From the NCBI GenBank assembly GCA_963804165.1, contig CAWDPO010000045.1, positions 32,001 to 96,000 of the forward strand: a DNA stretch of 64,000 nucleotides, in the 5' to 3' direction. The notes under the pieces were generated by a model, which was not told the origin of the DNA, did not search any database, and was given only the letters and a program-made list of their open reading frames with translations. Shown piece after piece: positions 1 to 64,000 of this stretch. Source of the DNA: an uncultured delta proteobacterium. GTDB taxonomy: Bacteria; Desulfobacterota; Binatia; UBA9968. Position 1 is the first letter of the stretch, and the number at the start of each line of letters is the position of its first letter. Position numbers and translations under genes: made by a program.

Positions 1-356
1 GTGTTGGTTCGCAAGCGGCAAGCATGAAAGCCGGGCCGGAAATCCGTGCGATCGTGTGCCTGGAAAATCTCAATTTAAATGACGAACATTATCCCGTCGC
101 GGGGATCTTCGACCTGATCTTGTGCCGCAACGTGCTCATCTATTTTGACGCAGAGTCGCGGGCACGCGTCATTCGTCGCCTGCAAAATCACCTCGCGCCC
201 GGCGGTTACTTGTTCGTCGGCCACGCCGAGAGCTTGAACGGTGTCAGCGAACAACTGCGCCATGTCATCCCAACGGTCTATCATCAGGTTGCCGTAGACA
301 AGCTCTCTCCTGCCGGGTCCGCCGCGCCGTCTTTGGAGACGGGCGCGGTTCGCTAA
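1..356 (+). CDS. cheR: chemotaxis protein-glutamate methyltransferase CheR, C-terminal part (5' end outside window)
   Basis: FDLILCRNVLIYFD and PGGYLFVGHAESL CheR motifs; directly upstream of cheB. Confidence 0.92.
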   Translation, partial: VGSQAASMKAGPEIRAIVCLENLNLNDEHYPVAGIFDLILCRNVLIYFDAESRARVIRRLQNHLAPGGYLFVGHAESLNGVSEQLRHVIPTVYHQVAVDKLSPAGSAAPSLETGAVR

Positions 357-361
357 CCCCT

Positions 362-1462
362 ATGGATCGCCCCAGCTTGCATGTCCTAGTAGTCGATGAC
401 TCTGCGGTGGTCCGCGAAGTCATGACGGCTGTGCTTTCCCAAGAAACTGGGATCACCGTGGCAGTAGCAGCGGATCCGTTTATTGCCATGGGAAAGATCA
501 AGCAGCAGCGACCCGATGTGATTATTCTCGATATCGAGATGCCACGCATGGACGGTCTGACTTTTCTCAAAAAAATTGTCCGGGAAAATCCCATACCCGT
601 AGTCATTTGTTCCGCGCTCACCGGGCCGGGCACGGCGGTCGGGATTCAAGCACTCGAAGAGGGCGCCGTCGAAGTCGTGACCAAACCGCGCTTAGCTGTA
701 AAACAGTTTTTGCACGAGTCTGCGGTCATCCTAATCGACGCTGTGCGCGCGGCCGCGGGAACGCGCGTACAGCTACGCCAAATGACTGAACGATCGTCGG
801 CACAGCGACCCAACGCGGACGCAATATTACCGATACGGGCCCAGTCCGCGGGCAGCAGGAGCGGCGCCGAAACCGTCATCGCCGTCGGTGCTTCGACCGG
901 CGGGACCGAAGCCTTGCGGGTTATTCTAGAGGCCATGCCCGTGGATACTCCTGGTATAGTGGTTGTTCAACATATGCCCGAGGGCTTCACCAAGGCTTTC
1001 GCGCAACGTTTGAATCAAACCTGTGGGATCGAGGTTAGAGAGGCCGTCAATGGCGACCCGCTGACGGCCGGCTTGGCGCTTATCGCGCCCGGAAATCGCC
1101 ATTCGATCCTAAGCCGTGATAGCACACGGTACGTGGTGGAAGTGAGCGATGGACCGTTGGTGTCGCGCCACCGACCGAGCGTCGATGTGCTGTTTCGTTC
1201 CGTCGCGCACCTCGCGGGGGCCAACGCCATCGGTGTCATATTGACCGGCATGGGCAGCGACGGCGCCGAGGGACTGCTGGAAATGAAAAAAACCGGAGCC
1301 TTGACGATCGCGCAAGACGAATCCTCCTGCGTCGTCTATGGCATGCCGAAGGAAGCCATCGAACGGGGCGCGGTGGACAAGGTCGTAAGCCTGTCGCGAA
1401 TCCCCCATGAGATATTGAGCGCGGGGTTGCAAAAACAATGGAGTCTCGGCGCACACAGATAA
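362..1462 (+). CDS. cheB: chemotaxis response regulator methylesterase CheB
   Basis: N-terminal receiver (VLVVDDS, LDIEMPRMDG); GASTGG, QHMP and ILTGMGSDG catalytic motifs. Confidence 0.97.
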   Translation: MDRPSLHVLVVDDSAVVREVMTAVLSQETGITVAVAADPFIAMGKIKQQRPDVIILDIEMPRMDGLTFLKKIVRENPIPVVICSALTGPGTAVGIQALEEGAVEVVTKPRLAVKQFLHESAVILIDAVRAAAGTRVQLRQMTERSSAQRPNADAILPIRAQSAGSRSGAETVIAVGASTGGTEALRVILEAMPVDTPGIVVVQHMPEGFTKAFAQRLNQTCGIEVREAVNGDPLTAGLALIAPGNRHSILSRDSTRYVVEVSDGPLVSRHRPSVDVLFRSVAHLAGANAIGVILTGMGSDGAEGLLEMKKTGALTIAQDESSCVVYGMPKEAIERGAVDKVVSLSRIPHEILSAGLQKQWSLGAHR

Positions 1463-1540
1463 CGCGGACGGACCCGGATTCGCAGAGATTCGAATCGCTG
1501 ATGGAAATAGATCTTGGATAGGAAAAAGGAGGATATCGTC

Positions 1541-1933
1541 GTGGGCGACAGTAAAAAAGTAAGAGTGTTGGCGGTTGATGACTCGAAGACCATGCTCGCC
1601 ATGATCGCAGCCCAACTAAGGGACAGCAATTTTGAAGTCGTGGCGACTGCTAGCAGCGGCGTGGAAGCCGTGGAAAAATACAAACAATTCAAGCCGCAAC
1701 TCGTTCTACTGGATATCGTCATGCCGGAAGTCACCGGAATCGATACCCTCGTGCAGCTGCTCGAAACCGATACGAGCGCGCGCATCGTCATGGTGAGTTC
1801 GGTCGGGACCGAAGACACGGTAAAGGACTGCTTGCGTAAAGGCGCTAAGAGCTTTTTGCAAAAACCGCTGCAAAAAGAGGGCATGCTGAATATCCTAAAA
1901 AATGTTTGCCAGGACACCGGGGTGGAATTATGA
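1541..1933 (+). CDS. single-domain response regulator (CheY-like)
   Basis: VLAVDDS, LLDIVMPE, FLQKP; GTG start at 1541 after AAGGAGG. Confidence 0.9.
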   Translation: MGDSKKVRVLAVDDSKTMLAMIAAQLRDSNFEVVATASSGVEAVEKYKQFKPQLVLLDIVMPEVTGIDTLVQLLETDTSARIVMVSSVGTEDTVKDCLRKGAKSFLQKPLQKEGMLNILKNVCQDTGVEL

Positions 1934-2787
1934 GCACGAGATTTTTTGGGCAGTACTTGTTGGAAAAAGGTCGTATCACCTCCCAACAGTTGCTAGAAGC
2001 ATTGGAATGCCAGAAAGATATAACGGCTCCCATCGCCGCCATGGCCCTGGAAAAGGGCTTGATGAGCGCTAACCAGATAAGACAGATACTCGAACAGCAA
2101 AGAAAGAAAAAACAGACCTTCGCCGAACTGGTGCGCGAGATGGGATTCCTCAACCAGACTCAGATCGATGAAATGGTCCGCGACCAGGAGTCGGGTCATC
2201 GGCTACGTTTGGGCGAAGCCCTGGTTTTGAAGGGCTCGGTTACTCCTGAAACGCTCGATAAAGAACTGAAGGAATACCGCAAGGAATCTGAACGGCTTAC
2301 CGCGGAGATCTCAGCGGCCTTCAGCAATCTCGCCCACAAACAAATCGTTAAGACCTTCACCGATTTGATGCTGATGATGTTTACCCAGTTTGGCAAGCAA
2401 GATATCGTCATCGAACGCTGCGAAACCGGCAAAGAAAAAGTTCGACTGTTTCGCTGGGTGATCTCCCAAAAAATAGCCGGATCAGACGTCCAGTTTAATT
2501 GTTTGCTTTCCGTCCCTCCCAAATTGCTGTTGCAGATGGCGTCCACGATGTTGGATGAAAACGTCATGACGCCGAACGAGCTCGCCCTGGACGCCACCAA
2601 AGAGTTCGTCAATATCGCCAATGGCACGGCGTGCGCAAAACTTTCGGAAGACGGCGTAAGCCTGACGATGCTCCCACCCGAAGTTTACGAAACCACGACG
2701 ACGCCCTACCCCTTACAAGCAAAAGATGTCGTTTGCGTTCATCTCGCCGCCCCGGATGCAAAATTAGAAGTCGCATTTGAGTTTTAA
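1930..2787 (+). CDS. CheX-like phosphatase with N-terminal MshEN-like helical repeats
   Basis: FFGQYLLEKGRITSQQLLEALECQ and RLGEALVLKGSVTPETLDKEL repeats; C-terminal DATKEFVNIANG (ExxN); ATGA overlap with upstream stop. Confidence 0.75.
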   Translation: MSTRFFGQYLLEKGRITSQQLLEALECQKDITAPIAAMALEKGLMSANQIRQILEQQRKKKQTFAELVREMGFLNQTQIDEMVRDQESGHRLRLGEALVLKGSVTPETLDKELKEYRKESERLTAEISAAFSNLAHKQIVKTFTDLMLMMFTQFGKQDIVIERCETGKEKVRLFRWVISQKIAGSDVQFNCLLSVPPKLLLQMASTMLDENVMTPNELALDATKEFVNIANGTACAKLSEDGVSLTMLPPEVYETTTTPYPLQAKDVVCVHLAAPDAKLEVAFEF

Positions 2788-3144
2788 GCCGATGCAATCG
2801 GAGGGTCCCGGGGGATCTTCCGATTGGCCCTCGAATCTTTGACTCACGCAGCAGCATGCCGGCCATTTTCGAATGGCGCTGATCACCGTGGGAAGACCCC
2901 GATCGCTGGAAATTCATTGAGGTAAGCAACACGACGACGATCTTAGAAATCAATAAGAAATAGCTGGTGGCTGCCGTTCCCCCCGCTGTCGGCGCCGAAT
3001 GGTTAGAATGCATGCAATTCCTCGCCAAGAAAAAATTTGCTTTGCTGGCCGGTTGAATCAGTCTGGTAAGTTCCGGCGGTGGAAAATTAATTACTGCGCA
3101 GCAGGCTGACGCGGTATCAGGGAAATCGAGATCCACTTACTCAG

Positions 3145-3224
3145 CCGTCACCCCCATGTCCTGATCGAGGGTCCAGTCCCAACCTCCTTCCTGGATTCCG
3201 GCTAAAAGCATGCCGGAATAGCGG
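3145..3224. repeat. REP-like palindromic intergenic element
   Basis: CCGTCA...CTGGATTCCGGC-TAAAAGCAT-GCCGGAAT hairpin, related to the element at 8780. Confidence 0.6.
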
Positions 3225-3300
3225 ACTTCGGTGAGGGATTAAATTCTGCGTGGAATCCAATCCGTGGAAATTGAATTGGCCGGATTAAATACCGGCGGCT

Positions 3301-5382
3301 TTAGGGTAGTTCTTTTGCGAAGGCGGCGTCGCTGCTATTTTTCATCACTTCATAGAGCTGCTCTTGCGAGCGGAGAAAATTGGAGCCTTGGGTCCGCGTT
3401 CTAACGGAGGCTCCATCCGGTTGCACCAGCCACGCTTTTACCGTGTCGACCAACTGAACTTCCAGAATTTCTTTTAGCCTCGCTTGATGCTGAGGATCGA
3501 GAATCGGAAAAGCGATTTCGAGCCGCCGGTCAAAATTCCGCTGCATCCAATCAGCCGATGCCAACAGGAAAACCGGCTCGCCGCCGTTGTGGAAATAAAA
3601 AATCCGGGCGTGCTCGAGATATCGATCGATGATGGAAACCACCCGTATCCGTTCAGAGACTCCTGACAACCCTGGCCGCAAGCTGCACATGCCGCGCACG
3701 AGCAGATCAACTTGCACGCCGGCTTGGCTCGCCAGATAGAGCTCCTCGATCAGAGCGGGATCAATCAGGCTGTTTACCTTAGCGATGATGCGCGCGGCTT
3801 GGCCGGCGCGGGCCTGTTCCGCTTCCTTTCGGATATGCGCGAGGAAATGCTCTCTCAGTGCGATCGGAGCCAACAGCAGATGGTTGAATTTTTGCGGCCG
3901 CGTGTAACCGGTGAGCAGATTGAAAAGCTCGGTAAGATCCTGGCCGAAAGTCTCCCGGCAGGTGAAAAGACCGAGGTCGCTGTAGATACCGGCCGTGCGC
4001 GCGTTGTAATTGCCCGTGGCAAGGTGGCAATAGCGCCGAATGCCGTCGCCTTCTTGGCGCACAACCAGACAAATCTTGCAGTGGGTTTTATATCCCACCA
4101 TGCCGTAGACAACATGGGCGCCGACTTCTTCCAAGGCGCGCGCCCAGGTGATGTTGGCTTCCTCGTCGAAGCGCGCTTGCAGCTCGACTAGAACGGACAC
4201 TTCTTTCCCCGCTTCGGCGGCGCGGGCCAGTGCTTGGGCAATGGGGGACCCGGCGCTGACGCGATAGAGCGTCATCTTGATCGCCAAGACTTTCGGATCC
4301 TTCGCCGCTTCTTCGACGAAGCGCGTGACCGCATCGAAGGACTGATAGGGATGAAACACCAAAACGTCGCCGCTCCGAATCGCGCTCCAGATATCCGGCG
4401 CACGGTCGAAGGCCGGCACTGAAAGAGGCATTCGCGGCCGGTCTTTCAATCGCGGCGCATTTACCGCGGCATAAAGCTGGAACAAGTCGGTGAACGCGGT
4501 AAATCCCGTGCCCGGGTAGAGATCTTCAATAACAAGTTCTAGTTCCTCAACCAACTGAGCGACGATTTCTTTCGGCAACGCTGGATCATATTGAAGTCGC
4601 ACCGCATCACCCATGCGCCGGTCACGAATCCCCTGCTCGATTGTCATAAGCAGATCTTCATCGCGGCGGCGCGTCATGCCGTAATCGGCGTCGCGCGTCA
4701 CCCGGATGGCGTGGCATGACAGAATTTCGAAACCGTGATAGAGCCGCGGCAAGTAATGACGTAGAACATCTTCGAGCAGCATAAAGGCGTGCTGGCCGTC
4801 GCGGGCGGGAAGAGGAATAAAACGCGGAGCAACTTGCGTAGGGATATGGACGATCGAAAGGTCCGTGTGCGGCAAACGCGACGCTCCCGTCGCGCGCAAG
4901 GACACGACCAAACACATAGAGCGATTAGCCAAATATGGAAACGGATGACCGGGATCGATCGCCAGCGGTGTGACGATGGGATACAGAATGCGCTGAAAGT
5001 ACTCCTCTAAAAAACGCTCCTGCTCCGCGCTCATTTCCTCCGGGTGAACCAGGTGTATCCCTTCCTTGGTCAACTGCGGCATGAGCGTGTGCAGGAAACA
5101 AAGATGTTGTTCTTCGGCCAACTCGTGGATTCGTCTGGAAACGGCGGTTAAAGTTTCGCCTGGCGTCAAGCCATCAGGGTCGGCGCTTTGGTCGCCATCC
5201 ACGATCATTCTCTTGAGCCGCGCCACTCGGACCATGAAAAACTCATCCAGGTTCGAGCTGAAGATGGCAAGAAACTTCACCCGCTCCAGCAACGGAACGG
5301 TTTCGTCTTTCGCTTCTTCAAGTACTCGGCGGTTAAATTCGAGCCACGACAACTCACGGTTGATATAGCTATTGGTATCCAT
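3301..5382 (-). CDS. ppk1: polyphosphate kinase 1
   Basis: YINRELSWLEFNRRVL, PGHPFP, KTHCK, ATGNYN and RYLEHARI motifs. Confidence 0.97.
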   Translation of the reverse strand: MDTNSYINRELSWLEFNRRVLEEAKDETVPLLERVKFLAIFSSNLDEFFMVRVARLKRMIVDGDQSADPDGLTPGETLTAVSRRIHELAEEQHLCFLHTLMPQLTKEGIHLVHPEEMSAEQERFLEEYFQRILYPIVTPLAIDPGHPFPYLANRSMCLVVSLRATGASRLPHTDLSIVHIPTQVAPRFIPLPARDGQHAFMLLEDVLRHYLPRLYHGFEILSCHAIRVTRDADYGMTRRRDEDLLMTIEQGIRDRRMGDAVRLQYDPALPKEIVAQLVEELELVIEDLYPGTGFTAFTDLFQLYAAVNAPRLKDRPRMPLSVPAFDRAPDIWSAIRSGDVLVFHPYQSFDAVTRFVEEAAKDPKVLAIKMTLYRVSAGSPIAQALARAAEAGKEVSVLVELQARFDEEANITWARALEEVGAHVVYGMVGYKTHCKICLVVRQEGDGIRRYCHLATGNYNARTAGIYSDLGLFTCRETFGQDLTELFNLLTGYTRPQKFNHLLLAPIALREHFLAHIRKEAEQARAGQAARIIAKVNSLIDPALIEELYLASQAGVQVDLLVRGMCSLRPGLSGVSERIRVVSIIDRYLEHARIFYFHNGGEPVFLLASADWMQRNFDRRLEIAFPILDPQHQARLKEILEVQLVDTVKAWLVQPDGASVRTRTQGSNFLRSQEQLYEVMKNSSDAAFAKELP

Positions 5383-5737
5383 AAGACTGCACGTCCCAAC
5401 CCTGTGCAAAGTTTCACCGCGCCGACCCGTGCGCGCCCCGATCTGCGCGTAGGTCTTTTAGCGCACCCAACAAAGCAAAGTGTTACGAAACGATGAACTT
5501 TTCGTTAACTGCCGAGATTACAACCTCAGCGTGTGTTCGCGCTTCTGTAAAGGCTCTCGCTGCCCCATGTTTGAAGGATAATTTGACGCGAGCGGTGCGG
5601 ACATCGGTCTCAATCACCCAGGCGAGATTGCCAGCTGGACCAGCTTACGCAATCAATTGGCGCGGGTGTGAAATCGGCCTGAATATACTTCAGCGGGGAA
5701 AATGCGAGGTTAAACCGGTGGGGATTTTCAACGCGCT

Positions 5738-7357
5738 CTAAACGCCCGCCAGTTTCAGTTTGTTCTTGGCATTCTTGCCGATCTTATTGCGGGGAAACTT
5801 CTCGGCGACATGCTCCAAGAGGTCGATGCCCAAGCTGCGCTCCTGGCCGCCTCGTTCGATAAAACTGAACCCCAGGGCGAATAGATGGTCGGGCGCAAGG
5901 CTCTTGTCCTTCTTGAGCGTGTCGAATACCGGATACGCCGAGTTCCGATAAAGGTCGGTGAGCAGCTCGACGGCGGGATGATTTTTGTGGCTCGTCACCG
6001 TGTGCGCGTGCAGTCTCAGCTGCGCCGAGGCGAGATGAAACTTATTCTCCGGTTTGAATTCCGGGAAATCCTTCAGCGGCGTCAAAAATGCGACCGCTTC
6101 TTTGTATTTTTTCGCTTTGACCAGCTTGGCGCCGTGCTCGGCGAGCCGCCCGTAGGCGAATTCCGCATCGGCTTTTTTCAACACGTGCAGGAAAGCGGTC
6201 TGAATCCGATCATCGTCATCGACCGCTTTTTGCAGCCGCTTCCACAAAGAATCCAGAATTTCCTGGCGCCACTTGCCCTCAAACGCCGGCAACAGCTCAG
6301 CGATGCTCCAGGCTTTACTCGCGTCCTCGCCGGCGATCAGCTCTTTCAGCAATGCGGCGCGCGCTTCGGGAATCTTGCGCAGGGAGCTCGCGGCCACGTC
6401 GCGCCTGCGATAATCCGGATCGCCCAATTGTTCGACCAATGTGCGCACCGTCGCCGGCGTGCCGACGTCGCCCATTTTTCGCAAGGCAAATTTTTGCACG
6501 TCGCTGTGCGGGCTTTGCATCAGTTTGGCGAGCAGCGCGCGCGACTCGTCCGGCAACTCGTGGGCATCGAGCAAATCCAAGGTGAGCCGGGTCACTTCGC
6601 CGAATTCCGTTTCTTCGAGCAACGAGAAAAGCTTTGCGTATTCGTCCTTGCGGATATCCTGATCGCGCAGACAGCGCAGCAGCCCAACTAGCGCATGGGC
6701 ACGCACAGCGGGGTGATGCTCGGAGCCGATGAACTTGAACAGCCAGCGCCGTGCCTGCGGACGGCCGAGCTGCCCAAGCAGGCGCATGACCGATACCACA
6801 GCCGGGCGTTGCTGTTTCTCGTCGAGCCGCGCCGCGAATGCCTCCACATCGTCATAGAGCGAGTCCTGCTCTTTGGCGTCCATTTCACGCACCGCGGGGG
6901 TCATCAGATCGCAGATGATCCGGTTCGCGTCATCCGTGCCGTCAGCGAGCAGTTGCAACAATCCTTTCATCGCCGCTTTGCCTCGCACCGCCGCGAGCAC
7001 GCGCGCGGCATTGACTTGCCAGGGACGCGTTGCTTCCGCGATTTCCTGCAGTAGCGGCTGAACGGCAGACTGTCCGGCGCCAGTCAAAGAGCGGATCGCG
7101 CGCTCTTGCAGCGCTTTGTCCGGATCATTGAGCATCTTGAGCAGCTGTCCGATATTCTTGCTCGACTGTACTTCCTCGAAATAGCGCAGCGCGTAATCTT
7201 TGAGCACCGGATTGGGATTGTCGAGCAGAGTGCCGACCAACTTGACCACCGCCGCGCTGTTGGCCTTAAGCGCGCCGAGGACGAGCACCGCCGCGCAGCG
7301 CTGCTCCATCGTCCCTTTCTCGACCAGAGTCAAAATATCCTGCAGAGTGTCGTCCAT
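5738..7357 (-). CDS. HEAT-repeat alpha-solenoid protein
   Basis: repeated L..L.D....R..A...L pattern (LGDPDYRRRDVAASSL, LNDPDKALQERAIRSL). Confidence 0.8.
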   Translation of the reverse strand: MDDTLQDILTLVEKGTMEQRCAAVLVLGALKANSAAVVKLVGTLLDNPNPVLKDYALRYFEEVQSSKNIGQLLKMLNDPDKALQERAIRSLTGAGQSAVQPLLQEIAEATRPWQVNAARVLAAVRGKAAMKGLLQLLADGTDDANRIICDLMTPAVREMDAKEQDSLYDDVEAFAARLDEKQQRPAVVSVMRLLGQLGRPQARRWLFKFIGSEHHPAVRAHALVGLLRCLRDQDIRKDEYAKLFSLLEETEFGEVTRLTLDLLDAHELPDESRALLAKLMQSPHSDVQKFALRKMGDVGTPATVRTLVEQLGDPDYRRRDVAASSLRKIPEARAALLKELIAGEDASKAWSIAELLPAFEGKWRQEILDSLWKRLQKAVDDDDRIQTAFLHVLKKADAEFAYGRLAEHGAKLVKAKKYKEAVAFLTPLKDFPEFKPENKFHLASAQLRLHAHTVTSHKNHPAVELLTDLYRNSAYPVFDTLKKDKSLAPDHLFALGFSFIERGGQERSLGIDLLEHVAEKFPRNKIGKNAKNKLKLAGV

Positions 7358-7404
7358 AATTCTTACTCGACTCTTTACTTACCAAGTTGGTCTAGAAACA
7401 CAAG

Positions 7405-7465
7405 GTAGGGGCGGACCCGCGTGTCCGCCCGCTCGGACAGGCGACCACATGGGGTCTGCCCTTAC
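7405..7465. repeat. GTAG-type REP doublet
   Basis: GTAGGGGCGGACCCGCGTGTCCGCCC ... GGCGACCACATGGGGTCTGCCCTTAC. Confidence 0.7.
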
Positions 7466-7529
7466 AATTGTTCCTTGACTCCAATTCGAATTGGCAGTAC
7501 GCGAAGATTTGACCACAACAGGAGGAAAA

Positions 7530-8687
7530 ATGTTTCACACTGATCTTACCCCGTTCGGCGTCGATATGGAGCATCTCGCCAAGGATCGTCTGGCGCGACT
7601 GCAGGCCGTGATGAAGCGTGAAAATCTCGGCGCCCTGTTGCTCACGGATTTTCTGAATATCCGCTACGCCACCAACACGGTCATGATGCTCGGCCTACGC
7701 GCCACGGGAATCCAACGCTTCGCGCTCATTCCAGCCGAAGGAGAGCCGCTGATTTGTCAGCGCGAGCTGGCCCGCAAGAAACATTTTCAGAGCTTGCGCT
7801 TCGACGCCTACATGTTCGCCATGCGCCCGCCGGTAGCCACCGAAGATTTTGTCAACCAGGCGGTGTTGGGCTTGAAACAGCTGGGCGTCGCCGGCGAGCG
7901 CGTCGGCGTGGATTGTTTGAATCTCAACGCAGTGGAGGGATTGAAGGACGCCGAAATTCACCTCGTCGATGGTTGGCCGGCGATCAATCAAGCTCGCGCG
8001 GTGAAGACCGTGGATGAATTGCAGCTGATCCGCTGGACCACTAAAGCCAAGGAAAACGGCTACGATTTCGTGCGCCAGGCGTTGCGCGAGTCCGATCCTC
8101 CGGAAGATAGACTTAGCCGGATCATGCTCGATTATTTGCTGGATCAAGGCTTCGAAGCCGGCAGCGAGTTTATTTCAATCTACGATTCTTCGCTCGCGGA
8201 GTCACGGCCGCACAACGAACCGATGGGCTCCGACCTGGTGGTGAAAGACGGCGACTTGGTGATCTGCGACGCCACCGTCGCCGGTCCCGGCGGGTACTAC
8301 AGCGACTTCGCTCGCACCTTCAGCCACGGCACGCCCACGACCGAAACCAAGCAGCGCTACAAGGAAGCCTATCATTCGCTGCAGGAGGCGTTGAAGTTTG
8401 TCAAGCCAGGCCCATGCACGGAAGCGTTTCGTCATTTCGGCAGAGGCGCGGCGGCAAGACTGCCGGGCTTCGACGGTTTTCATGGCGTCGGCTTGTGCAT
8501 CTACGAATCGCCGTGGCTGCGCGGCGGCGACCCGGAAAAATACATGATCTCGCTCGAAGAAAACATGATCGTGGCTCTGGAAATCAATCACTACCCGGTC
8601 AAGCTCGAACACTTGCTGCGCGTCACCGCCGACGGCGCCGAGATCCTATCGCACTATCCCGTCGATCCGGAATTGGTGGCGGCGTAG
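7530..8687 (+). CDS. M24 family (Xaa-Pro peptidase/creatinase-like) protein
   Basis: creatinase_N-like N-terminus; metal ligands ICDAT, YYSDFART, FHGVG, ALE, KLEH; GGAGG RBS. Confidence 0.88.
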   Translation: MFHTDLTPFGVDMEHLAKDRLARLQAVMKRENLGALLLTDFLNIRYATNTVMMLGLRATGIQRFALIPAEGEPLICQRELARKKHFQSLRFDAYMFAMRPPVATEDFVNQAVLGLKQLGVAGERVGVDCLNLNAVEGLKDAEIHLVDGWPAINQARAVKTVDELQLIRWTTKAKENGYDFVRQALRESDPPEDRLSRIMLDYLLDQGFEAGSEFISIYDSSLAESRPHNEPMGSDLVVKDGDLVICDATVAGPGGYYSDFARTFSHGTPTTETKQRYKEAYHSLQEALKFVKPGPCTEAFRHFGRGAAARLPGFDGFHGVGLCIYESPWLRGGDPEKYMISLEENMIVALEINHYPVKLEHLLRVTADGAEILSHYPVDPELVAA

Positions 8688-8779
8688 GAATCCCGTGACT
8701 ACGAAGTGCTTGATGAGGTTACGAACGCCCACAGAAAATGAAAATGGACGGATTTCCCTCCACATCGTGCTCTCCTCAA

Positions 8780-8857
8780 CCGTCATTCCCGCGCACGCGG
8801 GAATCCAGGTTTGTTCCACCTAATTAGCCTGGATACCGGCGTTCACCGGTATGACGG
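8780..8857. repeat. REP-like doublet
   Basis: CGTCATTCCCGCGCACGCGGGAATCCAGG ... CCTGGATACCGGCGTTCACCGGTATGACGG inverted pair. Confidence 0.75.
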
Positions 8858-9032
8858 ACCCAGGTGGCCTCTTCGTTCTCATCCCCGCACAAGTATTTTC
8901 GAAGGAGAAGTCACAAAGAACCCGAAGCTTAAGCTATTGATATCTGAATTCTTCGTGACCTTTTGTGTGGTTCGTGGCGAGATGTTATTTTTTGTGGAAT
9001 TCGGTCGGTTCGACGGAGCAGCGCTCTTCGAC

Positions 9033-9056
9033 TTGAACGGCTTGAACGTTTTGAAC
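9033..9056. repeat. 9-bp-period TTGAAC tandem repeat
   Basis: TTGAACGGC TTGAACGTT TTGAAC; same family at 23118 and 27715. Confidence 0.7.
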
Positions 9057-9057
9057 C

Positions 9058-10116
9058 TTATTTTCTCCCAACCTCTCTTAAAACTTTCTGCCACTTCGTC
9101 GCTTCTTTATCGTACTGTTCTGTGGTGAGTCCCGCTTCCGGATACCAGCGTTTGAAGCCAAAGTCTTTTGCCGGACTGCCGAACTGCAAATCCTCTAGGA
9201 TTTTTTGTCCTTCCGGACTCAAGATAAAATCCGCCATCAGCACCGCCGCGTGCGGATGAGGCGCTTGATAGAGAATCGCCGTGGCGCCGGCGTTGGTCGG
9301 TACCGATTCCATCGCCACCCAATTGATCGGCGCGCCCTTGAGCTTCGACTCCATGGCATGATCGCGAAAGATCGACGGCGAGATCGGCACTTCGCCCGCA
9401 ATCGCCATGTCCGCCATCGCCCGCCCGGAAATCGAGTGAAGGCTGATTTCCTGCGCTTTGAGCTTGCGCGCGAATTCTTCGCCTTTGAACTTCAGTATCG
9501 CCCCCATCATGCGCACGCCGGTATCGCTGGTAGTCAACCCCATCTTGCCTTTCAATTGCGGATTCAAGAGACCGTTGAAGTTTTTCGGTAACGCGCTTGC
9601 TGGAATCAAGTTGGGATTGTAGCCGACGCCGATGAAGCTCTCGCGATTGACGCCCCAATAGAAAAGACCGTTACCCGCCTTTTCCCTGGCTTGGGCCGGA
9701 TACTTTAATAGATGCGGCGAAGTGTAAACCGCGAGGAGGCCATCCTCGCGCAGGCTCTTCAGCAGCGGCAGGGTCGTCTCGATGGTATCGACTAAATATT
9801 GCCGCGCCTTCGCCTCCGCTGTGATGCGCGCCATGAGCTCATTGCTCGCCGCCCGATAAACATCGACTTTGACGCCGGGATATTTTTTCTCGAATCCTTG
9901 CGCCAACTCTTTGTAGGAACTCCCGGCGAGAGACGTGTACCAAACCACTTTGCCTTCAGCCTTGGCGCCTGCGACGAGAACGGCCTCACGGTCGGCGCCG
10001 GTGTAAGTCACCAGATCGGCGAGCGTGCTCGGCGCTTTCGCCTGAGCATTGCTCGTTGACAGCATGTTGAAGAGAATGAGGATAACGACAATGAATTGTC
10101 CGAAATGAAAGCTCAT
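9058..10116 (-). CDS. ABC transporter extracellular solute-binding protein (Fe3+/thiamine-like family)
   Basis: signal peptide; GAKAEGKVVWYTS, GYNPNL, APHPHAAVLMADFILSPEGQ. Confidence 0.88.
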   Translation of the reverse strand: MSFHFGQFIVVILILFNMLSTSNAQAKAPSTLADLVTYTGADREAVLVAGAKAEGKVVWYTSLAGSSYKELAQGFEKKYPGVKVDVYRAASNELMARITAEAKARQYLVDTIETTLPLLKSLREDGLLAVYTSPHLLKYPAQAREKAGNGLFYWGVNRESFIGVGYNPNLIPASALPKNFNGLLNPQLKGKMGLTTSDTGVRMMGAILKFKGEEFARKLKAQEISLHSISGRAMADMAIAGEVPISPSIFRDHAMESKLKGAPINWVAMESVPTNAGATAILYQAPHPHAAVLMADFILSPEGQKILEDLQFGSPAKDFGFKRWYPEAGLTTEQYDKEATKWQKVLREVGRK

Positions 10117-10156
10117 GAATCCTTCCTGTCGATTTAAACACTCGCGGCCTGGGTTC

Positions 10157-12394
10157 TTACATTCGTCGCTTTTCTCTCAACGCGCTGTAAATTGTTTCCG
10201 CCTTCACCGGCAGCTCGAACAGACGCACGCCGATCGCGTCGGCGATGGCGTTGGCAATCGCCGCCGGCGGCGCGTTGTTGGCGAACTCGCCAATCGGCTT
10301 GGCGTTGTGCGGGCCGACGCCGCCTGCCGACGCCACCAACACGGTTTTCAATTCGAACAGATCGGCGATTGACGGCAGCTTGTAATCACCGAGATTACTA
10401 TTCGTTACCCGGCCTTGATCGATGACAATCTCTTCCATCAACCCCTGGCCGACGCCCATCACCGCGGCGCCGTCGATCTGGCCTTGGTGCGCCGTCGGGT
10501 TGATAATCGTGCCGACATCATGCGCGGTGACCATGCGATGCAGTTTCACCGCGCCGGTCTCCGGATCGACTTCGACTTCGGCGACTTGAGCGCAGATGTA
10601 AGAAAACTCGTCGGGTGCGCGATAGTCTTCATAGACGGTGACTTGCAGCGGCTCCGTCGCTTGAGCGATGACACGGCGCAGCGCCACTTGTTGCCCGGGA
10701 TCTTGGCGTAGCGAAAACTTGTCGCCGTCGAAGTCAATTTCAACCGCGCGGCATTCCAGCATGCGCGCCGCTTGGTCGAGTAATTTGTCGCGCAGCTGGT
10801 CGCAGGCTTTGACCATGGCGTTGCCCGCAACATAGGTCATGCGGCTGGCGCGCATGCCGCCATCGCGGGGCGCCGTGTCGGTGTCGCCGATGACGACGTG
10901 AACGTGATCGATAGCGGCTTTGATTCGATCGGCGACTAGTTGGCGCAAGATGGTATGCGTGCCCGAGCCTTGATCGATGCTCGGGCTGATAATTAAATAA
11001 CTGCCATCTGCCTCGGCGGTGAGAATCACGCCGGTGTCGCCACCGCTAATATGGCGGCCCGAGAGCGCGATGCCGCGGCCATGATTGCGCTTCTTCGGTT
11101 TTTTCCAATCAGCGGCATCGAGCGCACCTTGCAACACCTCGCGAAAACGCACGTCCTTCAATTCTTGACCGACAGCGTCGGTTTCGCCTTCGCTGAGAAA
11201 ATTCTTTAGGCGAAACTCCGCGGGGTCCATTTTCAACTCCTTGGCGATAATATCGGTGTGGCAATCCACCGCGAACGCCGTGGCCACCGCGCCGGGGCTG
11301 CGATAGTAACCGCCGGGAACCGTGTTGGTGTAAATCTGCATGAACTCAACGTCTGCGTGTTCGATGCGATACTGGCCGCCGGCATAGTGCCAAGTCGCCA
11401 GCGAAGTATTGGATTTGAGCGCGCCGTAGCCGCCACTGGCGTGCAGCGCCCGCATTTTGCGCGCGACGATCGTGCCATCGCGCTTTACGCCGCTTTTGAT
11501 CGTGATCACCGTCGGATGCGCCGGATTGCTCGCCGAGAGTTCCTCGGCATAGCTCATGACGATCTTTACCGGCCGGCCGGTCTTTTGCGCGAGAAAATAA
11601 AGTACCGGGAGATCGACGCCGTCGCCCTTGCCACCGAATTCGCCGCCGACGTTAACGGGATTCATGCGGATGCGCTCCTCGGGAATCGATAAACATTTCG
11701 AAAGTTGGCTGCGCACACCGAAGGGATTCTTAACCGACGCCCAGACTTGAATGCGCCCATCGGCTTCGATGGCGACCGTCGCCGCATGCGGTTCGAGGTA
11801 GCCTTGATGCCGCGCGGGAATGTTAAAAGTATGCTCCAATACCAGATCCGCTTCGTGAAAACCTTTTTCCACGTCGCCCTTTTTCCATGAGAGCCGCGTC
11901 AGACCGTTATGCAGATCGGCGGCGAGAATATTCTTTGGCGCGCCGTCATAATCCGCCACGTTGTCATGAAGCTTCGGCGCCGACGACGCCATCGCTTCGA
12001 GCGGATCGAACACAGCCGCCAGCGCTTCGTAGTCGACGTCGATCAGATGAATCGCTTCTTCCGCGGCGTCGATCGTCTCCGCCGCCACGGCTGCAACCCG
12101 ATCGCCGACGAAACGAACCTTCTCCCAACACAAAACCGGCATGTCGCGAATCTGCTTGCCAATCAGGAAGCCTTTGACTTCCTCTCCGGTGATGATCGCC
12201 TTCACTCCAGGAACTTTTTTCGCCTGGGAGGTATCGATGCGCCGAATGAGCGCATGCGGATGCGGACTGCGCAGGATTTTTGCCCATAGCAAGCCGGCAA
12301 GCTTCACGTCTGCGGCATAAACCGTTTGGCCGCTCACTTTGTCGCTACCTTCAGCACGCGGCACCGCGGTGCCTACTGTTTTTACTTCGTTCAT
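10157..12394 (-). CDS. xanthine dehydrogenase family molybdopterin-binding large subunit
   Basis: ILRSPHPHA, VGGEFGGK, AHDVGTIINP, GQIDG, KPIGE. Confidence 0.93.
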   Translation of the reverse strand: MNEVKTVGTAVPRAEGSDKVSGQTVYAADVKLAGLLWAKILRSPHPHALIRRIDTSQAKKVPGVKAIITGEEVKGFLIGKQIRDMPVLCWEKVRFVGDRVAAVAAETIDAAEEAIHLIDVDYEALAAVFDPLEAMASSAPKLHDNVADYDGAPKNILAADLHNGLTRLSWKKGDVEKGFHEADLVLEHTFNIPARHQGYLEPHAATVAIEADGRIQVWASVKNPFGVRSQLSKCLSIPEERIRMNPVNVGGEFGGKGDGVDLPVLYFLAQKTGRPVKIVMSYAEELSASNPAHPTVITIKSGVKRDGTIVARKMRALHASGGYGALKSNTSLATWHYAGGQYRIEHADVEFMQIYTNTVPGGYYRSPGAVATAFAVDCHTDIIAKELKMDPAEFRLKNFLSEGETDAVGQELKDVRFREVLQGALDAADWKKPKKRNHGRGIALSGRHISGGDTGVILTAEADGSYLIISPSIDQGSGTHTILRQLVADRIKAAIDHVHVVIGDTDTAPRDGGMRASRMTYVAGNAMVKACDQLRDKLLDQAARMLECRAVEIDFDGDKFSLRQDPGQQVALRRVIAQATEPLQVTVYEDYRAPDEFSYICAQVAEVEVDPETGAVKLHRMVTAHDVGTIINPTAHQGQIDGAAVMGVGQGLMEEIVIDQGRVTNSNLGDYKLPSIADLFELKTVLVASAGGVGPHNAKPIGEFANNAPPAAIANAIADAIGVRLFELPVKAETIYSALREKRRM

Positions 12395-12553
12395 ATCGTT
12401 ACGTCCTTTGTCGTTTGCAAATTTGCAATCTGGCGGGCAAATCAAATTGTGTAAATGTTCGGCTATTAATACGCCGGAGCGCCTAACGTCAAGGCCGGCG
12501 TTGAGCAGGGAATGACTCAAATTGAAACCAGATCCTTCACGGAGTTTATCCTG

Positions 12554-14154
12554 AGAGCCTGTGAAAAAATATCCAAATAACGGCCGCTTCTACACTGGCG
12601 CGAGCCGAGTGCAGGGTTTTAGAAAAATCGTCGTTGCCGGCGGCGCAATTGTCCTCCACCGAGTACAACGCGAGACTGGGAGGCGTGGTGCTCGCAGTGG
12701 TGTTTTGCGTCTGTGCGCTGGTTTTTGCCAAGAGGTGTTACGCCGGTTGGATGAGCGTCACTGCCCGCATCAAGTTGTGCGCGAGGGCGTACCACAACGA
12801 CACCGCTTTGACCTTGTTAAGCCCGCGCACCAAAAACTGGCTAAGCCCGCGGCCGCGCGCAATGGCGTTCACACATTCAGCGGTGGCGGCGCGTTGCTTG
12901 TAAATCTCCTTAGCCGCCTCAGTGCCCATGCGCTGGCGCCACTGGGCAAGCGCCTGGCTGTCATCGGGCAGCGGCACATACGGATCACGGCTGGAGTTTC
13001 TAGGGCGGCGCACTGGAGCATAGACGATAGTGCCCCCTCTGTGGGCATCTTCAATGTCAGCATCGTTGGCAAAACCACCGTCGACCAACCACTCGGCGGG
13101 ACGTTGTTTATAGCGCCGTTGGACTTGCTCGAGCATCGGGGAAAGCTGGCCCCCATCGCTGCCGCAGCTGTTTACTTCGACTCCGACAATGATCTGGCTT
13201 TGGGGAGTGCTCGCCAACTGCACGTTGTAGGCAGGGCGAAAACCGCCGTCCGCCATCTTCATCACTCGCGCCTGAGCATCGGTGCTCGATGCCCTCGGCT
13301 CGCTGCGCTTTCGGTATTGCTCCTCGCTCTCGTTCTCTTTTTTCTCCCCCTTTTTCTTGTTCTTTTGCTTCTCGACCTCAGCCAATTGCTCCAGCGCTTG
13401 GGCCAAGCGCGCTTCACGTTCCTTGCTCGCTCGCTCCCGGGCCGCGCACCGACGCCGGTTGCTAACATGAGGATCGGCATCGATTTCGTCCTTGAGCGCT
13501 TGGACTTGCGCTCGCGCTTGCTTAAGACACAACTCCAATGTCGAGCGGCGGCGAAAAGATCCCGCCCCCGCACTGGCACGCACCCGTATCCCGTCCTGCG
13601 CCACGCACTCCAGCCGCACCAAACCCTTATTGACCAACACCGCGACACTTTCGCTGAGCAGCTCGTCGAGCACATCTACCCGGGCGCAGCGGAAATCCGA
13701 CAACGTGTGGTGGTTCACATTTACCCCACCACAGATCCATCGATACGCGTCGTGCGTCTCGCTCAATCGTTCGATTTCCCGCGCGCTCCCCACTGCATCC
13801 ACCGTCGCGTACAGCCACAGCGCCATCAGAATCTTAGGGTCAATGGCTGCTCGACCCGCCCGACCTTCTACCGAGCCGATCTCGGCATACAGCGCCGACA
13901 AATCCAGTCTCTCCACGAATGCCCACACGTTGCGCACCGCATGCTCCGGCCCTACCGTGGCCTCAAGGTCCACCGGCCGAAGCGCAATCTGATCACGCTG
14001 CGCTGTCAACACCCTCGGCGCTCCACTCGGGGGTGGCCTCTCGGACCGAGCCGCACTACTCTCTGGCATACACGGAAAAATAAAAACTTGTTCATCCATG
14101 AATCGACAATCTCATACGAGCGCTTGCTTGGCGAGTGATTTTTTCACAGGCTCT
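12554..14154 (-). mobile_element. IS1182-family insertion sequence
   Basis: perfect 17-bp terminal inverted repeats AGAGCCTGTGAAAAAAT (12554-12570 and 14138-14154); flanking duplication TGA or CTGAG depending on the exact end chosen. Confidence 0.92.
12738..14099 (-). CDS. IS1182-family DDE transposase
   Basis: GRAAIDPKILMALWLYA, SAREIERL, NHHTLSDFR, AQDGIRVRASA, LVDGGF, YKQRAATAE. Confidence 0.93.
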   Translation of the reverse strand: MDEQVFIFPCMPESSAARSERPPPSGAPRVLTAQRDQIALRPVDLEATVGPEHAVRNVWAFVERLDLSALYAEIGSVEGRAGRAAIDPKILMALWLYATVDAVGSAREIERLSETHDAYRWICGGVNVNHHTLSDFRCARVDVLDELLSESVAVLVNKGLVRLECVAQDGIRVRASAGAGSFRRRSTLELCLKQARAQVQALKDEIDADPHVSNRRRCAARERASKEREARLAQALEQLAEVEKQKNKKKGEKKENESEEQYRKRSEPRASSTDAQARVMKMADGGFRPAYNVQLASTPQSQIIVGVEVNSCGSDGGQLSPMLEQVQRRYKQRPAEWLVDGGFANDADIEDAHRGGTIVYAPVRRPRNSSRDPYVPLPDDSQALAQWRQRMGTEAAKEIYKQRAATAECVNAIARGRGLSQFLVRGLNKVKAVSLWYALAHNLMRAVTLIQPA

Positions 14155-14205
14155 GAGCACAACCGAAGGATTCAGGATGACAACTTCAATTGTCATTCTG
14201 AGCAG

Positions 14206-14381
14206 CAGACTGTATGAGAACTCTCGCGGAGCCCTTCGACGGTGCTCAGGGCGAACGGATAAGTACTCAATTTTTAATGAGACCACGCCGTTCGTGGTGA
14301 GTAGCTTGTCCTGAGCCCTTCGGCTTCGCTCAGGATAAACTCCGTCGAAGGAAACCATGAATGGTGTTTTCACACAGTCTG
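14206..14381. mobile_element. non-autonomous MITE with IS1182-like ends
   Basis: 16-bp imperfect TIR CAGACTGTATGAGAAC / CAGACTGTGTGAAAAC; 4-bp direct repeat GCAG at 14202-14205 and 14382-14385. Confidence 0.8.
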
Positions 14382-14503
14382 GCAGAGCGAAGAATCCTTC
14401 CTGCTGCAACTTTGTGAAGCGCCCCGCACTGTCCACTAATATGAGTCACTACCGATTAATTTCGAGTGTCGATCATTCCGTAATCCTCTGCTAAGCTATC
14501 GGT

Positions 14504-14947
14504 ATGAGTTGGCAAGACAACCTTATCGAGACTCCTCAGCAGATTCGCGATTTGATCGAGCACACCAAGCGCATCGCGGTGCTCGGCATCAAAACCGAAG
14601 CGCAAGCCGATCAACCCTCGGTCTATGTGCCGATGTATCTGCAGAAGGCGGGTTTCGAAATTATTCCCGTGCCGGTCTATTACCCGGAGGCCACGGTGAT
14701 TCTCGGTGAAAAAGTCTATCGCAAGTTAATCGATATTCCCGGCGACATCGACATGATCGATGTCTTTCGCCGCTCCCACGATGTCGCCGGTCACGTCGAC
14801 GACGTCCTCGCGAAGAAACCGAATTCAGTTTGGCTCCAATCGGGCATCCGCAACGACGCCGCGGCGGAGCTCTTCGCCAAAGCCGGCATCAAGGTCGTGC
14901 AAGATCGCTGACTGATGGTCGATCACCGGCGGTCCGCCGGTAAATAA
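14504..14947 (+). CDS. CoA-binding protein (YccU-like); candidate selenoprotein with in-frame TGA at 14909-14911 (ends at 14911 if TGA is a stop)
   Basis: IAVLG, IDMIDVFRRS, VWLQSGIRN; KVVQDR-TGA-LMVDHRRSAGK-TAA matches the family C-terminus VVxDRC(L/I)xVEH; hairpin at 14925-14941. Confidence 0.85.
14925..14941 (+). promoter_or_regulatory. putative bacterial SECIS hairpin
   Basis: ACCGGCG-GTC-CGCCGGT stem-loop with GGUC 20-23 nt after the TGA. Confidence 0.65.
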
Positions 14948-14950
14948 ATT

Positions 14951-14977
14951 GTAGGAGCGACCGGCCGGTCGCCCTAC
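14951..14977. repeat. GTAG-type REP
   Basis: GTAGGAGCGACCGGCCGGTCGCCCTAC. Confidence 0.7.
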
Positions 14978-15837
14978 GCAGCCAACCGCTGCGCTTTCAG
15001 TTGCCGCGCGATGAACGCTTTGATCCTTTCATAAGCACGGTCCGTCTGTGGACTCGGCTTGGCAACCCATCGATGCTCGGCGCCTTGGAACACCTCGAAT
15101 TCGCATTCGCCGCCGGCCGCCTTGTAAGTGGCGGCGAAGCGCTCTTGTACTGCAGGCAAAACATTGTCATCCAGTTCGCCCTGCAGGATATACATCGGCG
15201 GTAATGAAACCTTTTCGCCGCGCTCGAGGATCTTCTGTGGATTGCCTTCGTGGATGGTCTCCCAGGGATTAAAATAAGTTTTGCTGTTCTGGATCATCTC
15301 TTGCCACTGCCTCCGTTCCGCTTGCTGGAAGCGAGCGAATGGGTCGCTAACCGGTGAGCGCACCACGAGGTAGGGCAAAGTCGCGTCGACATTGGGCGCC
15401 TCCGGCAAAGCGTGCGCGTTATAGCGCGGATCGTGCGGGCGCATGGCGCATAATTCAATTTCGTGACCGCCGCTCGAGCTGCCCAGTGCGGCGACGGTAG
15501 CCGGATCGCCGTTCCATTCTCGCGCCTTCGCTTTGAGCCAACGAACGCCATAGTTGGCGTCCTGTACCGAAGCCGGATAAGGCGCTTCCGGCGCGCGGGT
15601 CAGGTCGATGGCGACGACTAAAATACCGCTCCGCGCCAGACTTTCATCCATCGGCGCATTGGCGGTGCGGTCTTGATTGTTCCAGGCGCCGCCGTGCAGG
15701 TCCAACAACACCGGAAACGGCCCATCGCCCTGCGGCTGATAGACCAGCGCCATCAGCTGCCGCGCCGGCGCGCGACGAAACTCAGTATCCCAAACCTTGA
15801 TTTCAAATCGGCCCAACGGATCGTATGCAATTGTCAT
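14974..15837 (-). CDS. alpha/beta hydrolase (HSL/GDXG family)
   Basis: LHGGAW oxyanion motif, GSSSGG nucleophile elbow, GELDD and AEH. Confidence 0.9.
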   Translation of the reverse strand: MTIAYDPLGRFEIKVWDTEFRRAPARQLMALVYQPQGDGPFPVLLDLHGGAWNNQDRTANAPMDESLARSGILVVAIDLTRAPEAPYPASVQDANYGVRWLKAKAREWNGDPATVAALGSSSGGHEIELCAMRPHDPRYNAHALPEAPNVDATLPYLVVRSPVSDPFARFQQAERRQWQEMIQNSKTYFNPWETIHEGNPQKILERGEKVSLPPMYILQGELDDNVLPAVQERFAATYKAAGGECEFEVFQGAEHRWVAKPSPQTDRAYERIKAFIARQLKAQRLAA

Positions 15838-15878
15838 TTTACTTTTCTCCTTTGGTTAAAGAGCTGTAGGCGCTTCGC

Positions 15879-16742
15879 TCACGCCGCCAGGCGCTTCGCT
15901 TTCAATTGCCGCGCGATAAACGCCTTCACCATTTCATGGGCGCGATCGGTTTGCGGACCAGGCCCACGCACCCATAGGTGTTCGCAGCCGGCGAAGACTT
16001 CATATTGACACTCCCCGCCGGCGGCTCGATAGGACGCGGCGAATTTTTCCTGCACTGCCGGACGAACATTGTCGTCGAGCTCGCCTTGCATGATCAGCAG
16101 CGGCACCAACGTCACTTTTTCGCTGCGATCGAGGATCTCCTGCGGGTTGCCGTCGTGGATGGTATCCCAAGGATTGAAGTAGTTCTTGCTGTTTTGCACC
16201 ATCTCGTGGCGGCCTAATTTTTCAGCGTTCAAGTAACGGGCGTAAGGATCGCTCACGGGCGAGCGCGTCGCGACGTAATTGAGCGTCGCATCGAGCTGCG
16301 GAGCTTCCGCGAGTTTATGCACGCAATAATAAGGATCGCTCGGCCGCATGGCGCAGAGCTCGATTTCGTGACCGCCGCTCGAGCTGCCGAGCGCACCGAT
16401 CGTGGCCGGATCGCCGTTCCATTCCGCCGCTTTGTACTTCAGCCATCGGACACCATAGTTGGCGTCTTGCACCGATGCGGGATAGGGCGCCTCTGGCGCG
16501 CGAGTCAAGTCGATCGCCACGACGAGCACACCGCTTCGGGCCAAACTCTCGTCCATCATGGCGTTGGCGCTGCGGTCCTGGTTGTTCCAGGCGCCACCGT
16601 GTAAATCCAACAGCACGGGGAACGGTCCACCGCCTTGCGGTTGATAGACTCGCGCCATCAGCGTCCGCTTGGGCGCGCGGCGAAACTCGACATCCCAAGC
16701 CTTAAAATCGAAACGAGCTAAAGGATTGTATGCAACGGCCAT
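15879..16742 (-). CDS. alpha/beta hydrolase (HSL/GDXG family), tandem paralog
   Basis: same motifs and highly similar to the neighbour; GAAGGAGG RBS before MAVAYNP. Confidence 0.9.
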   Translation of the reverse strand: MAVAYNPLARFDFKAWDVEFRRAPKRTLMARVYQPQGGGPFPVLLDLHGGAWNNQDRSANAMMDESLARSGVLVVAIDLTRAPEAPYPASVQDANYGVRWLKYKAAEWNGDPATIGALGSSSGGHEIELCAMRPSDPYYCVHKLAEAPQLDATLNYVATRSPVSDPYARYLNAEKLGRHEMVQNSKNYFNPWDTIHDGNPQEILDRSEKVTLVPLLIMQGELDDNVRPAVQEKFAASYRAAGGECQYEVFAGCEHLWVRGPGPQTDRAHEMVKAFIARQLKAKRLAA

Positions 16743-16759
16743 CGGGGTATCCTCCTTCA

Positions 16760-17329
16760 TCAATTAGACGTCGGCGTTTCTCCAACTTTCCAGATGTACA
16801 GCGTGCGTGATTCCGCATAATCCGAACCGTCTTCGGGAGGCTTGACGTATTCGATACGGTTGGGCTTCCAATCGTCGATGTCGAAATCATGAGCGATCAC
16901 GCGCGATCCGGGTTTTAATTGCTGCAGCTTCGGACGCAGTGCGTTGTTAAACCATTTGAACATATAGAGCGTCACCACCGTCGCCTCGGAAATATCGACG
17001 GTCAAGCCGTCCTGGGCGCGGAATTCGACTAGAGTGCTGACGCCTTCTTTCACAGCGTTTTCACGCGCCTTGGCAACCAATTCCGCGTTTAAATCGACGC
17101 CGACGCCGCGGATGCCATACTTCTTCGCCGCTTCGATGACGACGCGCCCATCGCCGCTGCCCATGTCATACAAAATATCGCCGTTTTTGATCTCGGCAAC
17201 TTCGAGCATTTTGTGAACGACATGCATCGGCGACGGCACGAAAGGGATAGTGTCCTGCGCGAAAGTCACGCGGCAGAAGGTCGCCATCAGCGCGCTGAGA
17301 AGTAAAACCCTGGTGCAGCCCTTTACCAT
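16760..17329 (-). CDS. class I SAM-dependent methyltransferase with predicted signal peptide
   Basis: PFVPSP, YDMGSGDGR, ATVVTLY, LKPGSRVIAHDF; hydrophobic leader ending TFA-Q. Confidence 0.85.
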   Translation of the reverse strand: MVKGCTRVLLLSALMATFCRVTFAQDTIPFVPSPMHVVHKMLEVAEIKNGDILYDMGSGDGRVVIEAAKKYGIRGVGVDLNAELVAKARENAVKEGVSTLVEFRAQDGLTVDISEATVVTLYMFKWFNNALRPKLQQLKPGSRVIAHDFDIDDWKPNRIEYVKPPEDGSDYAESRTLYIWKVGETPTSN

Positions 17330-17495
17330 GAATTCCCCCGTCGTTAGTTCGATTCGACCAGCCAAGCGACCGAATCTTATCCCTCCCACGGAGGTTGTTG
17401 TCAATGGCAAGGATCGAGATTCGCCGTGAATCTCGTGACAGATTTCGCGCGCTCTGTGCAAATGCGCTTTGGTATGGTAGTAGCAGCCGAGCATC

Positions 17496-18533
17496 ATGTT
17501 GAAAAGAATCTGCCTAAGAGCGCGCGCACTGCGAAGGTTGTTGTCAAGTGGTTGGGTCCTTGCTTTTGCATTGTTCGGCGACATCGCCGTCGCCGCCGGT
17601 CCGGTGTTGATCGCCTACGGCGGCTTCAACGAAACCATGGCGCCGATGTGGGTGGGGGTGGAGAAGGGCCTCTTTAGAAAATACGGCGTCGACGCACGCG
17701 TGCTGCAGACGCGCAGCGGTCAGATCATGATGGCGACCCTGGCAACCGGTGGCGCGTCGTTGGTATGGGCGGCGCCCAGCAGTGCGCTCAATTCGACGGC
17801 AGGCGGCATGAAGGTAGGGTGTTTCGCCGCCGGCAATAACCGGCTGTCGCGCGAGCTGATCGTCCGTAAGGGTATTGAATCTATTGAAGACCTGCGCGGC
17901 AAGTCTTTCGGCGTGCAAAGTATCGGCGGCGGCGGTTGGCTGTCCACCATGGTGTCGCTCGACGCCCTCGGCCTCGACGTCGACAAATACAAGCTTAACA
18001 TGCGAGTGATCGGCGACACCGGCACCCAGACTCAGGCGCTGCTTACCGGCAATATCGATGCCGCGGTTTTGCCATATAGTTACGCGGAGATGGCCAAGCG
18101 CGCCGGCGCCCGATCCTTGGCTGATGTCGGCGCACTGAAAGTCGTCTATCAAGCCACGATCATGTGCTCATTGAAAGATTCCGGTTCCATCACGCTCGAG
18201 ACCCATATCGCTCTGACCAAAGGCTTGATCGAATCCTTGATCTATATTCTCGAGCCCGCCAACAAGCGCGAGGTGGCGGCGATACTCAAAAGAAATCTCC
18301 GCTTGGCCAAAGACGAAGACGGCGAAGCTTCGGCGCGCACGGCACAACTGCAAATGCCCAACATTGAAGTTGGGCTCAACGTCGACTCCTGGAAAACCGT
18401 CCGGCGCCTGGTGGCGCGCATCAATCCCAAAGTTCAAGACGTCGATCTCGATCAGGTGCTTGTCTCATCCGTGATGCAGAACTTGGAAGCCGGCGGATTT
18501 ATGACCGAGATGAGAAAAAGAGTGCCACGATAA
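17496..18533 (+). CDS. NMT1/SsuA-type ABC substrate-binding protein
   Basis: PMWVGVEKGLFRKYG, IEDLRGKSFGV, ALLTGNIDAAV. Confidence 0.88.
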   Translation: MLKRICLRARALRRLLSSGWVLAFALFGDIAVAAGPVLIAYGGFNETMAPMWVGVEKGLFRKYGVDARVLQTRSGQIMMATLATGGASLVWAAPSSALNSTAGGMKVGCFAAGNNRLSRELIVRKGIESIEDLRGKSFGVQSIGGGGWLSTMVSLDALGLDVDKYKLNMRVIGDTGTQTQALLTGNIDAAVLPYSYAEMAKRAGARSLADVGALKVVYQATIMCSLKDSGSITLETHIALTKGLIESLIYILEPANKREVAAILKRNLRLAKDEDGEASARTAQLQMPNIEVGLNVDSWKTVRRLVARINPKVQDVDLDQVLVSSVMQNLEAGGFMTEMRKRVPR

Positions 18534-18553
18534 GCGGGTAAGTTCGCAACACG

Positions 18554-18675
18554 AAATCCGGAATTCGAAACAATATCGAATGGCAAAAAGACAAAATGTT
18601 CAAACGGGCTCGACTCGGACTTGGGTTTTGAATTTTGGAAATTGTTACGGATTTCGATATTCGGATATCGGATTT
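18554..18675. repeat. AT-rich inverted-repeat element built from CGAAAT/TCGGAT units
   Basis: left AAATCCGGAATTCGAAACAAT...GTTCAAAC mirrors right GTTTTGAA...ATTGTTACGGATTTCGATATTCGGATATCGGATTT. Confidence 0.6.
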
Positions 18676-18765
18676 TTTTGACGACATGCGTGGTCCGGAT
18701 GCAGCGCAGCGAAATCTGGAGTTTTTGGCTAACACCTTCAACTACAGCAATAAAGGAGAATAGGC

Positions 18766-20478
18766 ATGCACGGCGGACAGGCGATATTGAAAGCGATCGA
18801 ACGGAGCGGCATCGATTTTATTTTGTCCTCGCCGGGGTCGGAGTGGCCGCCGGTTTGGGAAGCTTTGGCCGACGCCGCGGCGCGCGGCGCGAAAAATCCC
18901 AAATACATCAACTGCCGCCACGAAGCCGTCGCCGTCGCCATGGCAGCGGGCTACGCGAAAGTCACCCATCGACCGCAGGTGGTCATGCTGCACGCCACCG
19001 CCGGACCGCTCAACGCGGCGATGACGTTGCGCGCCGCGCTGCAAGAACGCACACCGATGGTGATCATCAGCGGTGAGATCGCCGCCTACGGCGAAAACAC
19101 CAAAGTCGCGGATCCCGGCGGCCAGTGGCTGCACGACCTCACCGATCTCGGCGGTTCGCCCGACTTGTTGCGCGGTTGCGTCAAGTGGGCCGACCGTGTC
19201 ATGTCAGCAGAACTTTTGGCGTCGACCATCGAGCGCGCCGTGCGCATCGCCATGGAGCCGCCGGCAGGACCGGTGCTCATAGGAATTCCCTTTGAGTGCA
19301 TGATGGAAGAAGTCAATTACATCGAGCACGGCAAAGCCAATGAAGTGGTGCGCGCCCACGAGGTCGGTGACGATGCCATCAATAAGACGTTGAATCTCAT
19401 CGCCGCAGCAAAAAATCCGGTGGTGTTAACCGAACACGTCGGCGGCGATCCGCGCGCGGTCGAGCGGCTGGTCGAACTTTGCGAGTTGTTCGCGATCCCC
19501 GTCATGGAGAGTTACCGTCCGGCGTTTATGAATTTTCCCCGCACCCATCCGCTCTATCTGCATCATGATCCCAAGCTCGTCGACGCGGCGGATTTAGTCC
19601 TGATGGTCGATGCCGTAACGCCTTGGTATCCGGCGAGCAAGACGCCGAAAAACGCCAAGATCGTTGCCATCGCCGACGAGTTTCCCAACTCGCGGTTACC
19701 GTACTGGGGTTATAATGTCGATCTTGCTTTGGTCGCGCCTCCGGCAACGACGCTCGAGAAACTCGTGAAGAAAGCCAAGGCATCCGAACAGGTCGCGGCC
19801 AACCGCTCTGTGTACCAACAACGGCTGGCGCATACGCGCGAGCAGCACGATACCTATTTCGGCAAACTAAAAGAAGAAGCGCAAAAGCACGCTGATGAGA
19901 CGCCGATCGATCCGCGTTGGGCCTGTCACGCGCTCGGCGAGGCAATTCCCGAGAACGCCGTCATCTCCGAGGAGACCACAGTCTATCGCGGCCTGATCCA
20001 GGAAACGATTCCACGCAGTCAAACCCAATCGTATTTCGCGCGGATCACGGGCGGATTGGGCGTGGGTCTAAGTTATGCCCTAGGGGTCAAATTGGCCCTG
20101 CCCGATCGTCCGGTTTTTGCGCTGATCGGCGACGGCGCCTTTCACTACAACGCCGTGCCGTCTTGTCTTGGCGTCGCGGAAGAATACGGTCTGCCGATTC
20201 ACGCGGTGATTTTTAATAATGGCCGCTATCTGTCAATGGAAACCAGCTTGATCAAATATTTTCCCAACGGGGCGGCAAAAAAGACCGGCGTCCATTTCGG
20301 TGCCGAGATCGGTCCCCGACCCGATTACCAATACTACGGCAAAGCCCACGGCGGTTACGGCTACCGCGTCAGCAACCCCGGCGAAATCAAAACCGCGGTC
20401 GAACAAGCGCTCAAGCACGAGGCGGAAGGCAAGCTTACTGTGATCGACGTCGTGCTGAGCGATTTAAATCCAAGATAG
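18766..20478 (+). CDS. thiamine pyrophosphate-dependent enzyme (acetolactate synthase/decarboxylase-like)
   Basis: CRHEAVAVAMAAGYA; GDGAF...FNN TPP-binding motif. Confidence 0.92.
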   Translation: MHGGQAILKAIERSGIDFILSSPGSEWPPVWEALADAAARGAKNPKYINCRHEAVAVAMAAGYAKVTHRPQVVMLHATAGPLNAAMTLRAALQERTPMVIISGEIAAYGENTKVADPGGQWLHDLTDLGGSPDLLRGCVKWADRVMSAELLASTIERAVRIAMEPPAGPVLIGIPFECMMEEVNYIEHGKANEVVRAHEVGDDAINKTLNLIAAAKNPVVLTEHVGGDPRAVERLVELCELFAIPVMESYRPAFMNFPRTHPLYLHHDPKLVDAADLVLMVDAVTPWYPASKTPKNAKIVAIADEFPNSRLPYWGYNVDLALVAPPATTLEKLVKKAKASEQVAANRSVYQQRLAHTREQHDTYFGKLKEEAQKHADETPIDPRWACHALGEAIPENAVISEETTVYRGLIQETIPRSQTQSYFARITGGLGVGLSYALGVKLALPDRPVFALIGDGAFHYNAVPSCLGVAEEYGLPIHAVIFNNGRYLSMETSLIKYFPNGAAKKTGVHFGAEIGPRPDYQYYGKAHGGYGYRVSNPGEIKTAVEQALKHEAEGKLTVIDVVLSDLNPR

Positions 20479-20517
20479 TAATGCCGCGCAGCCTCTGGGC
20501 TGAGTGGGCAACTGAGG

Positions 20518-20880
20518 CTAAGTCTTGAGCCCGCTCATAATGCCGCCCCATAGAGCCAAAATCAGGCCGATTGCGGCCAACGTCACGCCAACTAGCGGCA
20601 CGATCAGGAGTAGGCCTAGACCCAAAATCACCAAGAGTATGCCGGGAGCAAGCGGATTGAAGCGCGATCGGCTCGGCTCGCTCTCGACCCGCCGCGTCTC
20701 TTCGGCAATCGTCGAGACCTCTTCATGTAAAAGCGTCTCCGCCAACTCTTTAAGGCCGGAGCGCTTTTCCGGGTCCGCCGTGCGGATGATGCGACTCAGG
20801 TCGGCAACCAGTTTTTCGACTTGCTCTTCCGTTCTTACGCTGACATTGGGGTCGGAAAATGAGCGACTTGCGTTTGGCAT
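20518..20880 (-). CDS. hypothetical membrane protein (two C-terminal TM helices)
   Basis: 120-aa ORF with hydrophobic C-terminus; sigma54-like promoter directly upstream. Confidence 0.7.
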   Translation of the reverse strand: MPNASRSFSDPNVSVRTEEQVEKLVADLSRIIRTADPEKRSGLKELAETLLHEEVSTIAEETRRVESEPSRSRFNPLAPGILLVILGLGLLLIVPLVGVTLAAIGLILALWGGIMSGLKT

Positions 20881-20895
20881 ATACGCAGTACAGGC

Positions 20896-20910
20896 GCAAT
20901 GGACGGGCCA
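20896..20910 (-). promoter_or_regulatory. sigma54 -24/-12 promoter
   Basis: minus strand TGGCCC-GTCCA-TTGC. Confidence 0.65.
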
Positions 20911-21278
20911 GAATCAATTTTCATTGGAATTCAATGAAATGGGCCGGAGTTGACCGCTCGCGGCCGGTTTCAGTGCAGGAAATTTCCTGGTAGTGAATAG
21001 GGAAAACGAGGACGACTCAAAGAGGCGAGTGGAGAATCTGTGAGTCTATCTCAGTGTACCAGTCGATCAGGACACCTTGAACGGGAACATTTTTCAGACT
21101 TTGTGCGGCCGCGAGACCGCTGAATTGCCGATGATCATCACGACGGGATGAATCGCTTTTTTAAAAACAAGAAGGAAAAGCGGGCGTCTCGCGAAGCTGG
21201 ACATGCCGCGAGACGCACAAATTATTTGTCTGCTCGTTACGAGTAGTGGCGTAGAGTGTCGATCACGCTGCGGCCTCT

Positions 21279-21722
21279 CTAGGACGCTAAACGCAAATCG
21301 ATACTCGAAAATTCGTGCTCAGGACCCGTCGCGTGCGAATCAGCACATTGCGATTTCCCCTGTTTATGATCCAGCAGACCGCGTCGAATATATCCCGGCG
21401 TCAGTCCTAAGATTTCGCATAAGTTCTCGAAGGTAAAAACGCCGTCTTCTTCACCTGAGAAAAACCATTGTTCAGTTTCCTGAAAGATTCTCTTGCCGCG
21501 TCCCTTTTTGACAAAGCAAAAACGCAGATAACAATCTATTGCGTCTCTGAGGACCGCTGCAGCCAGCCGTCGTTCCGCCGTCAACGCCGGGCGATTTCGG
21601 TACACGTCCAAGAATTCGTTCACTACCAAAACGTCGGGCTGACCGAATAGCCGTTGCGCCTGCTCTTGATTAGAAAGACTGCCTTCGTACTCCGAACTGA
21701 ATAGACCGTTCGTCCCCAGCAT
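21279..21722 (-). CDS. hypothetical protein, paralog of 45876-46310
   Basis: AERRLAAAVLRDAIDC...WFFS..FTFENLCEILGLTPGYIRRGL shared with the paralog. Confidence 0.8.
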   Translation of the reverse strand: MLGTNGLFSSEYEGSLSNQEQAQRLFGQPDVLVVNEFLDVYRNRPALTAERRLAAAVLRDAIDCYLRFCFVKKGRGKRIFQETEQWFFSGEEDGVFTFENLCEILGLTPGYIRRGLLDHKQGKSQCADSHATGPEHEFSSIDLRLAS

Positions 21723-21803
21723 GATTCACCTCTTCCTCAAATAGATTATCGTCGAACTAACCCCAGCCCGACATGGAGCTGAAAAGGTTTGGCCTGTGTC
21801 CGT

Positions 21804-21818
21804 GCAACTCTCGTACCG
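21804..21818 (-). promoter_or_regulatory. sigma54 -24/-12 promoter
   Basis: minus strand CGGTAC-GAGAG-TTGC, about 80 bp upstream of the start at 21722. Confidence 0.55.
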
Positions 21819-22093
21819 CAATATGGAGTTAATCCCCAGCAAAAAAACCGTTGAAAATACGTGGTTGAAGAATCATTCTTCCGCTAACTGAGTAGGAAAA
21901 ATCCCAAAGTTGTGGGAAAAACCCTTACACAATTCCCGAGGACGCTGACTTGACGCTTGGTGGTTTAACGGGACACGAGGTAGAAAATATGCCGATAGTG
22001 AGCGGCGAGACGACCCGGGAAATCGGCGAACCAGGTTGTCGTCTGTGCGGGATGGTGGCAAACGCCAACCATCGATTCTGCGAGAGATTTAAT

Positions 22094-23089
22094 TTAACGT
22101 AGCCGCGCAAAGAAGCCGCTGTCGTCCAACTTTTTGCAGAGACTCATGTCCGCAATGTCTTCCGGCTTGAGCTCCGCCGCTTTGGGATTAAGCCCGTGCT
22201 GCGCCACCAGCTTTAACACCGAGGCGATTCCCGGGAAGCTTGGACATGGCTTGCGCGGGAAGGATTCAGCGATCGTCTGATAAGCGCGTTCTAAACGATC
22301 GGCGCGATCGATCCGTAAATTGCGCGCGATACTGTCGACGACAATTTTCTTATTCGCAGGATTTTGCACAAAGGCGACGCCTTCGATGACCGCTTTCGAG
22401 AGGTTCTCGACGACTTGCGGATTGCCACGAATATATTTGCGCGATGCGACCAAGCCCGACGATTGAAACGGGACATTTGCTTTGCCCAGATCGAACAGCG
22501 CCGGATAACCCTGTTGCACCACGATCTGCTCGACCTCCGGATTGAAAAATGCGGCGTCGATGCCTCCGGCGAACAAAGCGGACATGCGTTCCGGCGTGCT
22601 GCCCGTGTTCAAAAGCGTGATACGGTCGCGCCGCGGCACCAGGCCCAGATGGTCCAGCCCCACGTAAGTCGCCAGCGCGAGCGAGCCTGACGGCGTACCG
22701 ATACCAACTTTCTTGCCCTTCAAATCTTCGGGATTCTTGATCCCCGGTCGCACGTTCAAAAAGTAGCTTAGCTTTTCCTCCATGCCGAGGAGCATCGTCA
22801 TGTCGCCACCCGCGGTAACCGCGTTGGTGACATGGGTAGCGCCGAGCAAGCCGAACTGAATATCGCCAGCGAGCATCGACTGCATCGCCCGCCCGGCGAT
22901 AATGTAGATCAACTGCGGATCGACGTTGTATTTGCGGAAGATCCCTTGCTCCTTGGCAATCCACAGCGGCATCGCGTTGCCGCCGATGGCGCCGTATGCG
23001 AGCAAGAACTTCGCGGGCGTCTCCGCCGCGTTGCCGGTGCCCGTGAAAACGAAAGAGAAAATAACCGCAGTCAGCCATCGACTCTTCAT
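22094..23089 (-). CDS. NMT1/SsuA-type ABC substrate-binding protein
   Basis: signal peptide; PLWIAKEQGIFRKY, EDLKGKKVGI. Confidence 0.88.
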   Translation of the reverse strand: MKSRWLTAVIFSFVFTGTGNAAETPAKFLLAYGAIGGNAMPLWIAKEQGIFRKYNVDPQLIYIIAGRAMQSMLAGDIQFGLLGATHVTNAVTAGGDMTMLLGMEEKLSYFLNVRPGIKNPEDLKGKKVGIGTPSGSLALATYVGLDHLGLVPRRDRITLLNTGSTPERMSALFAGGIDAAFFNPEVEQIVVQQGYPALFDLGKANVPFQSSGLVASRKYIRGNPQVVENLSKAVIEGVAFVQNPANKKIVVDSIARNLRIDRADRLERAYQTIAESFPRKPCPSFPGIASVLKLVAQHGLNPKAAELKPEDIADMSLCKKLDDSGFFARLR

Positions 23090-23117
23090 GGGCAATTCGC
23101 CTTGGCTTTTAGACGGC

Positions 23118-23150
23118 TTGAACTTTTTGAACGATTTGAACGGCTTGAAC
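23118..23150. repeat. 9-bp-period TTGAAC tandem repeat
   Basis: four TTGAAC units at 9-bp spacing. Confidence 0.7.
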
Positions 23151-23166
23151 AAATTCCGTTCTACGC

Positions 23167-23865
23167 TCAGCTCTTCGCCCGCCTGCCTTGACCGAAAAGG
23201 ATTTTTTTCGCCTCTTCGGTCATCCCGCGGGCATCGGGATTGACCTGGCGCGCCAAAGCATAGGCGCGCTCGACCGCGGGGCGTTTTTGAATGGTTTCAA
23301 ACCAGCGCTTGAGATTGGGAAAATCATTGAGATCCTGGCCTTGCCGTTCGTGCAGCACGATCCACGGATAACAGGCCATGTCGGCGATTGAGTAATCGCC
23401 GGCGACGAAGGCTCGGTCTGCCAGCCGATCGTCGAGCACGCCGTAGAGCCGCTCGGTTTCTTTCGTGTAGCGTTCGATCGCGTAGGTGATTTTCTCGGCG
23501 CTATAATTTCTGAAGTGATGATTCTGTCCGAGCATTGGGCCAAGCCCGCCCATTTGCCAGAACAGCCACTGCATCACTTCCGCGCGCCCGCGCGCGTCGC
23601 TCGGCAAATAGGCGCCTGATTTTGTAGCAAGATATTCGAGGATCGCGCCGGATTCGAAAATGCTGAGCGGCTCGCCTTCGTCCGCCGGCTCATGATCGAC
23701 GATCGCCGGAATCCGATTGTTCGGTGAGATTTTCAGAAACTCAGGATTGAACTGCTCACCCTTGCCGATGTTGACCGGCTTGATTGAATAGAGAAGACCC
23801 GTCTCTTCCAGAAAAATCGTGATCTTGTGTCCGTTTGGCGTGGTCCAGTAATAAACGTCAATCAT
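23167..23865 (-). CDS. glutathione S-transferase, YfcG/YghU (nu-class) like
   Basis: TPNGHK, SPNNRIPAI, FESGAIL, WQMGGLGPMLGQ. Confidence 0.92.
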   Translation of the reverse strand: MIDVYYWTTPNGHKITIFLEETGLLYSIKPVNIGKGEQFNPEFLKISPNNRIPAIVDHEPADEGEPLSIFESGAILEYLATKSGAYLPSDARGRAEVMQWLFWQMGGLGPMLGQNHHFRNYSAEKITYAIERYTKETERLYGVLDDRLADRAFVAGDYSIADMACYPWIVLHERQGQDLNDFPNLKRWFETIQKRPAVERAYALARQVNPDARGMTEEAKKILFGQGRRAKS

Positions 23866-23909
23866 GGGAACCTCCAAGAAGGCTTGAGGCGAGAGGCTTG
23901 AGTAAAAAT

Positions 23910-24263
23910 CTAAAATAGCTTCGACACAAGCGTCGCCAGCATTCTGCTGATCTCTTCGATCTCCTTCAAAATAGAATCACTTTCCGTCACTTTAAGATAT
24001 TTTAACCTTACCGCCAACAAAATTTGAGTCTCTAGCTCAAGCAAGGAGCCTCGAGCGATCGACACATGGTGCCTATACTCCCCCGTGGCCTGTCTTCCGT
24101 ATCCTTCTGCAATATTCGACGGTACAGACACCGCCGCTCGTCGCATTTGAGACACCAATCCCCACTGCTCGACAGATGGAAAACTTTTCGTGAGATGGTA
24201 CACGGTCTCAACCAAATCCATACTACGTTGCCAAACCAAAAGATCTTTGTGACTCGCGACCAT
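23910..24263 (-). CDS. four helix bundle protein (23S rRNA intervening-sequence/bAvd-like family)
   Basis: DLLVWQRSM, FP..E..GL.SQMRRAAVSVPSNIAEG, ARGSLLELETQ; lower GC. Confidence 0.92.
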   Translation of the reverse strand: MVASHKDLLVWQRSMDLVETVYHLTKSFPSVEQWGLVSQMRRAAVSVPSNIAEGYGRQATGEYRHHVSIARGSLLELETQILLAVRLKYLKVTESDSILKEIEEISRMLATLVSKLF

Positions 24264-24332
24264 CCGAATTTCGGGCTCCTCGTTGTTCCTATTCTTTACT
24301 CTTACTCATGCCTCGCGCCTCAAGCCTCACGC

Positions 24333-25340
24333 CTACTTTCCATAAACCCTATCAATAAACCCTTCCTTTTCCAGCTCGCGCACGATGCTGTCGTCGACCA
24401 GACTGTCCACCGTAACCTTGCTCCCGGGCGCTTGCTTCAAGGCGTCGTCGAGCTGAATTTTCATCCCCTCGCGAGTCGTATAAGGAACGCGCTCCAGTAT
24501 CTTGAAAGTCGAATCGTATGAGCTGTCGAGATACGCCTTGTTAGCGCCGCGCAGGTATTTCGCGACTATCTTTTGCGCGCCTTCCTTATTCGTCTTGAAA
24601 TAATGCGAAGCTTCGATCAGCGCCATCATGACTCGTTTCACCACCGAACGATTTTTCGCCAAATAACTCTTGGTCGTCACGGCGCAGATGAATGGCAGCG
24701 GATAGGGCTTTTTCAGATCGGCCATATCCGCGATAACGCGATGCGGCAGCCCGCCGGGAATCAGGTTCACATTTCCCGGCGGCGACGGAAAGCCGGCGAT
24801 GACGCCACGGCTGAAGCCGGCCGCCCGCTCCGAAGCGCCGCCGACCTGCAGGATTTTCACGTCTTCCTGCGGCCGCAGACCCAAGCCTTTGAGCAACTCC
24901 CGAGCAGCGATGTCCGAAACGCTGCCGAAGCGGCTGATGCCGATGGACTTTCCTTTTAAGTCTTCCGGTGATTTGATGCTGTCGAGCACGACCAATTCGT
25001 AGGCCAGGACATTGATCGTGCAACCGACGCTCACCGTATCGGCCCCTCGCACCGCCGCGTTCGCAACACCGCTCCCCGCTGCGTTGCCCACGTGAATATC
25101 TTGCGCGACGATCGCCGTAACGCCGACCGTCGTACTGCCGATGTAGACCAAATCCACATCCAGACCATTCTTTTTATAGAATCCGCCGTCCTGCGCGATG
25201 GTCCAGATTTGATTGAGCGTGTCCGTCGAGCTGTAGGCGATTTTGATCCTGTCCTGCGCTTGCGTGCAAAGGGGCCAGAGGACGAAAAGAAGCAGGACGG
25301 AACAGAGAAATTTTCGATGACACTCGTTTCGACAATTCAT
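24333..25340 (-). CDS. NMT1/SsuA-type ABC substrate-binding protein
   Basis: signal peptide; GFYKKNGLDVDLV, EDLKGKSIGISRFGS. Confidence 0.88.
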   Translation of the reverse strand: MNCRNECHRKFLCSVLLLFVLWPLCTQAQDRIKIAYSSTDTLNQIWTIAQDGGFYKKNGLDVDLVYIGSTTVGVTAIVAQDIHVGNAAGSGVANAAVRGADTVSVGCTINVLAYELVVLDSIKSPEDLKGKSIGISRFGSVSDIAARELLKGLGLRPQEDVKILQVGGASERAAGFSRGVIAGFPSPPGNVNLIPGGLPHRVIADMADLKKPYPLPFICAVTTKSYLAKNRSVVKRVMMALIEASHYFKTNKEGAQKIVAKYLRGANKAYLDSSYDSTFKILERVPYTTREGMKIQLDDALKQAPGSKVTVDSLVDDSIVRELEKEGFIDRVYGK

Positions 25341-25370
25341 AATCCCCCCAGCGTTTAACAGCCTTTCCGA

Positions 25371-25394
25371 GGGCGCAACATGCTGCGCCCGTAC
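25371..25394. repeat. REP-like hairpin
   Basis: GGGCGCAACATGCTGCGCCCGTAC. Confidence 0.6.
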
Positions 25395-25412
25395 AACCCT
25401 ATTGCCTGTTGC

Positions 25413-27659
25413 CTACTGCCTATTCTCGCGCAGCGCTGCATAAACCTTCTCCGCTGTCACTGGAACGTCGAATAGCCGCACGCCGCACGCGTCATGAACC
25501 GCGTTGGCGATCGCCGCGGGCGGAGTCACGTTGGCATGCTCGCCAATGCCTTTCGCCTCGTAGGGCCCGGGGCCGTTCTTGCCGCCTTTTACCAGCACGG
25601 TCTTGAACTTTGGAATATCGAGGATGTTCGGAATCTTGTATTCGCCGAGATTGGTCGTGGTGATTTTGCCCTGATCGTCGATCAGCTCTTCCATCAAGCT
25701 CGAACCGATCGCCATGATCGCCTCGCCGTCGATCTGTCCCTGATGGCCCAGCGGATTGATGATCGTGCCGACGTCATGGGCGCTGACGAATTTATTCAGC
25801 TTCACTCTCCCTGTCTCGGGATCGACCTCGACCTCCGCCACTTGGGCGATGAAGGAAGTCGACGACCCTTTGCGCGGCACTTCGGTTTCAACGCTGACGG
25901 CCACCGGCGCGTTCGTCGAATTCACCACCTCACTCAACGTCAACAACTTGCGTTTGCTCCCCTTGCTGGAAAACTTGCCTGACTCGTAAACCACTTGATC
26001 TTCTGCGCAGCCGAGCAGAGTCGCCGCTTGGCCATTGAGTTTTTTGCGCAGCTCAGCCGAAGCTTGAAACGCCGCGGCGCTGTTGATGTTGGTCGAGCGG
26101 CTGCCGCCAAAACCGACGTCGACGCTATAAGAAACATCCGCGGTGTTGCCGATGCGGCAACGCACCTGTTCATAAGGCACCTGCATTTCCGCCGCGACCG
26201 TTTGGCAAAGAATTGTTTGCAAGCCCGTTCCCTGATCGCCGGCGACGGTGAACACGGTCAAGCTGCCGTCGAGCTCAGCGGTTAGGTTGACCCAAACTTT
26301 GCCGGCACCGGTGCCGCGCTCATACATCGCCACGCCGCGGCCGACGTTGGCCCGCTTGGGCGATTTCCAGCCCGCCGCATCGAGGGCGGCTTTTAATGTT
26401 TCTTTCGCCTTCACGCCTGTCCAAGATCTACCCAGCGCGTTTTCTTCGCCTTCACCGACGAGATTCATCATACGAAATTTCGCCGGGTCCATTTTTAATT
26501 CCTTGGCGATCAGATCCATATGCGACTCGGAGGCGAACACCGCTTGGATCGCACCCGGCGCGCGCCAGAAACCGCAGGGCACTGTGTTGGTGTACACCTG
26601 CAGCGCCTCCATATAACTGTTGTCGATTTTGTACGGCGTCGCCGATCCGGCGCCACCGATGCTGGCGCGGCCCGGCTTCATGCCGGCGTAGGCGCCGGTG
26701 CCATGGATCGCCTGTAGATAGCGCGCGGTCATCCGGCCATCGCGCTTTACGCCGGTCTTCACCTTGACCACCGTGTAGTGATCCGGGTTCATCGCGGTCA
26801 ATTCTTCGGTGTGAGTTAGAACGATTTTCACCGGCCGCTTGGCTTGCTTGGCGAGGAAATAGCAAATCGGTAATTCACCCGCGCCGCTCTTGCCGCCGAA
26901 GTCGGCGCCGACGTGGACCGCCTGAAGGCGAATCTGGCTCACCGGAATGCCGGCCGCCTTGGCGAATTGGCCGCGCGTACCAAACGGACCTTTGGTCGAG
27001 GCCCAGGCATTGACCTTGCCGTCGTCCTCGATCTTGACGAGAAACGACTGCGGCTCGAGGTAGCCTTGATGATGGATCGGCATGCGGAAAGTGTGTTCCA
27101 AAACTAGGTCGGCTTCAGAAAAGCCTTTTTCGATATCGCCTTTGCCGAAAGTCAGTTTGTTCAATACGTTGCCGCCGGCGGGGGCCATGATATCCGCGGG
27201 CGCGCCGTCGTAACCCGGTGCGTTGTCATGCAAGATCGGCGCACCAGGGTTCATCGCTTCGAGCACGTCGAAGACCGCCGGCAGCTGTTCATATTCGACG
27301 TCGATTAGATTGACCGCTTCCTCCGCTGCGTCGCGGCTTTCTGCGGCAACCGCCGCGACTTTGTCGCCGACGTAGCGCACTTTGTCCCAGCACATAACTG
27401 GAATATCGCGAATGCTCTTGCCTTGATAATGTTCCGGCTCATCTTTGCCGGTGACGATCGCCTTCACGCCCTCAACCTTCCACGCCCTGGAAGTATCGAT
27501 ATTTTTGATACGCGCATGGGGATACGGACTGCGCAGAATTTTTCCCCACAACGCGTCCGCAAAATGCACGTCCGCGCCATAAATCGCCTGTCCGCTGACT
27601 TTGTCCGCGCCCTCGACCCGCCCCACGTTGGCGCCGATGATCGGTGATGTCTTCGCCAT
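25413..27659 (-). CDS. xanthine dehydrogenase family molybdopterin-binding large subunit
   Basis: ILRSPYPHA, VGADFGGK, AHDVGTIINP, AKGIGE; paralog of 10157-12394. Confidence 0.93.
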   Translation of the reverse strand: MAKTSPIIGANVGRVEGADKVSGQAIYGADVHFADALWGKILRSPYPHARIKNIDTSRAWKVEGVKAIVTGKDEPEHYQGKSIRDIPVMCWDKVRYVGDKVAAVAAESRDAAEEAVNLIDVEYEQLPAVFDVLEAMNPGAPILHDNAPGYDGAPADIMAPAGGNVLNKLTFGKGDIEKGFSEADLVLEHTFRMPIHHQGYLEPQSFLVKIEDDGKVNAWASTKGPFGTRGQFAKAAGIPVSQIRLQAVHVGADFGGKSGAGELPICYFLAKQAKRPVKIVLTHTEELTAMNPDHYTVVKVKTGVKRDGRMTARYLQAIHGTGAYAGMKPGRASIGGAGSATPYKIDNSYMEALQVYTNTVPCGFWRAPGAIQAVFASESHMDLIAKELKMDPAKFRMMNLVGEGEENALGRSWTGVKAKETLKAALDAAGWKSPKRANVGRGVAMYERGTGAGKVWVNLTAELDGSLTVFTVAGDQGTGLQTILCQTVAAEMQVPYEQVRCRIGNTADVSYSVDVGFGGSRSTNINSAAAFQASAELRKKLNGQAATLLGCAEDQVVYESGKFSSKGSKRKLLTLSEVVNSTNAPVAVSVETEVPRKGSSTSFIAQVAEVEVDPETGRVKLNKFVSAHDVGTIINPLGHQGQIDGEAIMAIGSSLMEELIDDQGKITTTNLGEYKIPNILDIPKFKTVLVKGGKNGPGPYEAKGIGEHANVTPPAAIANAVHDACGVRLFDVPVTAEKVYAALRENRQ

Positions 27660-27714
27660 GCAAGATTCTCCTTTGTCTGATTCTATATTAGGCTATTCTG
27701 AGGACCTTCCAATT

Positions 27715-27804
27715 GTTCAAACCGTTCAATTCGTCTCCGTAAGTTCCAACGATTTGAACTGAACGCAGCGGTTGAACGGAGCAAAGCGATTGAACGTTTT
27801 GAAC
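27715..27804. repeat. GTTCAA/TTGAAC inverted repeat cluster
   Basis: GTTCAA units on the left, TTGAAC units on the right. Confidence 0.6.
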
Positions 27805-27810
27805 ACCAAC

Positions 27811-28398
27811 GTGCACTCACTTCACTGCCGCGCCTGCAAAGAGCGCGTGCGCGAACTGCTGACGGTCATTTACGGCAAATGCCGCGTCAATCGCTCATTT
27901 CCCTGGCCGGCACAGCCCGAGGCATACGCGAATGCACCCGTCGGGGATCAATTGAAACAAATCCGCACCGCCTTGGGTGATTTCCGCGGCCATCGCGACT
28001 TTATCAAAAGCGCTCAGGTTCCGCCTTGCGATTACGTCGTGTCAGACCCGCCTTTTATCTTAGAATTCGATGAGAGCCAACACTTTACCCGCCCGAGAGC
28101 AATTACGCTGGCGCTCTACACGGATGATTTGCAGCTCGGTTTTTCAACATCCCGATGGCGAGAGCTCTGCTGCGAGATCAACGCCGTGGATGATCAGCCC
28201 TTCGACCGCGACGAGCGGCGTGCCTGGTACGATACTCTGCGCGATCTGGTTCCCGCTATCTATGGGCTTGGGCCGACGGTACGGTTGTACGCCGGCGAAT
28301 ACCCCTGGTGCTCACTCAAGGCCGACTCCAACCACGACCGTGGCGTGTTCCTCGATATGCTCTGCGGCCGGATGCCTGGCGGAAAATCGCTGAAATAG
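27811..28398 (+). CDS. hypothetical protein, possible PD-(D/E)xK/Vsr-like nuclease fold
   Basis: CDYVV..PFILEFDESQHF and RAWYDTLRD; start uncertain because upstream codons lie in a repeat. Confidence 0.6.
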   Translation: MHSLHCRACKERVRELLTVIYGKCRVNRSFPWPAQPEAYANAPVGDQLKQIRTALGDFRGHRDFIKSAQVPPCDYVVSDPPFILEFDESQHFTRPRAITLALYTDDLQLGFSTSRWRELCCEINAVDDQPFDRDERRAWYDTLRDLVPAIYGLGPTVRLYAGEYPWCSLKADSNHDRGVFLDMLCGRMPGGKSLK

Positions 28399-28545
28399 CA
28401 ATTAGCTGCCCGTCGGCGAAGACTTTTGCCGGCCCGTTCGTATCAACCATTGAACGGGAGTTTATCTGGCCTTATCTTCGGAGCCCGCTAGTTGTATGAT
28501 TAATTTTGTAAGTCGCGCCCTCATCAATTCGTGTTATTCAACTCT

Positions 28546-29101
28546 ATGGCGACAGCCTGGCCGGACAAAGACGACCACGAACTGCTCGAGTTCATCCAGG
28601 CGGGCAACGGCCAAGCGTTTGCCGTCCTTGTTGAGCGCCACACCGAGCGCTTTTACCGCCTCGCCTATCGATATCTCCAAAGCAAGGAAGCGGCCGAAGA
28701 TGCGATCCAGGATGCGTTTCTTAAACTGTGGGAAAATCCGGCGCTTTGGCAACCGGAGCGGAACAGCAAATTTACCACCTGGTTTTACCGCGTCGTGGTG
28801 AATCTTTGTCTCGACATGCGCAAAAAGAAGGCCCCGGTGGCCCTCGACGACGAGATGCCATTGATCGATGATCGTGAACCGGTGGAAGAACTGGTAATGC
28901 AAGACTCAGGAACAAAAGTTATTGGAAAGAGAAATCGTCGCCCTCCCTGAGCGCCAGCAAACCGCGTTGAATCTCTGTTTCGACGAAGGTTTAAGCAATC
29001 AGGAAGCGGCCGAAATTATGGGGGTAAATCTCAAAGCGCTGCAGTCGCTGATCATGCGGGCCAAGACGACACTGAAAGAACGAATGAAAGCCTTTTTATG
29101 A
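28546..29101 (+). pseudogene. ECF sigma-70 factor with a frameshift near 28900 (or a sequencing error)
   Basis: region 2 (AEDAIQDAFLKLW, WFYRVVVNLCLD) in one frame; region 4 (LPERQQTALNLCFDEGLSNQEAAEIMG...RAKTTLK) continues in another frame to TGA at 29099-29101. Confidence 0.88.
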
Positions 29102-29108
29102 GGTCGTT

Positions 29109-29423
29109 ATGAACGAAAATCGTGATGAAAAGCTCGACAACTTGCTGAGCTCGCGCCGAGTCGAGTCTGTCAGTCCCGACTTGGCCCAGCGAATCATTTT
29201 ACAAGCGCGGCAGCTGCCGCAAAACAAGTCGTTTTCGCCGTGGCAGTGGCTGCGCGAGCTATGCGTTGAATTTCACTTGCCCAAGCCCGCCTACGTCCTT
29301 GCGACTGCGCTCATTTTCGGGCTGGTGATCGGCTTTAGCACGCCGCCGGACTCGACTTCGAATGCCAACGACGACTCTGCGAGCGCGCAAAGCGTTTTCG
29401 CCGCGGATGAGGACCTGTTATGA
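29109..29423 (+). CDS. putative membrane anti-sigma factor
   Basis: single TM helix; immediately after the ECF sigma gene. Confidence 0.7.
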   Translation: MNENRDEKLDNLLSSRRVESVSPDLAQRIILQARQLPQNKSFSPWQWLRELCVEFHLPKPAYVLATALIFGLVIGFSTPPDSTSNANDDSASAQSVFAADEDLL

Positions 29424-29860
29424 CCAAAACCGTCAAATTGGCGTTTCTCGCGTCGCTGGTTTTAAATATCATTTTGCTCGGTGTGATTTTGGGACACGTA
29501 CCGCGCAGCTTGGAGGGCAGACCTTCGCGCCAAGCCCGCATGGAACAGGCGCTGCAGGACTTGCCCGACTCCGTGGAGGCCAGATTTCGTGAAAAGTTTC
29601 AGCAAATTCGCGCCGCCGGCGAGCCCCAGCGCCAGCAGATGGACAGTGCCCGTGCTGAGGCGCTGCGGTTATTAAGTGCCGAGCCCTTCGATGAAGCAGC
29701 CTACGACCGGCAAGTCAGCAATATTGACCGCTTGCGCGAGGAAATGTTCAAGCGCATGGGCCAAGTTGTCAAACAAACCGCCAAGGAACTCTCTCCCGAA
29801 GAACGGCGCCTGTTCGCCGACGTGCTGCGTCGACCGCCGCCTCCTCCTCGCGGCAAGTAG
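29420..29860 (+). CDS. periplasmic heavy-metal sensor / Spy-CpxP-like helical protein
   Basis: ASLVLNIILLG leader, LSAEPFD and LSPEER motifs. Confidence 0.8.
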   Translation: MTKTVKLAFLASLVLNIILLGVILGHVPRSLEGRPSRQARMEQALQDLPDSVEARFREKFQQIRAAGEPQRQQMDSARAEALRLLSAEPFDEAAYDRQVSNIDRLREEMFKRMGQVVKQTAKELSPEERRLFADVLRRPPPPPRGK

Positions 29861-29907
29861 CGGAATTTCCGCTCCCCTGCACCGAAAGCAAATTTCTTTA
29901 AATTGCC

Positions 29908-29936
29908 AAGCGCCGGTAATTCCGGCGCTTTTTTTT
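29908..29936 (+). terminator. intrinsic terminator
   Basis: AAGCGCCGG-TAATT-CCGGCGCTT followed by a T run. Confidence 0.75.
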
Positions 29937-30011
29937 CTATCTTGGCAGCGAAGACTGGCGCCGGCTAGTTCGTATTATGAATTGATACCGTTGCGGAAGG
30001 GGTTACCGGAT

Positions 30012-31228
30012 ATGAAAATGACATGGCACCTAAACTCGATTAAAGCCCAGCACAAAAAGCTGGTTGGGTTTGTCGCTTTCGCAGCGATCGCCGCCGGCGG
30101 CTGGTACTGGTACAGCGCCGCCGCACAAGCGCCGAGGCGTGATGTCCTGGTGCCGATCACGGTGACTCGCGGCACCGTCGAAGCCTTGGTGACCGCCCAG
30201 GGTAAGCTCGAAGCCAAGCAGTACGTCGATGTCGGCACTCAAGTTTCCGGCCAGCTCAAAGCGATTCACGTCGACATCGGCGATACCGTGACCAAGGGTC
30301 AGTTGCTCGCCGAGATCGACCCGCGCGTCTACCAGGCCCAGGTGGAAGCCGGTGAAGCGAAGCTGAACAGCTTGCGCGCCCAGTTAAATCAGCAGAAAGC
30401 CGAGGCGGTGCTGGCCGAGCAAAATCTCCAGCGCAACCAAAACCTGATCGCGGTCAACGCCGTGAGCAAGCAGGCGCTGCAGGAAACAGAATCGCAGGCC
30501 GCAGTCGCCAAAGCGCAAGTCGATTCGATCATCGCGCAGATCCAGGAAACCGAATCCAATCTCAAAGCCAGCCGCACCAATCTTGGCTTCACCAAAATCT
30601 ATGCGCCCGTCGCCGGCACGGTCACGACCTTGCCGACCAAGGAAGGCCAGACACTGAATGCCAATCAGACCACGCCGACGATCATGCAGGTGGCCAATTT
30701 GGATCTGATGACTGTGCGCGCGCAGGTAGCCGAAGCGGATGTCAGCAGCCTTAAAGAAAATATGCCGGCCTATTTCACCACGCTCGGCAAAAGCGATCAG
30801 CGCTGGACCGGCAAAGTACGCCAAGTGCTGCCTTCGCCGCAGATCGTCAACGACGTGGTGCTCTACGACGTCCTGATCGACGTGAAGAACGAAGGCCGCC
30901 AACTCATGACGGGTATGACGACACAGGTTTTTTTCATCCTCGGCAAAGCCGACAACGCGCTTGTGATCCCGGCGGAGCTGCTGACCCGGCGCGTCGCCAA
31001 GGAAGACACCGACAAAGGTAAAGCCTACCGTGTTGCAGTCGTCACCGAAGCCGGCCGCGAACAGCGTGTGATCCACGTCGGCTTGCAGACCCGCACCCAG
31101 GCCGAAGTCGTTGACGGACTGCAGGAAGGCGAACGAGTAGCGGCGACCCGGCCCGCGCCTGCAACCACTCAGGCCAGCAACCCGCAGCGCGGAGGCAACG
31201 CGCCACGCTTGAATCGAGGGCCTCAGCT

Positions 31229-31232
<4 letters not shown>
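30012..31232 (+). CDS. macA: MacA-like efflux periplasmic adaptor subunit
   Basis: VDVGTQVSGQLK, IYAPVAGTV, EGQTLNANQ, VAEADV. Confidence 0.88.
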
Positions 31233-33169
<1,937 letters not shown>

Positions 33170-33177
33170 GGTGAACG

Positions 33178-34521
33178 ATGCATAAACATCTATGGAACGG
33201 AACCGTCGCGCTATCCCTGGCTTTGTCGGCCTGTAGTTTGGCGCCCAATTATCAGCGGCCCGAGATGGCGCTGCCCACCGGCTGGAGCAACGTCGCCGGC
33301 GTCGGCGCCACGCAACAGAACACGACGTTGTTCTGGCAAGAGTTTGGCAGCGTTGATTTAAACCGGCTGATCGATAACGCATTGGCACAAAACCTTGACC
33401 TCGAAGCGGCGCTTCACCGCATCGATCAGGCGCGCGCCCAGGCAAAGATCGCCGGCGCGCCGCTTTACCCGAGTGTCAGCGCCAGCGGCTCGTCCTCGCG
33501 CACCTATCAAGATCCGAAAAACACCACCTCGGTGCGCGGCGGCGGCAGCGTCAGTTACGAAGTCGATCTCTGGGGCAAGAATCGTAACCAGAAAAAATCC
33601 GCCGACTACCAGGTCGATGCGAGCCAATTCGATCGCGAAGCGCTGCGCCTGGTCGTCACGTCCGATGCGACCAATTTCTACGCGCAGATTTTGAGTCTCA
33701 ACGACCGCGTCCACATCGCCGAATTCAATTTAAAAAATGCCGAGGAAATCCTCCGCATCATCGAAGCGCGCTTCGCCCAGGGCGGCGTTTCCGGCCTGGA
33801 AGTTTCCCAGCAGCGCGTTGAAGTCAACAGTTTTCGCACCGCGTTGGCGTCGCTCATGGAGCAGCGCAGCACCACCGCCAATGCCTTGGCGATCCTGCTC
33901 GGGCTGGCGCCGCAGAACTTTCCGGCACCCAGCGCGACGCTGGCCACGCTCTCTATGCCGCAGATTAGCTTGACGCCGCCGGCAACCCTCTTGACCGCGC
34001 GTCCGGACATCGAGAGCGCCGAAGCCGGTCTCCGCTCCGTCAATGCTGACATCGGCGTGGCGCGTGCGGCATTTTTCCCTTCTCTAACCTTGGGCGTCGA
34101 CACAGCAATTTCCGCCGGATTCGGCGGCCCGGCAGCGGCAGCGACGCAGATCGCCTCGAGTTTGCTCGCGCCGATCTTCACCGGAGGCCAACTCACCGGC
34201 AATCTGGAGAACGTCACCGCGCGCCAGAAAGAACTGGCGGCGCAATACCGTCAAACCGTGCTCGTGGCATTTCAAGAAGTCGAAGACGCCCTCGCCGCGC
34301 TCAAGAGCGCCAACGAACGCGCCGTGCTTTCACGCGCCACCGTCACCGAATCGCAGAACGCCTACGACATCGCCAAAGCGCGCTTCGACGCCGGCGCCAT
34401 CGACTACCTGACGCTGCTGGAAACTCAGCGCAGCCTCTACCAAGCGCAAGACGACCAGATCGCGATCAGGCAAGGCCAGCTCCAGTCGTTCGTCCAGCTA
34501 CGCAAAGCCCTGGGAGCGTGA
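33178..34521 (+). CDS. NodT/TolC-family outer membrane efflux lipoprotein
   Basis: lipobox LSAC; YEVDLWG, RPDI..AE, AFQEVEDAL. Confidence 0.92.
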   Translation: MHKHLWNGTVALSLALSACSLAPNYQRPEMALPTGWSNVAGVGATQQNTTLFWQEFGSVDLNRLIDNALAQNLDLEAALHRIDQARAQAKIAGAPLYPSVSASGSSSRTYQDPKNTTSVRGGGSVSYEVDLWGKNRNQKKSADYQVDASQFDREALRLVVTSDATNFYAQILSLNDRVHIAEFNLKNAEEILRIIEARFAQGGVSGLEVSQQRVEVNSFRTALASLMEQRSTTANALAILLGLAPQNFPAPSATLATLSMPQISLTPPATLLTARPDIESAEAGLRSVNADIGVARAAFFPSLTLGVDTAISAGFGGPAAAATQIASSLLAPIFTGGQLTGNLENVTARQKELAAQYRQTVLVAFQEVEDALAALKSANERAVLSRATVTESQNAYDIAKARFDAGAIDYLTLLETQRSLYQAQDDQIAIRQGQLQSFVQLRKALGA

Positions 34522-34571
34522 GTAACTAAAGGAAACTCGACGCTCCATCCCTTAACCAAATCATTCCGACC

Positions 34572-34606
34572 TACATAAGGGCAATCCCATGGGATGCTCT
34601 TATGTA
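34572..34606. repeat. palindromic hairpin (terminator or REP-like)
   Basis: TACATAAGGGCAATCCC-AT-GGGATGCTCTTATGTA. Confidence 0.55.
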
Positions 34607-34751
34607 TTCTTGGGTGACAGGAACTCCCGTCATCTAATGAAACCGCAGGGAATTCGTGAGAGAATTCGATTCGACGGTGATCTTCGGCGTCGGAATTTGC
34701 CCATGCAGGAAAATCATCGCTTCGTATTTCTCACGATGTGAAATATTTTGA

Positions 34752-34792
34752 TTGACGACAAGCACGTTGCAAATCTCCGTGCTTGTCGTCAA
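34752..34792. repeat. perfect 15-bp inverted repeat with 11-nt spacer
   Basis: TTGACGACAAGCACG ... CGTGCTTGTCGTCAA. Confidence 0.85.
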
Positions 34793-34897
34793 ATATGGGT
34801 TGGATCAGGGTGACAAAGACAAGAAACCTTGCCGAATCAGGCAGGTTAAACTCACGGGCTTTCTGAGGCAGGGGTTTTCAAAGAAAGGGGAAAATTC

Positions 34898-35134
34898 ATG
34901 AAGCTTGGATTATTCGCTATTCTGTTGCTCTTGACGGCGTGCGTCCCCCCGCGTCCCAACCCATCAGGCCAATATGACAGCAAGGGTGCGCCTTTATCCA
35001 ATGAAAGCAGACCCGCGAACACCCTCAGCCGGGACGCCTCCGACTGCGAGCGCCAAGCCGCAATATCTGCCGGCGTCGGCAATAGAGCGGAAGTTTTCAA
35101 TAACTGCATGAAAGCTAGACGTACTCCGAACTGA
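34898..35134 (+). CDS. small lipoprotein
   Basis: lipobox LTAC; D..DC...FNNCM.A disulfide-like pair. Confidence 0.75.
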   Translation: MKLGLFAILLLLTACVPPRPNPSGQYDSKGAPLSNESRPANTLSRDASDCERQAAISAGVGNRAEVFNNCMKARRTPN

Positions 35135-35260
35135 TCCGCCTTCACGATAATCCACGCACTATGAATCAATACAGAGAGATGAAGTTAGACAGTCTGGGGC
35201 CCCGCTTTGGTGACGAACTCTTGGTTGCGCCGCGCCTTTTTCGGACTGAAGCAACCCTGA

Positions 35261-35488
35261 TCAGTGCTCGTCGATCCACGTCTGCGCCATGAGCACAGCA
35301 AACTCATCCGCTTCACGTTGCGTGCAATAAGCGTGATTGAATTGATATTGATGCGAGGGGTATTCCATCTTTTGGGTCGCGGCTTCCTGATGTGTCACGG
35401 TATATTGTGGCACCCAGGTGCCATTTTTTTCGCGCTGGAACGATTCGCTGCGAATCACATAGTCTTTGTACGAAGTATCCTGTTTCAT
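35261..35488 (-). CDS. small hypothetical protein, paralog-like to 39440-39682
   Basis: YKDYVI...WVP...EADEFAVLMAQTWID pattern. Confidence 0.65.
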   Translation of the reverse strand: MKQDTSYKDYVIRSESFQREKNGTWVPQYTVTHQEAATQKMEYPSHQYQFNHAYCTQREADEFAVLMAQTWIDEH

Positions 35489-35574
35489 GTTCGCCGACAC
35501 TCTGACTTTGTTCAAGCAGGGCAGTCACCCATCGGCACGCGCCTATTGGAGAGTTATCTGATTTCCTCAATACG

Positions 35575-35748
35575 TTATAAAATCGGAAGCGCCGAGCGAA
35601 TTTCCGACTCCGCCGTCGGCTGATTGCCTTCTTGCGAGCTGTCGGGAGATTTCGCCTTTTCGTTACGCCGCTCAATTTTGCGTGCCGCCTTTTTCTGTTG
35701 CTTTTCCTTGCGCGCCCAAGCCTTTTGGCGCTTCTTAAAGGTTTCCAT
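35575..35748 (-). CDS. 57-aa basic small protein (not in ORF track)
   Basis: AGGAGG RBS; METFKKRQKAWARKEKQQKKAARKIERR... Confidence 0.7.
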   Translation of the reverse strand: METFKKRQKAWARKEKQQKKAARKIERRNEKAKSPDSSQEGNQPTAESEIRSALPIL

Positions 35749-36196
35749 AATCTCCTCCTACGGCTAAAGGTTTGTTGAAGACACCGAGAGGCGATACCCG
35801 CTGGAACCACCTCTTAAAACTCAATCAAGTTTGGCCCGAAGATGCGTTAGTCGGACTTTGGAATGAGGACGGTTAGTCCATAAGAGTATAGCAGAGTATG
35901 TGGGTAAAGATAGCCCGCGCGGACTTTGGCTGGAGTCCCCTCGTCCCGTGGTGTAAAGCGTGACCTGCGATTTCCTCTAGTTCATCGCCTTGCCCTACAA
36001 TCGGATCGCAAACTACGTGTATTAAATAATTCCATCGGCAAGTAATGCTTGGGCAGTGACATACCGCGAGGGCGCTCGACTATTACAACCCGCCGGTGTC
36101 CTGATGGGCGTCATAGTTCTTAAAAGAATACGAACTCGGCGGGATATCTCGTTCGGGCCGTCTCGTGCTCTCACGTGGACCTGGACCTCAGCGGTA

Positions 36197-36427
36197 TTAG
36201 GGCGACGTTTTGACACCAACTACTACCAACACGATCCCACTTACCAGCGCCAATCCGCCCAAGAACGGCGAGACCGCAAGAGTCTGCTTGGCATCGGTAC
36301 GAGTTTGAAGGCCCGTGGTGTCGACGGTCTTCTCGTAGCTTGTGTCGCTGCCCCCTTGATAAGAAAAAGCCACGATGCCGAGAAGGATGAGGGCGATACC
36401 GACGTGTATTATTGGTTTAGTATTCAC
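36197..36427 (-). CDS. DUF3185-like small two-TM protein, paralog of 60994-61224
   Basis: VGIALILLGIVAFSYQG...SPFLGGLALVSGIVLVVVG; GTG start. Confidence 0.75.
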   Translation of the reverse strand: MNTKPIIHVGIALILLGIVAFSYQGGSDTSYEKTVDTTGLQTRTDAKQTLAVSPFLGGLALVSGIVLVVVGVKTSP

Positions 36428-36704
36428 AAAAACCTCTCTCTCTTTCAGCAAAACCGAAACGGCTGAACAACTCTGGACTGCCGAATACGATTGATCCCTA
36501 TCTCCGGGAGAGCGCAAGCCACAATTACATGAATCATCCCGATAACCAACGTATAGGAACCAAAAATTTAGAGCCCCATGACCAAAGGCTTCGCGAAGAT
36601 CGCCCAAGACACGACACCAATTTCAACCAGTCTTTTCTGAAGGACCTAGGATTCTATCCAGGTTCAGAACCCCTCTTACGATCCGCTGAATCGAAAGGAA
36701 TTGC

Positions 36705-36720
36705 CGTCCAAAACTAGACA
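36705..36720. promoter_or_regulatory. YGTCY-N6-RGACR palindrome (putative Crp-family box A)
   Basis: CGTCC-AAAACT-AGACA. Confidence 0.6.
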
Positions 36721-36765
36721 ATTTTGAAAAGAAATGTCGCGCTGCGTGCGAGCGGCTTCCGTGCT

Positions 36766-37455
36766 CTACGCAATCTGCGCCAAGTAATCGGTGAGTTTCT
36801 TTTCTTTGATGATGAGAAAACGATCCTTGTTGGTCTCGATCAGACCAAGGTTATGGAAGCGCTGCATGAACAAGCTGATCCTTGGCCGCGTCGTGCCCAC
36901 CATCTCGGAGAGTTCTTCATGGGAAATCTTCAGCTCAATGCGGATGCTACGCGGGTCCTTCTTGCCCATGGAGCGGGCCAACTGCAACAACGTCCGGCCC
37001 AGCCGCTGTTCGCTATCCACCGTCACGAGATTAGCGATCACCTGCTGCTGGTCGGCAATCCGCACCGCCAGGTAGCGCACGAAACCCTCGAACAACGAGT
37101 CGCGGCTTAGACGCCCCAAGAATTGAGAGCAAGGAATCTGCTTCAGCATCGTTTGCTTCATCGCCGTCGCCGTTTCGAGGCGCGTGCCTAAGCCGGACAG
37201 GCATAGCTCACCGAAAACGTCTCCCGGACCCTGAATGGCCAGCAGGCACTCTTTGCCGTCGGACGACAGCATGAGCAGCTTGATCTGGCCGCTTTCAACA
37301 AAATAGACCATCTCGTCTTGATCGCCGCACGTATATACGTTCGCGTGTCGAGCGATCTTGACGGCGCGAGTATTCAGGGTCTCGCGCACTAGCGAATCAC
37401 GTAGTTGTTGTTTGAACTCGTCGGCTTGAGGAGTCTGTTGAATCGCCATCATCAT
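36766..37455 (-). CDS. Crp/Fnr family transcriptional regulator
   Basis: cNMP-type barrel (SGQIKL, FGELCL, RLETA); HTH HEELSEMVGTTRPRISLF. Confidence 0.93.
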   Translation of the reverse strand: MMMAIQQTPQADEFKQQLRDSLVRETLNTRAVKIARHANVYTCGDQDEMVYFVESGQIKLLMLSSDGKECLLAIQGPGDVFGELCLSGLGTRLETATAMKQTMLKQIPCSQFLGRLSRDSLFEGFVRYLAVRIADQQQVIANLVTVDSEQRLGRTLLQLARSMGKKDPRSIRIELKISHEELSEMVGTTRPRISLFMQRFHNLGLIETNKDRFLIIKEKKLTDYLAQIA

Positions 37456-37746
37456 GTCTCCTATCGATGCCCACGATGAAAACAACGACGGTCGACTTTC
37501 CTGGGGCGCTCGTTCGGTTATCCTTCGGCGAAGAACCTCCGCGGTTGACGGGCACCTATGAGACTATCGCGCGGCTGGCGCCGTGTCCAGGGGGGATGCT
37601 GTCCAATGCTTGAGCTGTTTCCGTATGTACCACAGCAAACTAAGCTGGTTAATCTAAGCTGGTCAATCCAAATTGCGGTGACCAAATTAGATTTGAGAGG
37701 AGTGAGCACGCTCCACAAGAGAGCCCTCCAACTGTTTTTGAACTAT

Positions 37747-39210
37747 TTATGACTCCTTTGGTTCGTAGGCAACGACGCGGTCACCGCCGGCCTGCTTGGC
37801 CGCATACATGGCATTGTCAGCCGCGTGGAGTAATTCAGCAGCCGTGGAACCGTGTTCAGGCGCATCGGCAACGCCAGCCGATACAGTGATCGCGCCTGGC
37901 GTCGAGAACCCGTGCCGAATCTGCTTTTCTTTAACCAGCACGCGGATTTGTTCCACGCGTTGATGGGTGTCCGCGAGCGATGAATCGGGCAGCACGAGGA
38001 CAAACTCATCGCCGCCATAGCGGCACGAGATATCGCTCTTGCGCAGCTTTTCACGCAGCGCTTGCGCCAACTCGCGTAACATCGAGTCGCCGGCGTCGTG
38101 GCCGAAGGTATCGTTGAACGGCTTAAAGTTATCGAGGTCGAGCATCACGACGCAGAGCGGCGAGTTGCCACGCCGCGCTCGATGCAGCTCGCGCGCTAGA
38201 TTCTCTTCCAAATAGCGCCGATTGCATAGCCCGGTCAGAGGATCATGGGTAGCCTGTTCGCGCAGCTCCTCCCGTAGTTTCAAATTATACAAAGACAGCT
38301 TGATCGTTTCGCCCACCGCCACGGCCAGTTGTTGCCTCGTGACCGAACCGATAAGTTTTCCTGCCGCGCCGGTGAGACACAACAGTCCGGTTGCTCCGCT
38401 CTTGACTATCAAAGGTACACACAAATAGCCGGCCTGGGGTTGATGGACAAAGTGATGACACAGCAAATCCACCCGGGGATCGATGACTTCATGCAATTGA
38501 CCGCGCCGTATCGCCCAACAGTCCTCCAATGAAAAGGGGGACTTTAGCGGTGACTCGTTGCCCCAATGGGCAACCTTCTCCAAGTGTTGATTCCGGCCGC
38601 CCGAAATAGCTAATCCGCCACTGTCCTCGGTAAATAATTCATTCGCCATCAGGCCAACCACCTGGTAGGCCTCGGCCTGGGTGGTGCACGATTGAAGCAG
38701 ATCGTTTAGGCGGATGAGCGACTTCATTTCCTCGTCACGCCTTTGTAGTTCAGCCACCGAAGCCCTCAACTCGTCATTGACCTTCCGTATACCCTCCTCG
38801 GCCTGTTTGCGGGCAGTAATGTCGCGGACGTTGCACTGGATCACGCGCCAGCCGTCGACCAGGTAGACATTGCTGACGAACTCCACCTGGATTTGTTGTC
38901 CGGCTTTGGTTTCCAACGGCAGGTTCTCGTAACGGATGTATTCCTTTTTCTGCAAGTCGCGCATGGCGTCCTGGCTCGCGGCAATATCTTTGACTGGACC
39001 GATCTCCCAGAGCGCCTTGCCGATTAACTCGGTGTGAGAATATCCCAGCATGTCTTGCAGGAACGGGTTGACGTCGGTGACCCGTCCCGTGTCCGCATCC
39101 AGGAGGAGAATACCGTCCTTAGCCGTCTCGAAGAGGCGCCGGTAGCGAAGTTCGGAAGCTCGCGACTGCTCCCGCGTGAGCGTGGCGCCATTGTCGGTGT
39201 TATCATCCAT
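37747..39210 (-). CDS. PAS-GAF-GGDEF diguanylate cyclase
   Basis: PAS ending RDIT; DPLTGLCNRR, DLDNFK.FNDTFGH, RYGGDEF; RKSD I-site. Confidence 0.93.
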   Translation of the reverse strand: MDDNTDNGATLTREQSRASELRYRRLFETAKDGILLLDADTGRVTDVNPFLQDMLGYSHTELIGKALWEIGPVKDIAASQDAMRDLQKKEYIRYENLPLETKAGQQIQVEFVSNVYLVDGWRVIQCNVRDITARKQAEEGIRKVNDELRASVAELQRRDEEMKSLIRLNDLLQSCTTQAEAYQVVGLMANELFTEDSGGLAISGGRNQHLEKVAHWGNESPLKSPFSLEDCWAIRRGQLHEVIDPRVDLLCHHFVHQPQAGYLCVPLIVKSGATGLLCLTGAAGKLIGSVTRQQLAVAVGETIKLSLYNLKLREELREQATHDPLTGLCNRRYLEENLARELHRARRGNSPLCVVMLDLDNFKPFNDTFGHDAGDSMLRELAQALREKLRKSDISCRYGGDEFVLVLPDSSLADTHQRVEQIRVLVKEKQIRHGFSTPGAITVSAGVADAPEHGSTAAELLHAADNAMYAAKQAGGDRVVAYEPKES

Positions 39211-39318
39211 TTCAGCACCCCTTTCCCCGCTGGCACGCTGCTTAACGAAAGGAAACCAAATCGATGTACCGACGAGACAGTTTATGGGTTATTATCTTGC
39301 GCTCATCGGCAAGAGTTC

Positions 39319-39334
39319 TGTCTAATATTGGACA
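39319..39334. promoter_or_regulatory. putative Crp-family box B
   Basis: TGTCT-AATATT-GGACA; minus-strand GATAAT at 39296-39291 (centre about -42.5). Confidence 0.75.
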
Positions 39335-39439
39335 ATCTTGAATGAAGTTATAACGAGGGCGGCGGGCTCGCGCGGCGTGTGGCGCGCTGCCATTCAGTTA
39401 AACGATGACATGGAAGCGGTCGCTAAAATGACAGAGATC

Positions 39440-39682
39440 CTAGCTGAAGTGGCCATTCTGGACATGGTTATCCACCCACACTCGCGCGGTCTCGATGGCG
39501 GAAATCTCAGCCTCGGAGGCATATACAAAGCGGTCTTGCGGACGACCTTTAAGAGAGGCCACGTGCTTTCTTTCACCCTCACTCCAACAAACACTGGCCA
39601 CGGGGAGCCAAAAGCAATCTCCAGCATCGCGCTGAGTCGCGACAAAGATCAGATGTTCCTTGTAAGTCATTCGCGCTTCCAT
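39440..39682 (-). CDS. small hypothetical protein
   Basis: YKEHLI...WLP...EAEISAIETARVWVD, similar to 35261-35488. Confidence 0.6.
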   Translation of the reverse strand: MEARMTYKEHLIFVATQRDAGDCFWLPVASVCWSEGERKHVASLKGRPQDRFVYASEAEISAIETARVWVDNHVQNGHFS

Positions 39683-39699
39683 CCGACATCTTGACTAAT

Positions 39700-41157
39700 C
39701 TAGCCCACGCTGCCTTCGAGACTGACGCCTAGAAGCTTCTGGGCCTCCACGGCAAACTCCATCGGCAGCTCGCGAAACACCTGCTTGCAGAAACCATTGA
39801 CGATCAGCGTTACCGCATCCTCCGGCGAAATACCGCGCTGTCTGCAATAAAAAAGCTGATCTTCGCCGATCTTCGAGGTCGAAGCCTCGTGCTCCACCTG
39901 CGAGGAACTGTTCATGACTTCGAGATAAGGGAAAGTATGCGCGCCGCACTTATCGCCCAGCAGCAACGAGTCACACTGAGAATAATTGCGTGCGCCGGTA
40001 GCGCCCTTCATCACTTTCACGAGCCCCCGATAGGTGTTTTGCCCGTGTCCCGCGGAGATTCCCTTCGAAATGATCGTGCTCTTGGTATTTTTCCCGATGT
40101 GGATCATCTTGGTGCCCGTATCCGCCTGCTGATAGTTGTTGGTGAGTGCCACCGAGTAAAACTCCCCAACCGAGTTGTCACCCCGCAGGATGCAGCTCGG
40201 ATATTTCCAGGTGATCGCCGAGCCGGTCTCTACCTGCGTCCAAGAAATCTTGGAGTTGATTCCCACACACTTGCCCCGCTTGGTGACAAAATTGTAGATC
40301 CCGCCCTTGCCGTCCTTGTCGCCGGGATACCAGTTCTGCACCGTCGAGTACTTGATCTGTGCGTTGTCGAGAGCAACAAGTTCCACGACCGCGGCATGCA
40401 GCTGGTTCTCATCCCGCATCGGCGCGGTGCAGCCTTCGAGATAACTTACGTAGCTACCCTCATCGGCAACGATCAACGTGCGCTCAAATTGGCCTGTCTC
40501 GGCGGCATTGATGCGAAAGTAAGTCGATAGCTCCATCGGGCATCGCACACCTTTGGGGACGTAAACGAAGGAACCGTCACTGAAGACAGCTGCGTTCAAG
40601 GCCGCGAAGAAGTTGTCGCTGTAGGGCACCACCGAGCCGAGATATTTTTTCACCAGCACGGGATGTTTCTGCAGCGCCTCGGAAAAGGAACAAAAGATGA
40701 TCCCCAACGCTCCCAGCTTTTCCTTGAACGTCGTCGCCACCGACACGCTGTCGAAGACCGCATCGACCGCCACGCCGGTGAGCCACTTTTGCTCGGACAA
40801 TGGAATACCGAGCTTCTCATAAGTTTCGAGCAGCTTGGGGTCGACCTCGTCGAGGCTTTTTAGCCCCGCGTTTGTCTTCGGCGCCGAATAGTAGATGAGG
40901 TCCTGGTAGTCGATCGGCGGATAGTGAACGTTGGCCCACTTGGGTTCTGCCTGCGACTTTGCCAGCTTCTCCCAGTGCCGGTAGGCCTTCAGGCGCCAGT
41001 CCAGCATGAAGTTCGGCTCGTTCTTCTTGCCGGAAATCAAGCGAACGATTTCCTTGTTGAGCCCGCGAGGCACCGTGTCGGTCTCGATGTCGGTGACAAA
41101 CCCGTACTTATACTCCCGGCTGAGAAGCTCCTGCGGGTTGTATGTGGAAGTGTTCAT
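39700..41157 (-). CDS. sufB: Fe-S cluster assembly protein SufB
   Basis: [44 protein letters not shown]. Confidence 0.97.
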
Positions 41158-41329
41158 GGCTTTACCTTTGCCTTCCTCTGAGAACAGATTCTTGATTGGC
41201 TCAATTCGGCGAGAATTCACTCGTCCATCTCCAAAAAATGACCTGGCCGAAGTGTTCTCTGTGTAAGATCGAGCCCAGCGCCTCCGGGCAGTTAGCAGAA
41301 GACCCTTCTCGCCTCCGAATTGGGAAGAA

Positions 41330-41656
41330 TCAACTAGAACCAACCGCGCTGGCAGCGATCTGGTGCGAGGTCGAATTGCCGACCTCAAAGATCTCCACTT
41401 TGGGAGTGCCTTCAATCACCCTCGACAGGGCGCGCAAAATCTCAGGATAGGTCTTCTGGTTGTAGACTTCCGCGTCCTCTTTTTTATTCCAGAGACTGAT
41501 CGTCAATGCCTCATTACGATCCGCAGCGACAAAACTAATCGCATCGTCAAATCCTCTTTGCCTTCTGAGCAAGGGAATGACCTCTCCCTCAAGAATCTTC
41601 GTAAACTCCACCGCGCTCTTCGCCTTGAGTTTAAAACTCACGTTTCGGCTATACAT
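41330..41656 (-). CDS. dimeric alpha-beta barrel (ABM-like) small protein
   Basis: [10 protein letters not shown]...[13 protein letters not shown] pattern; AGGGAGG RBS. Confidence 0.7.
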
Positions 41657-41782
41657 TTCAGCCTCCCTAATTGGACCGGTTGGAGGGTTAGGACGGCAGG
41701 CCTAGAACAAATCTAGGTAACCGTCGAACGTAACCCCATGCCATAATTTTATAAAACCTATCCTGACCATGACGGATTGCTC

Positions 41783-42280
41783 TTAGTTGCTCGTTTGATG
41801 CGCGGCAAATTCGAGAGCTTTGAGACGATATTCCAGCTGTTCCTGAAACCATGTATCCCTGGGCCAGTGCCACTGCGCATGCGGCAGAGACTCGCCGCTA
41901 TAGGAGCAGCCATTCACCTTGCTCTGCAAGAAAATGAGCTGCCAGTAGCTCAGCTTGTCCTTTCCCGCACCATCAACACGAGTTCTGGTAAAAAGTTCTT
42001 TCACCAGTTCTGTAATCCCGCTCAAGGACTCTTGCGCCAGGAGTCCAACCGGAAATGATAGATTGTCCAGATGACCCACCTTCATTGCGACCTCCGCGAT
42101 AATTTTTTTCTTCAGACCAAAAGCAGTCCGCGCGCACGACTCGGGCCGGTTGCAGCGCGATGGTTCCTGTCCGCTCTTTTGCCGGTGTTTTAGTCCTGGC
42201 CCGGCCGGTATTATGGACAGATCGAGCGCAGCACAAATGGAGAGCGGAGAAAGCCATGCGAGTCGTCGCTTAACAACCAC
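41783..42280 (-). CDS. hypothetical protein (alternative start at 42085)
   Basis: GGAGG RBS before both GTG 42280 and ATG 42085; directly downstream of box C promoter. Confidence 0.45.
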   Translation of the reverse strand: MVVKRRLAWLSPLSICAALDLSIIPAGPGLKHRQKSGQEPSRCNRPESCARTAFGLKKKIIAEVAMKVGHLDNLSFPVGLLAQESLSGITELVKELFTRTRVDGAGKDKLSYWQLIFLQSKVNGCSYSGESLPHAQWHWPRDTWFQEQLEYRLKALEFAAHQTSN

Positions 42281-42343
42281 TACTCGGCCTCCTCGTCTAA
42301 ACCGTCTATTGGATTCAATCTATGCCGACTCGACAGAAGTTTC

Positions 42344-42359
42344 CGTCTAATATTGGACA
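42344..42359. promoter_or_regulatory. putative Crp-family box C
   Basis: CGTCT-AATATT-GGACA; minus-strand TAGATT at 42322-42317 (centre -41.5). Confidence 0.78.
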
Positions 42360-42478
42360 GGAATTGAAAAGAATTATCACACCCAGCTTCCAATCACTAA
42401 AAAATGCTCCGGGACACGTTTTCATTGCGTAATATCAACGAATTTTGGCAAACGATGCAGAAACATCGGCTGATTTCT

Positions 42479-42507
42479 TTGACAAAGGTCCTGGCCATCC
42501 TTACCTT
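42479..42507 (+). promoter_or_regulatory. sigma70 promoter of hsp20-lon
   Basis: TTGACA-17 bp-TACCTT. Confidence 0.65.
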
Positions 42508-42554
42508 TATTTATTAGCGCTTGCGTTAGCGAATGGCCTGGAGGCCCATAAAAT

Positions 42555-42986
42555 ATGGCGTCGCACGATTGGGATTTCTTGATTTGGCATCGAGCTAACG
42601 ATCTGCTGCAGCAAGCAGGGCGGATCCATAGGAACTTTTTGCAAATAGCAGCCGGCGCTCACTATCGGGCATCTCCTGGTAGATCGCCAAGTTGGGAACC
42701 TCCCGTTAACGTCGTTGAGACTGATGAGAGCCTTTGGGTGATTTCGGCCATCGCGGGAATGGCAGCCGAGCGAGTAGATGTACGGCTGGAGGGACGCGAA
42801 CTTATCATTGCGGGCGTACGCCCGCTGCCAGATTGCTGCTCTGACGGGGAATTAAAGGTATGGGAAATCCCGCTCGGCCGCTTTGAGCGGCGACTCAGGC
42901 TCGTGCCAAGCGAACAAGCTCTATCGGTAGGAGAAATTTCTTTTCGAGACGGCCTGCTGATCATCGAGCTAAGGAAACATGCATGA
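42555..42986 (+). CDS. Hsp20/alpha-crystallin family protein
   Basis: WEPPVNVVET, L.I.G.R, EIPLGRFERRL, DGLLIIEL. Confidence 0.88.
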   Translation: MASHDWDFLIWHRANDLLQQAGRIHRNFLQIAAGAHYRASPGRSPSWEPPVNVVETDESLWVISAIAGMAAERVDVRLEGRELIIAGVRPLPDCCSDGELKVWEIPLGRFERRLRLVPSEQALSVGEISFRDGLLIIELRKHA

Positions 42987-45397
42987 ACACCGAAGAAGAA
43001 GAAAAGGAATCCTCTAAATCCAAGCAGCGTCTCAATATTCCCGAAGGAGCCTTGGTCATCATACCGATGCGCAATCGGGTGCTGTTCCCCGCCATGATGA
43101 TGCCGCTTTCGGTCCGTAGCCCGGCCAGGCGCCGCGCTGTCGAGGAGGCGGTTCGACAACAAGTGCCGATTGGATTTGTTGTCCAACGCGATCCGAATAT
43201 AGAAGTTCCAGAGCCCAAGGACCTCTACGCGGTCGGCACCGCCGCGGATGTTGTAAGGATGTTTACCCTGCCGGACGGTCAGCGTCAGGTTCTCCTGCAA
43301 GGCCGCCGCCGCTTTGAGATCGGCGAATTCCTCGAGACCGATCCGGTTCTTATCGCGCGCGTCACGATGGTGGAAGAAAAGATACCGCAGACCAAGGACT
43401 TCGAGGCGAGAATCTTACATCTACGTCAAGAAGCAGCCCGGGCCTTGTCGTTATTCTCTGAGCCCATGAACGAACTAAGATCGATGATCGATAGGATTGA
43501 AGATCCCTTATCGGTTATCGATATGATCGCTTCCACCTTGGACCTTCCGACCGCCGAGAAACAAGAAATCCTCGGAATACTCGACCCGGAGGCGCGCGCC
43601 CAAAGGGTTTCAGAAAAGTTGGCGCGGCAGATTGAACTGCTGGAACTGAGCAAGAAAATCGGCACTGAAACCAAGGAATCCATGGACAAGTCGCAGCGCC
43701 AATATTTCCTGCGCGAACAATTGAAGGCAATCCAGAAAGAGCTGGGTGAGGCGGATGGGAAAGGTGTCGAGGTTGAGGAACTAAGAAAAAAACTTTACGA
43801 CGCTAAAATGCCTCCTGAGGTGGAAAAAGAAGCGCTTAAAGAGCTGGCTCGTTTAGAGCGCATTCCCGAGGCGGCGCCGGAACACTCGCTGTTGCGGACT
43901 TATTTCGATTGGTTGGTGGAGTTGCCCTGGAGCATTTTTACCGAGGAAGAGATCGACCTGCCGAAGGCGCGCCAGATTCTTGACGCCGACCATTACGGTC
44001 TGGAAAAAGTGAAAAAGCGGATCATTGAATTTCTCGCTGTTCGTAAACTCATGCCGCATGGAAAGAGCCCGATTCTCTGCTTGGTCGGACCGCCGGGTGT
44101 CGGAAAAACCTCCCTTGGACAAAGCATTGCTCGGTCGATGAATCGTAAGTTCGTACGCCAAAGTCTGGGCGGCGTCCATGATGAAGCCGATATTCGCGGG
44201 CATCGGCGTACCTATGTCGGCGCGCTTCCGGGCAATATCATTCAAGGAATCCGCAAGGCAGGCAGTCGAAATCCTGTCTTCATGCTCGATGAAGTGGACA
44301 AACTCAGCGCGAGTTTTCATGGCGACCCGTCCGCGGCGTTATTGGAGGTCCTCGATCCCGCTCAAAATGCCACCTTTCAAGACCACTACATCGCGCTGCC
44401 CTTCGATCTCAGCCAGGTGCTGTTCATCGCTACGGCGAACGTGCTCGATACCGTTCCCGGCCCGCTGCGCGATCGCATGGAAATCTTGGAATTGCCGGGA
44501 TACATCGAGGAAGATAAATTGGCCATCGCCAAGGGCTACCTCGTTCCTCGGCAGACCGCCGAAAATGGCCTGAAGCCGGAAAACATTAGTTTCACCGACG
44601 AGGCGATTCGAGAAATTATCCGGTCCTACACGCGCGAGGCCGGGGTTCGGCAACTCGAGCGTGAGCTGGGAGCAGTTTGCCGGAGCGTGGCCACGCGTAT
44701 CGCGGAAGGGTTCAATGAAACGATCACAGTCAAGCCGGAATCTATTCCTACCTACTTGGGCCCGCAAAAGTTCTTCAACGAGATCGCTCTGCGCACCAGT
44801 TTGCCCGGTGTAGCCACCGGCTTGGCCTGGACGCCGTTCGGCGGGGACATTTTGTTTGTCGAAGCGACAAAGATGGCGGGAGATGGAAGGTTACTATTAA
44901 CCGGCCAGCTCGGCGATGTCATGAAAGAAAGCGCGCAGGCCGCTTTGAGCCTGGTCAAATCTCGCGCGGAATCGTTGGGAATCGATTCCGATATCTTCAA
45001 GAAAATCGATTTACACATTCATCTCCCGGCGGGCGCGATCCCGAAAGACGGTCCGAGCGCTGGAATCACGCTCTTTGTCGCGCTCGTTTCACTGCTGACC
45101 GGGCGACGAATCAGCAAAGATGTCGCCATGACCGGTGAGATCAGTTTGCGTGGTTTGGTGCTCCCGGTAGGAGGAATCAAAGAGAAAATGCTCGCGGCAA
45201 AGAGAGCCGGGATTTCCACGGTTCTGCTGCCTGAGTTAAACCGGAGAGACCTTGAAGAAATACCCCCGGCAGGCCGCGACGGGATCCGCTTCGAATTTTT
45301 AAAAACCGCGGACGAAGCTTTGCGGCTTGCGCTCAAGGCCGACGCCCCGAGCGGTTATTCTCCTGGTGAAAGACTGGCGGCTCAATTTCTTTCATAA
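42983..45397 (+). CDS. lon: ATP-dependent Lon protease
   Basis: GPPGVGKTS, GHRRTYVGA, PKDGPSAG catalytic Ser, GGIKEK. Confidence 0.97.
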   Translation: MNTEEEEKESSKSKQRLNIPEGALVIIPMRNRVLFPAMMMPLSVRSPARRRAVEEAVRQQVPIGFVVQRDPNIEVPEPKDLYAVGTAADVVRMFTLPDGQRQVLLQGRRRFEIGEFLETDPVLIARVTMVEEKIPQTKDFEARILHLRQEAARALSLFSEPMNELRSMIDRIEDPLSVIDMIASTLDLPTAEKQEILGILDPEARAQRVSEKLARQIELLELSKKIGTETKESMDKSQRQYFLREQLKAIQKELGEADGKGVEVEELRKKLYDAKMPPEVEKEALKELARLERIPEAAPEHSLLRTYFDWLVELPWSIFTEEEIDLPKARQILDADHYGLEKVKKRIIEFLAVRKLMPHGKSPILCLVGPPGVGKTSLGQSIARSMNRKFVRQSLGGVHDEADIRGHRRTYVGALPGNIIQGIRKAGSRNPVFMLDEVDKLSASFHGDPSAALLEVLDPAQNATFQDHYIALPFDLSQVLFIATANVLDTVPGPLRDRMEILELPGYIEEDKLAIAKGYLVPRQTAENGLKPENISFTDEAIREIIRSYTREAGVRQLERELGAVCRSVATRIAEGFNETITVKPESIPTYLGPQKFFNEIALRTSLPGVATGLAWTPFGGDILFVEATKMAGDGRLLLTGQLGDVMKESAQAALSLVKSRAESLGIDSDIFKKIDLHIHLPAGAIPKDGPSAGITLFVALVSLLTGRRISKDVAMTGEISLRGLVLPVGGIKEKMLAAKRAGISTVLLPELNRRDLEEIPPAGRDGIRFEFLKTADEALRLALKADAPSGYSPGERLAAQFLS

Positions 45398-45668
45398 AAT
45401 AGATTGGCTCGCATAACCGACAACGGAGCCGCCAGTTTATAGGAACTTGTGGTGCGATCGAGCGTAAGTGTGACAACACATCAATTCCCTGGAGGCGAGG
45501 CGGGTGAAGATCGGAAAGCACGAGATCAAATCGAAACTTGTCTAGCAAGTCCAGAGCCTCATCGCCGTCTCTTGCCTCTTTGACCTGGTAACCCGCTGCG
45601 CACAAAAACAGCCTGACACTTTGTCGAATGAGAGGGTCAGCTTCGATAACTAGAAATTTTTTTGTCAC
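45333..45668 (-). pseudogene. truncated response regulator receiver domain
   Basis: FLVIEAD, FDLVLSDL...PQVPI, after which similarity stops (no T/S or KP); tail overlaps the lon 3' end. Confidence 0.6.
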
Positions 45669-45875
45669 GATGAGAGCCGAAGACGGCTGTGCAGCAGCCC
45701 CTACTTTTGGCCGCCACTTATCGAAGCACCGCTCCGCCCCGTTTAAGACTGCCTGTCGAAAGGCGAACCGGAATTGTCTAGCAACATAGCCGAGTCGTTG
45801 GTTAAGTGGAGCGCCTGATGAGGTTTCTGAGATCGCGTTGATCGTTTCGTTAGCTGCTCAATATTCTATTTTGAT

Positions 45876-46310
45876 TTAGACCGCCCTGCGCTGCTCGGCC
45901 GTCGTCTCATGAGCAGATTGCTTGTGTGACGATATCCGGTCGCCGTCGTGCCAGCGCCGGAGCCCTTGGCGGATATACTGCGGGCATAGCTCGAGCACAT
46001 TGCAAATGGAGACAAACGAGAAGGGCCAATGAGGATCATCGCTGAACAACCAATGCTCGGCTTCCCGACCTAAATGTTTGGCGCGCCGGGTAGCGCGGCT
46101 AAACTGCTTCTGAAAGCAATCCACGGCATCTTCAAGCACGGCGCACATCAACGCCGCTTCTGCATAGCTAACGGCGCGGCTGGGTCGAGCATTGAACGCC
46201 TCGTCTGCGAGCATGTCCTTCCCGGGCCCGCGTTCGGATACGGGCTTTCGGTCAGCGGCCACGGCCTGCGGTAATTTGCTTTGCCGAGATTGGATGTGCG
46301 TAGCATGCAT
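45876..46310 (-). CDS. hypothetical protein, paralog of 21279-21722
   Basis: EAALMCAVLEDAVDC...WLFSDD..PFSFVSICNVLELCPQYIRQGL; GAGGAG RBS. Confidence 0.8.
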   Translation of the reverse strand: MHATHIQSRQSKLPQAVAADRKPVSERGPGKDMLADEAFNARPSRAVSYAEAALMCAVLEDAVDCFQKQFSRATRRAKHLGREAEHWLFSDDPHWPFSFVSICNVLELCPQYIRQGLRRWHDGDRISSHKQSAHETTAEQRRAV

Positions 46311-46468
46311 ATTGCCCCTCCCTCCTCTAAGAAATGCCAAAAAAGTGCAGCGCGACCCCTACTATGACGGGACCAAGTTGCGCGTTGCTTGGAGCCAGCT
46401 CAAGCCCAGCGCCAAAACTGAGCGAAAAAATTCTAATAAAGTTTACGAGATTCCTGTTGGCTGTAAAT

Positions 46469-46669
46469 TCAGGTCTCGTTCTGCCTCTCCAGCGGCAAAT
46501 GCGCTTCCCCACATCGTCGTTGCCGATCACGCGCGTCTCGGTGTGAGAGCCCTTGCCTCAACGAGATGATTTCATCTCGAGTTTCCCCTAGTACTGGATT
46601 GCTTTCACGGTCGCTTCTGCCTCGGTGTGGGGGTCGTCGACCCTCAGCACGGCGGTTGTCGGTAGCCAT
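46469..46669 (-). CDS. small Arg-rich hypothetical protein
   Basis: GGAGGT RBS, about 20 nt below the predicted TSS of the box D promoter. Confidence 0.45.
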   Translation of the reverse strand: MATDNRRAEGRRPPHRGRSDRESNPVLGETRDEIISLRQGLSHRDARDRQRRCGEAHLPLERQNET

Positions 46670-46722
46670 GGGACACCTCCGTCTCTTTCGGAGTTACCCT
46701 AAGCCGACGCGATAAGGGTTTC

Positions 46723-46738
46723 TGTCTAATATTGGACG
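46723..46738. promoter_or_regulatory. putative Crp-family box D
   Basis: TGTCT-AATATT-GGACG; minus-strand TAGGGT at 46701-46696 (centre -41.5). Confidence 0.78.
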
Positions 46739-46922
46739 AAAAGGAAGAGGAAATAATGAGAGCCCCAAGAAATGGGCGGGGCTTATCACCAGCGCCGGAG
46801 CGGCGACTCAAAGTTCGGACTAGATTACTCTTTCGCGGTGAAAACGCAGTGATTTGACGCGTAAATACCAAATTTGCTGTCTTCGAAATTTGCGCTTAGA
46901 CGTCGTTTAAACGGCCGTCGTC

Positions 46923-47411
46923 CTAAGCGAGCGAGAAAGCAAACGGATCGCTTCGCATCAGCATCTCTCTGATTTCATCCCGATGTTTTTTCTGCTCTCG
47001 GGAAATCTGCTGCAGAAATTTGGCGATGTCGGGGTCTTCGGATTCCATACTCCGGAGTTGCTCCGGTAGGCGATCCGCCGAGCGATACTCTTCGTCGAGA
47101 GCCATGGACAAAGATTGCCAACTGTTTTCGTCCGTTGAGGGACGCTCCGCCACTTCCGGCGGCTTGCCCCCGAGCGCGACGATTTTTTCGCCGATCCGCT
47201 CGGCATGTTGACTTTTTTCCTTCGCCATCCGCAGGAATTTCTCGCGATACTGCCGATAGTGCATCGTCTCGGCATGCTGTTTAAACCGCTCGATCCGCTG
47301 CATCTCTTCGACATAGCGCCGGCATAAAAGGTCGACGGCGTCGGGAGCTTTGTCGGGAGCAAGATCGAGCAAACGGCGCCACCATTCCGACCAGGTTTTG
47401 CTAAAGGGCAT
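46923..47411 (-). CDS. ferritin-like domain protein
   Basis: EKSQHAERIGEKIVALGG and EQKKH four-helix ExxH-type motifs. Confidence 0.75.
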   Translation of the reverse strand: MPFSKTWSEWWRRLLDLAPDKAPDAVDLLCRRYVEEMQRIERFKQHAETMHYRQYREKFLRMAKEKSQHAERIGEKIVALGGKPPEVAERPSTDENSWQSLSMALDEEYRSADRLPEQLRSMESEDPDIAKFLQQISREQKKHRDEIREMLMRSDPFAFSLA

Positions 47412-47721
47412 ATTGATTATTCCTTTTTTGAAAAGCCGCTCATACTCTCGAGCAATCAATCGATGCTAAGCGAGAGTTTCGACTCGCAGGCTTTTTCTTT
47501 TGTGTTTCGGTTCGATCATTCTTCACCGACTTACATAATCGCGGCCCGGCAGGAATTGCTGTCCAGAGAGGCCGAGTTGAAGCGTGGTGAAGGCGAGTTC
47601 GGGAATCTTTCTTCACCGCAGAGAGCTAGCGCGACAGGGCGGCAATCAAAGAAGAAAGGATGGTTTCCACCACAAAGAGCTTAAGCGGCATAGAAATGTC
47701 ACCGATTCACGATCAAGCAAA

Positions 47722-49143
47722 TTACTCACTACCACTTTGTCCCCGGGATTGCGCTTCCTCTGGATTGGTATCAGGAATCGAGGCTTCTTCTCGAAAGCCG
47801 TATTTAATCAATTTATAACGCAGCGCCCGCTCGCTCATTCCCAGCAACTCTGCGGCGCGGGTTTGGACGCCATCGGATCGGGCCAGGGCGTCCCTGATCA
47901 TGCGCCGCTCCAGCGCTTCCACCGCGACCGTGAGATTAGTTTCCGTGTCGCGGTCCGATATTTCTGGCTCCTGAACCGTCAATGGTAGATCACCGCTGCC
48001 GATCACATCATCCCTGGTGAGAACCACTGCGCGCTCGATAATATTTTCCAGCTCGCGGACATTTCCCGGATAGTCGTAGCGTAACAGAATATCCCGGGCT
48101 TCATGGGTAAGACCGCGGATCGTCTTGCCGTTTTTATCAGCGAAATGGCGCAGGAAGTGGTCCATCAGCAGTGCAACATCGGAGCGCCTTTCCCGCAGCG
48201 GTGGAATTAGGATCGTGACTACATTGAGCCGAAAGTAGAGATCTTCCCGCAGCTGTCCCGCTTTGATGAGATCCTCGAGCGGCCGATGGCTGGCCGCCAT
48301 GATCCTGACGTTGACCTTGACCGGACGACTGGAGCCCACCTTCTCGTATTCGCGCTCTTGAAGCACGCGCAGCAGCTTCGCTTGCAGATGCAAGGGAAGG
48401 TCGCCGATTTCGTCGAGAAAGATCGTCCCACCATTGGCTAATTCAAAGCGCCCCTGGCGCGAACCTATCGCGCCCGTAAAAGCGCCTTTTTCATGGCCGA
48501 ATAATTCCGATTCGAGCAGCGCTTCCGGAAGTGCCGCGCAGTTTACCTTGACGAGAGGACCCGAGGCTCTTGGGCTGGCAAAGTGGATGGCCCTGGCAAT
48601 CAGCTCTTTTCCCGTGCCGCTCTCGCCACGGATCAAGACCGTCGCTTCGCTCGGCGCCACCCGACGCACCAAAGAAAGGACTTCAAGCATCTGGCCGCTC
48701 TCGCCGATGATTCCTTCGATGCGATGGCGTTCCCGTAAGGCTTCCCGCAGCTCGCGGTTCTCGTTGATAATTCGATAGCGGTCGCTGACCTGTCGAATGC
48801 GGTAAAGCAGCTCATCCAAATTCAGCGGCTTGGTCAGGTAGTCGGTCGCTCCTCCCCGGATAGCGGAAACGGCCGCTTCGATGCTGCCGAAGGCGGTCAT
48901 CAAAATGACCGGGATTTCAGGGTTGATGGCGCGAACGGCCTGCAACAGATCCAAACCCGACATGTGGGGCATCTTTTGATCCGTGAGAATCAGATCGATG
49001 GAGTCCTGCCGAAAAAGCTCCAAGGCCCTTGCGCCGGTTTCGGCTGCGACGACGTCAAAGGCCTGCTTTTTGAGGAAACCCGAGACCATCTCGCGCTGGA
49101 CCGGTTCGTCGTCGACTACGAGAATACGGAAACGATTGGGCAT
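47722..49143 (-). CDS. sigma54-dependent response regulator (NtrC/ZraR/AtoC family bEBP)
   Basis: receiver; GESGTGKE, ESELFGHEKGAFTGA, FLDEIG, PGNVREL; Fis-type HTH. Confidence 0.96.
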   Translation of the reverse strand: MPNRFRILVVDDEPVQREMVSGFLKKQAFDVVAAETGARALELFRQDSIDLILTDQKMPHMSGLDLLQAVRAINPEIPVILMTAFGSIEAAVSAIRGGATDYLTKPLNLDELLYRIRQVSDRYRIINENRELREALRERHRIEGIIGESGQMLEVLSLVRRVAPSEATVLIRGESGTGKELIARAIHFASPRASGPLVKVNCAALPEALLESELFGHEKGAFTGAIGSRQGRFELANGGTIFLDEIGDLPLHLQAKLLRVLQEREYEKVGSSRPVKVNVRIMAASHRPLEDLIKAGQLREDLYFRLNVVTILIPPLRERRSDVALLMDHFLRHFADKNGKTIRGLTHEARDILLRYDYPGNVRELENIIERAVVLTRDDVIGSGDLPLTVQEPEISDRDTETNLTVAVEALERRMIRDALARSDGVQTRAAELLGMSERALRYKLIKYGFREEASIPDTNPEEAQSRGQSGSE

Positions 49144-50873
49144 TTACACCTCCACACCGTAATGGGAAGGGAAATTTGGAAGCGGGCCCCGTGGCCAGCT
49201 TCGCTGGAAACACTGATCGTTCCGCCGTGGGCCTCTATAATCCTGCGGGAGATCGCCAGACCCAGCCCGGTACCCTTCGCCTTAGTCGTGAAGTAAGGCT
49301 CGAAGATACGCGGGTAGTTTTCCGGCGCAATCCCGGTTCCAGTGTCGGTGACGCTGATCAAACAATTGTCCTTTGACGTTTTCGCCTCCAGCGTCAAGGT
49401 TCCACCTTCGGGCATCGCTTGCAGACCGTTAAGAATAAGATTCAAGAGCGTTTGTCTGAAATATTCACGGTCCGCCTTGAGCGGCGGCAGAGTCAGCGGA
49501 GTAACAACTCGGATGTGCACCTTCGATTGCTGAGCTTCGCCTTCCACCAATATGGCTAATTCATTAAGGACATCCTGCACTGACAACTCCTCACGTTTGA
49601 TTTCGAGAGGGCGCGCCAGCGAGAGGAATTGCTCCACTATCGAGTTGAGGCGGTGCACTTCGCCGAGCATGAGTCCAGTAAGGCGAGAGTAGTCCTCCGG
49701 ATCATCGGTTGGGTAAAATTCCACCTTGAGACGTTGCAGTCCCATCGAAATGGCGTTGAGCGGATTTCTGACCTCGTGCGCGACCGCCGCAGCCAGGTTT
49801 CCTAGTGCTGAAAGGCGCTCTCTCTGTAACACTTCAGCCTCCAGGGCTTTGACCTCGAGCATATGAGTATGCTGGTTATGAAAAATCGCCGCCATGCCCA
49901 AAATCCCCGCGCCTAGGATCGCCAAGCCGAGAATAAGGATGGCGCGCACGCTATTGCGCCAGGCGATCACCATCGTTCCCAGTGACAGACCGATCTTGAG
50001 GAAACCCAAATTGGCTTCATCCAGTGCCACAGGTTGCACCACCTCAAGGTACCGTTTTCCGCCATCGCTCTCGACGATTTGGCTGAAAAGCTGACGGTCG
50101 ACTTTGGCTTTCAATACCAGCGGCTCTTTTTCCTGCTGCCCGATCCGGCGCCGGTCAGTATGCGCTATAACATTCAGGTCGCTATCGAGAAAAGCGACGA
50201 ACTCACTGTCCGATTGGCGGCCAAGATCCTCGATCTGGCGTTGCACTCCGATCGCTTTCTCGAAGTTGAAAATATAATCCGCGTTGGCATGGATCGCGAT
50301 GATGCCTGGAAAACTACTCGCGCCCACGGCGACGCCGAAGGCGCTGCCTTTCCAGAATTCTTTATCCTTGAAGCCCGGCGGCGGTTGCCCCGTCTTTTCC
50401 TCGGCTTTTTCCGTGGGCAGCCGCCAGCGCTTTCCCCACGCGTAGCTTATCGTTGGGCGCTGCGGCTGAAAGGTTTCTTCTCGCGCTTTTTGCCGTGCTA
50501 TCATCGCCGGCAGCGCGGCAAGTTTCCAGGGCCGGCCCTGCTCATCGAGGAGATCGATTTTTTGCAGGCGGTTCATCGCACTGATCTCTTTAAGCAGTGC
50601 CTCGTCGACATGACGGGAGAGCAGCAGTTGATCGATCAGCCGGGCATTATCCACCAAACGCTGCCGGATCAGATCCTCCAACAGGGCGTTGCCGACAATG
50701 GCATTTTTAACACTGGTCTCCATGGCCTTTGCCAATGCCGTCCCCTTGTCCTCAGTCTGGCGCAAGAGTTCTTGCTGAAGCCGCCGGGCTTCAAAAAAAA
50801 CATAGAGGGATGCCAAGATGAGAAGTAGCAGACCCGATGCGAGAAAGTGGCGTGGTAGAAAAACCCTTCGCAT
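49116..50873 (-). CDS. membrane sensor histidine kinase
   Basis: two TM helices around a periplasmic domain; AHEVRNPL, NGLQAM, DTGTG, GTGLGL. Confidence 0.93.
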   Translation of the reverse strand: MRRVFLPRHFLASGLLLLILASLYVFFEARRLQQELLRQTEDKGTALAKAMETSVKNAIVGNALLEDLIRQRLVDNARLIDQLLLSRHVDEALLKEISAMNRLQKIDLLDEQGRPWKLAALPAMIARQKAREETFQPQRPTISYAWGKRWRLPTEKAEEKTGQPPPGFKDKEFWKGSAFGVAVGASSFPGIIAIHANADYIFNFEKAIGVQRQIEDLGRQSDSEFVAFLDSDLNVIAHTDRRRIGQQEKEPLVLKAKVDRQLFSQIVESDGGKRYLEVVQPVALDEANLGFLKIGLSLGTMVIAWRNSVRAILILGLAILGAGILGMAAIFHNQHTHMLEVKALEAEVLQRERLSALGNLAAAVAHEVRNPLNAISMGLQRLKVEFYPTDDPEDYSRLTGLMLGEVHRLNSIVEQFLSLARPLEIKREELSVQDVLNELAILVEGEAQQSKVHIRVVTPLTLPPLKADREYFRQTLLNLILNGLQAMPEGGTLTLEAKTSKDNCLISVTDTGTGIAPENYPRIFEPYFTTKAKGTGLGLAISRRIIEAHGGTISVSSEAGHGARFQISLPITVWRCKCPIVSVFS

Positions 50874-50912
50874 GGATGAAATGATTATAGTCACGATTGC
50901 TTGCTAATATGC

Positions 50913-50948
50913 AACGACCCCCAGGGCCGGTTGGTCCCAGGGGTCGTT
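50913..50948 (-). terminator. hairpin between the OmpA gene and the kinase
   Basis: AACGACCCC...GGGGTCGTT. Confidence 0.5.
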
Positions 50949-51006
50949 CGTTACTTTACTTCTCTGGCTTTAAGATTTGCTCTGCCAGAATGATCGATCT
51001 TGCCCG

Positions 51007-51909
51007 TTATCGGCTCGCTGTGTCCGTGCGGAATCCCACGTCGACGCGGCGGTCGCGCTGCCAGCAAGCGTCAGTCGATTCGTTGCACAGCGGTTTTTTC
51101 TCACCGAAGGCGCTGGTCTGGATCTTATCGCCCGCAACGCCGGCCTTAACCAGCGCGTCACGAATGGCGTTCACACGACGTTCGCTCAGACCCTGGTTGT
51201 GTTGGTCGGTGCCGCGCGCATCCGCGTAGCCGCCGATACCCACATTCATAGGCGCATTCTGCTTGACGTGCGCCGCGATGTCGGTGATCTTGCTCATTTC
51301 ATTCGAGCGGATGTCCGACTTATCGGTGTCGAACAGGATATCCTTGAACGCCGCCGTATTGTTTCCCGTACCGAACGAGAACATACGATTCTCCGAAACA
51401 GCCATGGCTTGAGGGCCTATCGGTCCGGCTGGACCTTGCGCGCCCGTGGCGCCGGCTGGGCCGCGTTCACCTGCTAGGTTAAACGGGCCGGCGAACTCGG
51501 TCACGTAACCGAACTGATCGACGCGAAGGTTGCGCGTCTCAGACGCCGAGTTTTTCGCGTCGATGGAATACTCCACCGAATAGAAGGATTGATGCCTTCC
51601 GGTGGCCGGGCTGTCGATCTTGTAGCATACGGTGCTATACCCGCCGCCGTAGCCAAGCGGCCGCACTACTTTGAAGCCGGCCAGGTTCTTATCCGCATAC
51701 TGTTGCGCCAAATCCCGCGCTTGATCCTCGCTTATCTTCTCCTTGGTAACCCGGAGCTGGGGACAATTCGAACTGGCGACCAATTCATGGCTCATGCCGC
51801 CCATCCAACCCTTTGCGTCACCTTCCCTTTGAGCCGTGGCCACACCGGACAGCGCCAAGATGCCCGCTGCCGTGACCATCGGCGCTAAAACAAATCTTAA
51901 TCTCTTCAT
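51007..51909 (-). CDS. secreted OmpA-like peptidoglycan-binding protein with collagen-like linker
   Basis: signal peptide; seven Gly-X-Y triplets; ILFDTDKS, GYADARG, NQGLSERR, DRRVD. Confidence 0.88.
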   Translation of the reverse strand: MKRLRFVLAPMVTAAGILALSGVATAQREGDAKGWMGGMSHELVASSNCPQLRVTKEKISEDQARDLAQQYADKNLAGFKVVRPLGYGGGYSTVCYKIDSPATGRHQSFYSVEYSIDAKNSASETRNLRVDQFGYVTEFAGPFNLAGERGPAGATGAQGPAGPIGPQAMAVSENRMFSFGTGNNTAAFKDILFDTDKSDIRSNEMSKITDIAAHVKQNAPMNVGIGGYADARGTDQHNQGLSERRVNAIRDALVKAGVAGDKIQTSAFGEKKPLCNESTDACWQRDRRVDVGFRTDTASR

Positions 51910-51952
51910 AACTTTTTTCCTCCACTAAAATTTTTGCTAAACGATCTCCAGC

Positions 51953-51967
51953 GCAACTGTTGTGCCG
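51953..51967 (-). promoter_or_regulatory. sigma54 promoter P1
   Basis: CGGCAC-AACAG-TTGC. Confidence 0.8.
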
Positions 51968-52050
51968 CGCCTTGGCACCAGACAAAGGTGACTTTCTCTA
52001 AACATTCCGAGACAAACTGCGGAGAATCGAAGAGCAGCGACGGCGCAAGC

Positions 52051-52075
52051 GTCGAAAACTTCGACCAAACGGTCG
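52051..52075. promoter_or_regulatory. putative bEBP enhancer (UAS) copy 1
   Basis: GTCGA-AAACT-TCGACC-AAAC-GGTCG. Confidence 0.8.
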
Positions 52076-52126
52076 TTCCGTCGATTTACGAACTCGACGT
52101 TCTTTCCTGGCTTAATCATCGGCTGT

Positions 52127-52342
52127 TCAAGCCGGCTGATCTTCAAGCCGAAAGCCGAGCTTGACAGTAACCTGAAATTCCTTGACTTTGTCCTTATCAA
52201 CCAGCCCGCGCATTTCAGTCACCTCGAACCAGTCGACATGGCGTAGTGACTGACAAGCCTTCGCCACGGCGTTTTGGGTGGCTTCGCCAAAGCTGGTCTC
52301 AGAGATGCCGACGATTTCAATTTTCTTGTAAGTCCGTTCCAT
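52127..52342 (-). CDS. dodecin (flavin-binding)
   Basis: YKKIEIVGIS, WFEVTEMRG, FQVTVKLGF. Confidence 0.93.
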   Translation of the reverse strand: MERTYKKIEIVGISETSFGEATQNAVAKACQSLRHVDWFEVTEMRGLVDKDKVKEFQVTVKLGFRLEDQPA

Positions 52343-52372
52343 GTGGCTTTCCTCCTCAGGCTTGTTTTTTTA

Positions 52373-52963
52373 TCATCGCGCTGCTACGCGCTTCTCTTCG
52401 ATGATAACTTGCCTCGGCTCCTTTACCTCAAGCAGTTCATCGAAGAGGGCGCGGTAATGCACAACCGCCTTGCGCAGCTCTTCGGTGTCCGCCGAGCCCC
52501 GCTGATCGGCCACAGCGATGGCCTGCGCCGCTCGGTAATTGGCCACAACGTCCGGGTGATCGACTGAAATGTCGCCCGCACGGCGCTCAAAATCACCCAT
52601 GGGGTAACCTCGCTTTTCCATCAATTCCCGAACCAACTGTTCGGCTTGGACGACCACTCCCTTGGGGTTGTCGACGAATCGGCTCTGTAATGCTTGCCAG
52701 GCCTCAGTGAATCTGGCGGCTTCCGGCGGCGCCAGAGGGAGAATCTCCAGCCGCTCGACGCGCTTTTCGCGCGCCTTGAGCTCCGATTCGCCCTTGGTTC
52801 GACCGCCTAATTCATTCACGGTTCGGCCGTATTCCGGGCCGAAGCGTTCTTGGAGCTTATGGGATTGCTTTTTTTGGTAGAAGAACGCGGCCCCAAGTGC
52901 AACCAACCCTAGGACCACAACGGCCGCAATTATAATCCACGTTTGTGTGTCTAACGTTTCCAT
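52373..52963 (-). CDS. membrane-anchored hypothetical protein
   Basis: N-terminal TM; LQERFGPEY, RFVDNP, TEELRKAVVHYRALFDEL. Confidence 0.8.
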   Translation of the reverse strand: METLDTQTWIIIAAVVVLGLVALGAAFFYQKKQSHKLQERFGPEYGRTVNELGGRTKGESELKAREKRVERLEILPLAPPEAARFTEAWQALQSRFVDNPKGVVVQAEQLVRELMEKRGYPMGDFERRAGDISVDHPDVVANYRAAQAIAVADQRGSADTEELRKAVVHYRALFDELLEVKEPRQVIIEEKRVAAR

Positions 52964-53054
52964 CTGTACCTCCGTTTTTGATTTGATCGCTCGCTATCTT
53001 TGAATTAGTTGTCTCTATCTTGCTTCTTTTAATTCATGGTAATCATCAAACCCT

Positions 53055-53729
53055 TCACGCCAATTTCCTCAAAGCGTTGATTCTCTCTTCGGTTCCCGGG
53101 TGTGTAGATAAGAAACCACCACCACTGTCCCCTCCCGAGGTCCGCGTCAGCCAGGTCAGCGTGTCGATCATTACCTCTTTGGAATGACCGGCTCGACGCA
53201 AGATCTCGACACCGTGACGGTCCGCTTCCAACTCCTCTGAGCGGCTGTAGCTGTTTGCAATGAGCGCCCCCGCGATCGGGGTCACCGCGCTACTGCCCGG
53301 TATGAGCTGTTCGAGCAGAATTACGCCGATGTTGAGACCTGTACCCAAAGTCTGTGCTCTGGCCACGTGGCCAAGATCATCGTGAGCAATCTCGTGCGCC
53401 AGCACGCCTCTCAATTGCTCGTCGTTGGCCTTTGCAAGCAGCCCGGTCGTGACTTGAAACTCGCCGCCTCCCGCATTGGCGGCGTTGATGTTTGGATCGT
53501 CAATTACCCGAACTCGTATTTCATTTGAACGGCGCGGGTTAGTCGTCGCGCGCAGCAGCGGCAGCATGATCCGCTGCACTCGCTCCGTCTGCCTCGGATC
53601 GAGCGGACGGCCGGCCGAAGAGCGCGGTGTTTGTTGTGGGGCTGGCCCTCGCGATGAACTGGTCTCCAGCACGCAACCCGTTGTCGCCGTGGCGAGAATC
53701 AAAACTGCTATCATTCGAAGGAATCTCAT
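53055..53729 (-). CDS. M48 family metallopeptidase lipoprotein
   Basis: TGC lipobox; INAA, LAHEIAH, YSRSEELEAD, LSTHP. Confidence 0.9.
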   Translation of the reverse strand: MRFLRMIAVLILATATTGCVLETSSSRGPAPQQTPRSSAGRPLDPRQTERVQRIMLPLLRATTNPRRSNEIRVRVIDDPNINAANAGGGEFQVTTGLLAKANDEQLRGVLAHEIAHDDLGHVARAQTLGTGLNIGVILLEQLIPGSSAVTPIAGALIANSYSRSEELEADRHGVEILRRAGHSKEVMIDTLTWLTRTSGGDSGGGFLSTHPGTEERINALRKLA

Positions 53730-53912
53730 CGCTTCCCCGTCATCGGATCAAGCAACCCCGAAGGTAAATCGGTCAACGGTTGTCCCGAAGAAAACTGTCC
53801 ACCTCAAATCGTTCGCGATCGAGGAATCTTCCCTCGACTCCGACGTAATCCCCGAACCGAAGCGCCGGCGTTCTATTGAATTGGAAACCTATCCTGACTC
53901 CCGAGGGATTGC

Positions 53913-53928
53913 CGTCCAGTATTAGACA
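53913..53928. promoter_or_regulatory. putative Crp-family box E
   Basis: CGTCC-AGTATT-AGACA; minus-strand TAGGTT at 53891-53886 (centre -41.5). Confidence 0.78.
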
Positions 53929-53974
53929 GGATTGAAAAAATATCGGAGAAGTCCCCCTCGCGAGGCTCCGGGGG

Positions 53975-54049
53975 CTACCTCAGTCCCAAATAACCGGCGA
54001 CGAAAAGCACCACCACGATAACTCCTACAATGTAGAAAATATTATTCAT
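53975..54049 (-). CDS. 24-aa single-TM microprotein (not in ORF track)
   Basis: GGAGG RBS; MNNIFYIVGVIVVVLFVAGYLGLR. Confidence 0.75.
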   Translation of the reverse strand: MNNIFYIVGVIVVVLFVAGYLGLR

Positions 54050-54149
54050 GTCAGTTTCCTCCTTTCTTTGCGTGATCGGATTTTACCGTTGAGCCAGATG
54101 CCCATAGCATCACTCCGAGAAAGGGCAGTCGAGATCATCGCTCGATGTC

Positions 54150-54290
54150 TTACTGTCCGCTGAGACTCAATGGAATTTCAAGTTGAGTGATATTATTCGG
54201 AACGGGGTCCTGTTTCCTTGGAGGTACGTGGCCACAGTTTATGCAATAAAACTCTGGAACAATATAATTTTGGCAACGCGGACACTTCAT
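54150..54290 (-). CDS. 46-aa zinc-ribbon microprotein (not in ORF track)
   Basis: MKCPRCQNYIVPEFYCINCGH... with two CxxC; first gene behind sigma54 promoter P2. Confidence 0.7.
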   Translation of the reverse strand: MKCPRCQNYIVPEFYCINCGHVPPRKQDPVPNNITQLEIPLSLSGQ

Positions 54291-54349
54291 AGTTTTATTT
54301 CCGTTTCCGTCTTATTTCGTTCTTTACGCTATGTGTGCTCTATCGAAGA

Positions 54350-54364
54350 GCAGGTTGTGTGCCA
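54350..54364 (-). promoter_or_regulatory. sigma54 promoter P2
   Basis: TGGCAC-ACAAC-CTGC. Confidence 0.8.
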
Positions 54365-54446
54365 GACCGGTGGTAAGCAAAAGAGTGGATTTCGATTGAA
54401 TTTTTTAGGCTTTCAGGATGGAGAAGAGATGAGGCTCGTCAAGACC

Positions 54447-54471
54447 GTCGAGACCTTCGACCAAAAGGTCG
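54447..54471. promoter_or_regulatory. putative bEBP enhancer copy 2
   Basis: GTCGA-GACCT-TCGACC-AAAA-GGTCG. Confidence 0.8.
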
Positions 54472-54944
54472 GACTCGACTATTTCGTTCTGCGACTGTTT
54501 TTTCTTTCACGATGCGAGGTGATGTAGATCTCCAGTCTTCGCCAACCGGGTGTAGTAGTTCGTAATTGATTGATAGACACATAATCAGCCACTTCGCCTT
54601 TTTAGATGGAAGGCATCATCAGGGAAGGTCTCACGTGGCGTCGGGCAAGAAAAAAGATGAGCTACGACACAATCGAGAATCTCGCTTAGTTCTGTAGGGA
54701 GAACGAGGGCGTCGCCTTCCTTTTCTCATTCGTGCCCGACCGGATCGCGCAGTTCATCAAATCGAGATCTATCAGCCCGCCGGATCGTTCAATGCCGACC
54801 AGCCTATGCCAGACCTCTCTGGAAGACGTTCGCAGTCCGACATTCGTATAGTAAACTGCAGACAAGCCCCTGCTTCACTGTTTTTTTTAACGCGGCCGGC
54901 GCAGTCTTGGAAAAGAGGCGATCAGCGTCGAGGCCAGCTTGGAA

Positions 54945-55295
54945 TTACGCCAGTGTATGGTGCGGAATTTCCGACGGAGAAGGGTGTGTGGTCTTGAATA
55001 GCGCCTTTTCCGCTTCGAGTTCTTGGACCCGGTGTTCGAGATCCGCTACCGTATGTTTGGTTTTTTTCATCGCGCGATCTTTTCCGTAGATGGTGAGCGT
55101 GGAGGAAACCGACCTAGCAAAATAGAGAATCCATGCCATGAAGAGCCCAACAAACAACGACCCCACGATAACCAGATACAAGGGGACATCATCCCAGACA
55201 TATTCATTGAGTCGGATCGTAACCGGGCTAATGTTTTGCATTCCAAAGTAAGCGATCGCGACGCCGGAAATAACTGCAACAAGTAATACCAACAT
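54945..55295 (-). CDS. LapA/DUF1049 domain membrane protein
   Basis: FGMQNISPVTI, VPLYLVIVGSLFVG, coiled-coil tail. Confidence 0.8.
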   Translation of the reverse strand: MLVLLVAVISGVAIAYFGMQNISPVTIRLNEYVWDDVPLYLVIVGSLFVGLFMAWILYFARSVSSTLTIYGKDRAMKKTKHTVADLEHRVQELEAEKALFKTTHPSPSEIPHHTLA

Positions 55296-55375
55296 ATTTT
55301 TCTAACCTTCTTTCTTTTGCCTCAGAGTCTATCGATATTCGGCATTTTATTGCGAAGGGCTCAGCGGTCCTTCTC

Positions 55376-55549
55376 TCAGGACTGTGGATCCTTTTGTCGG
55401 GTCGCGGTCACGCCATGGACGATCGCCAGGCCGATCAGACAGAGAATGCCCACCCCGATCCACTGCATCGGCACGTGGAGCAGATTGGCTCCGATCGCCA
55501 GGCCGGCGATCAGTATGATGTATCCGACCAGGTAAATTCCAAATGACAT
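55376..55549 (-). CDS. 57-aa two-TM small protein (not in ORF track)
   Basis: AAGGAG RBS; MSFGIYLVGYIILIAGLAIGANLLHVPMQWIGVG...TRQKDPQS. Confidence 0.78.
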   Translation of the reverse strand: MSFGIYLVGYIILIAGLAIGANLLHVPMQWIGVGILCLIGLAIVHGVTATRQKDPQS

Positions 55550-55681
55550 GGGTATTTCTCCTTGACTACTACTTTTATTGAATTTTCTTCCCGTAAGCCC
55601 CTTTTTTCCTGACCCGAGAATAAAGCGACTCGGCAGGATTTCTTGCAGGTAAATGCGATAGGGTTGGGCGGCACGGCCATC

Positions 55682-56362
55682 CTAGGCAATCTGCGCGAGG
55701 TAATCGGTGAGTTTGTTTTCCTTGATGATGAGAAAATGATCGCTATTGGTTTCGATCAATCCCAGGTTGCGAAATCGCTGCATGAAGAAGCTGATCCGAG
55801 GCCGTGTCGTGCCCACCATCGCGGATAATTCTTCATGGGAAATCTTCAGCTCGATGCGAATACTGCGCGGATCTTTCTTGCCCATGGTGCGGGCCAATTG
55901 CAGCAACGTCTGACCCAGCCGTTGCTCGCTGTCCGCCGTCACCAGATTGGCGATGACGTGCTGTTGGTCGGCGATACGAACGGCCAGGTAGCGCACGAAT
56001 CCCTCAGACAAGGAGTCGCGGTTTAAGCGCGCAAAGAACTGGGCACAGGGTATTTGTTTTAACGTCGTTGGTTTCATCGCCACCGCAGTTTCGTGCCGCG
56101 CCCCTAACCCGGATAAGCACAGCTCGCCGAAAACATCTCCGCTGCTATGGATGGCCAGCAGACATTCTTTACCTTCGGGCGAGAGCAGAAGCAGCTTGAT
56201 CTGGCCGGTCTCGATGAAATAGACCATCTCGTCCTGGTCGCCGCAGGTGTAAACATTCGCGTGCCGTGCGAACGTCACAGGACGAGAGTTCAGCGTCTCG
56301 TGCTGCAACGAATCGCGCATTTGCTCTTTGAAGCGTTCCGCTTCGGGAGTCTGTTGAATCAT
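55682..56362 (-). CDS. Crp/Fnr family transcriptional regulator (second paralog)
   Basis: closely similar to 36766-37455; HTH GTTRPRISFF. Confidence 0.93.
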   Translation of the reverse strand: MIQQTPEAERFKEQMRDSLQHETLNSRPVTFARHANVYTCGDQDEMVYFIETGQIKLLLLSPEGKECLLAIHSSGDVFGELCLSGLGARHETAVAMKPTTLKQIPCAQFFARLNRDSLSEGFVRYLAVRIADQQHVIANLVTADSEQRLGQTLLQLARTMGKKDPRSIRIELKISHEELSAMVGTTRPRISFFMQRFRNLGLIETNSDHFLIIKENKLTDYLAQIA

Positions 56363-56421
56363 GGGTCGCGTTTCCGACTAATGGCGCTGAGCCCAATCTC
56401 CGGCGCTCTTTTGAACAAGTA

Positions 56422-56450
56422 ACCTCAGGAGTGAAACCCTATGCCTTAAA
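56422..56450. repeat. 29-bp direct repeat copy 1 (probable promoter)
   Basis: ACCTCAGGAGTGAAACCCTATGCCTTAAA; 28/29 identical to 63393-63421. Confidence 0.8.
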
Positions 56451-56484
56451 TTCCTCTAACCTTTCTTGCATGCTTGCGACCCCT

Positions 56485-56634
56485 TTAAAGCCGGCCGGTC
56501 AAGAGCAGAACAACCACGATCAGCAGAACGACACCAGCGAGACCCGAGGGCGCAAAGCCAAATTTGTGAAAACCCCAGTTCGGTAGACCTCCCACCAGAA
56601 ACAGAAGCAATACGATCAACAGTATCAGGCTCAT
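56485..56634 (-). CDS. DUF3309 family small membrane protein (not in ORF track)
   Basis: MSLILLIVLLLFLVGGLPNWGFHKFGFAPSGLAGVVLLIVVVLLLTGRL. Confidence 0.88.
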   Translation of the reverse strand: MSLILLIVLLLFLVGGLPNWGFHKFGFAPSGLAGVVLLIVVVLLLTGRL

Positions 56635-56680
56635 AGTCAGTTACCTTCTTTCGATTTTTCTTTTCTCAATGACGATAGGA

Positions 56681-56695
56681 GCAGCTTACGTGCCA
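56681..56695 (-). promoter_or_regulatory. sigma54 promoter P3
   Basis: TGGCAC-GTAAG-CTGC. Confidence 0.8.
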
Positions 56696-56778
56696 GTTCC
56701 CACGGTCAGGAAGAGACTGCATTTCGCGAGGGATTATTTAACGCTCCGGGGAAATCGGAGGGACGGTTCGGCGAAAGA

Positions 56779-56803
56779 GTCGAAACGATCGACCAAATGG
56801 TCG
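56779..56803. promoter_or_regulatory. putative bEBP enhancer copy 3
   Basis: GTCGA-AACGA-TCGACC-AAAT-GGTCG. Confidence 0.8.
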
Positions 56804-57088
56804 AGTTACCTAGCGCGGCAGGGCTGCAACCAAAAAAACAGGGGATTCACCATGAAGGCACCAAGGACGCGAAGGGTTTGAATCATTTAAGTTTCAAGCT
56901 TCGTGCTCTTTCGTTGGGCACGGAAAATTGCGCAAACCGCGTAAACCTCCAATTAGGGTAGTACGGCAAACTACTGTGGTCAACGCGACAGCAGCGTAGG
57001 TCCGGAAAGTGGCGGCCGAGAATTTTGCTCGTTGGGAAAAAAACGACGAGCTCGATAGATTCTTAGTAAAGAGACGAATCAAATCAGA

Positions 57089-57136
57089 ATCAGCGTCCCC
57101 GCCGTATGCGTTTCGATATACGACGGGAACGCTGAT
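57089..57136 (-). terminator. hairpin downstream of the Q-rich gene
   Basis: ATCAGCGTCCCCGCCGTAT...ATACGACGGGAACGCTGAT. Confidence 0.55.
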
Positions 57137-57176
57137 CCATGGGGCGTTGTTTGTTTAGCGCGCTAACCTCTCGTCG

Positions 57177-58346
57177 TCAGCGAAGATCCTGAAAATTGAG
57201 GATTTGTGACAAAATGGTTTCCAAGATGGAAGGGTTTCCATCAGCAAAGCGGCCGTATTGATATCGGCTATTGTAGCCATCTTCATAACCACGGCGGAAG
57301 CCCTGACGGAAGTAGTAATTGTAGTCGCGCCGGTCTACGTAATAGCCACTGTAACCGTAGTTTGCGTCCCGATAGGCATAAGAGTCCTTGTAGTTGGAAC
57401 CCCAACGGTCGTCCCGGTCTGCCCTTCCGGCGCGGAAGCCTTCTTCATAGCCATAGTTCACCGCCTGCCGCAGCGTCTTCGCGCCGTATTCGTTCGTTTC
57501 GTAGTAGTTGCTGCCGCCACGATTGTAACGATAGATCGGCGCCGTGTAGAAGTACGGGTCATGATCGTAATCGAACCGATTGTCCCGGAGATGGATCTGC
57601 TGCTGACGCACGCGCTCTAAATACTGTTCCTGAAAACGATACTGCGCGACGCGCTTTTGTTGCTTTAGCAGCGCTGCACGCTGTCGTGCGAGACGCTCCT
57701 GCTGTTCCAGATGCTGACGGTACTGCGCCACCCGTTGTTGCTGTTGATCAATAAGCTTTTGTTGCTGCTGCTGTGACAGACGCTCTTGTTGTCTCTGTTG
57801 TTGAATTTGGTCTTGCCTCTGCTGTTGCTGCGCGCGCTGTTGTTTCTGGATTTGCTCGGATTGACGCTCAACCCGCTCTTGCTGCTGCTGTTGTCGCGCT
57901 TGCTGTCTTTTGTTCTCTGCTGATTTTTGCTGAACGCGCTGTTGCTGCTGCTTCTGGTCCTGTTTCTGCTTTTTGCTGCTCCGCTCTTGCTGCTGTTGTT
58001 GCTGCTGAACGCGATGTTGCTGTTGCTTCTGGTCCTGCTCTGATTTTCGCTGCGCGCGCTCCTGCTGCTGGTCTTGTTTCTGCTTTTGCTCTTGCTGGTG
58101 CTGTTTTTGCTCAACGCGCTGTTGCTGTTGCTTCTGGTCCTGCACTGATTTTCGTTGCACGCGCTCTTGCTGCTGCTGGTTTTGTTTCTGTTTTTGTTCT
58201 TGCTGCTTTTCATGCTGATCGCGCTTTTGCTCTTTTTGCTCTTCCTGCGCTTCTCGTTGTCCATCGGCCGCTGTACTGATTCCCGCCAATGACAGGGTGC
58301 TGATGACAAGCGCCATCACCATCCGATCTAAGATATTAATTTTCAC
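57177..58346 (-). CDS. secreted glutamine-rich coiled-coil protein with Tyr/Gly/Arg-rich C-terminal domain
   Basis: GTG start after AGGAGGAG; signal peptide; about 200 aa of Q/K/E/R repeats; GYEEGFRAG and GFRRGYEDGY. Confidence 0.85.
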   Translation of the reverse strand: MKINILDRMVMALVISTLSLAGISTAADGQREAQEEQKEQKRDQHEKQQEQKQKQNQQQQERVQRKSVQDQKQQQQRVEQKQHQQEQKQKQDQQQERAQRKSEQDQKQQQHRVQQQQQQQERSSKKQKQDQKQQQQRVQQKSAENKRQQARQQQQQERVERQSEQIQKQQRAQQQQRQDQIQQQRQQERLSQQQQQKLIDQQQQRVAQYRQHLEQQERLARQRAALLKQQKRVAQYRFQEQYLERVRQQQIHLRDNRFDYDHDPYFYTAPIYRYNRGGSNYYETNEYGAKTLRQAVNYGYEEGFRAGRADRDDRWGSNYKDSYAYRDANYGYSGYYVDRRDYNYYFRQGFRRGYEDGYNSRYQYGRFADGNPSILETILSQILNFQDLR

Positions 58347-58468
58347 GGTACTCCTCCTGGTGTTTCGGGCATGTAAATTTGAGATAAAGCGTAAGTATGA
58401 TTATTTCTGCGAGTCGCTAAACCTCGATGCCTTTATTTCTATAGGATACGTCTTCTTAGAAGACTCAC

Positions 58469-58484
58469 AGTTCATTATTGGACA
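58469..58484. promoter_or_regulatory. putative Crp-family box F (imperfect)
   Basis: AGTTC-ATTATT-GGACA; minus-strand TATCCT at 58448-58443 (centre about -40.5). Confidence 0.6.
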
Positions 58485-58537
58485 AAGTGCTAAAGAATTA
58501 TGCTGATTAGACTCTCCATATGATCCGTTCAAACCTA

Positions 58538-58765
58538 TCAATGCAGTAGCACAGTTCCGGGAAAGTGCCGGTCGGTGATTTCCCTTTCGAGGGAAGCCCC
58601 GTTCAGCAACTCAACTAAAATCACACGGGCGAGATGATAGGCCTCTCTTGTATCGGCGGAATATTCAAAGGCGAACTCGCTGACCGTCGCCATAAGGTCT
58701 TCCAACCTAGGGTTGATACTGTTATCGCTACGGTTTGTTTTCACGGCGATTATCCTTTCACGCAA
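58538..58765 (-). CDS. hypothetical protein
   Basis: 75-aa ORF co-oriented downstream of the SOD gene; start uncertain. Confidence 0.5.
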   Translation of the reverse strand: MRERIIAVKTNRSDNSINPRLEDLMATVSEFAFEYSADTREAYHLARVILVELLNGASLEREITDRHFPGTVLLH

Positions 58766-58799
58766 AAAGCTATTGATCGTCGTTCAGTTTGCGACCCGG

Positions 58800-59459
58800 C
58801 TAACCCGTGATGATGTAGTCGAACTGTTCCTGGACTTTCTTCCAGTTCACCACGTGCCACCAATGAGTAATGTATTCGGGTCGCTTGTTGTGGTACTTGA
58901 GATAATACGCGTGTTCCCAAACATCGAGACCTAAAATGGGCAGCTGGCCGTTTGATAACGGATTATTCTGGTTCGCCGTTGAGCCAATCTCCAAGTCCCC
59001 CGTGGACGTCACGGAAAGCCACGCCCATCCGCTGCCCGAGCGATTTTTGGCAGCGGTGTCGAACTCTTCTTTGAATTTAGCGAATCCGCCAAACGTCTTT
59101 GTAATCGCCCGTGCCAGCTTGCCCTCGGGCTCATCGCCGCCCCGTGGCGTCATGTATTCCCAGAATAACGCGTGATTGAGGTGTCCGCCGCCGTTGCGTT
59201 GCAATGGCGTCCTGATATCGGCAGGCAACTCGTTAAGATGAGCCAATAGGGTCACGAGATCTGTTTTCTGCAGCTCAGGATATTTGCCGACCGCTTCGTT
59301 GGCTTGATCGACATAAGTCTGATGATGCTTGTCATGATGCAAATGCATCGTTTGTTCGTCGATGTGCGGCTCGAGCGCATCATACGCATAATCGAGCGCT
59401 GGCAGGGTATACGGATAATCCATATGCGCCGTTTGATAGAGCAAGAGTTTGTTGTTCAT
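58800..59459 (-). CDS. sodA: superoxide dismutase, Fe/Mn family (Mn-type signature)
   Basis: LHHDKHH, NGGGHLNH, GSGWAWL, DVWEHAYY. Confidence 0.93.
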   Translation of the reverse strand: MNNKLLLYQTAHMDYPYTLPALDYAYDALEPHIDEQTMHLHHDKHHQTYVDQANEAVGKYPELQKTDLVTLLAHLNELPADIRTPLQRNGGGHLNHALFWEYMTPRGGDEPEGKLARAITKTFGGFAKFKEEFDTAAKNRSGSGWAWLSVTSTGDLEIGSTANQNNPLSNGQLPILGLDVWEHAYYLKYHNKRPEYITHWWHVVNWKKVQEQFDYIITG

Positions 59460-59574
59460 GGCGTAAACCTCCTGTGTCGCTTTAGCCGATCCGAGTTAGT
59501 TTCCCGACTGAGAAAAACGTCGGCGACTCTCCAATGTCTGTCTCCTGTTGCATCGGCGCGCCTCGCCACGTCCC

Positions 59575-60795
59575 TTACGTTGAAACATGGCGAGCTCGAA
59601 CCGGTAGTTCCCGGCTAACCCGCGGCACTGATGGCTCTCGACTGCATGCCCGGTCGAAGCTCTGCAGGTAGCGGCGCGCGACCGCGGGCCAGACCATGCT
59701 GCGGCCGTGAGCGGCGGCGCGTGCGCAGAGGGCCGATCGTTTGGCATCATCGCTCAGGAGATCCACGACCTCGCGTGCGATGGTTTGGGAGTCTCTCCAC
59801 GGCACGAGGATACCGCGCCCGTCGGCGAGGAGTTCGCGCGCATAAAGATAAGGCGTGGAGATGACGGCTTTGCCGGATCCTACCGCGTAGGCCAACGTCC
59901 CGGACGTGCTCTGCTCAGGCTTGAGGTACGGCGTTACATAGATATCGGCGGCGGAGAGAAACTTGACGAGTTCGCCGCGGCTCACGAAACGATTGTGAAA
60001 GATCATGCTGGATTCCACGCCGAGCCCTTGAGCCCGACGCTCCAGACTTTCGCGGTAGTTTTCGCCGTATTGCTCTTTGATATGTGGATGGGTAGCTCCG
60101 AGCACGACGTAGACCGTGTCCGGGTATTGCGCAAGAATCGCGGGCAGCGCGTCGATGACATGCTCGATACCTTTGTCCGGCGATAGCAGGCCGAATGTAA
60201 AAATCACCGACTTGCCTTCGATCCCGAGCTCTTTCTTAGTGCTTGAAGCGAACGGCACGCTCGGAATCCCGTGCGGGATGATATCGATTTTCTGCTCGGG
60301 TACGCCGTGAACATTATGGAGGAGAGCGGCGCCGTGGGCGCTCATGACGACGAGCCGCCGCGAAAGTCGGGCGATCTCATTCATCGCTCGACGCTGCATG
60401 GAATCCGGCTCGCCGAGGATGGTGTGCACGGTGGTCACGATCGGCATGCGCAATCTGCGCAGGAGCGTGAGCAGGTAGCTACCGGCGTTGCCGCCGAAGA
60501 TACCGTACTCGTGCTGCACGGACACGACATCGATCTTGTTGGCGTTCAAATAATCCGCTGCGACGCGGTACGACGCAATATCACTCTCGGCCACCTCGAA
60601 GCGGACCCGCGGCGGATACGCATAACGTTTGCCGGCGTCGTTCATCGCGACCACGAAGCAATCGGCATTCGAGACCTCCGCCGCCACCGCTCTGCTGAGA
60701 TCGGTGGTAAAAGTAGCGATGCCGCATTGGCGCGGCAAGTGATTGCCAAGGATCGCGATTCGACGAACCGTTCCCGCGATGGTTCCGTGGTTCAT
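59575..60795 (-). CDS. glycosyltransferase family 4
   Basis: PRQCGIATFT, QHEYGIFGG, FGLLSPDKGIE, SGTLAYAVG. Confidence 0.9.
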   Translation of the reverse strand: MNHGTIAGTVRRIAILGNHLPRQCGIATFTTDLSRAVAAEVSNADCFVVAMNDAGKRYAYPPRVRFEVAESDIASYRVAADYLNANKIDVVSVQHEYGIFGGNAGSYLLTLLRRLRMPIVTTVHTILGEPDSMQRRAMNEIARLSRRLVVMSAHGAALLHNVHGVPEQKIDIIPHGIPSVPFASSTKKELGIEGKSVIFTFGLLSPDKGIEHVIDALPAILAQYPDTVYVVLGATHPHIKEQYGENYRESLERRAQGLGVESSMIFHNRFVSRGELVKFLSAADIYVTPYLKPEQSTSGTLAYAVGSGKAVISTPYLYARELLADGRGILVPWRDSQTIAREVVDLLSDDAKRSALCARAAAHGRSMVWPAVARRYLQSFDRACSREPSVPRVSRELPVRARHVST

Positions 60796-60993
60796 GATTC
60801 CTCCCACCGGAGAAGTCTCGCGATCAGATCCGTCCCCTGATCATCTGTATTCCAAGCAAAATCGCGACGAGTACGACTCCGAGTATTAAAAACAAGCTCG
60901 CCATATCAATTTCCTCCTAACCCACTTATTAGAAATTGATCCGCGGTCATTTTCACCACGACATTGCGGTGCTGTGCGGCCTCTCAAGCGCCG

Positions 60994-61224
60994 CTAGAAT
61001 GACTTCCTGGAGCCAACCGCGACCAGCGCGGCGCCACTCACGAGCGCCAACCCTATCAACAGCGGTGACATCGGGATGGTCTTCTGGGTGTCAACGGTGG
61101 CTTTTAGGGGACCGATGTCGATGACCTTCTCGCGGCTCGTGTAAGGGATTCCGCGGTAGGCAAACGCGACAATGCTGAGAACGATGAGAGCGATTCCCAC
61201 AAGCGTTATTGCACTGATACGCAT
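60994..61224 (-). CDS. DUF3185-like small two-TM protein
   Basis: YTSREKVIDIGPL...KTIP.SP between two TM helices. Confidence 0.82.
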   Translation of the reverse strand: MRISAITLVGIALIVLSIVAFAYRGIPYTSREKVIDIGPLKATVDTQKTIPMSPLLIGLALVSGAALVAVGSRKSF

Positions 61225-61256
61225 AATATTTCTCCTTCGTCTTTAAAGCCGAAACG

Positions 61257-61409
61257 CTAATCAACTCGATACCGCTGCATGTGATGGATCCCGAGCGCCA
61301 CCAGAGCGCCGATCAGCGTAATTTGGATGAATCCGCCGATCATTGTAGGGGAATCGAGTATTCCCACTACGCCCAGGACCGAAAGCATCGCAAAGATAAG
61401 CCAAAGCAT
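61257..61409 (-). CDS. lmo0937-like small membrane protein (not in ORF track)
   Basis: GAGGAG RBS; MLWLIFAMLSVLGVVG...IGGFIQITLIGALV. Confidence 0.7.
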   Translation of the reverse strand: MLWLIFAMLSVLGVVGILDSPTMIGGFIQITLIGALVALGIHHMQRYRVD

Positions 61410-61452
61410 GGTTCAGCTCCTCAATCTTCTGGAAAGCCCGCTGTTGAAATTC

Positions 61453-61755
61453 CTAGCCCCCCAGGTTTTCTCGCCTGTTTTCCTGATAGCCCTGCTTTTC
61501 GGCTTCCGTTGAGTGATCGACCGAATCGGAGCTCTTGCAATCCATGAGCTTCTTTCCCTGTTGCACGATCACGTCGGCAGTCTCGCGCAGCTTGCCTGCC
61601 TGCTGATTCAGGTAGTCCAGACTTTTACCGCCGCGTTCACGGAGCACCTCGCGCGTCTCTTTACGGCCGAGAATCGCGGCCATTAACCCGCCGACGGCTC
61701 CCAGACCTAGACCGATAAGTAAGTACGAAAATTTCGATTCGCCGTTCGTTGCCAT
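61453..61755 (-). CDS. YtxH-like general stress protein
   Basis: LIGLGLGAVGGLMAAIL..KETRE.L followed by helical tail. Confidence 0.8.
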   Translation of the reverse strand: MATNGESKFSYLLIGLGLGAVGGLMAAILGRKETREVLRERGGKSLDYLNQQAGKLRETADVIVQQGKKLMDCKSSDSVDHSTEAEKQGYQENRRENLGG

Positions 61756-61799
61756 AAATTTCTCCTCTTAGAAAACTCTCGCGTTGGAACAGTCCGTCT

Positions 61800-62111
61800 C
61801 TAACGCTTGATAACTTGCAGATTGTTGACTACCCGTTTGACGCCGCTCACCTGCGACGAAACCGATCCGATGTGGGACTTCTGCTCGCCGGTCTCGACTT
61901 CGCCGGTGAGATAGACAATGCCGTTATTGGTCTCGACTCCCACTCGCGACAGGGTGACAAGCTTGTCTGTAGCAAGTTTAGTCTTTACGGACGAAGTAAG
62001 AGCTCCATCATCGAGGTTTTGTCCCATGGTCTCGCCGGTCATCGCCTGGCAACCGCTCATGAAAAAAAGAACTACCAACGTACCTGCCAACATTTTAAAT
62101 TTCCGGATCAT
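61800..62111 (-). CDS. BON domain lipoprotein (OsmY-like)
   Basis: lipobox MSGC; DDGALTSSVKTKL, VET.NGIVYLTG, GVKRVVNNL. Confidence 0.92.
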   Translation of the reverse strand: MIRKFKMLAGTLVVLFFMSGCQAMTGETMGQNLDDGALTSSVKTKLATDKLVTLSRVGVETNNGIVYLTGEVETGEQKSHIGSVSSQVSGVKRVVNNLQVIKR

Positions 62112-62178
62112 AAATATCTCCTCACTAGTTTTGAAATGTTTGTTTTCTTGCTCAGCGCGTATAGTGACTCTCTGTCAA

Positions 62179-62397
62179 TTAATTTCTTTCCCAGTCCGAG
62201 TCCCTCCGATCCGGTCGCGAGTAACCCGCGCCGCGGTAAGGATCTCCATCCCAGCGGCGATCGTTCTTGTCATAGCTGCTCCCGACCCTGTCGTATCCGC
62301 TGTAATCGCCACGACGATTCCACTCGTAACATCCACTCGAAGCCAGCACGAAGCTGGCCGCGACAATTCCGTACATGGCCATTCCGAATGTGTTCAT
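62179..62397 (-). CDS. small lipoprotein with R/D/G/Y-rich tail
   Basis: AAGGAG RBS; SSGC lipobox. Confidence 0.7.
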   Translation of the reverse strand: MNTFGMAMYGIVAASFVLASSGCYEWNRRGDYSGYDRVGSSYDKNDRRWDGDPYRGAGYSRPDRRDSDWERN

Positions 62398-62462
62398 CGA
62401 ACTCTCCTTTTGCCGCAACGCTTCCCTGTGGATCGGCTCGAGCATCCCGATCAGCAAACCCG

Positions 62463-63089
62463 CTAGCGATTGTCCCGGAGAAAACTCTCTAGCTCGAATC
62501 GGTCGCGACTCGTGAACCGCCCTTCGACTCTGATGTAGTCACCGGCCCGCAGCGCGCGAAAACGATCCACGTCCGACCGCCGCGCATTGTTTGGCAAAGA
62601 AACAAAAAGACTCTGTCTGGACTGATCGCTCAATTCGAACGAGCTCTGCTGAAAGTTTACATGCTCCACTCTGCCATCGAGTGTTTGCATCGCCGTTGGC
62701 GGTTGACCGGCAGCGCCACGATCCGGATTCCGATCCCTTATACTTTCGTGGACGCGCACGAGATCCGTATACGAGTTGCCGCGTGAGTCCTGCCTCAGCT
62801 GCATGGAGACCTTATCGCCGCTCTCCAATTGGGCGACCGGATAGTCTCGGCCGCGATAAAGCGCACGGGCCTCAGTGCTATAACCGACCACCCGCTTGCG
62901 GCTGTCGTTCGGTCGCAAATGAATCTCCCGAGACGAAGTATCTATTCGGTCGATCTCTGCGAAGAGCTCGTCTTGATCCAATTGCAGCGTAGGTCTGCCC
63001 ACCAGGGCGATGTTGTCGCTGCAACCTGCGCTCATCGTCAACGCCAAACCGAGAATCACACAGGACGCCGCACGATTGAATGGATTCAT
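62463..63089 (-). CDS. lipoprotein with two OB-fold-like repeats
   Basis: SAGC lipobox; LESGDKV and LRAGDYIRVEG. Confidence 0.75.
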   Translation of the reverse strand: MNPFNRAASCVILGLALTMSAGCSDNIALVGRPTLQLDQDELFAEIDRIDTSSREIHLRPNDSRKRVVGYSTEARALYRGRDYPVAQLESGDKVSMQLRQDSRGNSYTDLVRVHESIRDRNPDRGAAGQPPTAMQTLDGRVEHVNFQQSSFELSDQSRQSLFVSLPNNARRSDVDRFRALRAGDYIRVEGRFTSRDRFELESFLRDNR

Positions 63090-63099
63090 AATTTTGCTC

Positions 63100-63327
63100 C
63101 TAATAAAGGATCGACCCTTTTTCTAGCTGCGATTTACGAGTTTCGTATTCTTTGCGGGATATTCTCTCGGCTTTGTAATCATCCTCGAGCTGGTTCATCT
63201 TGCTATGGGCGTTGATTTCGTAACCAGCGCTTGTGCCCAGGGCTCCCACCGCCGCTCCGCCCAAGAACGCACAGCCGCTTTGACTGACACCGATCAAAAG
63301 CACTAACACCAACATTAACTTTTTCAT
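63100..63327 (-). CDS. small glycine-zipper lipoprotein
   Basis: SGC lipobox; GGAAVGALG; AAGGAGG RBS. Confidence 0.8.
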   Translation of the reverse strand: MKKLMLVLVLLIGVSQSGCAFLGGAAVGALGTSAGYEINAHSKMNQLEDDYKAERISRKEYETRKSQLEKGSILY

Positions 63328-63392
63328 CGCAACCTCCTTGGGTTGGACTGAGTAGGAGGGTTAAGTCAGGCTTACTTGAAGAATTTCAAGCG

Positions 63393-63421
63393 ACCTCAGG
63401 TGTGAAACCCTATGCCTTAAA
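63393..63421. repeat. 29-bp direct repeat copy 2 (probable promoter)
   Basis: ACCTCAGGTGTGAAACCCTATGCCTTAAA. Confidence 0.8.
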
Positions 63422-63547
63422 CATCTTGAACGATACGCTGACGAGTTAGAGAGTACTGTCTAAAAAGAGACCAATTAAAAAAGAAATGTCTTGAGGCCGG
63501 GACTTTTGCTCAAGGGGCTTTTCCACCGATATCTCTGGCCATATTTG

Positions 63548-63694
63548 CTACAATTTCTTCTTCACGGCCTCGGCCGCGTCCTGAGTCTTTTCGCCCGCCC
63601 GCTCAACGTCCTGGCCGAAACCGCGCACCGTGTTGCAAGCCACGTTCGTGCCTAACAGGACCAACATCAGTGTTGCGAAGATTATCGGGCGCAT
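63548..63694 (-). CDS. entericidin A/B family lipoprotein
   Basis: VACNTVRGFGQDVERAGE. Confidence 0.92.
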   Translation of the reverse strand: MRPIIFATLMLVLLGTNVACNTVRGFGQDVERAGEKTQDAAEAVKKKL

Positions 63695-63741
63695 GGCGTA
63701 TCTCCTATTTGGATTCAACTTTCTAACACCAATCATGTGGA

Positions 63742-63756
63742 GCACTTTCTGTGCCT
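63742..63756 (-). promoter_or_regulatory. sigma54 promoter P4
   Basis: AGGCAC-AGAAA-GTGC. Confidence 0.75.
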
Positions 63757-63839
63757 GATTTTGCGATGAGGAAAAGGCTGTGTTTCCGCTAGCTTCCCGA
63801 GACTGTCTGACGGAAACGAAGAAACGGCTCGTTAAAAGC

Positions 63840-63864
63840 GTCGAAACTCTCGACCAAAGGGTCG
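63840..63864. promoter_or_regulatory. putative bEBP enhancer copy 4
   Basis: GTCGA-AACTC-TCGACC-AAAG-GGTCG. Confidence 0.8.
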
Positions 63865-64000
63865 GCCTAAACTACGTGAACGATGGATTGAAACGACAAG
63901 ATTACGGCTGCAACCATGACTGTGCGAGACTATTTTTCGAACGAACTTCTGAGATGCCACACGAGGGCAGGTACGGCTATGTCGGCTTTTAGCGGATCAA

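Follow-up and report, generated by a model that had tools for sequence, protein, structure and literature searches.

Four copies of a 25-bp motif, each set 83–84 bp from a sigma-54 type promoter, most likely mark the enhancer–promoter units of a sigma-54 regulon that is driven by a neighbouring two-component activator in an uncultured soil bacterium (Candidatus Binatia). They lie in the 64-kb stretch of DNA that was analysed, referred to here as the window. That the motif is the binding site of this activator and defines a regulon had been suggested in a preliminary description of the window, and every part of that suggestion open to a sequence test was supported: the genome contains one rpoN, the predicted promoters are intergenic and face genes, the conserved pair keeps a nearly fixed distance, the activator is the sole candidate of its class on the contig, and synteny and co-occurrence link it to the motif. 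The predicted binding site, the regulator and eight promoters together offer a testable regulon for an uncultured phylum.

Predicted enhancer–promoter pairs in the window and the genome

The motif GTCGA-N5-TCGACCAAA-N-GGTCG matched exactly on the plus strand at positions 52051, 54447, 56779 and 63840 of the window. Allowing two mismatches gave no additional match in the window, and 100 shuffled sequences gave 0 matches. The motif had been described as four-copy and as two overlapping palindromes; the number holds for the window and fails for the genome, which has eight sites, and the structure is better read as two tandem 16-bp dyads of identical 5-N6-5 geometry, 21 bp apart. The candidate enhancers (UAS), all on the minus strand, span 52040..52075 for P1 (25-mer at 52051-52075), 54436..54471 for P2 (54447-54471), 56768..56803 for P3 (56779-56803) and 63829..63864 for P4 (63840-63864). 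At P1 the distal dyad reads CGACC-GTTT-GGTCGA and the proximal dyad is weaker, TCGAC-N6-GcCGt. These dyads sit within about 80–150 bp upstream of the promoter and are conserved along with the regulator, as befits an enhancer.

The window contains GGCAC-N6-TGC four times and no more, each time on the minus strand. This count alone is unremarkable (mean of 2.71 in shuffled sequences, and at least four matches in 32 of 100 shuffles). The non-random part is the pairing of motif and promoter, every match lying 83–84 bp from a motif and on the gene-facing strand. The −24/−12 elements are GGCACAACAGTTGC at 51953..51966 (P1), GGCACACAACCTGC at 54350..54363 (P2), GGCACGTAAGCTGC at 56681..56694 (P3) and GGCACAGAAAGTGC at 63742..63755 (P4), on the minus strand and 84, 83, 84 and 84 bp below their 25-mers. 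Our recount reproduced the spacings reported earlier exactly, and the promoter edges given with them were one base higher than ours. All four elements read GGCAC-N5-nTGC and thus carry the GG and GC doublets of a sigma-54 promoter; they lie between genes, each facing a gene whose Shine-Dalgarno site follows 37–59 nt downstream. The distance from enhancer to promoter is fixed at about eight helical turns, and the spacer holds a phased A/T-rich element consisting of an A-tract, then GAAA, then CCTTT, 15–43 bp upstream of the GG (minus strand, 51981..52009 at P1; the same element at 54378-54406, 56709-56737 and 63770-63798 for P2, P3 and P4). Two RNA-library contigs run uninterrupted through the enhancer and promoter of P1, a pattern consistent with transcription continuing from the operon upstream or with DNA carried into the library; it lends no support to a start at P1.

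A genome-wide scan for the motif paired with a −24/−12 element, the check proposed at the outset, returned eight pairs, all on the minus strand of contig C45 and within 24 kb. Their spacings were 83–86 bp, six promoters had the N5 form and two the N6 form, and each had at most one mismatch to GGCAC-N5-TTGC. GGCAC-N6-TGC itself occurs just 265 times in 7.5 Mb with both strands counted. None of the eight sites falls inside a gene; the distal dyad recurs exactly four more times in the genome, each time within a long ORF and with no promoter. A single rpoN was detected in the genome (one PF04552 match, in a 495-aa open frame).

The neighbouring regulator and its conservation with the motif

The operon behind P1 opens with a gene on the minus strand (51007..51909) for a secreted 300-aa protein whose N-domain is conserved but matches no known family, and which also has Gly-X-Y repeats and an OmpA_C-like peptidoglycan-binding domain. 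It continues on the same strand with a sensor histidine kinase (49116..50894), in which a periplasmic domain of about 277 aa is enclosed by two TM helices and followed by HisKA and HATPase_c, and with a response regulator (47722..49143) of REC, AAA+ and HTH_8 domains. Domain scores of the latter (Response_reg 107 bits, Sigma54_activat 241 bits, HTH_8 51 bits) place it among NtrC-type enhancer-binding proteins, and the GAFTGA motif attributed to it earlier is visible in the translation together with Asp55. The best NCBIfam match of the kinase was ZraS (NF007689/NF007688 pair) with 256 bits against a cut-off of 479, and that of the regulator was AtoC with 540 bits against 714, followed by ZraR with 443 against 760. 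The pair was accordingly assigned neither to the ZraSR equivalogs (NF007689, NF007688) nor to the AtoSC equivalogs (NF008469, NF008468), for which the kinase scored 245 against 646.

Among relatives we found 57 distinct copies of the motif (loci from 17 genomes or records). By the criterion used, 52 of the 57 had a promoter, 51 of these at 82–86 bp (84 bp in 27 cases, 85 in 11, 83 in seven, 86 in five and 82 in one), and three of the five misses had a weaker GG-N10-GC in the equivalent place. In a sister family the spacings of 64, 74–76 and 86 bp differ by roughly a helical turn from one to the next; together with those of the first family they offer a natural series on which to examine the helical-phase rule of enhancer looping. 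In each of the order's three families the motif stands ahead of the regulator's own operon, in the third family as a variant, and it was located 2.5–4 kb upstream of the orthologue in nine genomes (G018, G019, G014, G004, G015, G022, G029, G027 and G484). The sister family has one target in the genome, an htrA-kinase-regulator operon that opens with an HtrA/DegP protease. Orthologues of the regulator, at least 65% identical, separated cleanly from paralogues, which were at most 48% identical. Across 122 other genomes of the order, orthologue and exact pattern occurred together in 49, the orthologue alone in 20, the pattern alone in seven and neither in 46, so that 49 of the 56 motif-bearing genomes have both. 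Two of the seven pattern-only cases are artefacts (the G484 orthologue is broken across three frames, and the G017 contig stops within the kinase gene); in the other five (G003, G466, G507, G509 and G033, with completeness of 66–96%) no orthologue was found. None of the 398 genomes drawn from the phylum outside the order had the pattern.

These results make the regulator at 47722-49143 a well supported candidate for the protein that binds the enhancer. Its recognition helix is invariant (SERALRYKL.KYG), and the helix is of a type that we take to be common in its family and therefore does not single out this regulator. The genome encodes some 28 further full-length enhancer-binding proteins, so that synteny and co-occurrence, and not binding specificity, are the grounds for the assignment. 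One of these paralogues could instead occupy a real enhancer while the neighbouring regulator controls something else, a reading that the generic HTH and the five genomes lacking a detected orthologue would also allow. We consider it improbable, because the 310-kb contig carries no further PF00158 gene and the regulator stands within the operon behind the first motif, because in each of the three families the motif is found ahead of the orthologue's own operon, with no other site in the sister family's genome, and because of the co-occurrence. In two genomes, G014 and G015, a second paralogue with 70% identity is preceded by a site of its own built from the same half-sites; more than one protein may thus recognise a given half-site.

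The dyads or the spacer element might also serve a different factor that co-activates or represses, for example the Crp/Fnr-family regulator encoded behind P3, with the enhancer-binding protein bound elsewhere or acting from solution. Dyads of 5-N6-5 and 5-N4-5 geometry are usual for sites of the Crp/Fnr family, and the gene lies inside the island here and is conserved in the islands of G019, G014, G015, G018 and G484. However, the dyads and the phased spacer element are kept in the second and third families, where a Crp homologue is absent from the region within about 8 kb of the operon, and their place about 100–125 bp upstream of a −24/−12 promoter is that of an enhancer, which makes such a factor very improbable. 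Finally, it is hardly likely that the units merely descend from one promoter cassette, duplicated or mobile, without serving as one regulon today: the eight are alike beyond the core (mean pairwise identity of 0.35 at −72..−45 and 0.45 at −44..−12, against 0.25 in random genome windows), but the likeness ends at the upstream edge of the enhancer (0.24), dyads and −24/−12 positions are near-invariant while the rest drifts in genomes with orthologous regulators of only 71–88% identity, the spacing is kept within 2 bp, and all sites are intergenic and face genes.

Proposed activation and the genes behind the promoters

The motif, its pairing with a promoter, the spacing, the conservation, the gene content and the co-occurrence with the regulator are all present in the DNA, and from them we infer binding, activation, a signal and induction by stress. 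In the regulon as we propose it, the periplasm-sensing kinase would phosphorylate the NtrC-family regulator, and regulator dimers would bind the tandem dyads tCGAC-CnTTTG-GTCGA and TCGAC-gcTTtc-gaCGa, whose centres would lie 21 bp apart at about −126 and −105 from the transcription start. The bound dimers would assemble into an AAA+ ring and loop the spacer, whose helical phase is fixed and which is probably pre-bent by the phased A/T tracts or by an HU/IHF-type protein, so as to contact the closed sigma-54 holoenzyme at GGCAC-N5-nTGC. The first unit would drive the regulator's own operon and so provide positive autoregulation, and the seven further units would drive co-directional operons for small envelope and stress proteins. 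The cassette could be used as a compact, tightly off sigma-54 expression module.

The first gene below each promoter is as previously described, the one below P1 being that for the OmpA-domain protein (51909-51007). All genes behind P2–P4 are on the minus strand. P2 precedes three genes (52373..54290), for a 46-aa zinc-ribbon-like microprotein with CxxC...CxxC (54290-54150; Zn_ribbon_3 at 19.3 bits, under the cut-off of 27), an M48 peptidase (53729-53055) and a 196-aa membrane-anchored protein of no family (52963-52373). Behind P3 there are also three (54945..56634), for a DUF3309 microprotein (56634-56485), the Crp/Fnr-family regulator (56362-55682) and a LapA-domain protein (55295-54945). 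The co-directional genes behind P4 (57177..63694, the candidate extent of its transcript) encode entericidin (63694-63548), a 75-aa glycine-zipper lipoprotein (63327-63100), a 208-aa lipoprotein (63089-62463), a BON protein (62111-61800), a YtxH-like protein (61755-61453), a 76-aa membrane protein (61224-60994), a GT4 glycosyltransferase (60807-59575), an Fe/Mn superoxide dismutase (59459-58800) and a 389-aa Gln-rich protein (58346-57177). Over the predicted regulon the genes include entericidin, two DUF3309 (one a 26-aa half-size form), BON, YtxH-like, two CsbD and two ferritin-like genes, and further SOD, M48 peptidase, LapA-domain, OmpA-like, low-affinity iron permease and PBP1A. Entericidin, DUF3309, BON, both CsbD, Ferritin, Sod_Fe, Peptidase_M48, LapA_dom and OmpA scored above their Pfam cut-offs and YtxH below.

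Entericidin, BON/OsmY-like, CsbD, YtxH, ferritin/Dps-like, SOD and glycine-zipper lipoprotein families belong to the general stress regulons of RpoS (E. coli), SigB (Bacillus) and EcfG (Alphaproteobacteria), and the families found here are typical of such a regulon. The set looks like an envelope or general stress set, a role read from family names where several genes have no family. In contrast to RpoS, SigB and EcfG, which are dedicated sigma-70-family factors, the predicted control here is by a two-component enhancer-binding protein and sigma-54. No RpoS scored above cut-off in this genome (81% complete), and the regulon points to a way in which general stress genes may be organised where no RpoS can be recognised. 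The ancestral function was probably an envelope-stress response, which in the large-genome lineage would have grown into a general-stress-like island. A wider and distinctly tentative reading, which we think is rather unlikely to hold in full, is that Binatia rely on a sigma-54 two-component activator in place of a dedicated sigma factor as the master switch of the general (osmotic, desiccation, oxidative and envelope) stress response; its regulon would have grown from a single autoregulated htrA-kinase-regulator operon for envelope stress, the state kept in the sister family, by copying a rigid enhancer–spacer–promoter cassette of about 130 bp before up to nine operons, most of them opening with a membrane microprotein.

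Comparison with known systems

The mechanism is a textbook one and sigma-54 two-component stress regulons are already known as a kind; the regulon itself is undescribed, and literature searches naming the phylum found no regulatory studies of it. NtrC at glnAp2 acts from several dimer sites on one face of the helix, about 100–140 bp upstream of the −24/−12 promoter, by looping that depends on helical phase. NorR at norV has three essential sites, according to the sections of the source cited (PMC2831303). The enhancers described here share with both the multiple dimer sites on one helix face upstream of a −24/−12 promoter and a phase-dependent looping, all of them predicted here, and differ in the half-site, TCGAC, and in a spacing that is constant to within 2 bp across more than 50 promoters, with steps of about one turn in the sister family. 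In D. vulgaris, as far as the cited extract goes, enhancer–promoter distances vary widely (PMC4641369).

The AtoSC system of E. coli provides the regulator's best match and, with AtoS, the kinase's second best; however, the AtoC score is under the cut-off, and the island has no acetoacetate genes. ZraPSR (HydHG) of E. coli and Salmonella combines, in the portions of the source used, a periplasm-sensing kinase, a sigma-54-dependent REC-AAA+-HTH regulator, autoregulation and a linked gene for a periplasmic protein, and is read as an envelope stress response (PMC7657598). The ZraSR-like DVU3381-3384 system of Desulfovibrio vulgaris, as presented in the excerpt cited, is a further system for comparison (PMC4641369). 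Both resemble the present one in kinase–regulator type, in autoregulation (predicted here) and in linkage to a periplasmic protein gene, and for ZraPSR the likeness includes the profile matches to ZraS and ZraR; it covers architecture, genes and profile scores. The scores are far under the equivalog cut-offs, however, the linked periplasmic protein here has no Pfam family, and the eight promoters found here differ from the E. coli ZraR regulon, given in the same portions of the source as zraP, zraSR and perhaps mgtA (PMC7657598). Nla28 of Myxococcus xanthus is likewise a two-component enhancer-binding protein with an autoregulated promoter (predicted in our case) and multiple stress-gene targets, a dozen or more starvation and stress promoters being named in the part of the report cited (10.1101/2021.11.28.470282). 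Its sites, as given there, are tandem 8-bp direct repeats at mostly intragenic targets (10.1101/2021.11.28.470282), whereas those in Binatia are dyads, intergenic, clustered and at a fixed spacing.

Motif–promoter pairs in the window and in the genome

The 25-mer GTCGA-N5-TCGACCAAA-N-GGTCG was found as an exact match at window positions 52051, 54447, 56779 and 63840, where the preliminary description had placed it. No additional match was detected in the window when up to two mismatches were allowed, and none was found in 100 shuffled sequences. The promoter sequence GGCAC-N6-TGC matched four times in the window, on the minus strand only; the number of these matches alone was within chance (shuffle mean 2.71, with 32 of 100 shuffles reaching four). 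The measured distances from motif to promoter were 84, 83, 84 and 84 bp and every promoter match (P1–P4) was directed at a gene, in agreement with the fixed 83–84 bp pairing with −24/−12 elements that had been claimed.

The source assembly (7.5 Mb, 46 contigs, 81% complete, 55.8% G+C) contained six exact copies of the motif, all on a single strand of C45, the contig from which the window (C45:32001–96000) was taken. Relaxing the spacer between the second and third half-sites to 4–7 bp added two sites in the whole genome. The four pairs described earlier thus stand for the window, and the genome-wide scan of the motif with −24/−12 elements brought the total to eight, located from C45:83966 to C45:107450 with spacings of 83–86 bp. 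Start codons with Shine-Dalgarno-like sequences were located 43–59 nt below the GC doublet in the window and 37–59 nt below it over the six exact sites. Outside this island the genome search returned three near-matches, on contigs C13, C14 and C3, all of them lacking the promoter. Since GGCAC-N6-TGC occurs 265 times in the genome with both strands counted, we calculate a probability on the order of 1e-4 that a given motif has one behind it within a slot of 5 bp.

Architecture and conservation of the probable enhancer

Alignment of 42 distinct sites from the source genome and its relatives revealed the near-invariant positions tCGACC-n-TTTGGTCGA and, 5 bp (rarely 4 or 6 bp) further, TCGAC, which is followed by a conserved gcTTtc-gaCG with an almost invariant CG. 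From these positions both halves can be written as TCGAC-N6-GnCGA with a T-rich centre. The enhancer is composed of two tandem 16-bp dyads, a strong distal and a weak proximal one, whose centres are separated by 21 bp (two turns). The motif had been described as two overlapping palindromes; the palindrome GTCGA-N5-TCGAC is present, but in the 42-site alignment it is the junction of the two tandem dyads. In the two sites of the source genome with an N6 spacer the proximal half-site is still 84 bp from the GG doublet. At the centre of the distal dyad, the sister family (the third family of the order) and a paralogous system carry AAAT or GAAT in place of nTTT; an inversion of this kind is expected of a dimer site. 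The distal dyad alone was present in 11 genome copies versus about 0.3 expected from base composition, and seven of the copies were in the island. The other four exact copies, at C4:134031, C10:208061, C13:72486 and C14:19332, lie within long open reading frames, and no −24/−12 element was detected downstream of them.

The 25-mer was present at no more than one mismatch in 11 of the 40 relatives searched, clustered and on a single strand (nine copies in G019, six in G015, five in G014 and four in G018). Loci taken from 17 genomes or records held 57 distinct motifs (up to two mismatches, spacer 4–6), 52 of which were accompanied by a promoter in which both the GG and the GC doublet were intact and no more than one mismatch occurred elsewhere. 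The distance was 84 bp at 27 sites, 85 bp at 11, 83 bp at seven, 86 bp at five, and 82 bp and 43 bp at one site each. Among the five promoter-less motifs, three had a weaker GG-N10-GC in the corresponding position, one was apparently decayed and one had none. The third family carries the variant TCGAC-GGAAT-(G/C)GTCGA-N6-TCGAC, with promoter distances of 64, 74, 75, 76, 76 and 86 bp at six distinct loci (L119 and L210 are identical). These spacings are stepped by roughly one turn of the helix, the result expected for an activator confined to one of its faces. The combined pattern, scored per genome, was found outside the order in none of 398 genomes drawn from the phylum, of which 12 belong to the same class and 386 do not; the sole match in the 400-genome draw was G331, a family member within the order. 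The enhancer–promoter pairing is genuine and conserved, with overwhelming statistical support, and the sites are very probably sigma-54 enhancer–promoter units.

The spacer between enhancer and promoter also exhibited a conserved pattern when anchored at the promoter and numbered from GG, consisting of a T-tract near −61, A-tracts near −40 and −29, and a T-tract near −18; A/T-rich clusters therefore repeat about every 10–11 bp. Such a spacer may be bent or bendable, through intrinsic curvature or a site for a protein of the HU/IHF family, of which three are encoded in the source genome. Inspection of the spacer by eye gave no clear match to the E. coli consensus for an IHF site. Likeness among the eight cassettes of the source genome begins at the enhancer and extends into the 5' UTR: mean pairwise identity was 0.24 upstream of the enhancer, 0.35 at −72 to −45 and 0.45 at −44 to −12, with 0.25 for random genome windows.

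The neighbouring two-component regulator

The source genome contains one rpoN and 34 matches to PF00158, 28 of them full-length at E ≤ 8e-64. The single PF00158 regulator on C45 is the NtrC-family protein at window 47722–49143 (minus strand), the last gene of the operon behind P1 and the first enhancer, where it follows the genes of the OmpA-like protein (51007–51909, minus strand) and the kinase (49116–50894, minus strand). A similarity search with the regulator returned generic relatives only, from many phyla and with 41–56% identity; close relatives of the kinase belonged to MAGs named Candidatus Binatia or 'delta proteobacterium'. Orthologues of the regulator were cleanly separated, with 65–88% identity versus at most 48% for the next matches. 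The motif was located 2.5–4 kb upstream of the orthologue in G018, G019, G014, G004, G015, G022, G029, G027 and G484, and in the third family the variant motif precedes the orthologous operon.

Among 122 other genomes of the order, the orthologue (E ≤ 1e-150) was detected in 69 and the combined pattern in 56. Both were present in 49 genomes, the pattern without the orthologue in seven, the orthologue without the pattern in 20 and neither in 46, including G005 (flagged unpublished); the genomes are related and non-independent, and these counts describe a pattern and are not a test. In one exception, G484, a kinase (81%) and the regulator directly follow a P1-type site, and the regulator was absent from the genome search because its gene is split over three frames. 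At this locus (L217:9836–13965) both the OmpA-like gene and the regulator gene fall into three aligned pieces that lie in different frames, owing to frameshifts or assembly indels. In a second exception, G017, the contig ends within the kinase gene. The genome search did not find the orthologue in motif-bearing G003, G466, G507, G509 and G033.

Nearly all genomes of the third family have one site only, that of the autoregulated operon, which makes the neighbouring regulator the simplest candidate. Its recognition helix is invariant over the three families and so are the TCGAC half-sites, an agreement that is weakly consistent with the assignment. We conclude that the neighbouring regulator probably binds the enhancers. 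The interpretation first proposed for the window was essentially right, the pairing being real and conserved and the regulator its putative binder.

A second regulator, 70% identical, is encoded at G014:C4:419853–423745 and G015:C5:1050093–1051469. The site upstream of it in G014, CGACC-AAAT-GGTCGA-N4-TCGAC, has the same half-sites with an inverted centre and a 4-bp spacer; sites in G006, G016 and G482 share the inverted centre with a 5-bp spacer.

Which gene opens the regulator operon depends on the lineage. A Gly/Met/His-rich secreted protein of 128–153 aa, with a conserved domain that is also present at the N-terminus of the OmpA-like protein, is encoded there in the second family and in some other Binatia. 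The third family has in this place a gene for a protease of the HtrA/DegP type (Trypsin_2 and two PDZ domains); such genes were located at L210:9118–10596 (minus strand) and L213:4236–5711 (plus strand), where the domains were confirmed, and at L212:9401–10873 (minus strand), assigned by sequence likeness only. The kinase has a periplasmic sensor part and lacks a cytoplasmic input domain. Judged from sequence, the first genes and the kinase layout point to a possible origin in envelope stress. The model of the accessory N-domain of the OmpA-like protein comprised one helix and four strands, with pLDDT >75 only at residues 61–125. This domain gave no Pfam match at E ≤ 1 and no Foldseek match in the PDB at E ≤ 0.001; the protein atlas returned unnamed clusters only, plus a PepSY cluster at 0.79, which we treat as a lead only.

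Genes behind the enhancers and known systems

P2 precedes the genes of a 46-aa zinc-ribbon-like protein, an M48 peptidase and a 196-aa membrane protein, and P3 those of a DUF3309 protein, a Crp/Fnr-family regulator and a LapA-domain protein. Behind P4 are encoded entericidin, a glycine-zipper lipoprotein, a 208-aa lipoprotein, BON and YtxH-like proteins, a 76-aa membrane protein, a GT4 glycosyltransferase, an Fe/Mn SOD and a Gln-rich 389-aa protein. Four promoters lie beyond the window. The fifth (GG at C45:96659) precedes a 26-aa half-size DUF3309 (23.9 bits, cut-off 22.3), and the sixth (GG at C45:98424) a 137-aa secreted protein, then CsbD and a low-affinity iron permease. The seventh (GG at C45:103146) is followed by a 60-aa membrane protein, then CsbD and a ferritin-like protein, and the eighth (GG at C45:107339) by a 41-aa membrane protein, then a class A penicillin-binding protein. 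The 26-aa microprotein (L035:525–602, minus strand; C45:96525–96602) corresponds to the first half of DUF3309, just over the cut-off, and is the first gene behind an enhancer also in loci of G019, G003, G015 and G014. The leader of the sixth unit (L035:2244–2411, minus strand; C45:98244–98411) is unusually long, with about 150 nt ahead of the first gene, and no Rfam match was found for it; scans with Rfam and for tRNAs likewise gave no match. Terminator-like sites numbered 32 versus 23.1 ± 5.4 in shuffles, and sigma-70-like sites 5 versus 10.4.

The same first genes were observed again behind the motif in relatives, and the island genes are conserved in G019, G014, G015 and G484 and partly in G018. 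Judged by family names, sets of this kind are controlled elsewhere by RpoS, SigB or EcfG; RpoS was not found above cut-off in the source genome, which is 81% complete. We favour, with some reserve, the reading that the units form an envelope or general stress regulon.

A search of sequencing runs returned small shares of sampled words only (0.07–0.11). Contigs from four soil RNA libraries, 90–99% alike, covered the genes of the OmpA-like protein, the 196-aa ORF, the zinc-ribbon protein, Crp and DUF3309; transcript starts were not visible in them, and uncovered stretches are uninformative. Two such contigs (runs X14 and X19) spanned the P1 promoter and enhancer (window 51787–52097) unbroken, and reflect either read-through from an upstream operon in a relative or library DNA.

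Among curated families the regulator best matched AtoC and ZraR, and the kinase ZraS and AtoS, with every score under its equivalog cut-off; the pair is therefore a relative of the AtoSC/ZraSR clade and not a member. ZraPSR is described as autoregulated, with a linked periplasmic protein and a very small regulon, and is interpreted as an envelope stress system (PMC7657598). Sigma-54 two-component regulators of Desulfovibrio vulgaris are associated with envelope or general stress and one to three operons each, at varying enhancer–promoter distances (PMC4641369), and Nla28 of Myxococcus is a multi-promoter example (10.1101/2021.11.28.470282). The mechanism is standard. A term search in the text of a 2025 comparison of sigma-54 regulons returned no Binat*, general stress, entericidin, OmpA or Desulfobacterota, and publications on Binatota with sigma included none on regulation, as judged by title or abstract. 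Nothing related was retrieved for sigma-54 with CsbD and entericidin, and the literal motif gave unrelated primer-like matches only among the best 10 of 269. The regulon, its host lineage, the rigid cassette and the apparent growth of the regulon from one operon to eight or nine are new, and so, from a comparison with ZraR and AtoC at the protein level, is probably the site.

The 389-aa protein behind P4 (window 57177–58346, minus strand) is secreted; most of it is built of Gln/Lys/Glu/Arg repeats, and its C-terminal part is rich in Tyr/Arg/Asp. It matched no Pfam family, and partial relatives were detected in four related islands, with 178–179 aa aligned at 75–88% identity.
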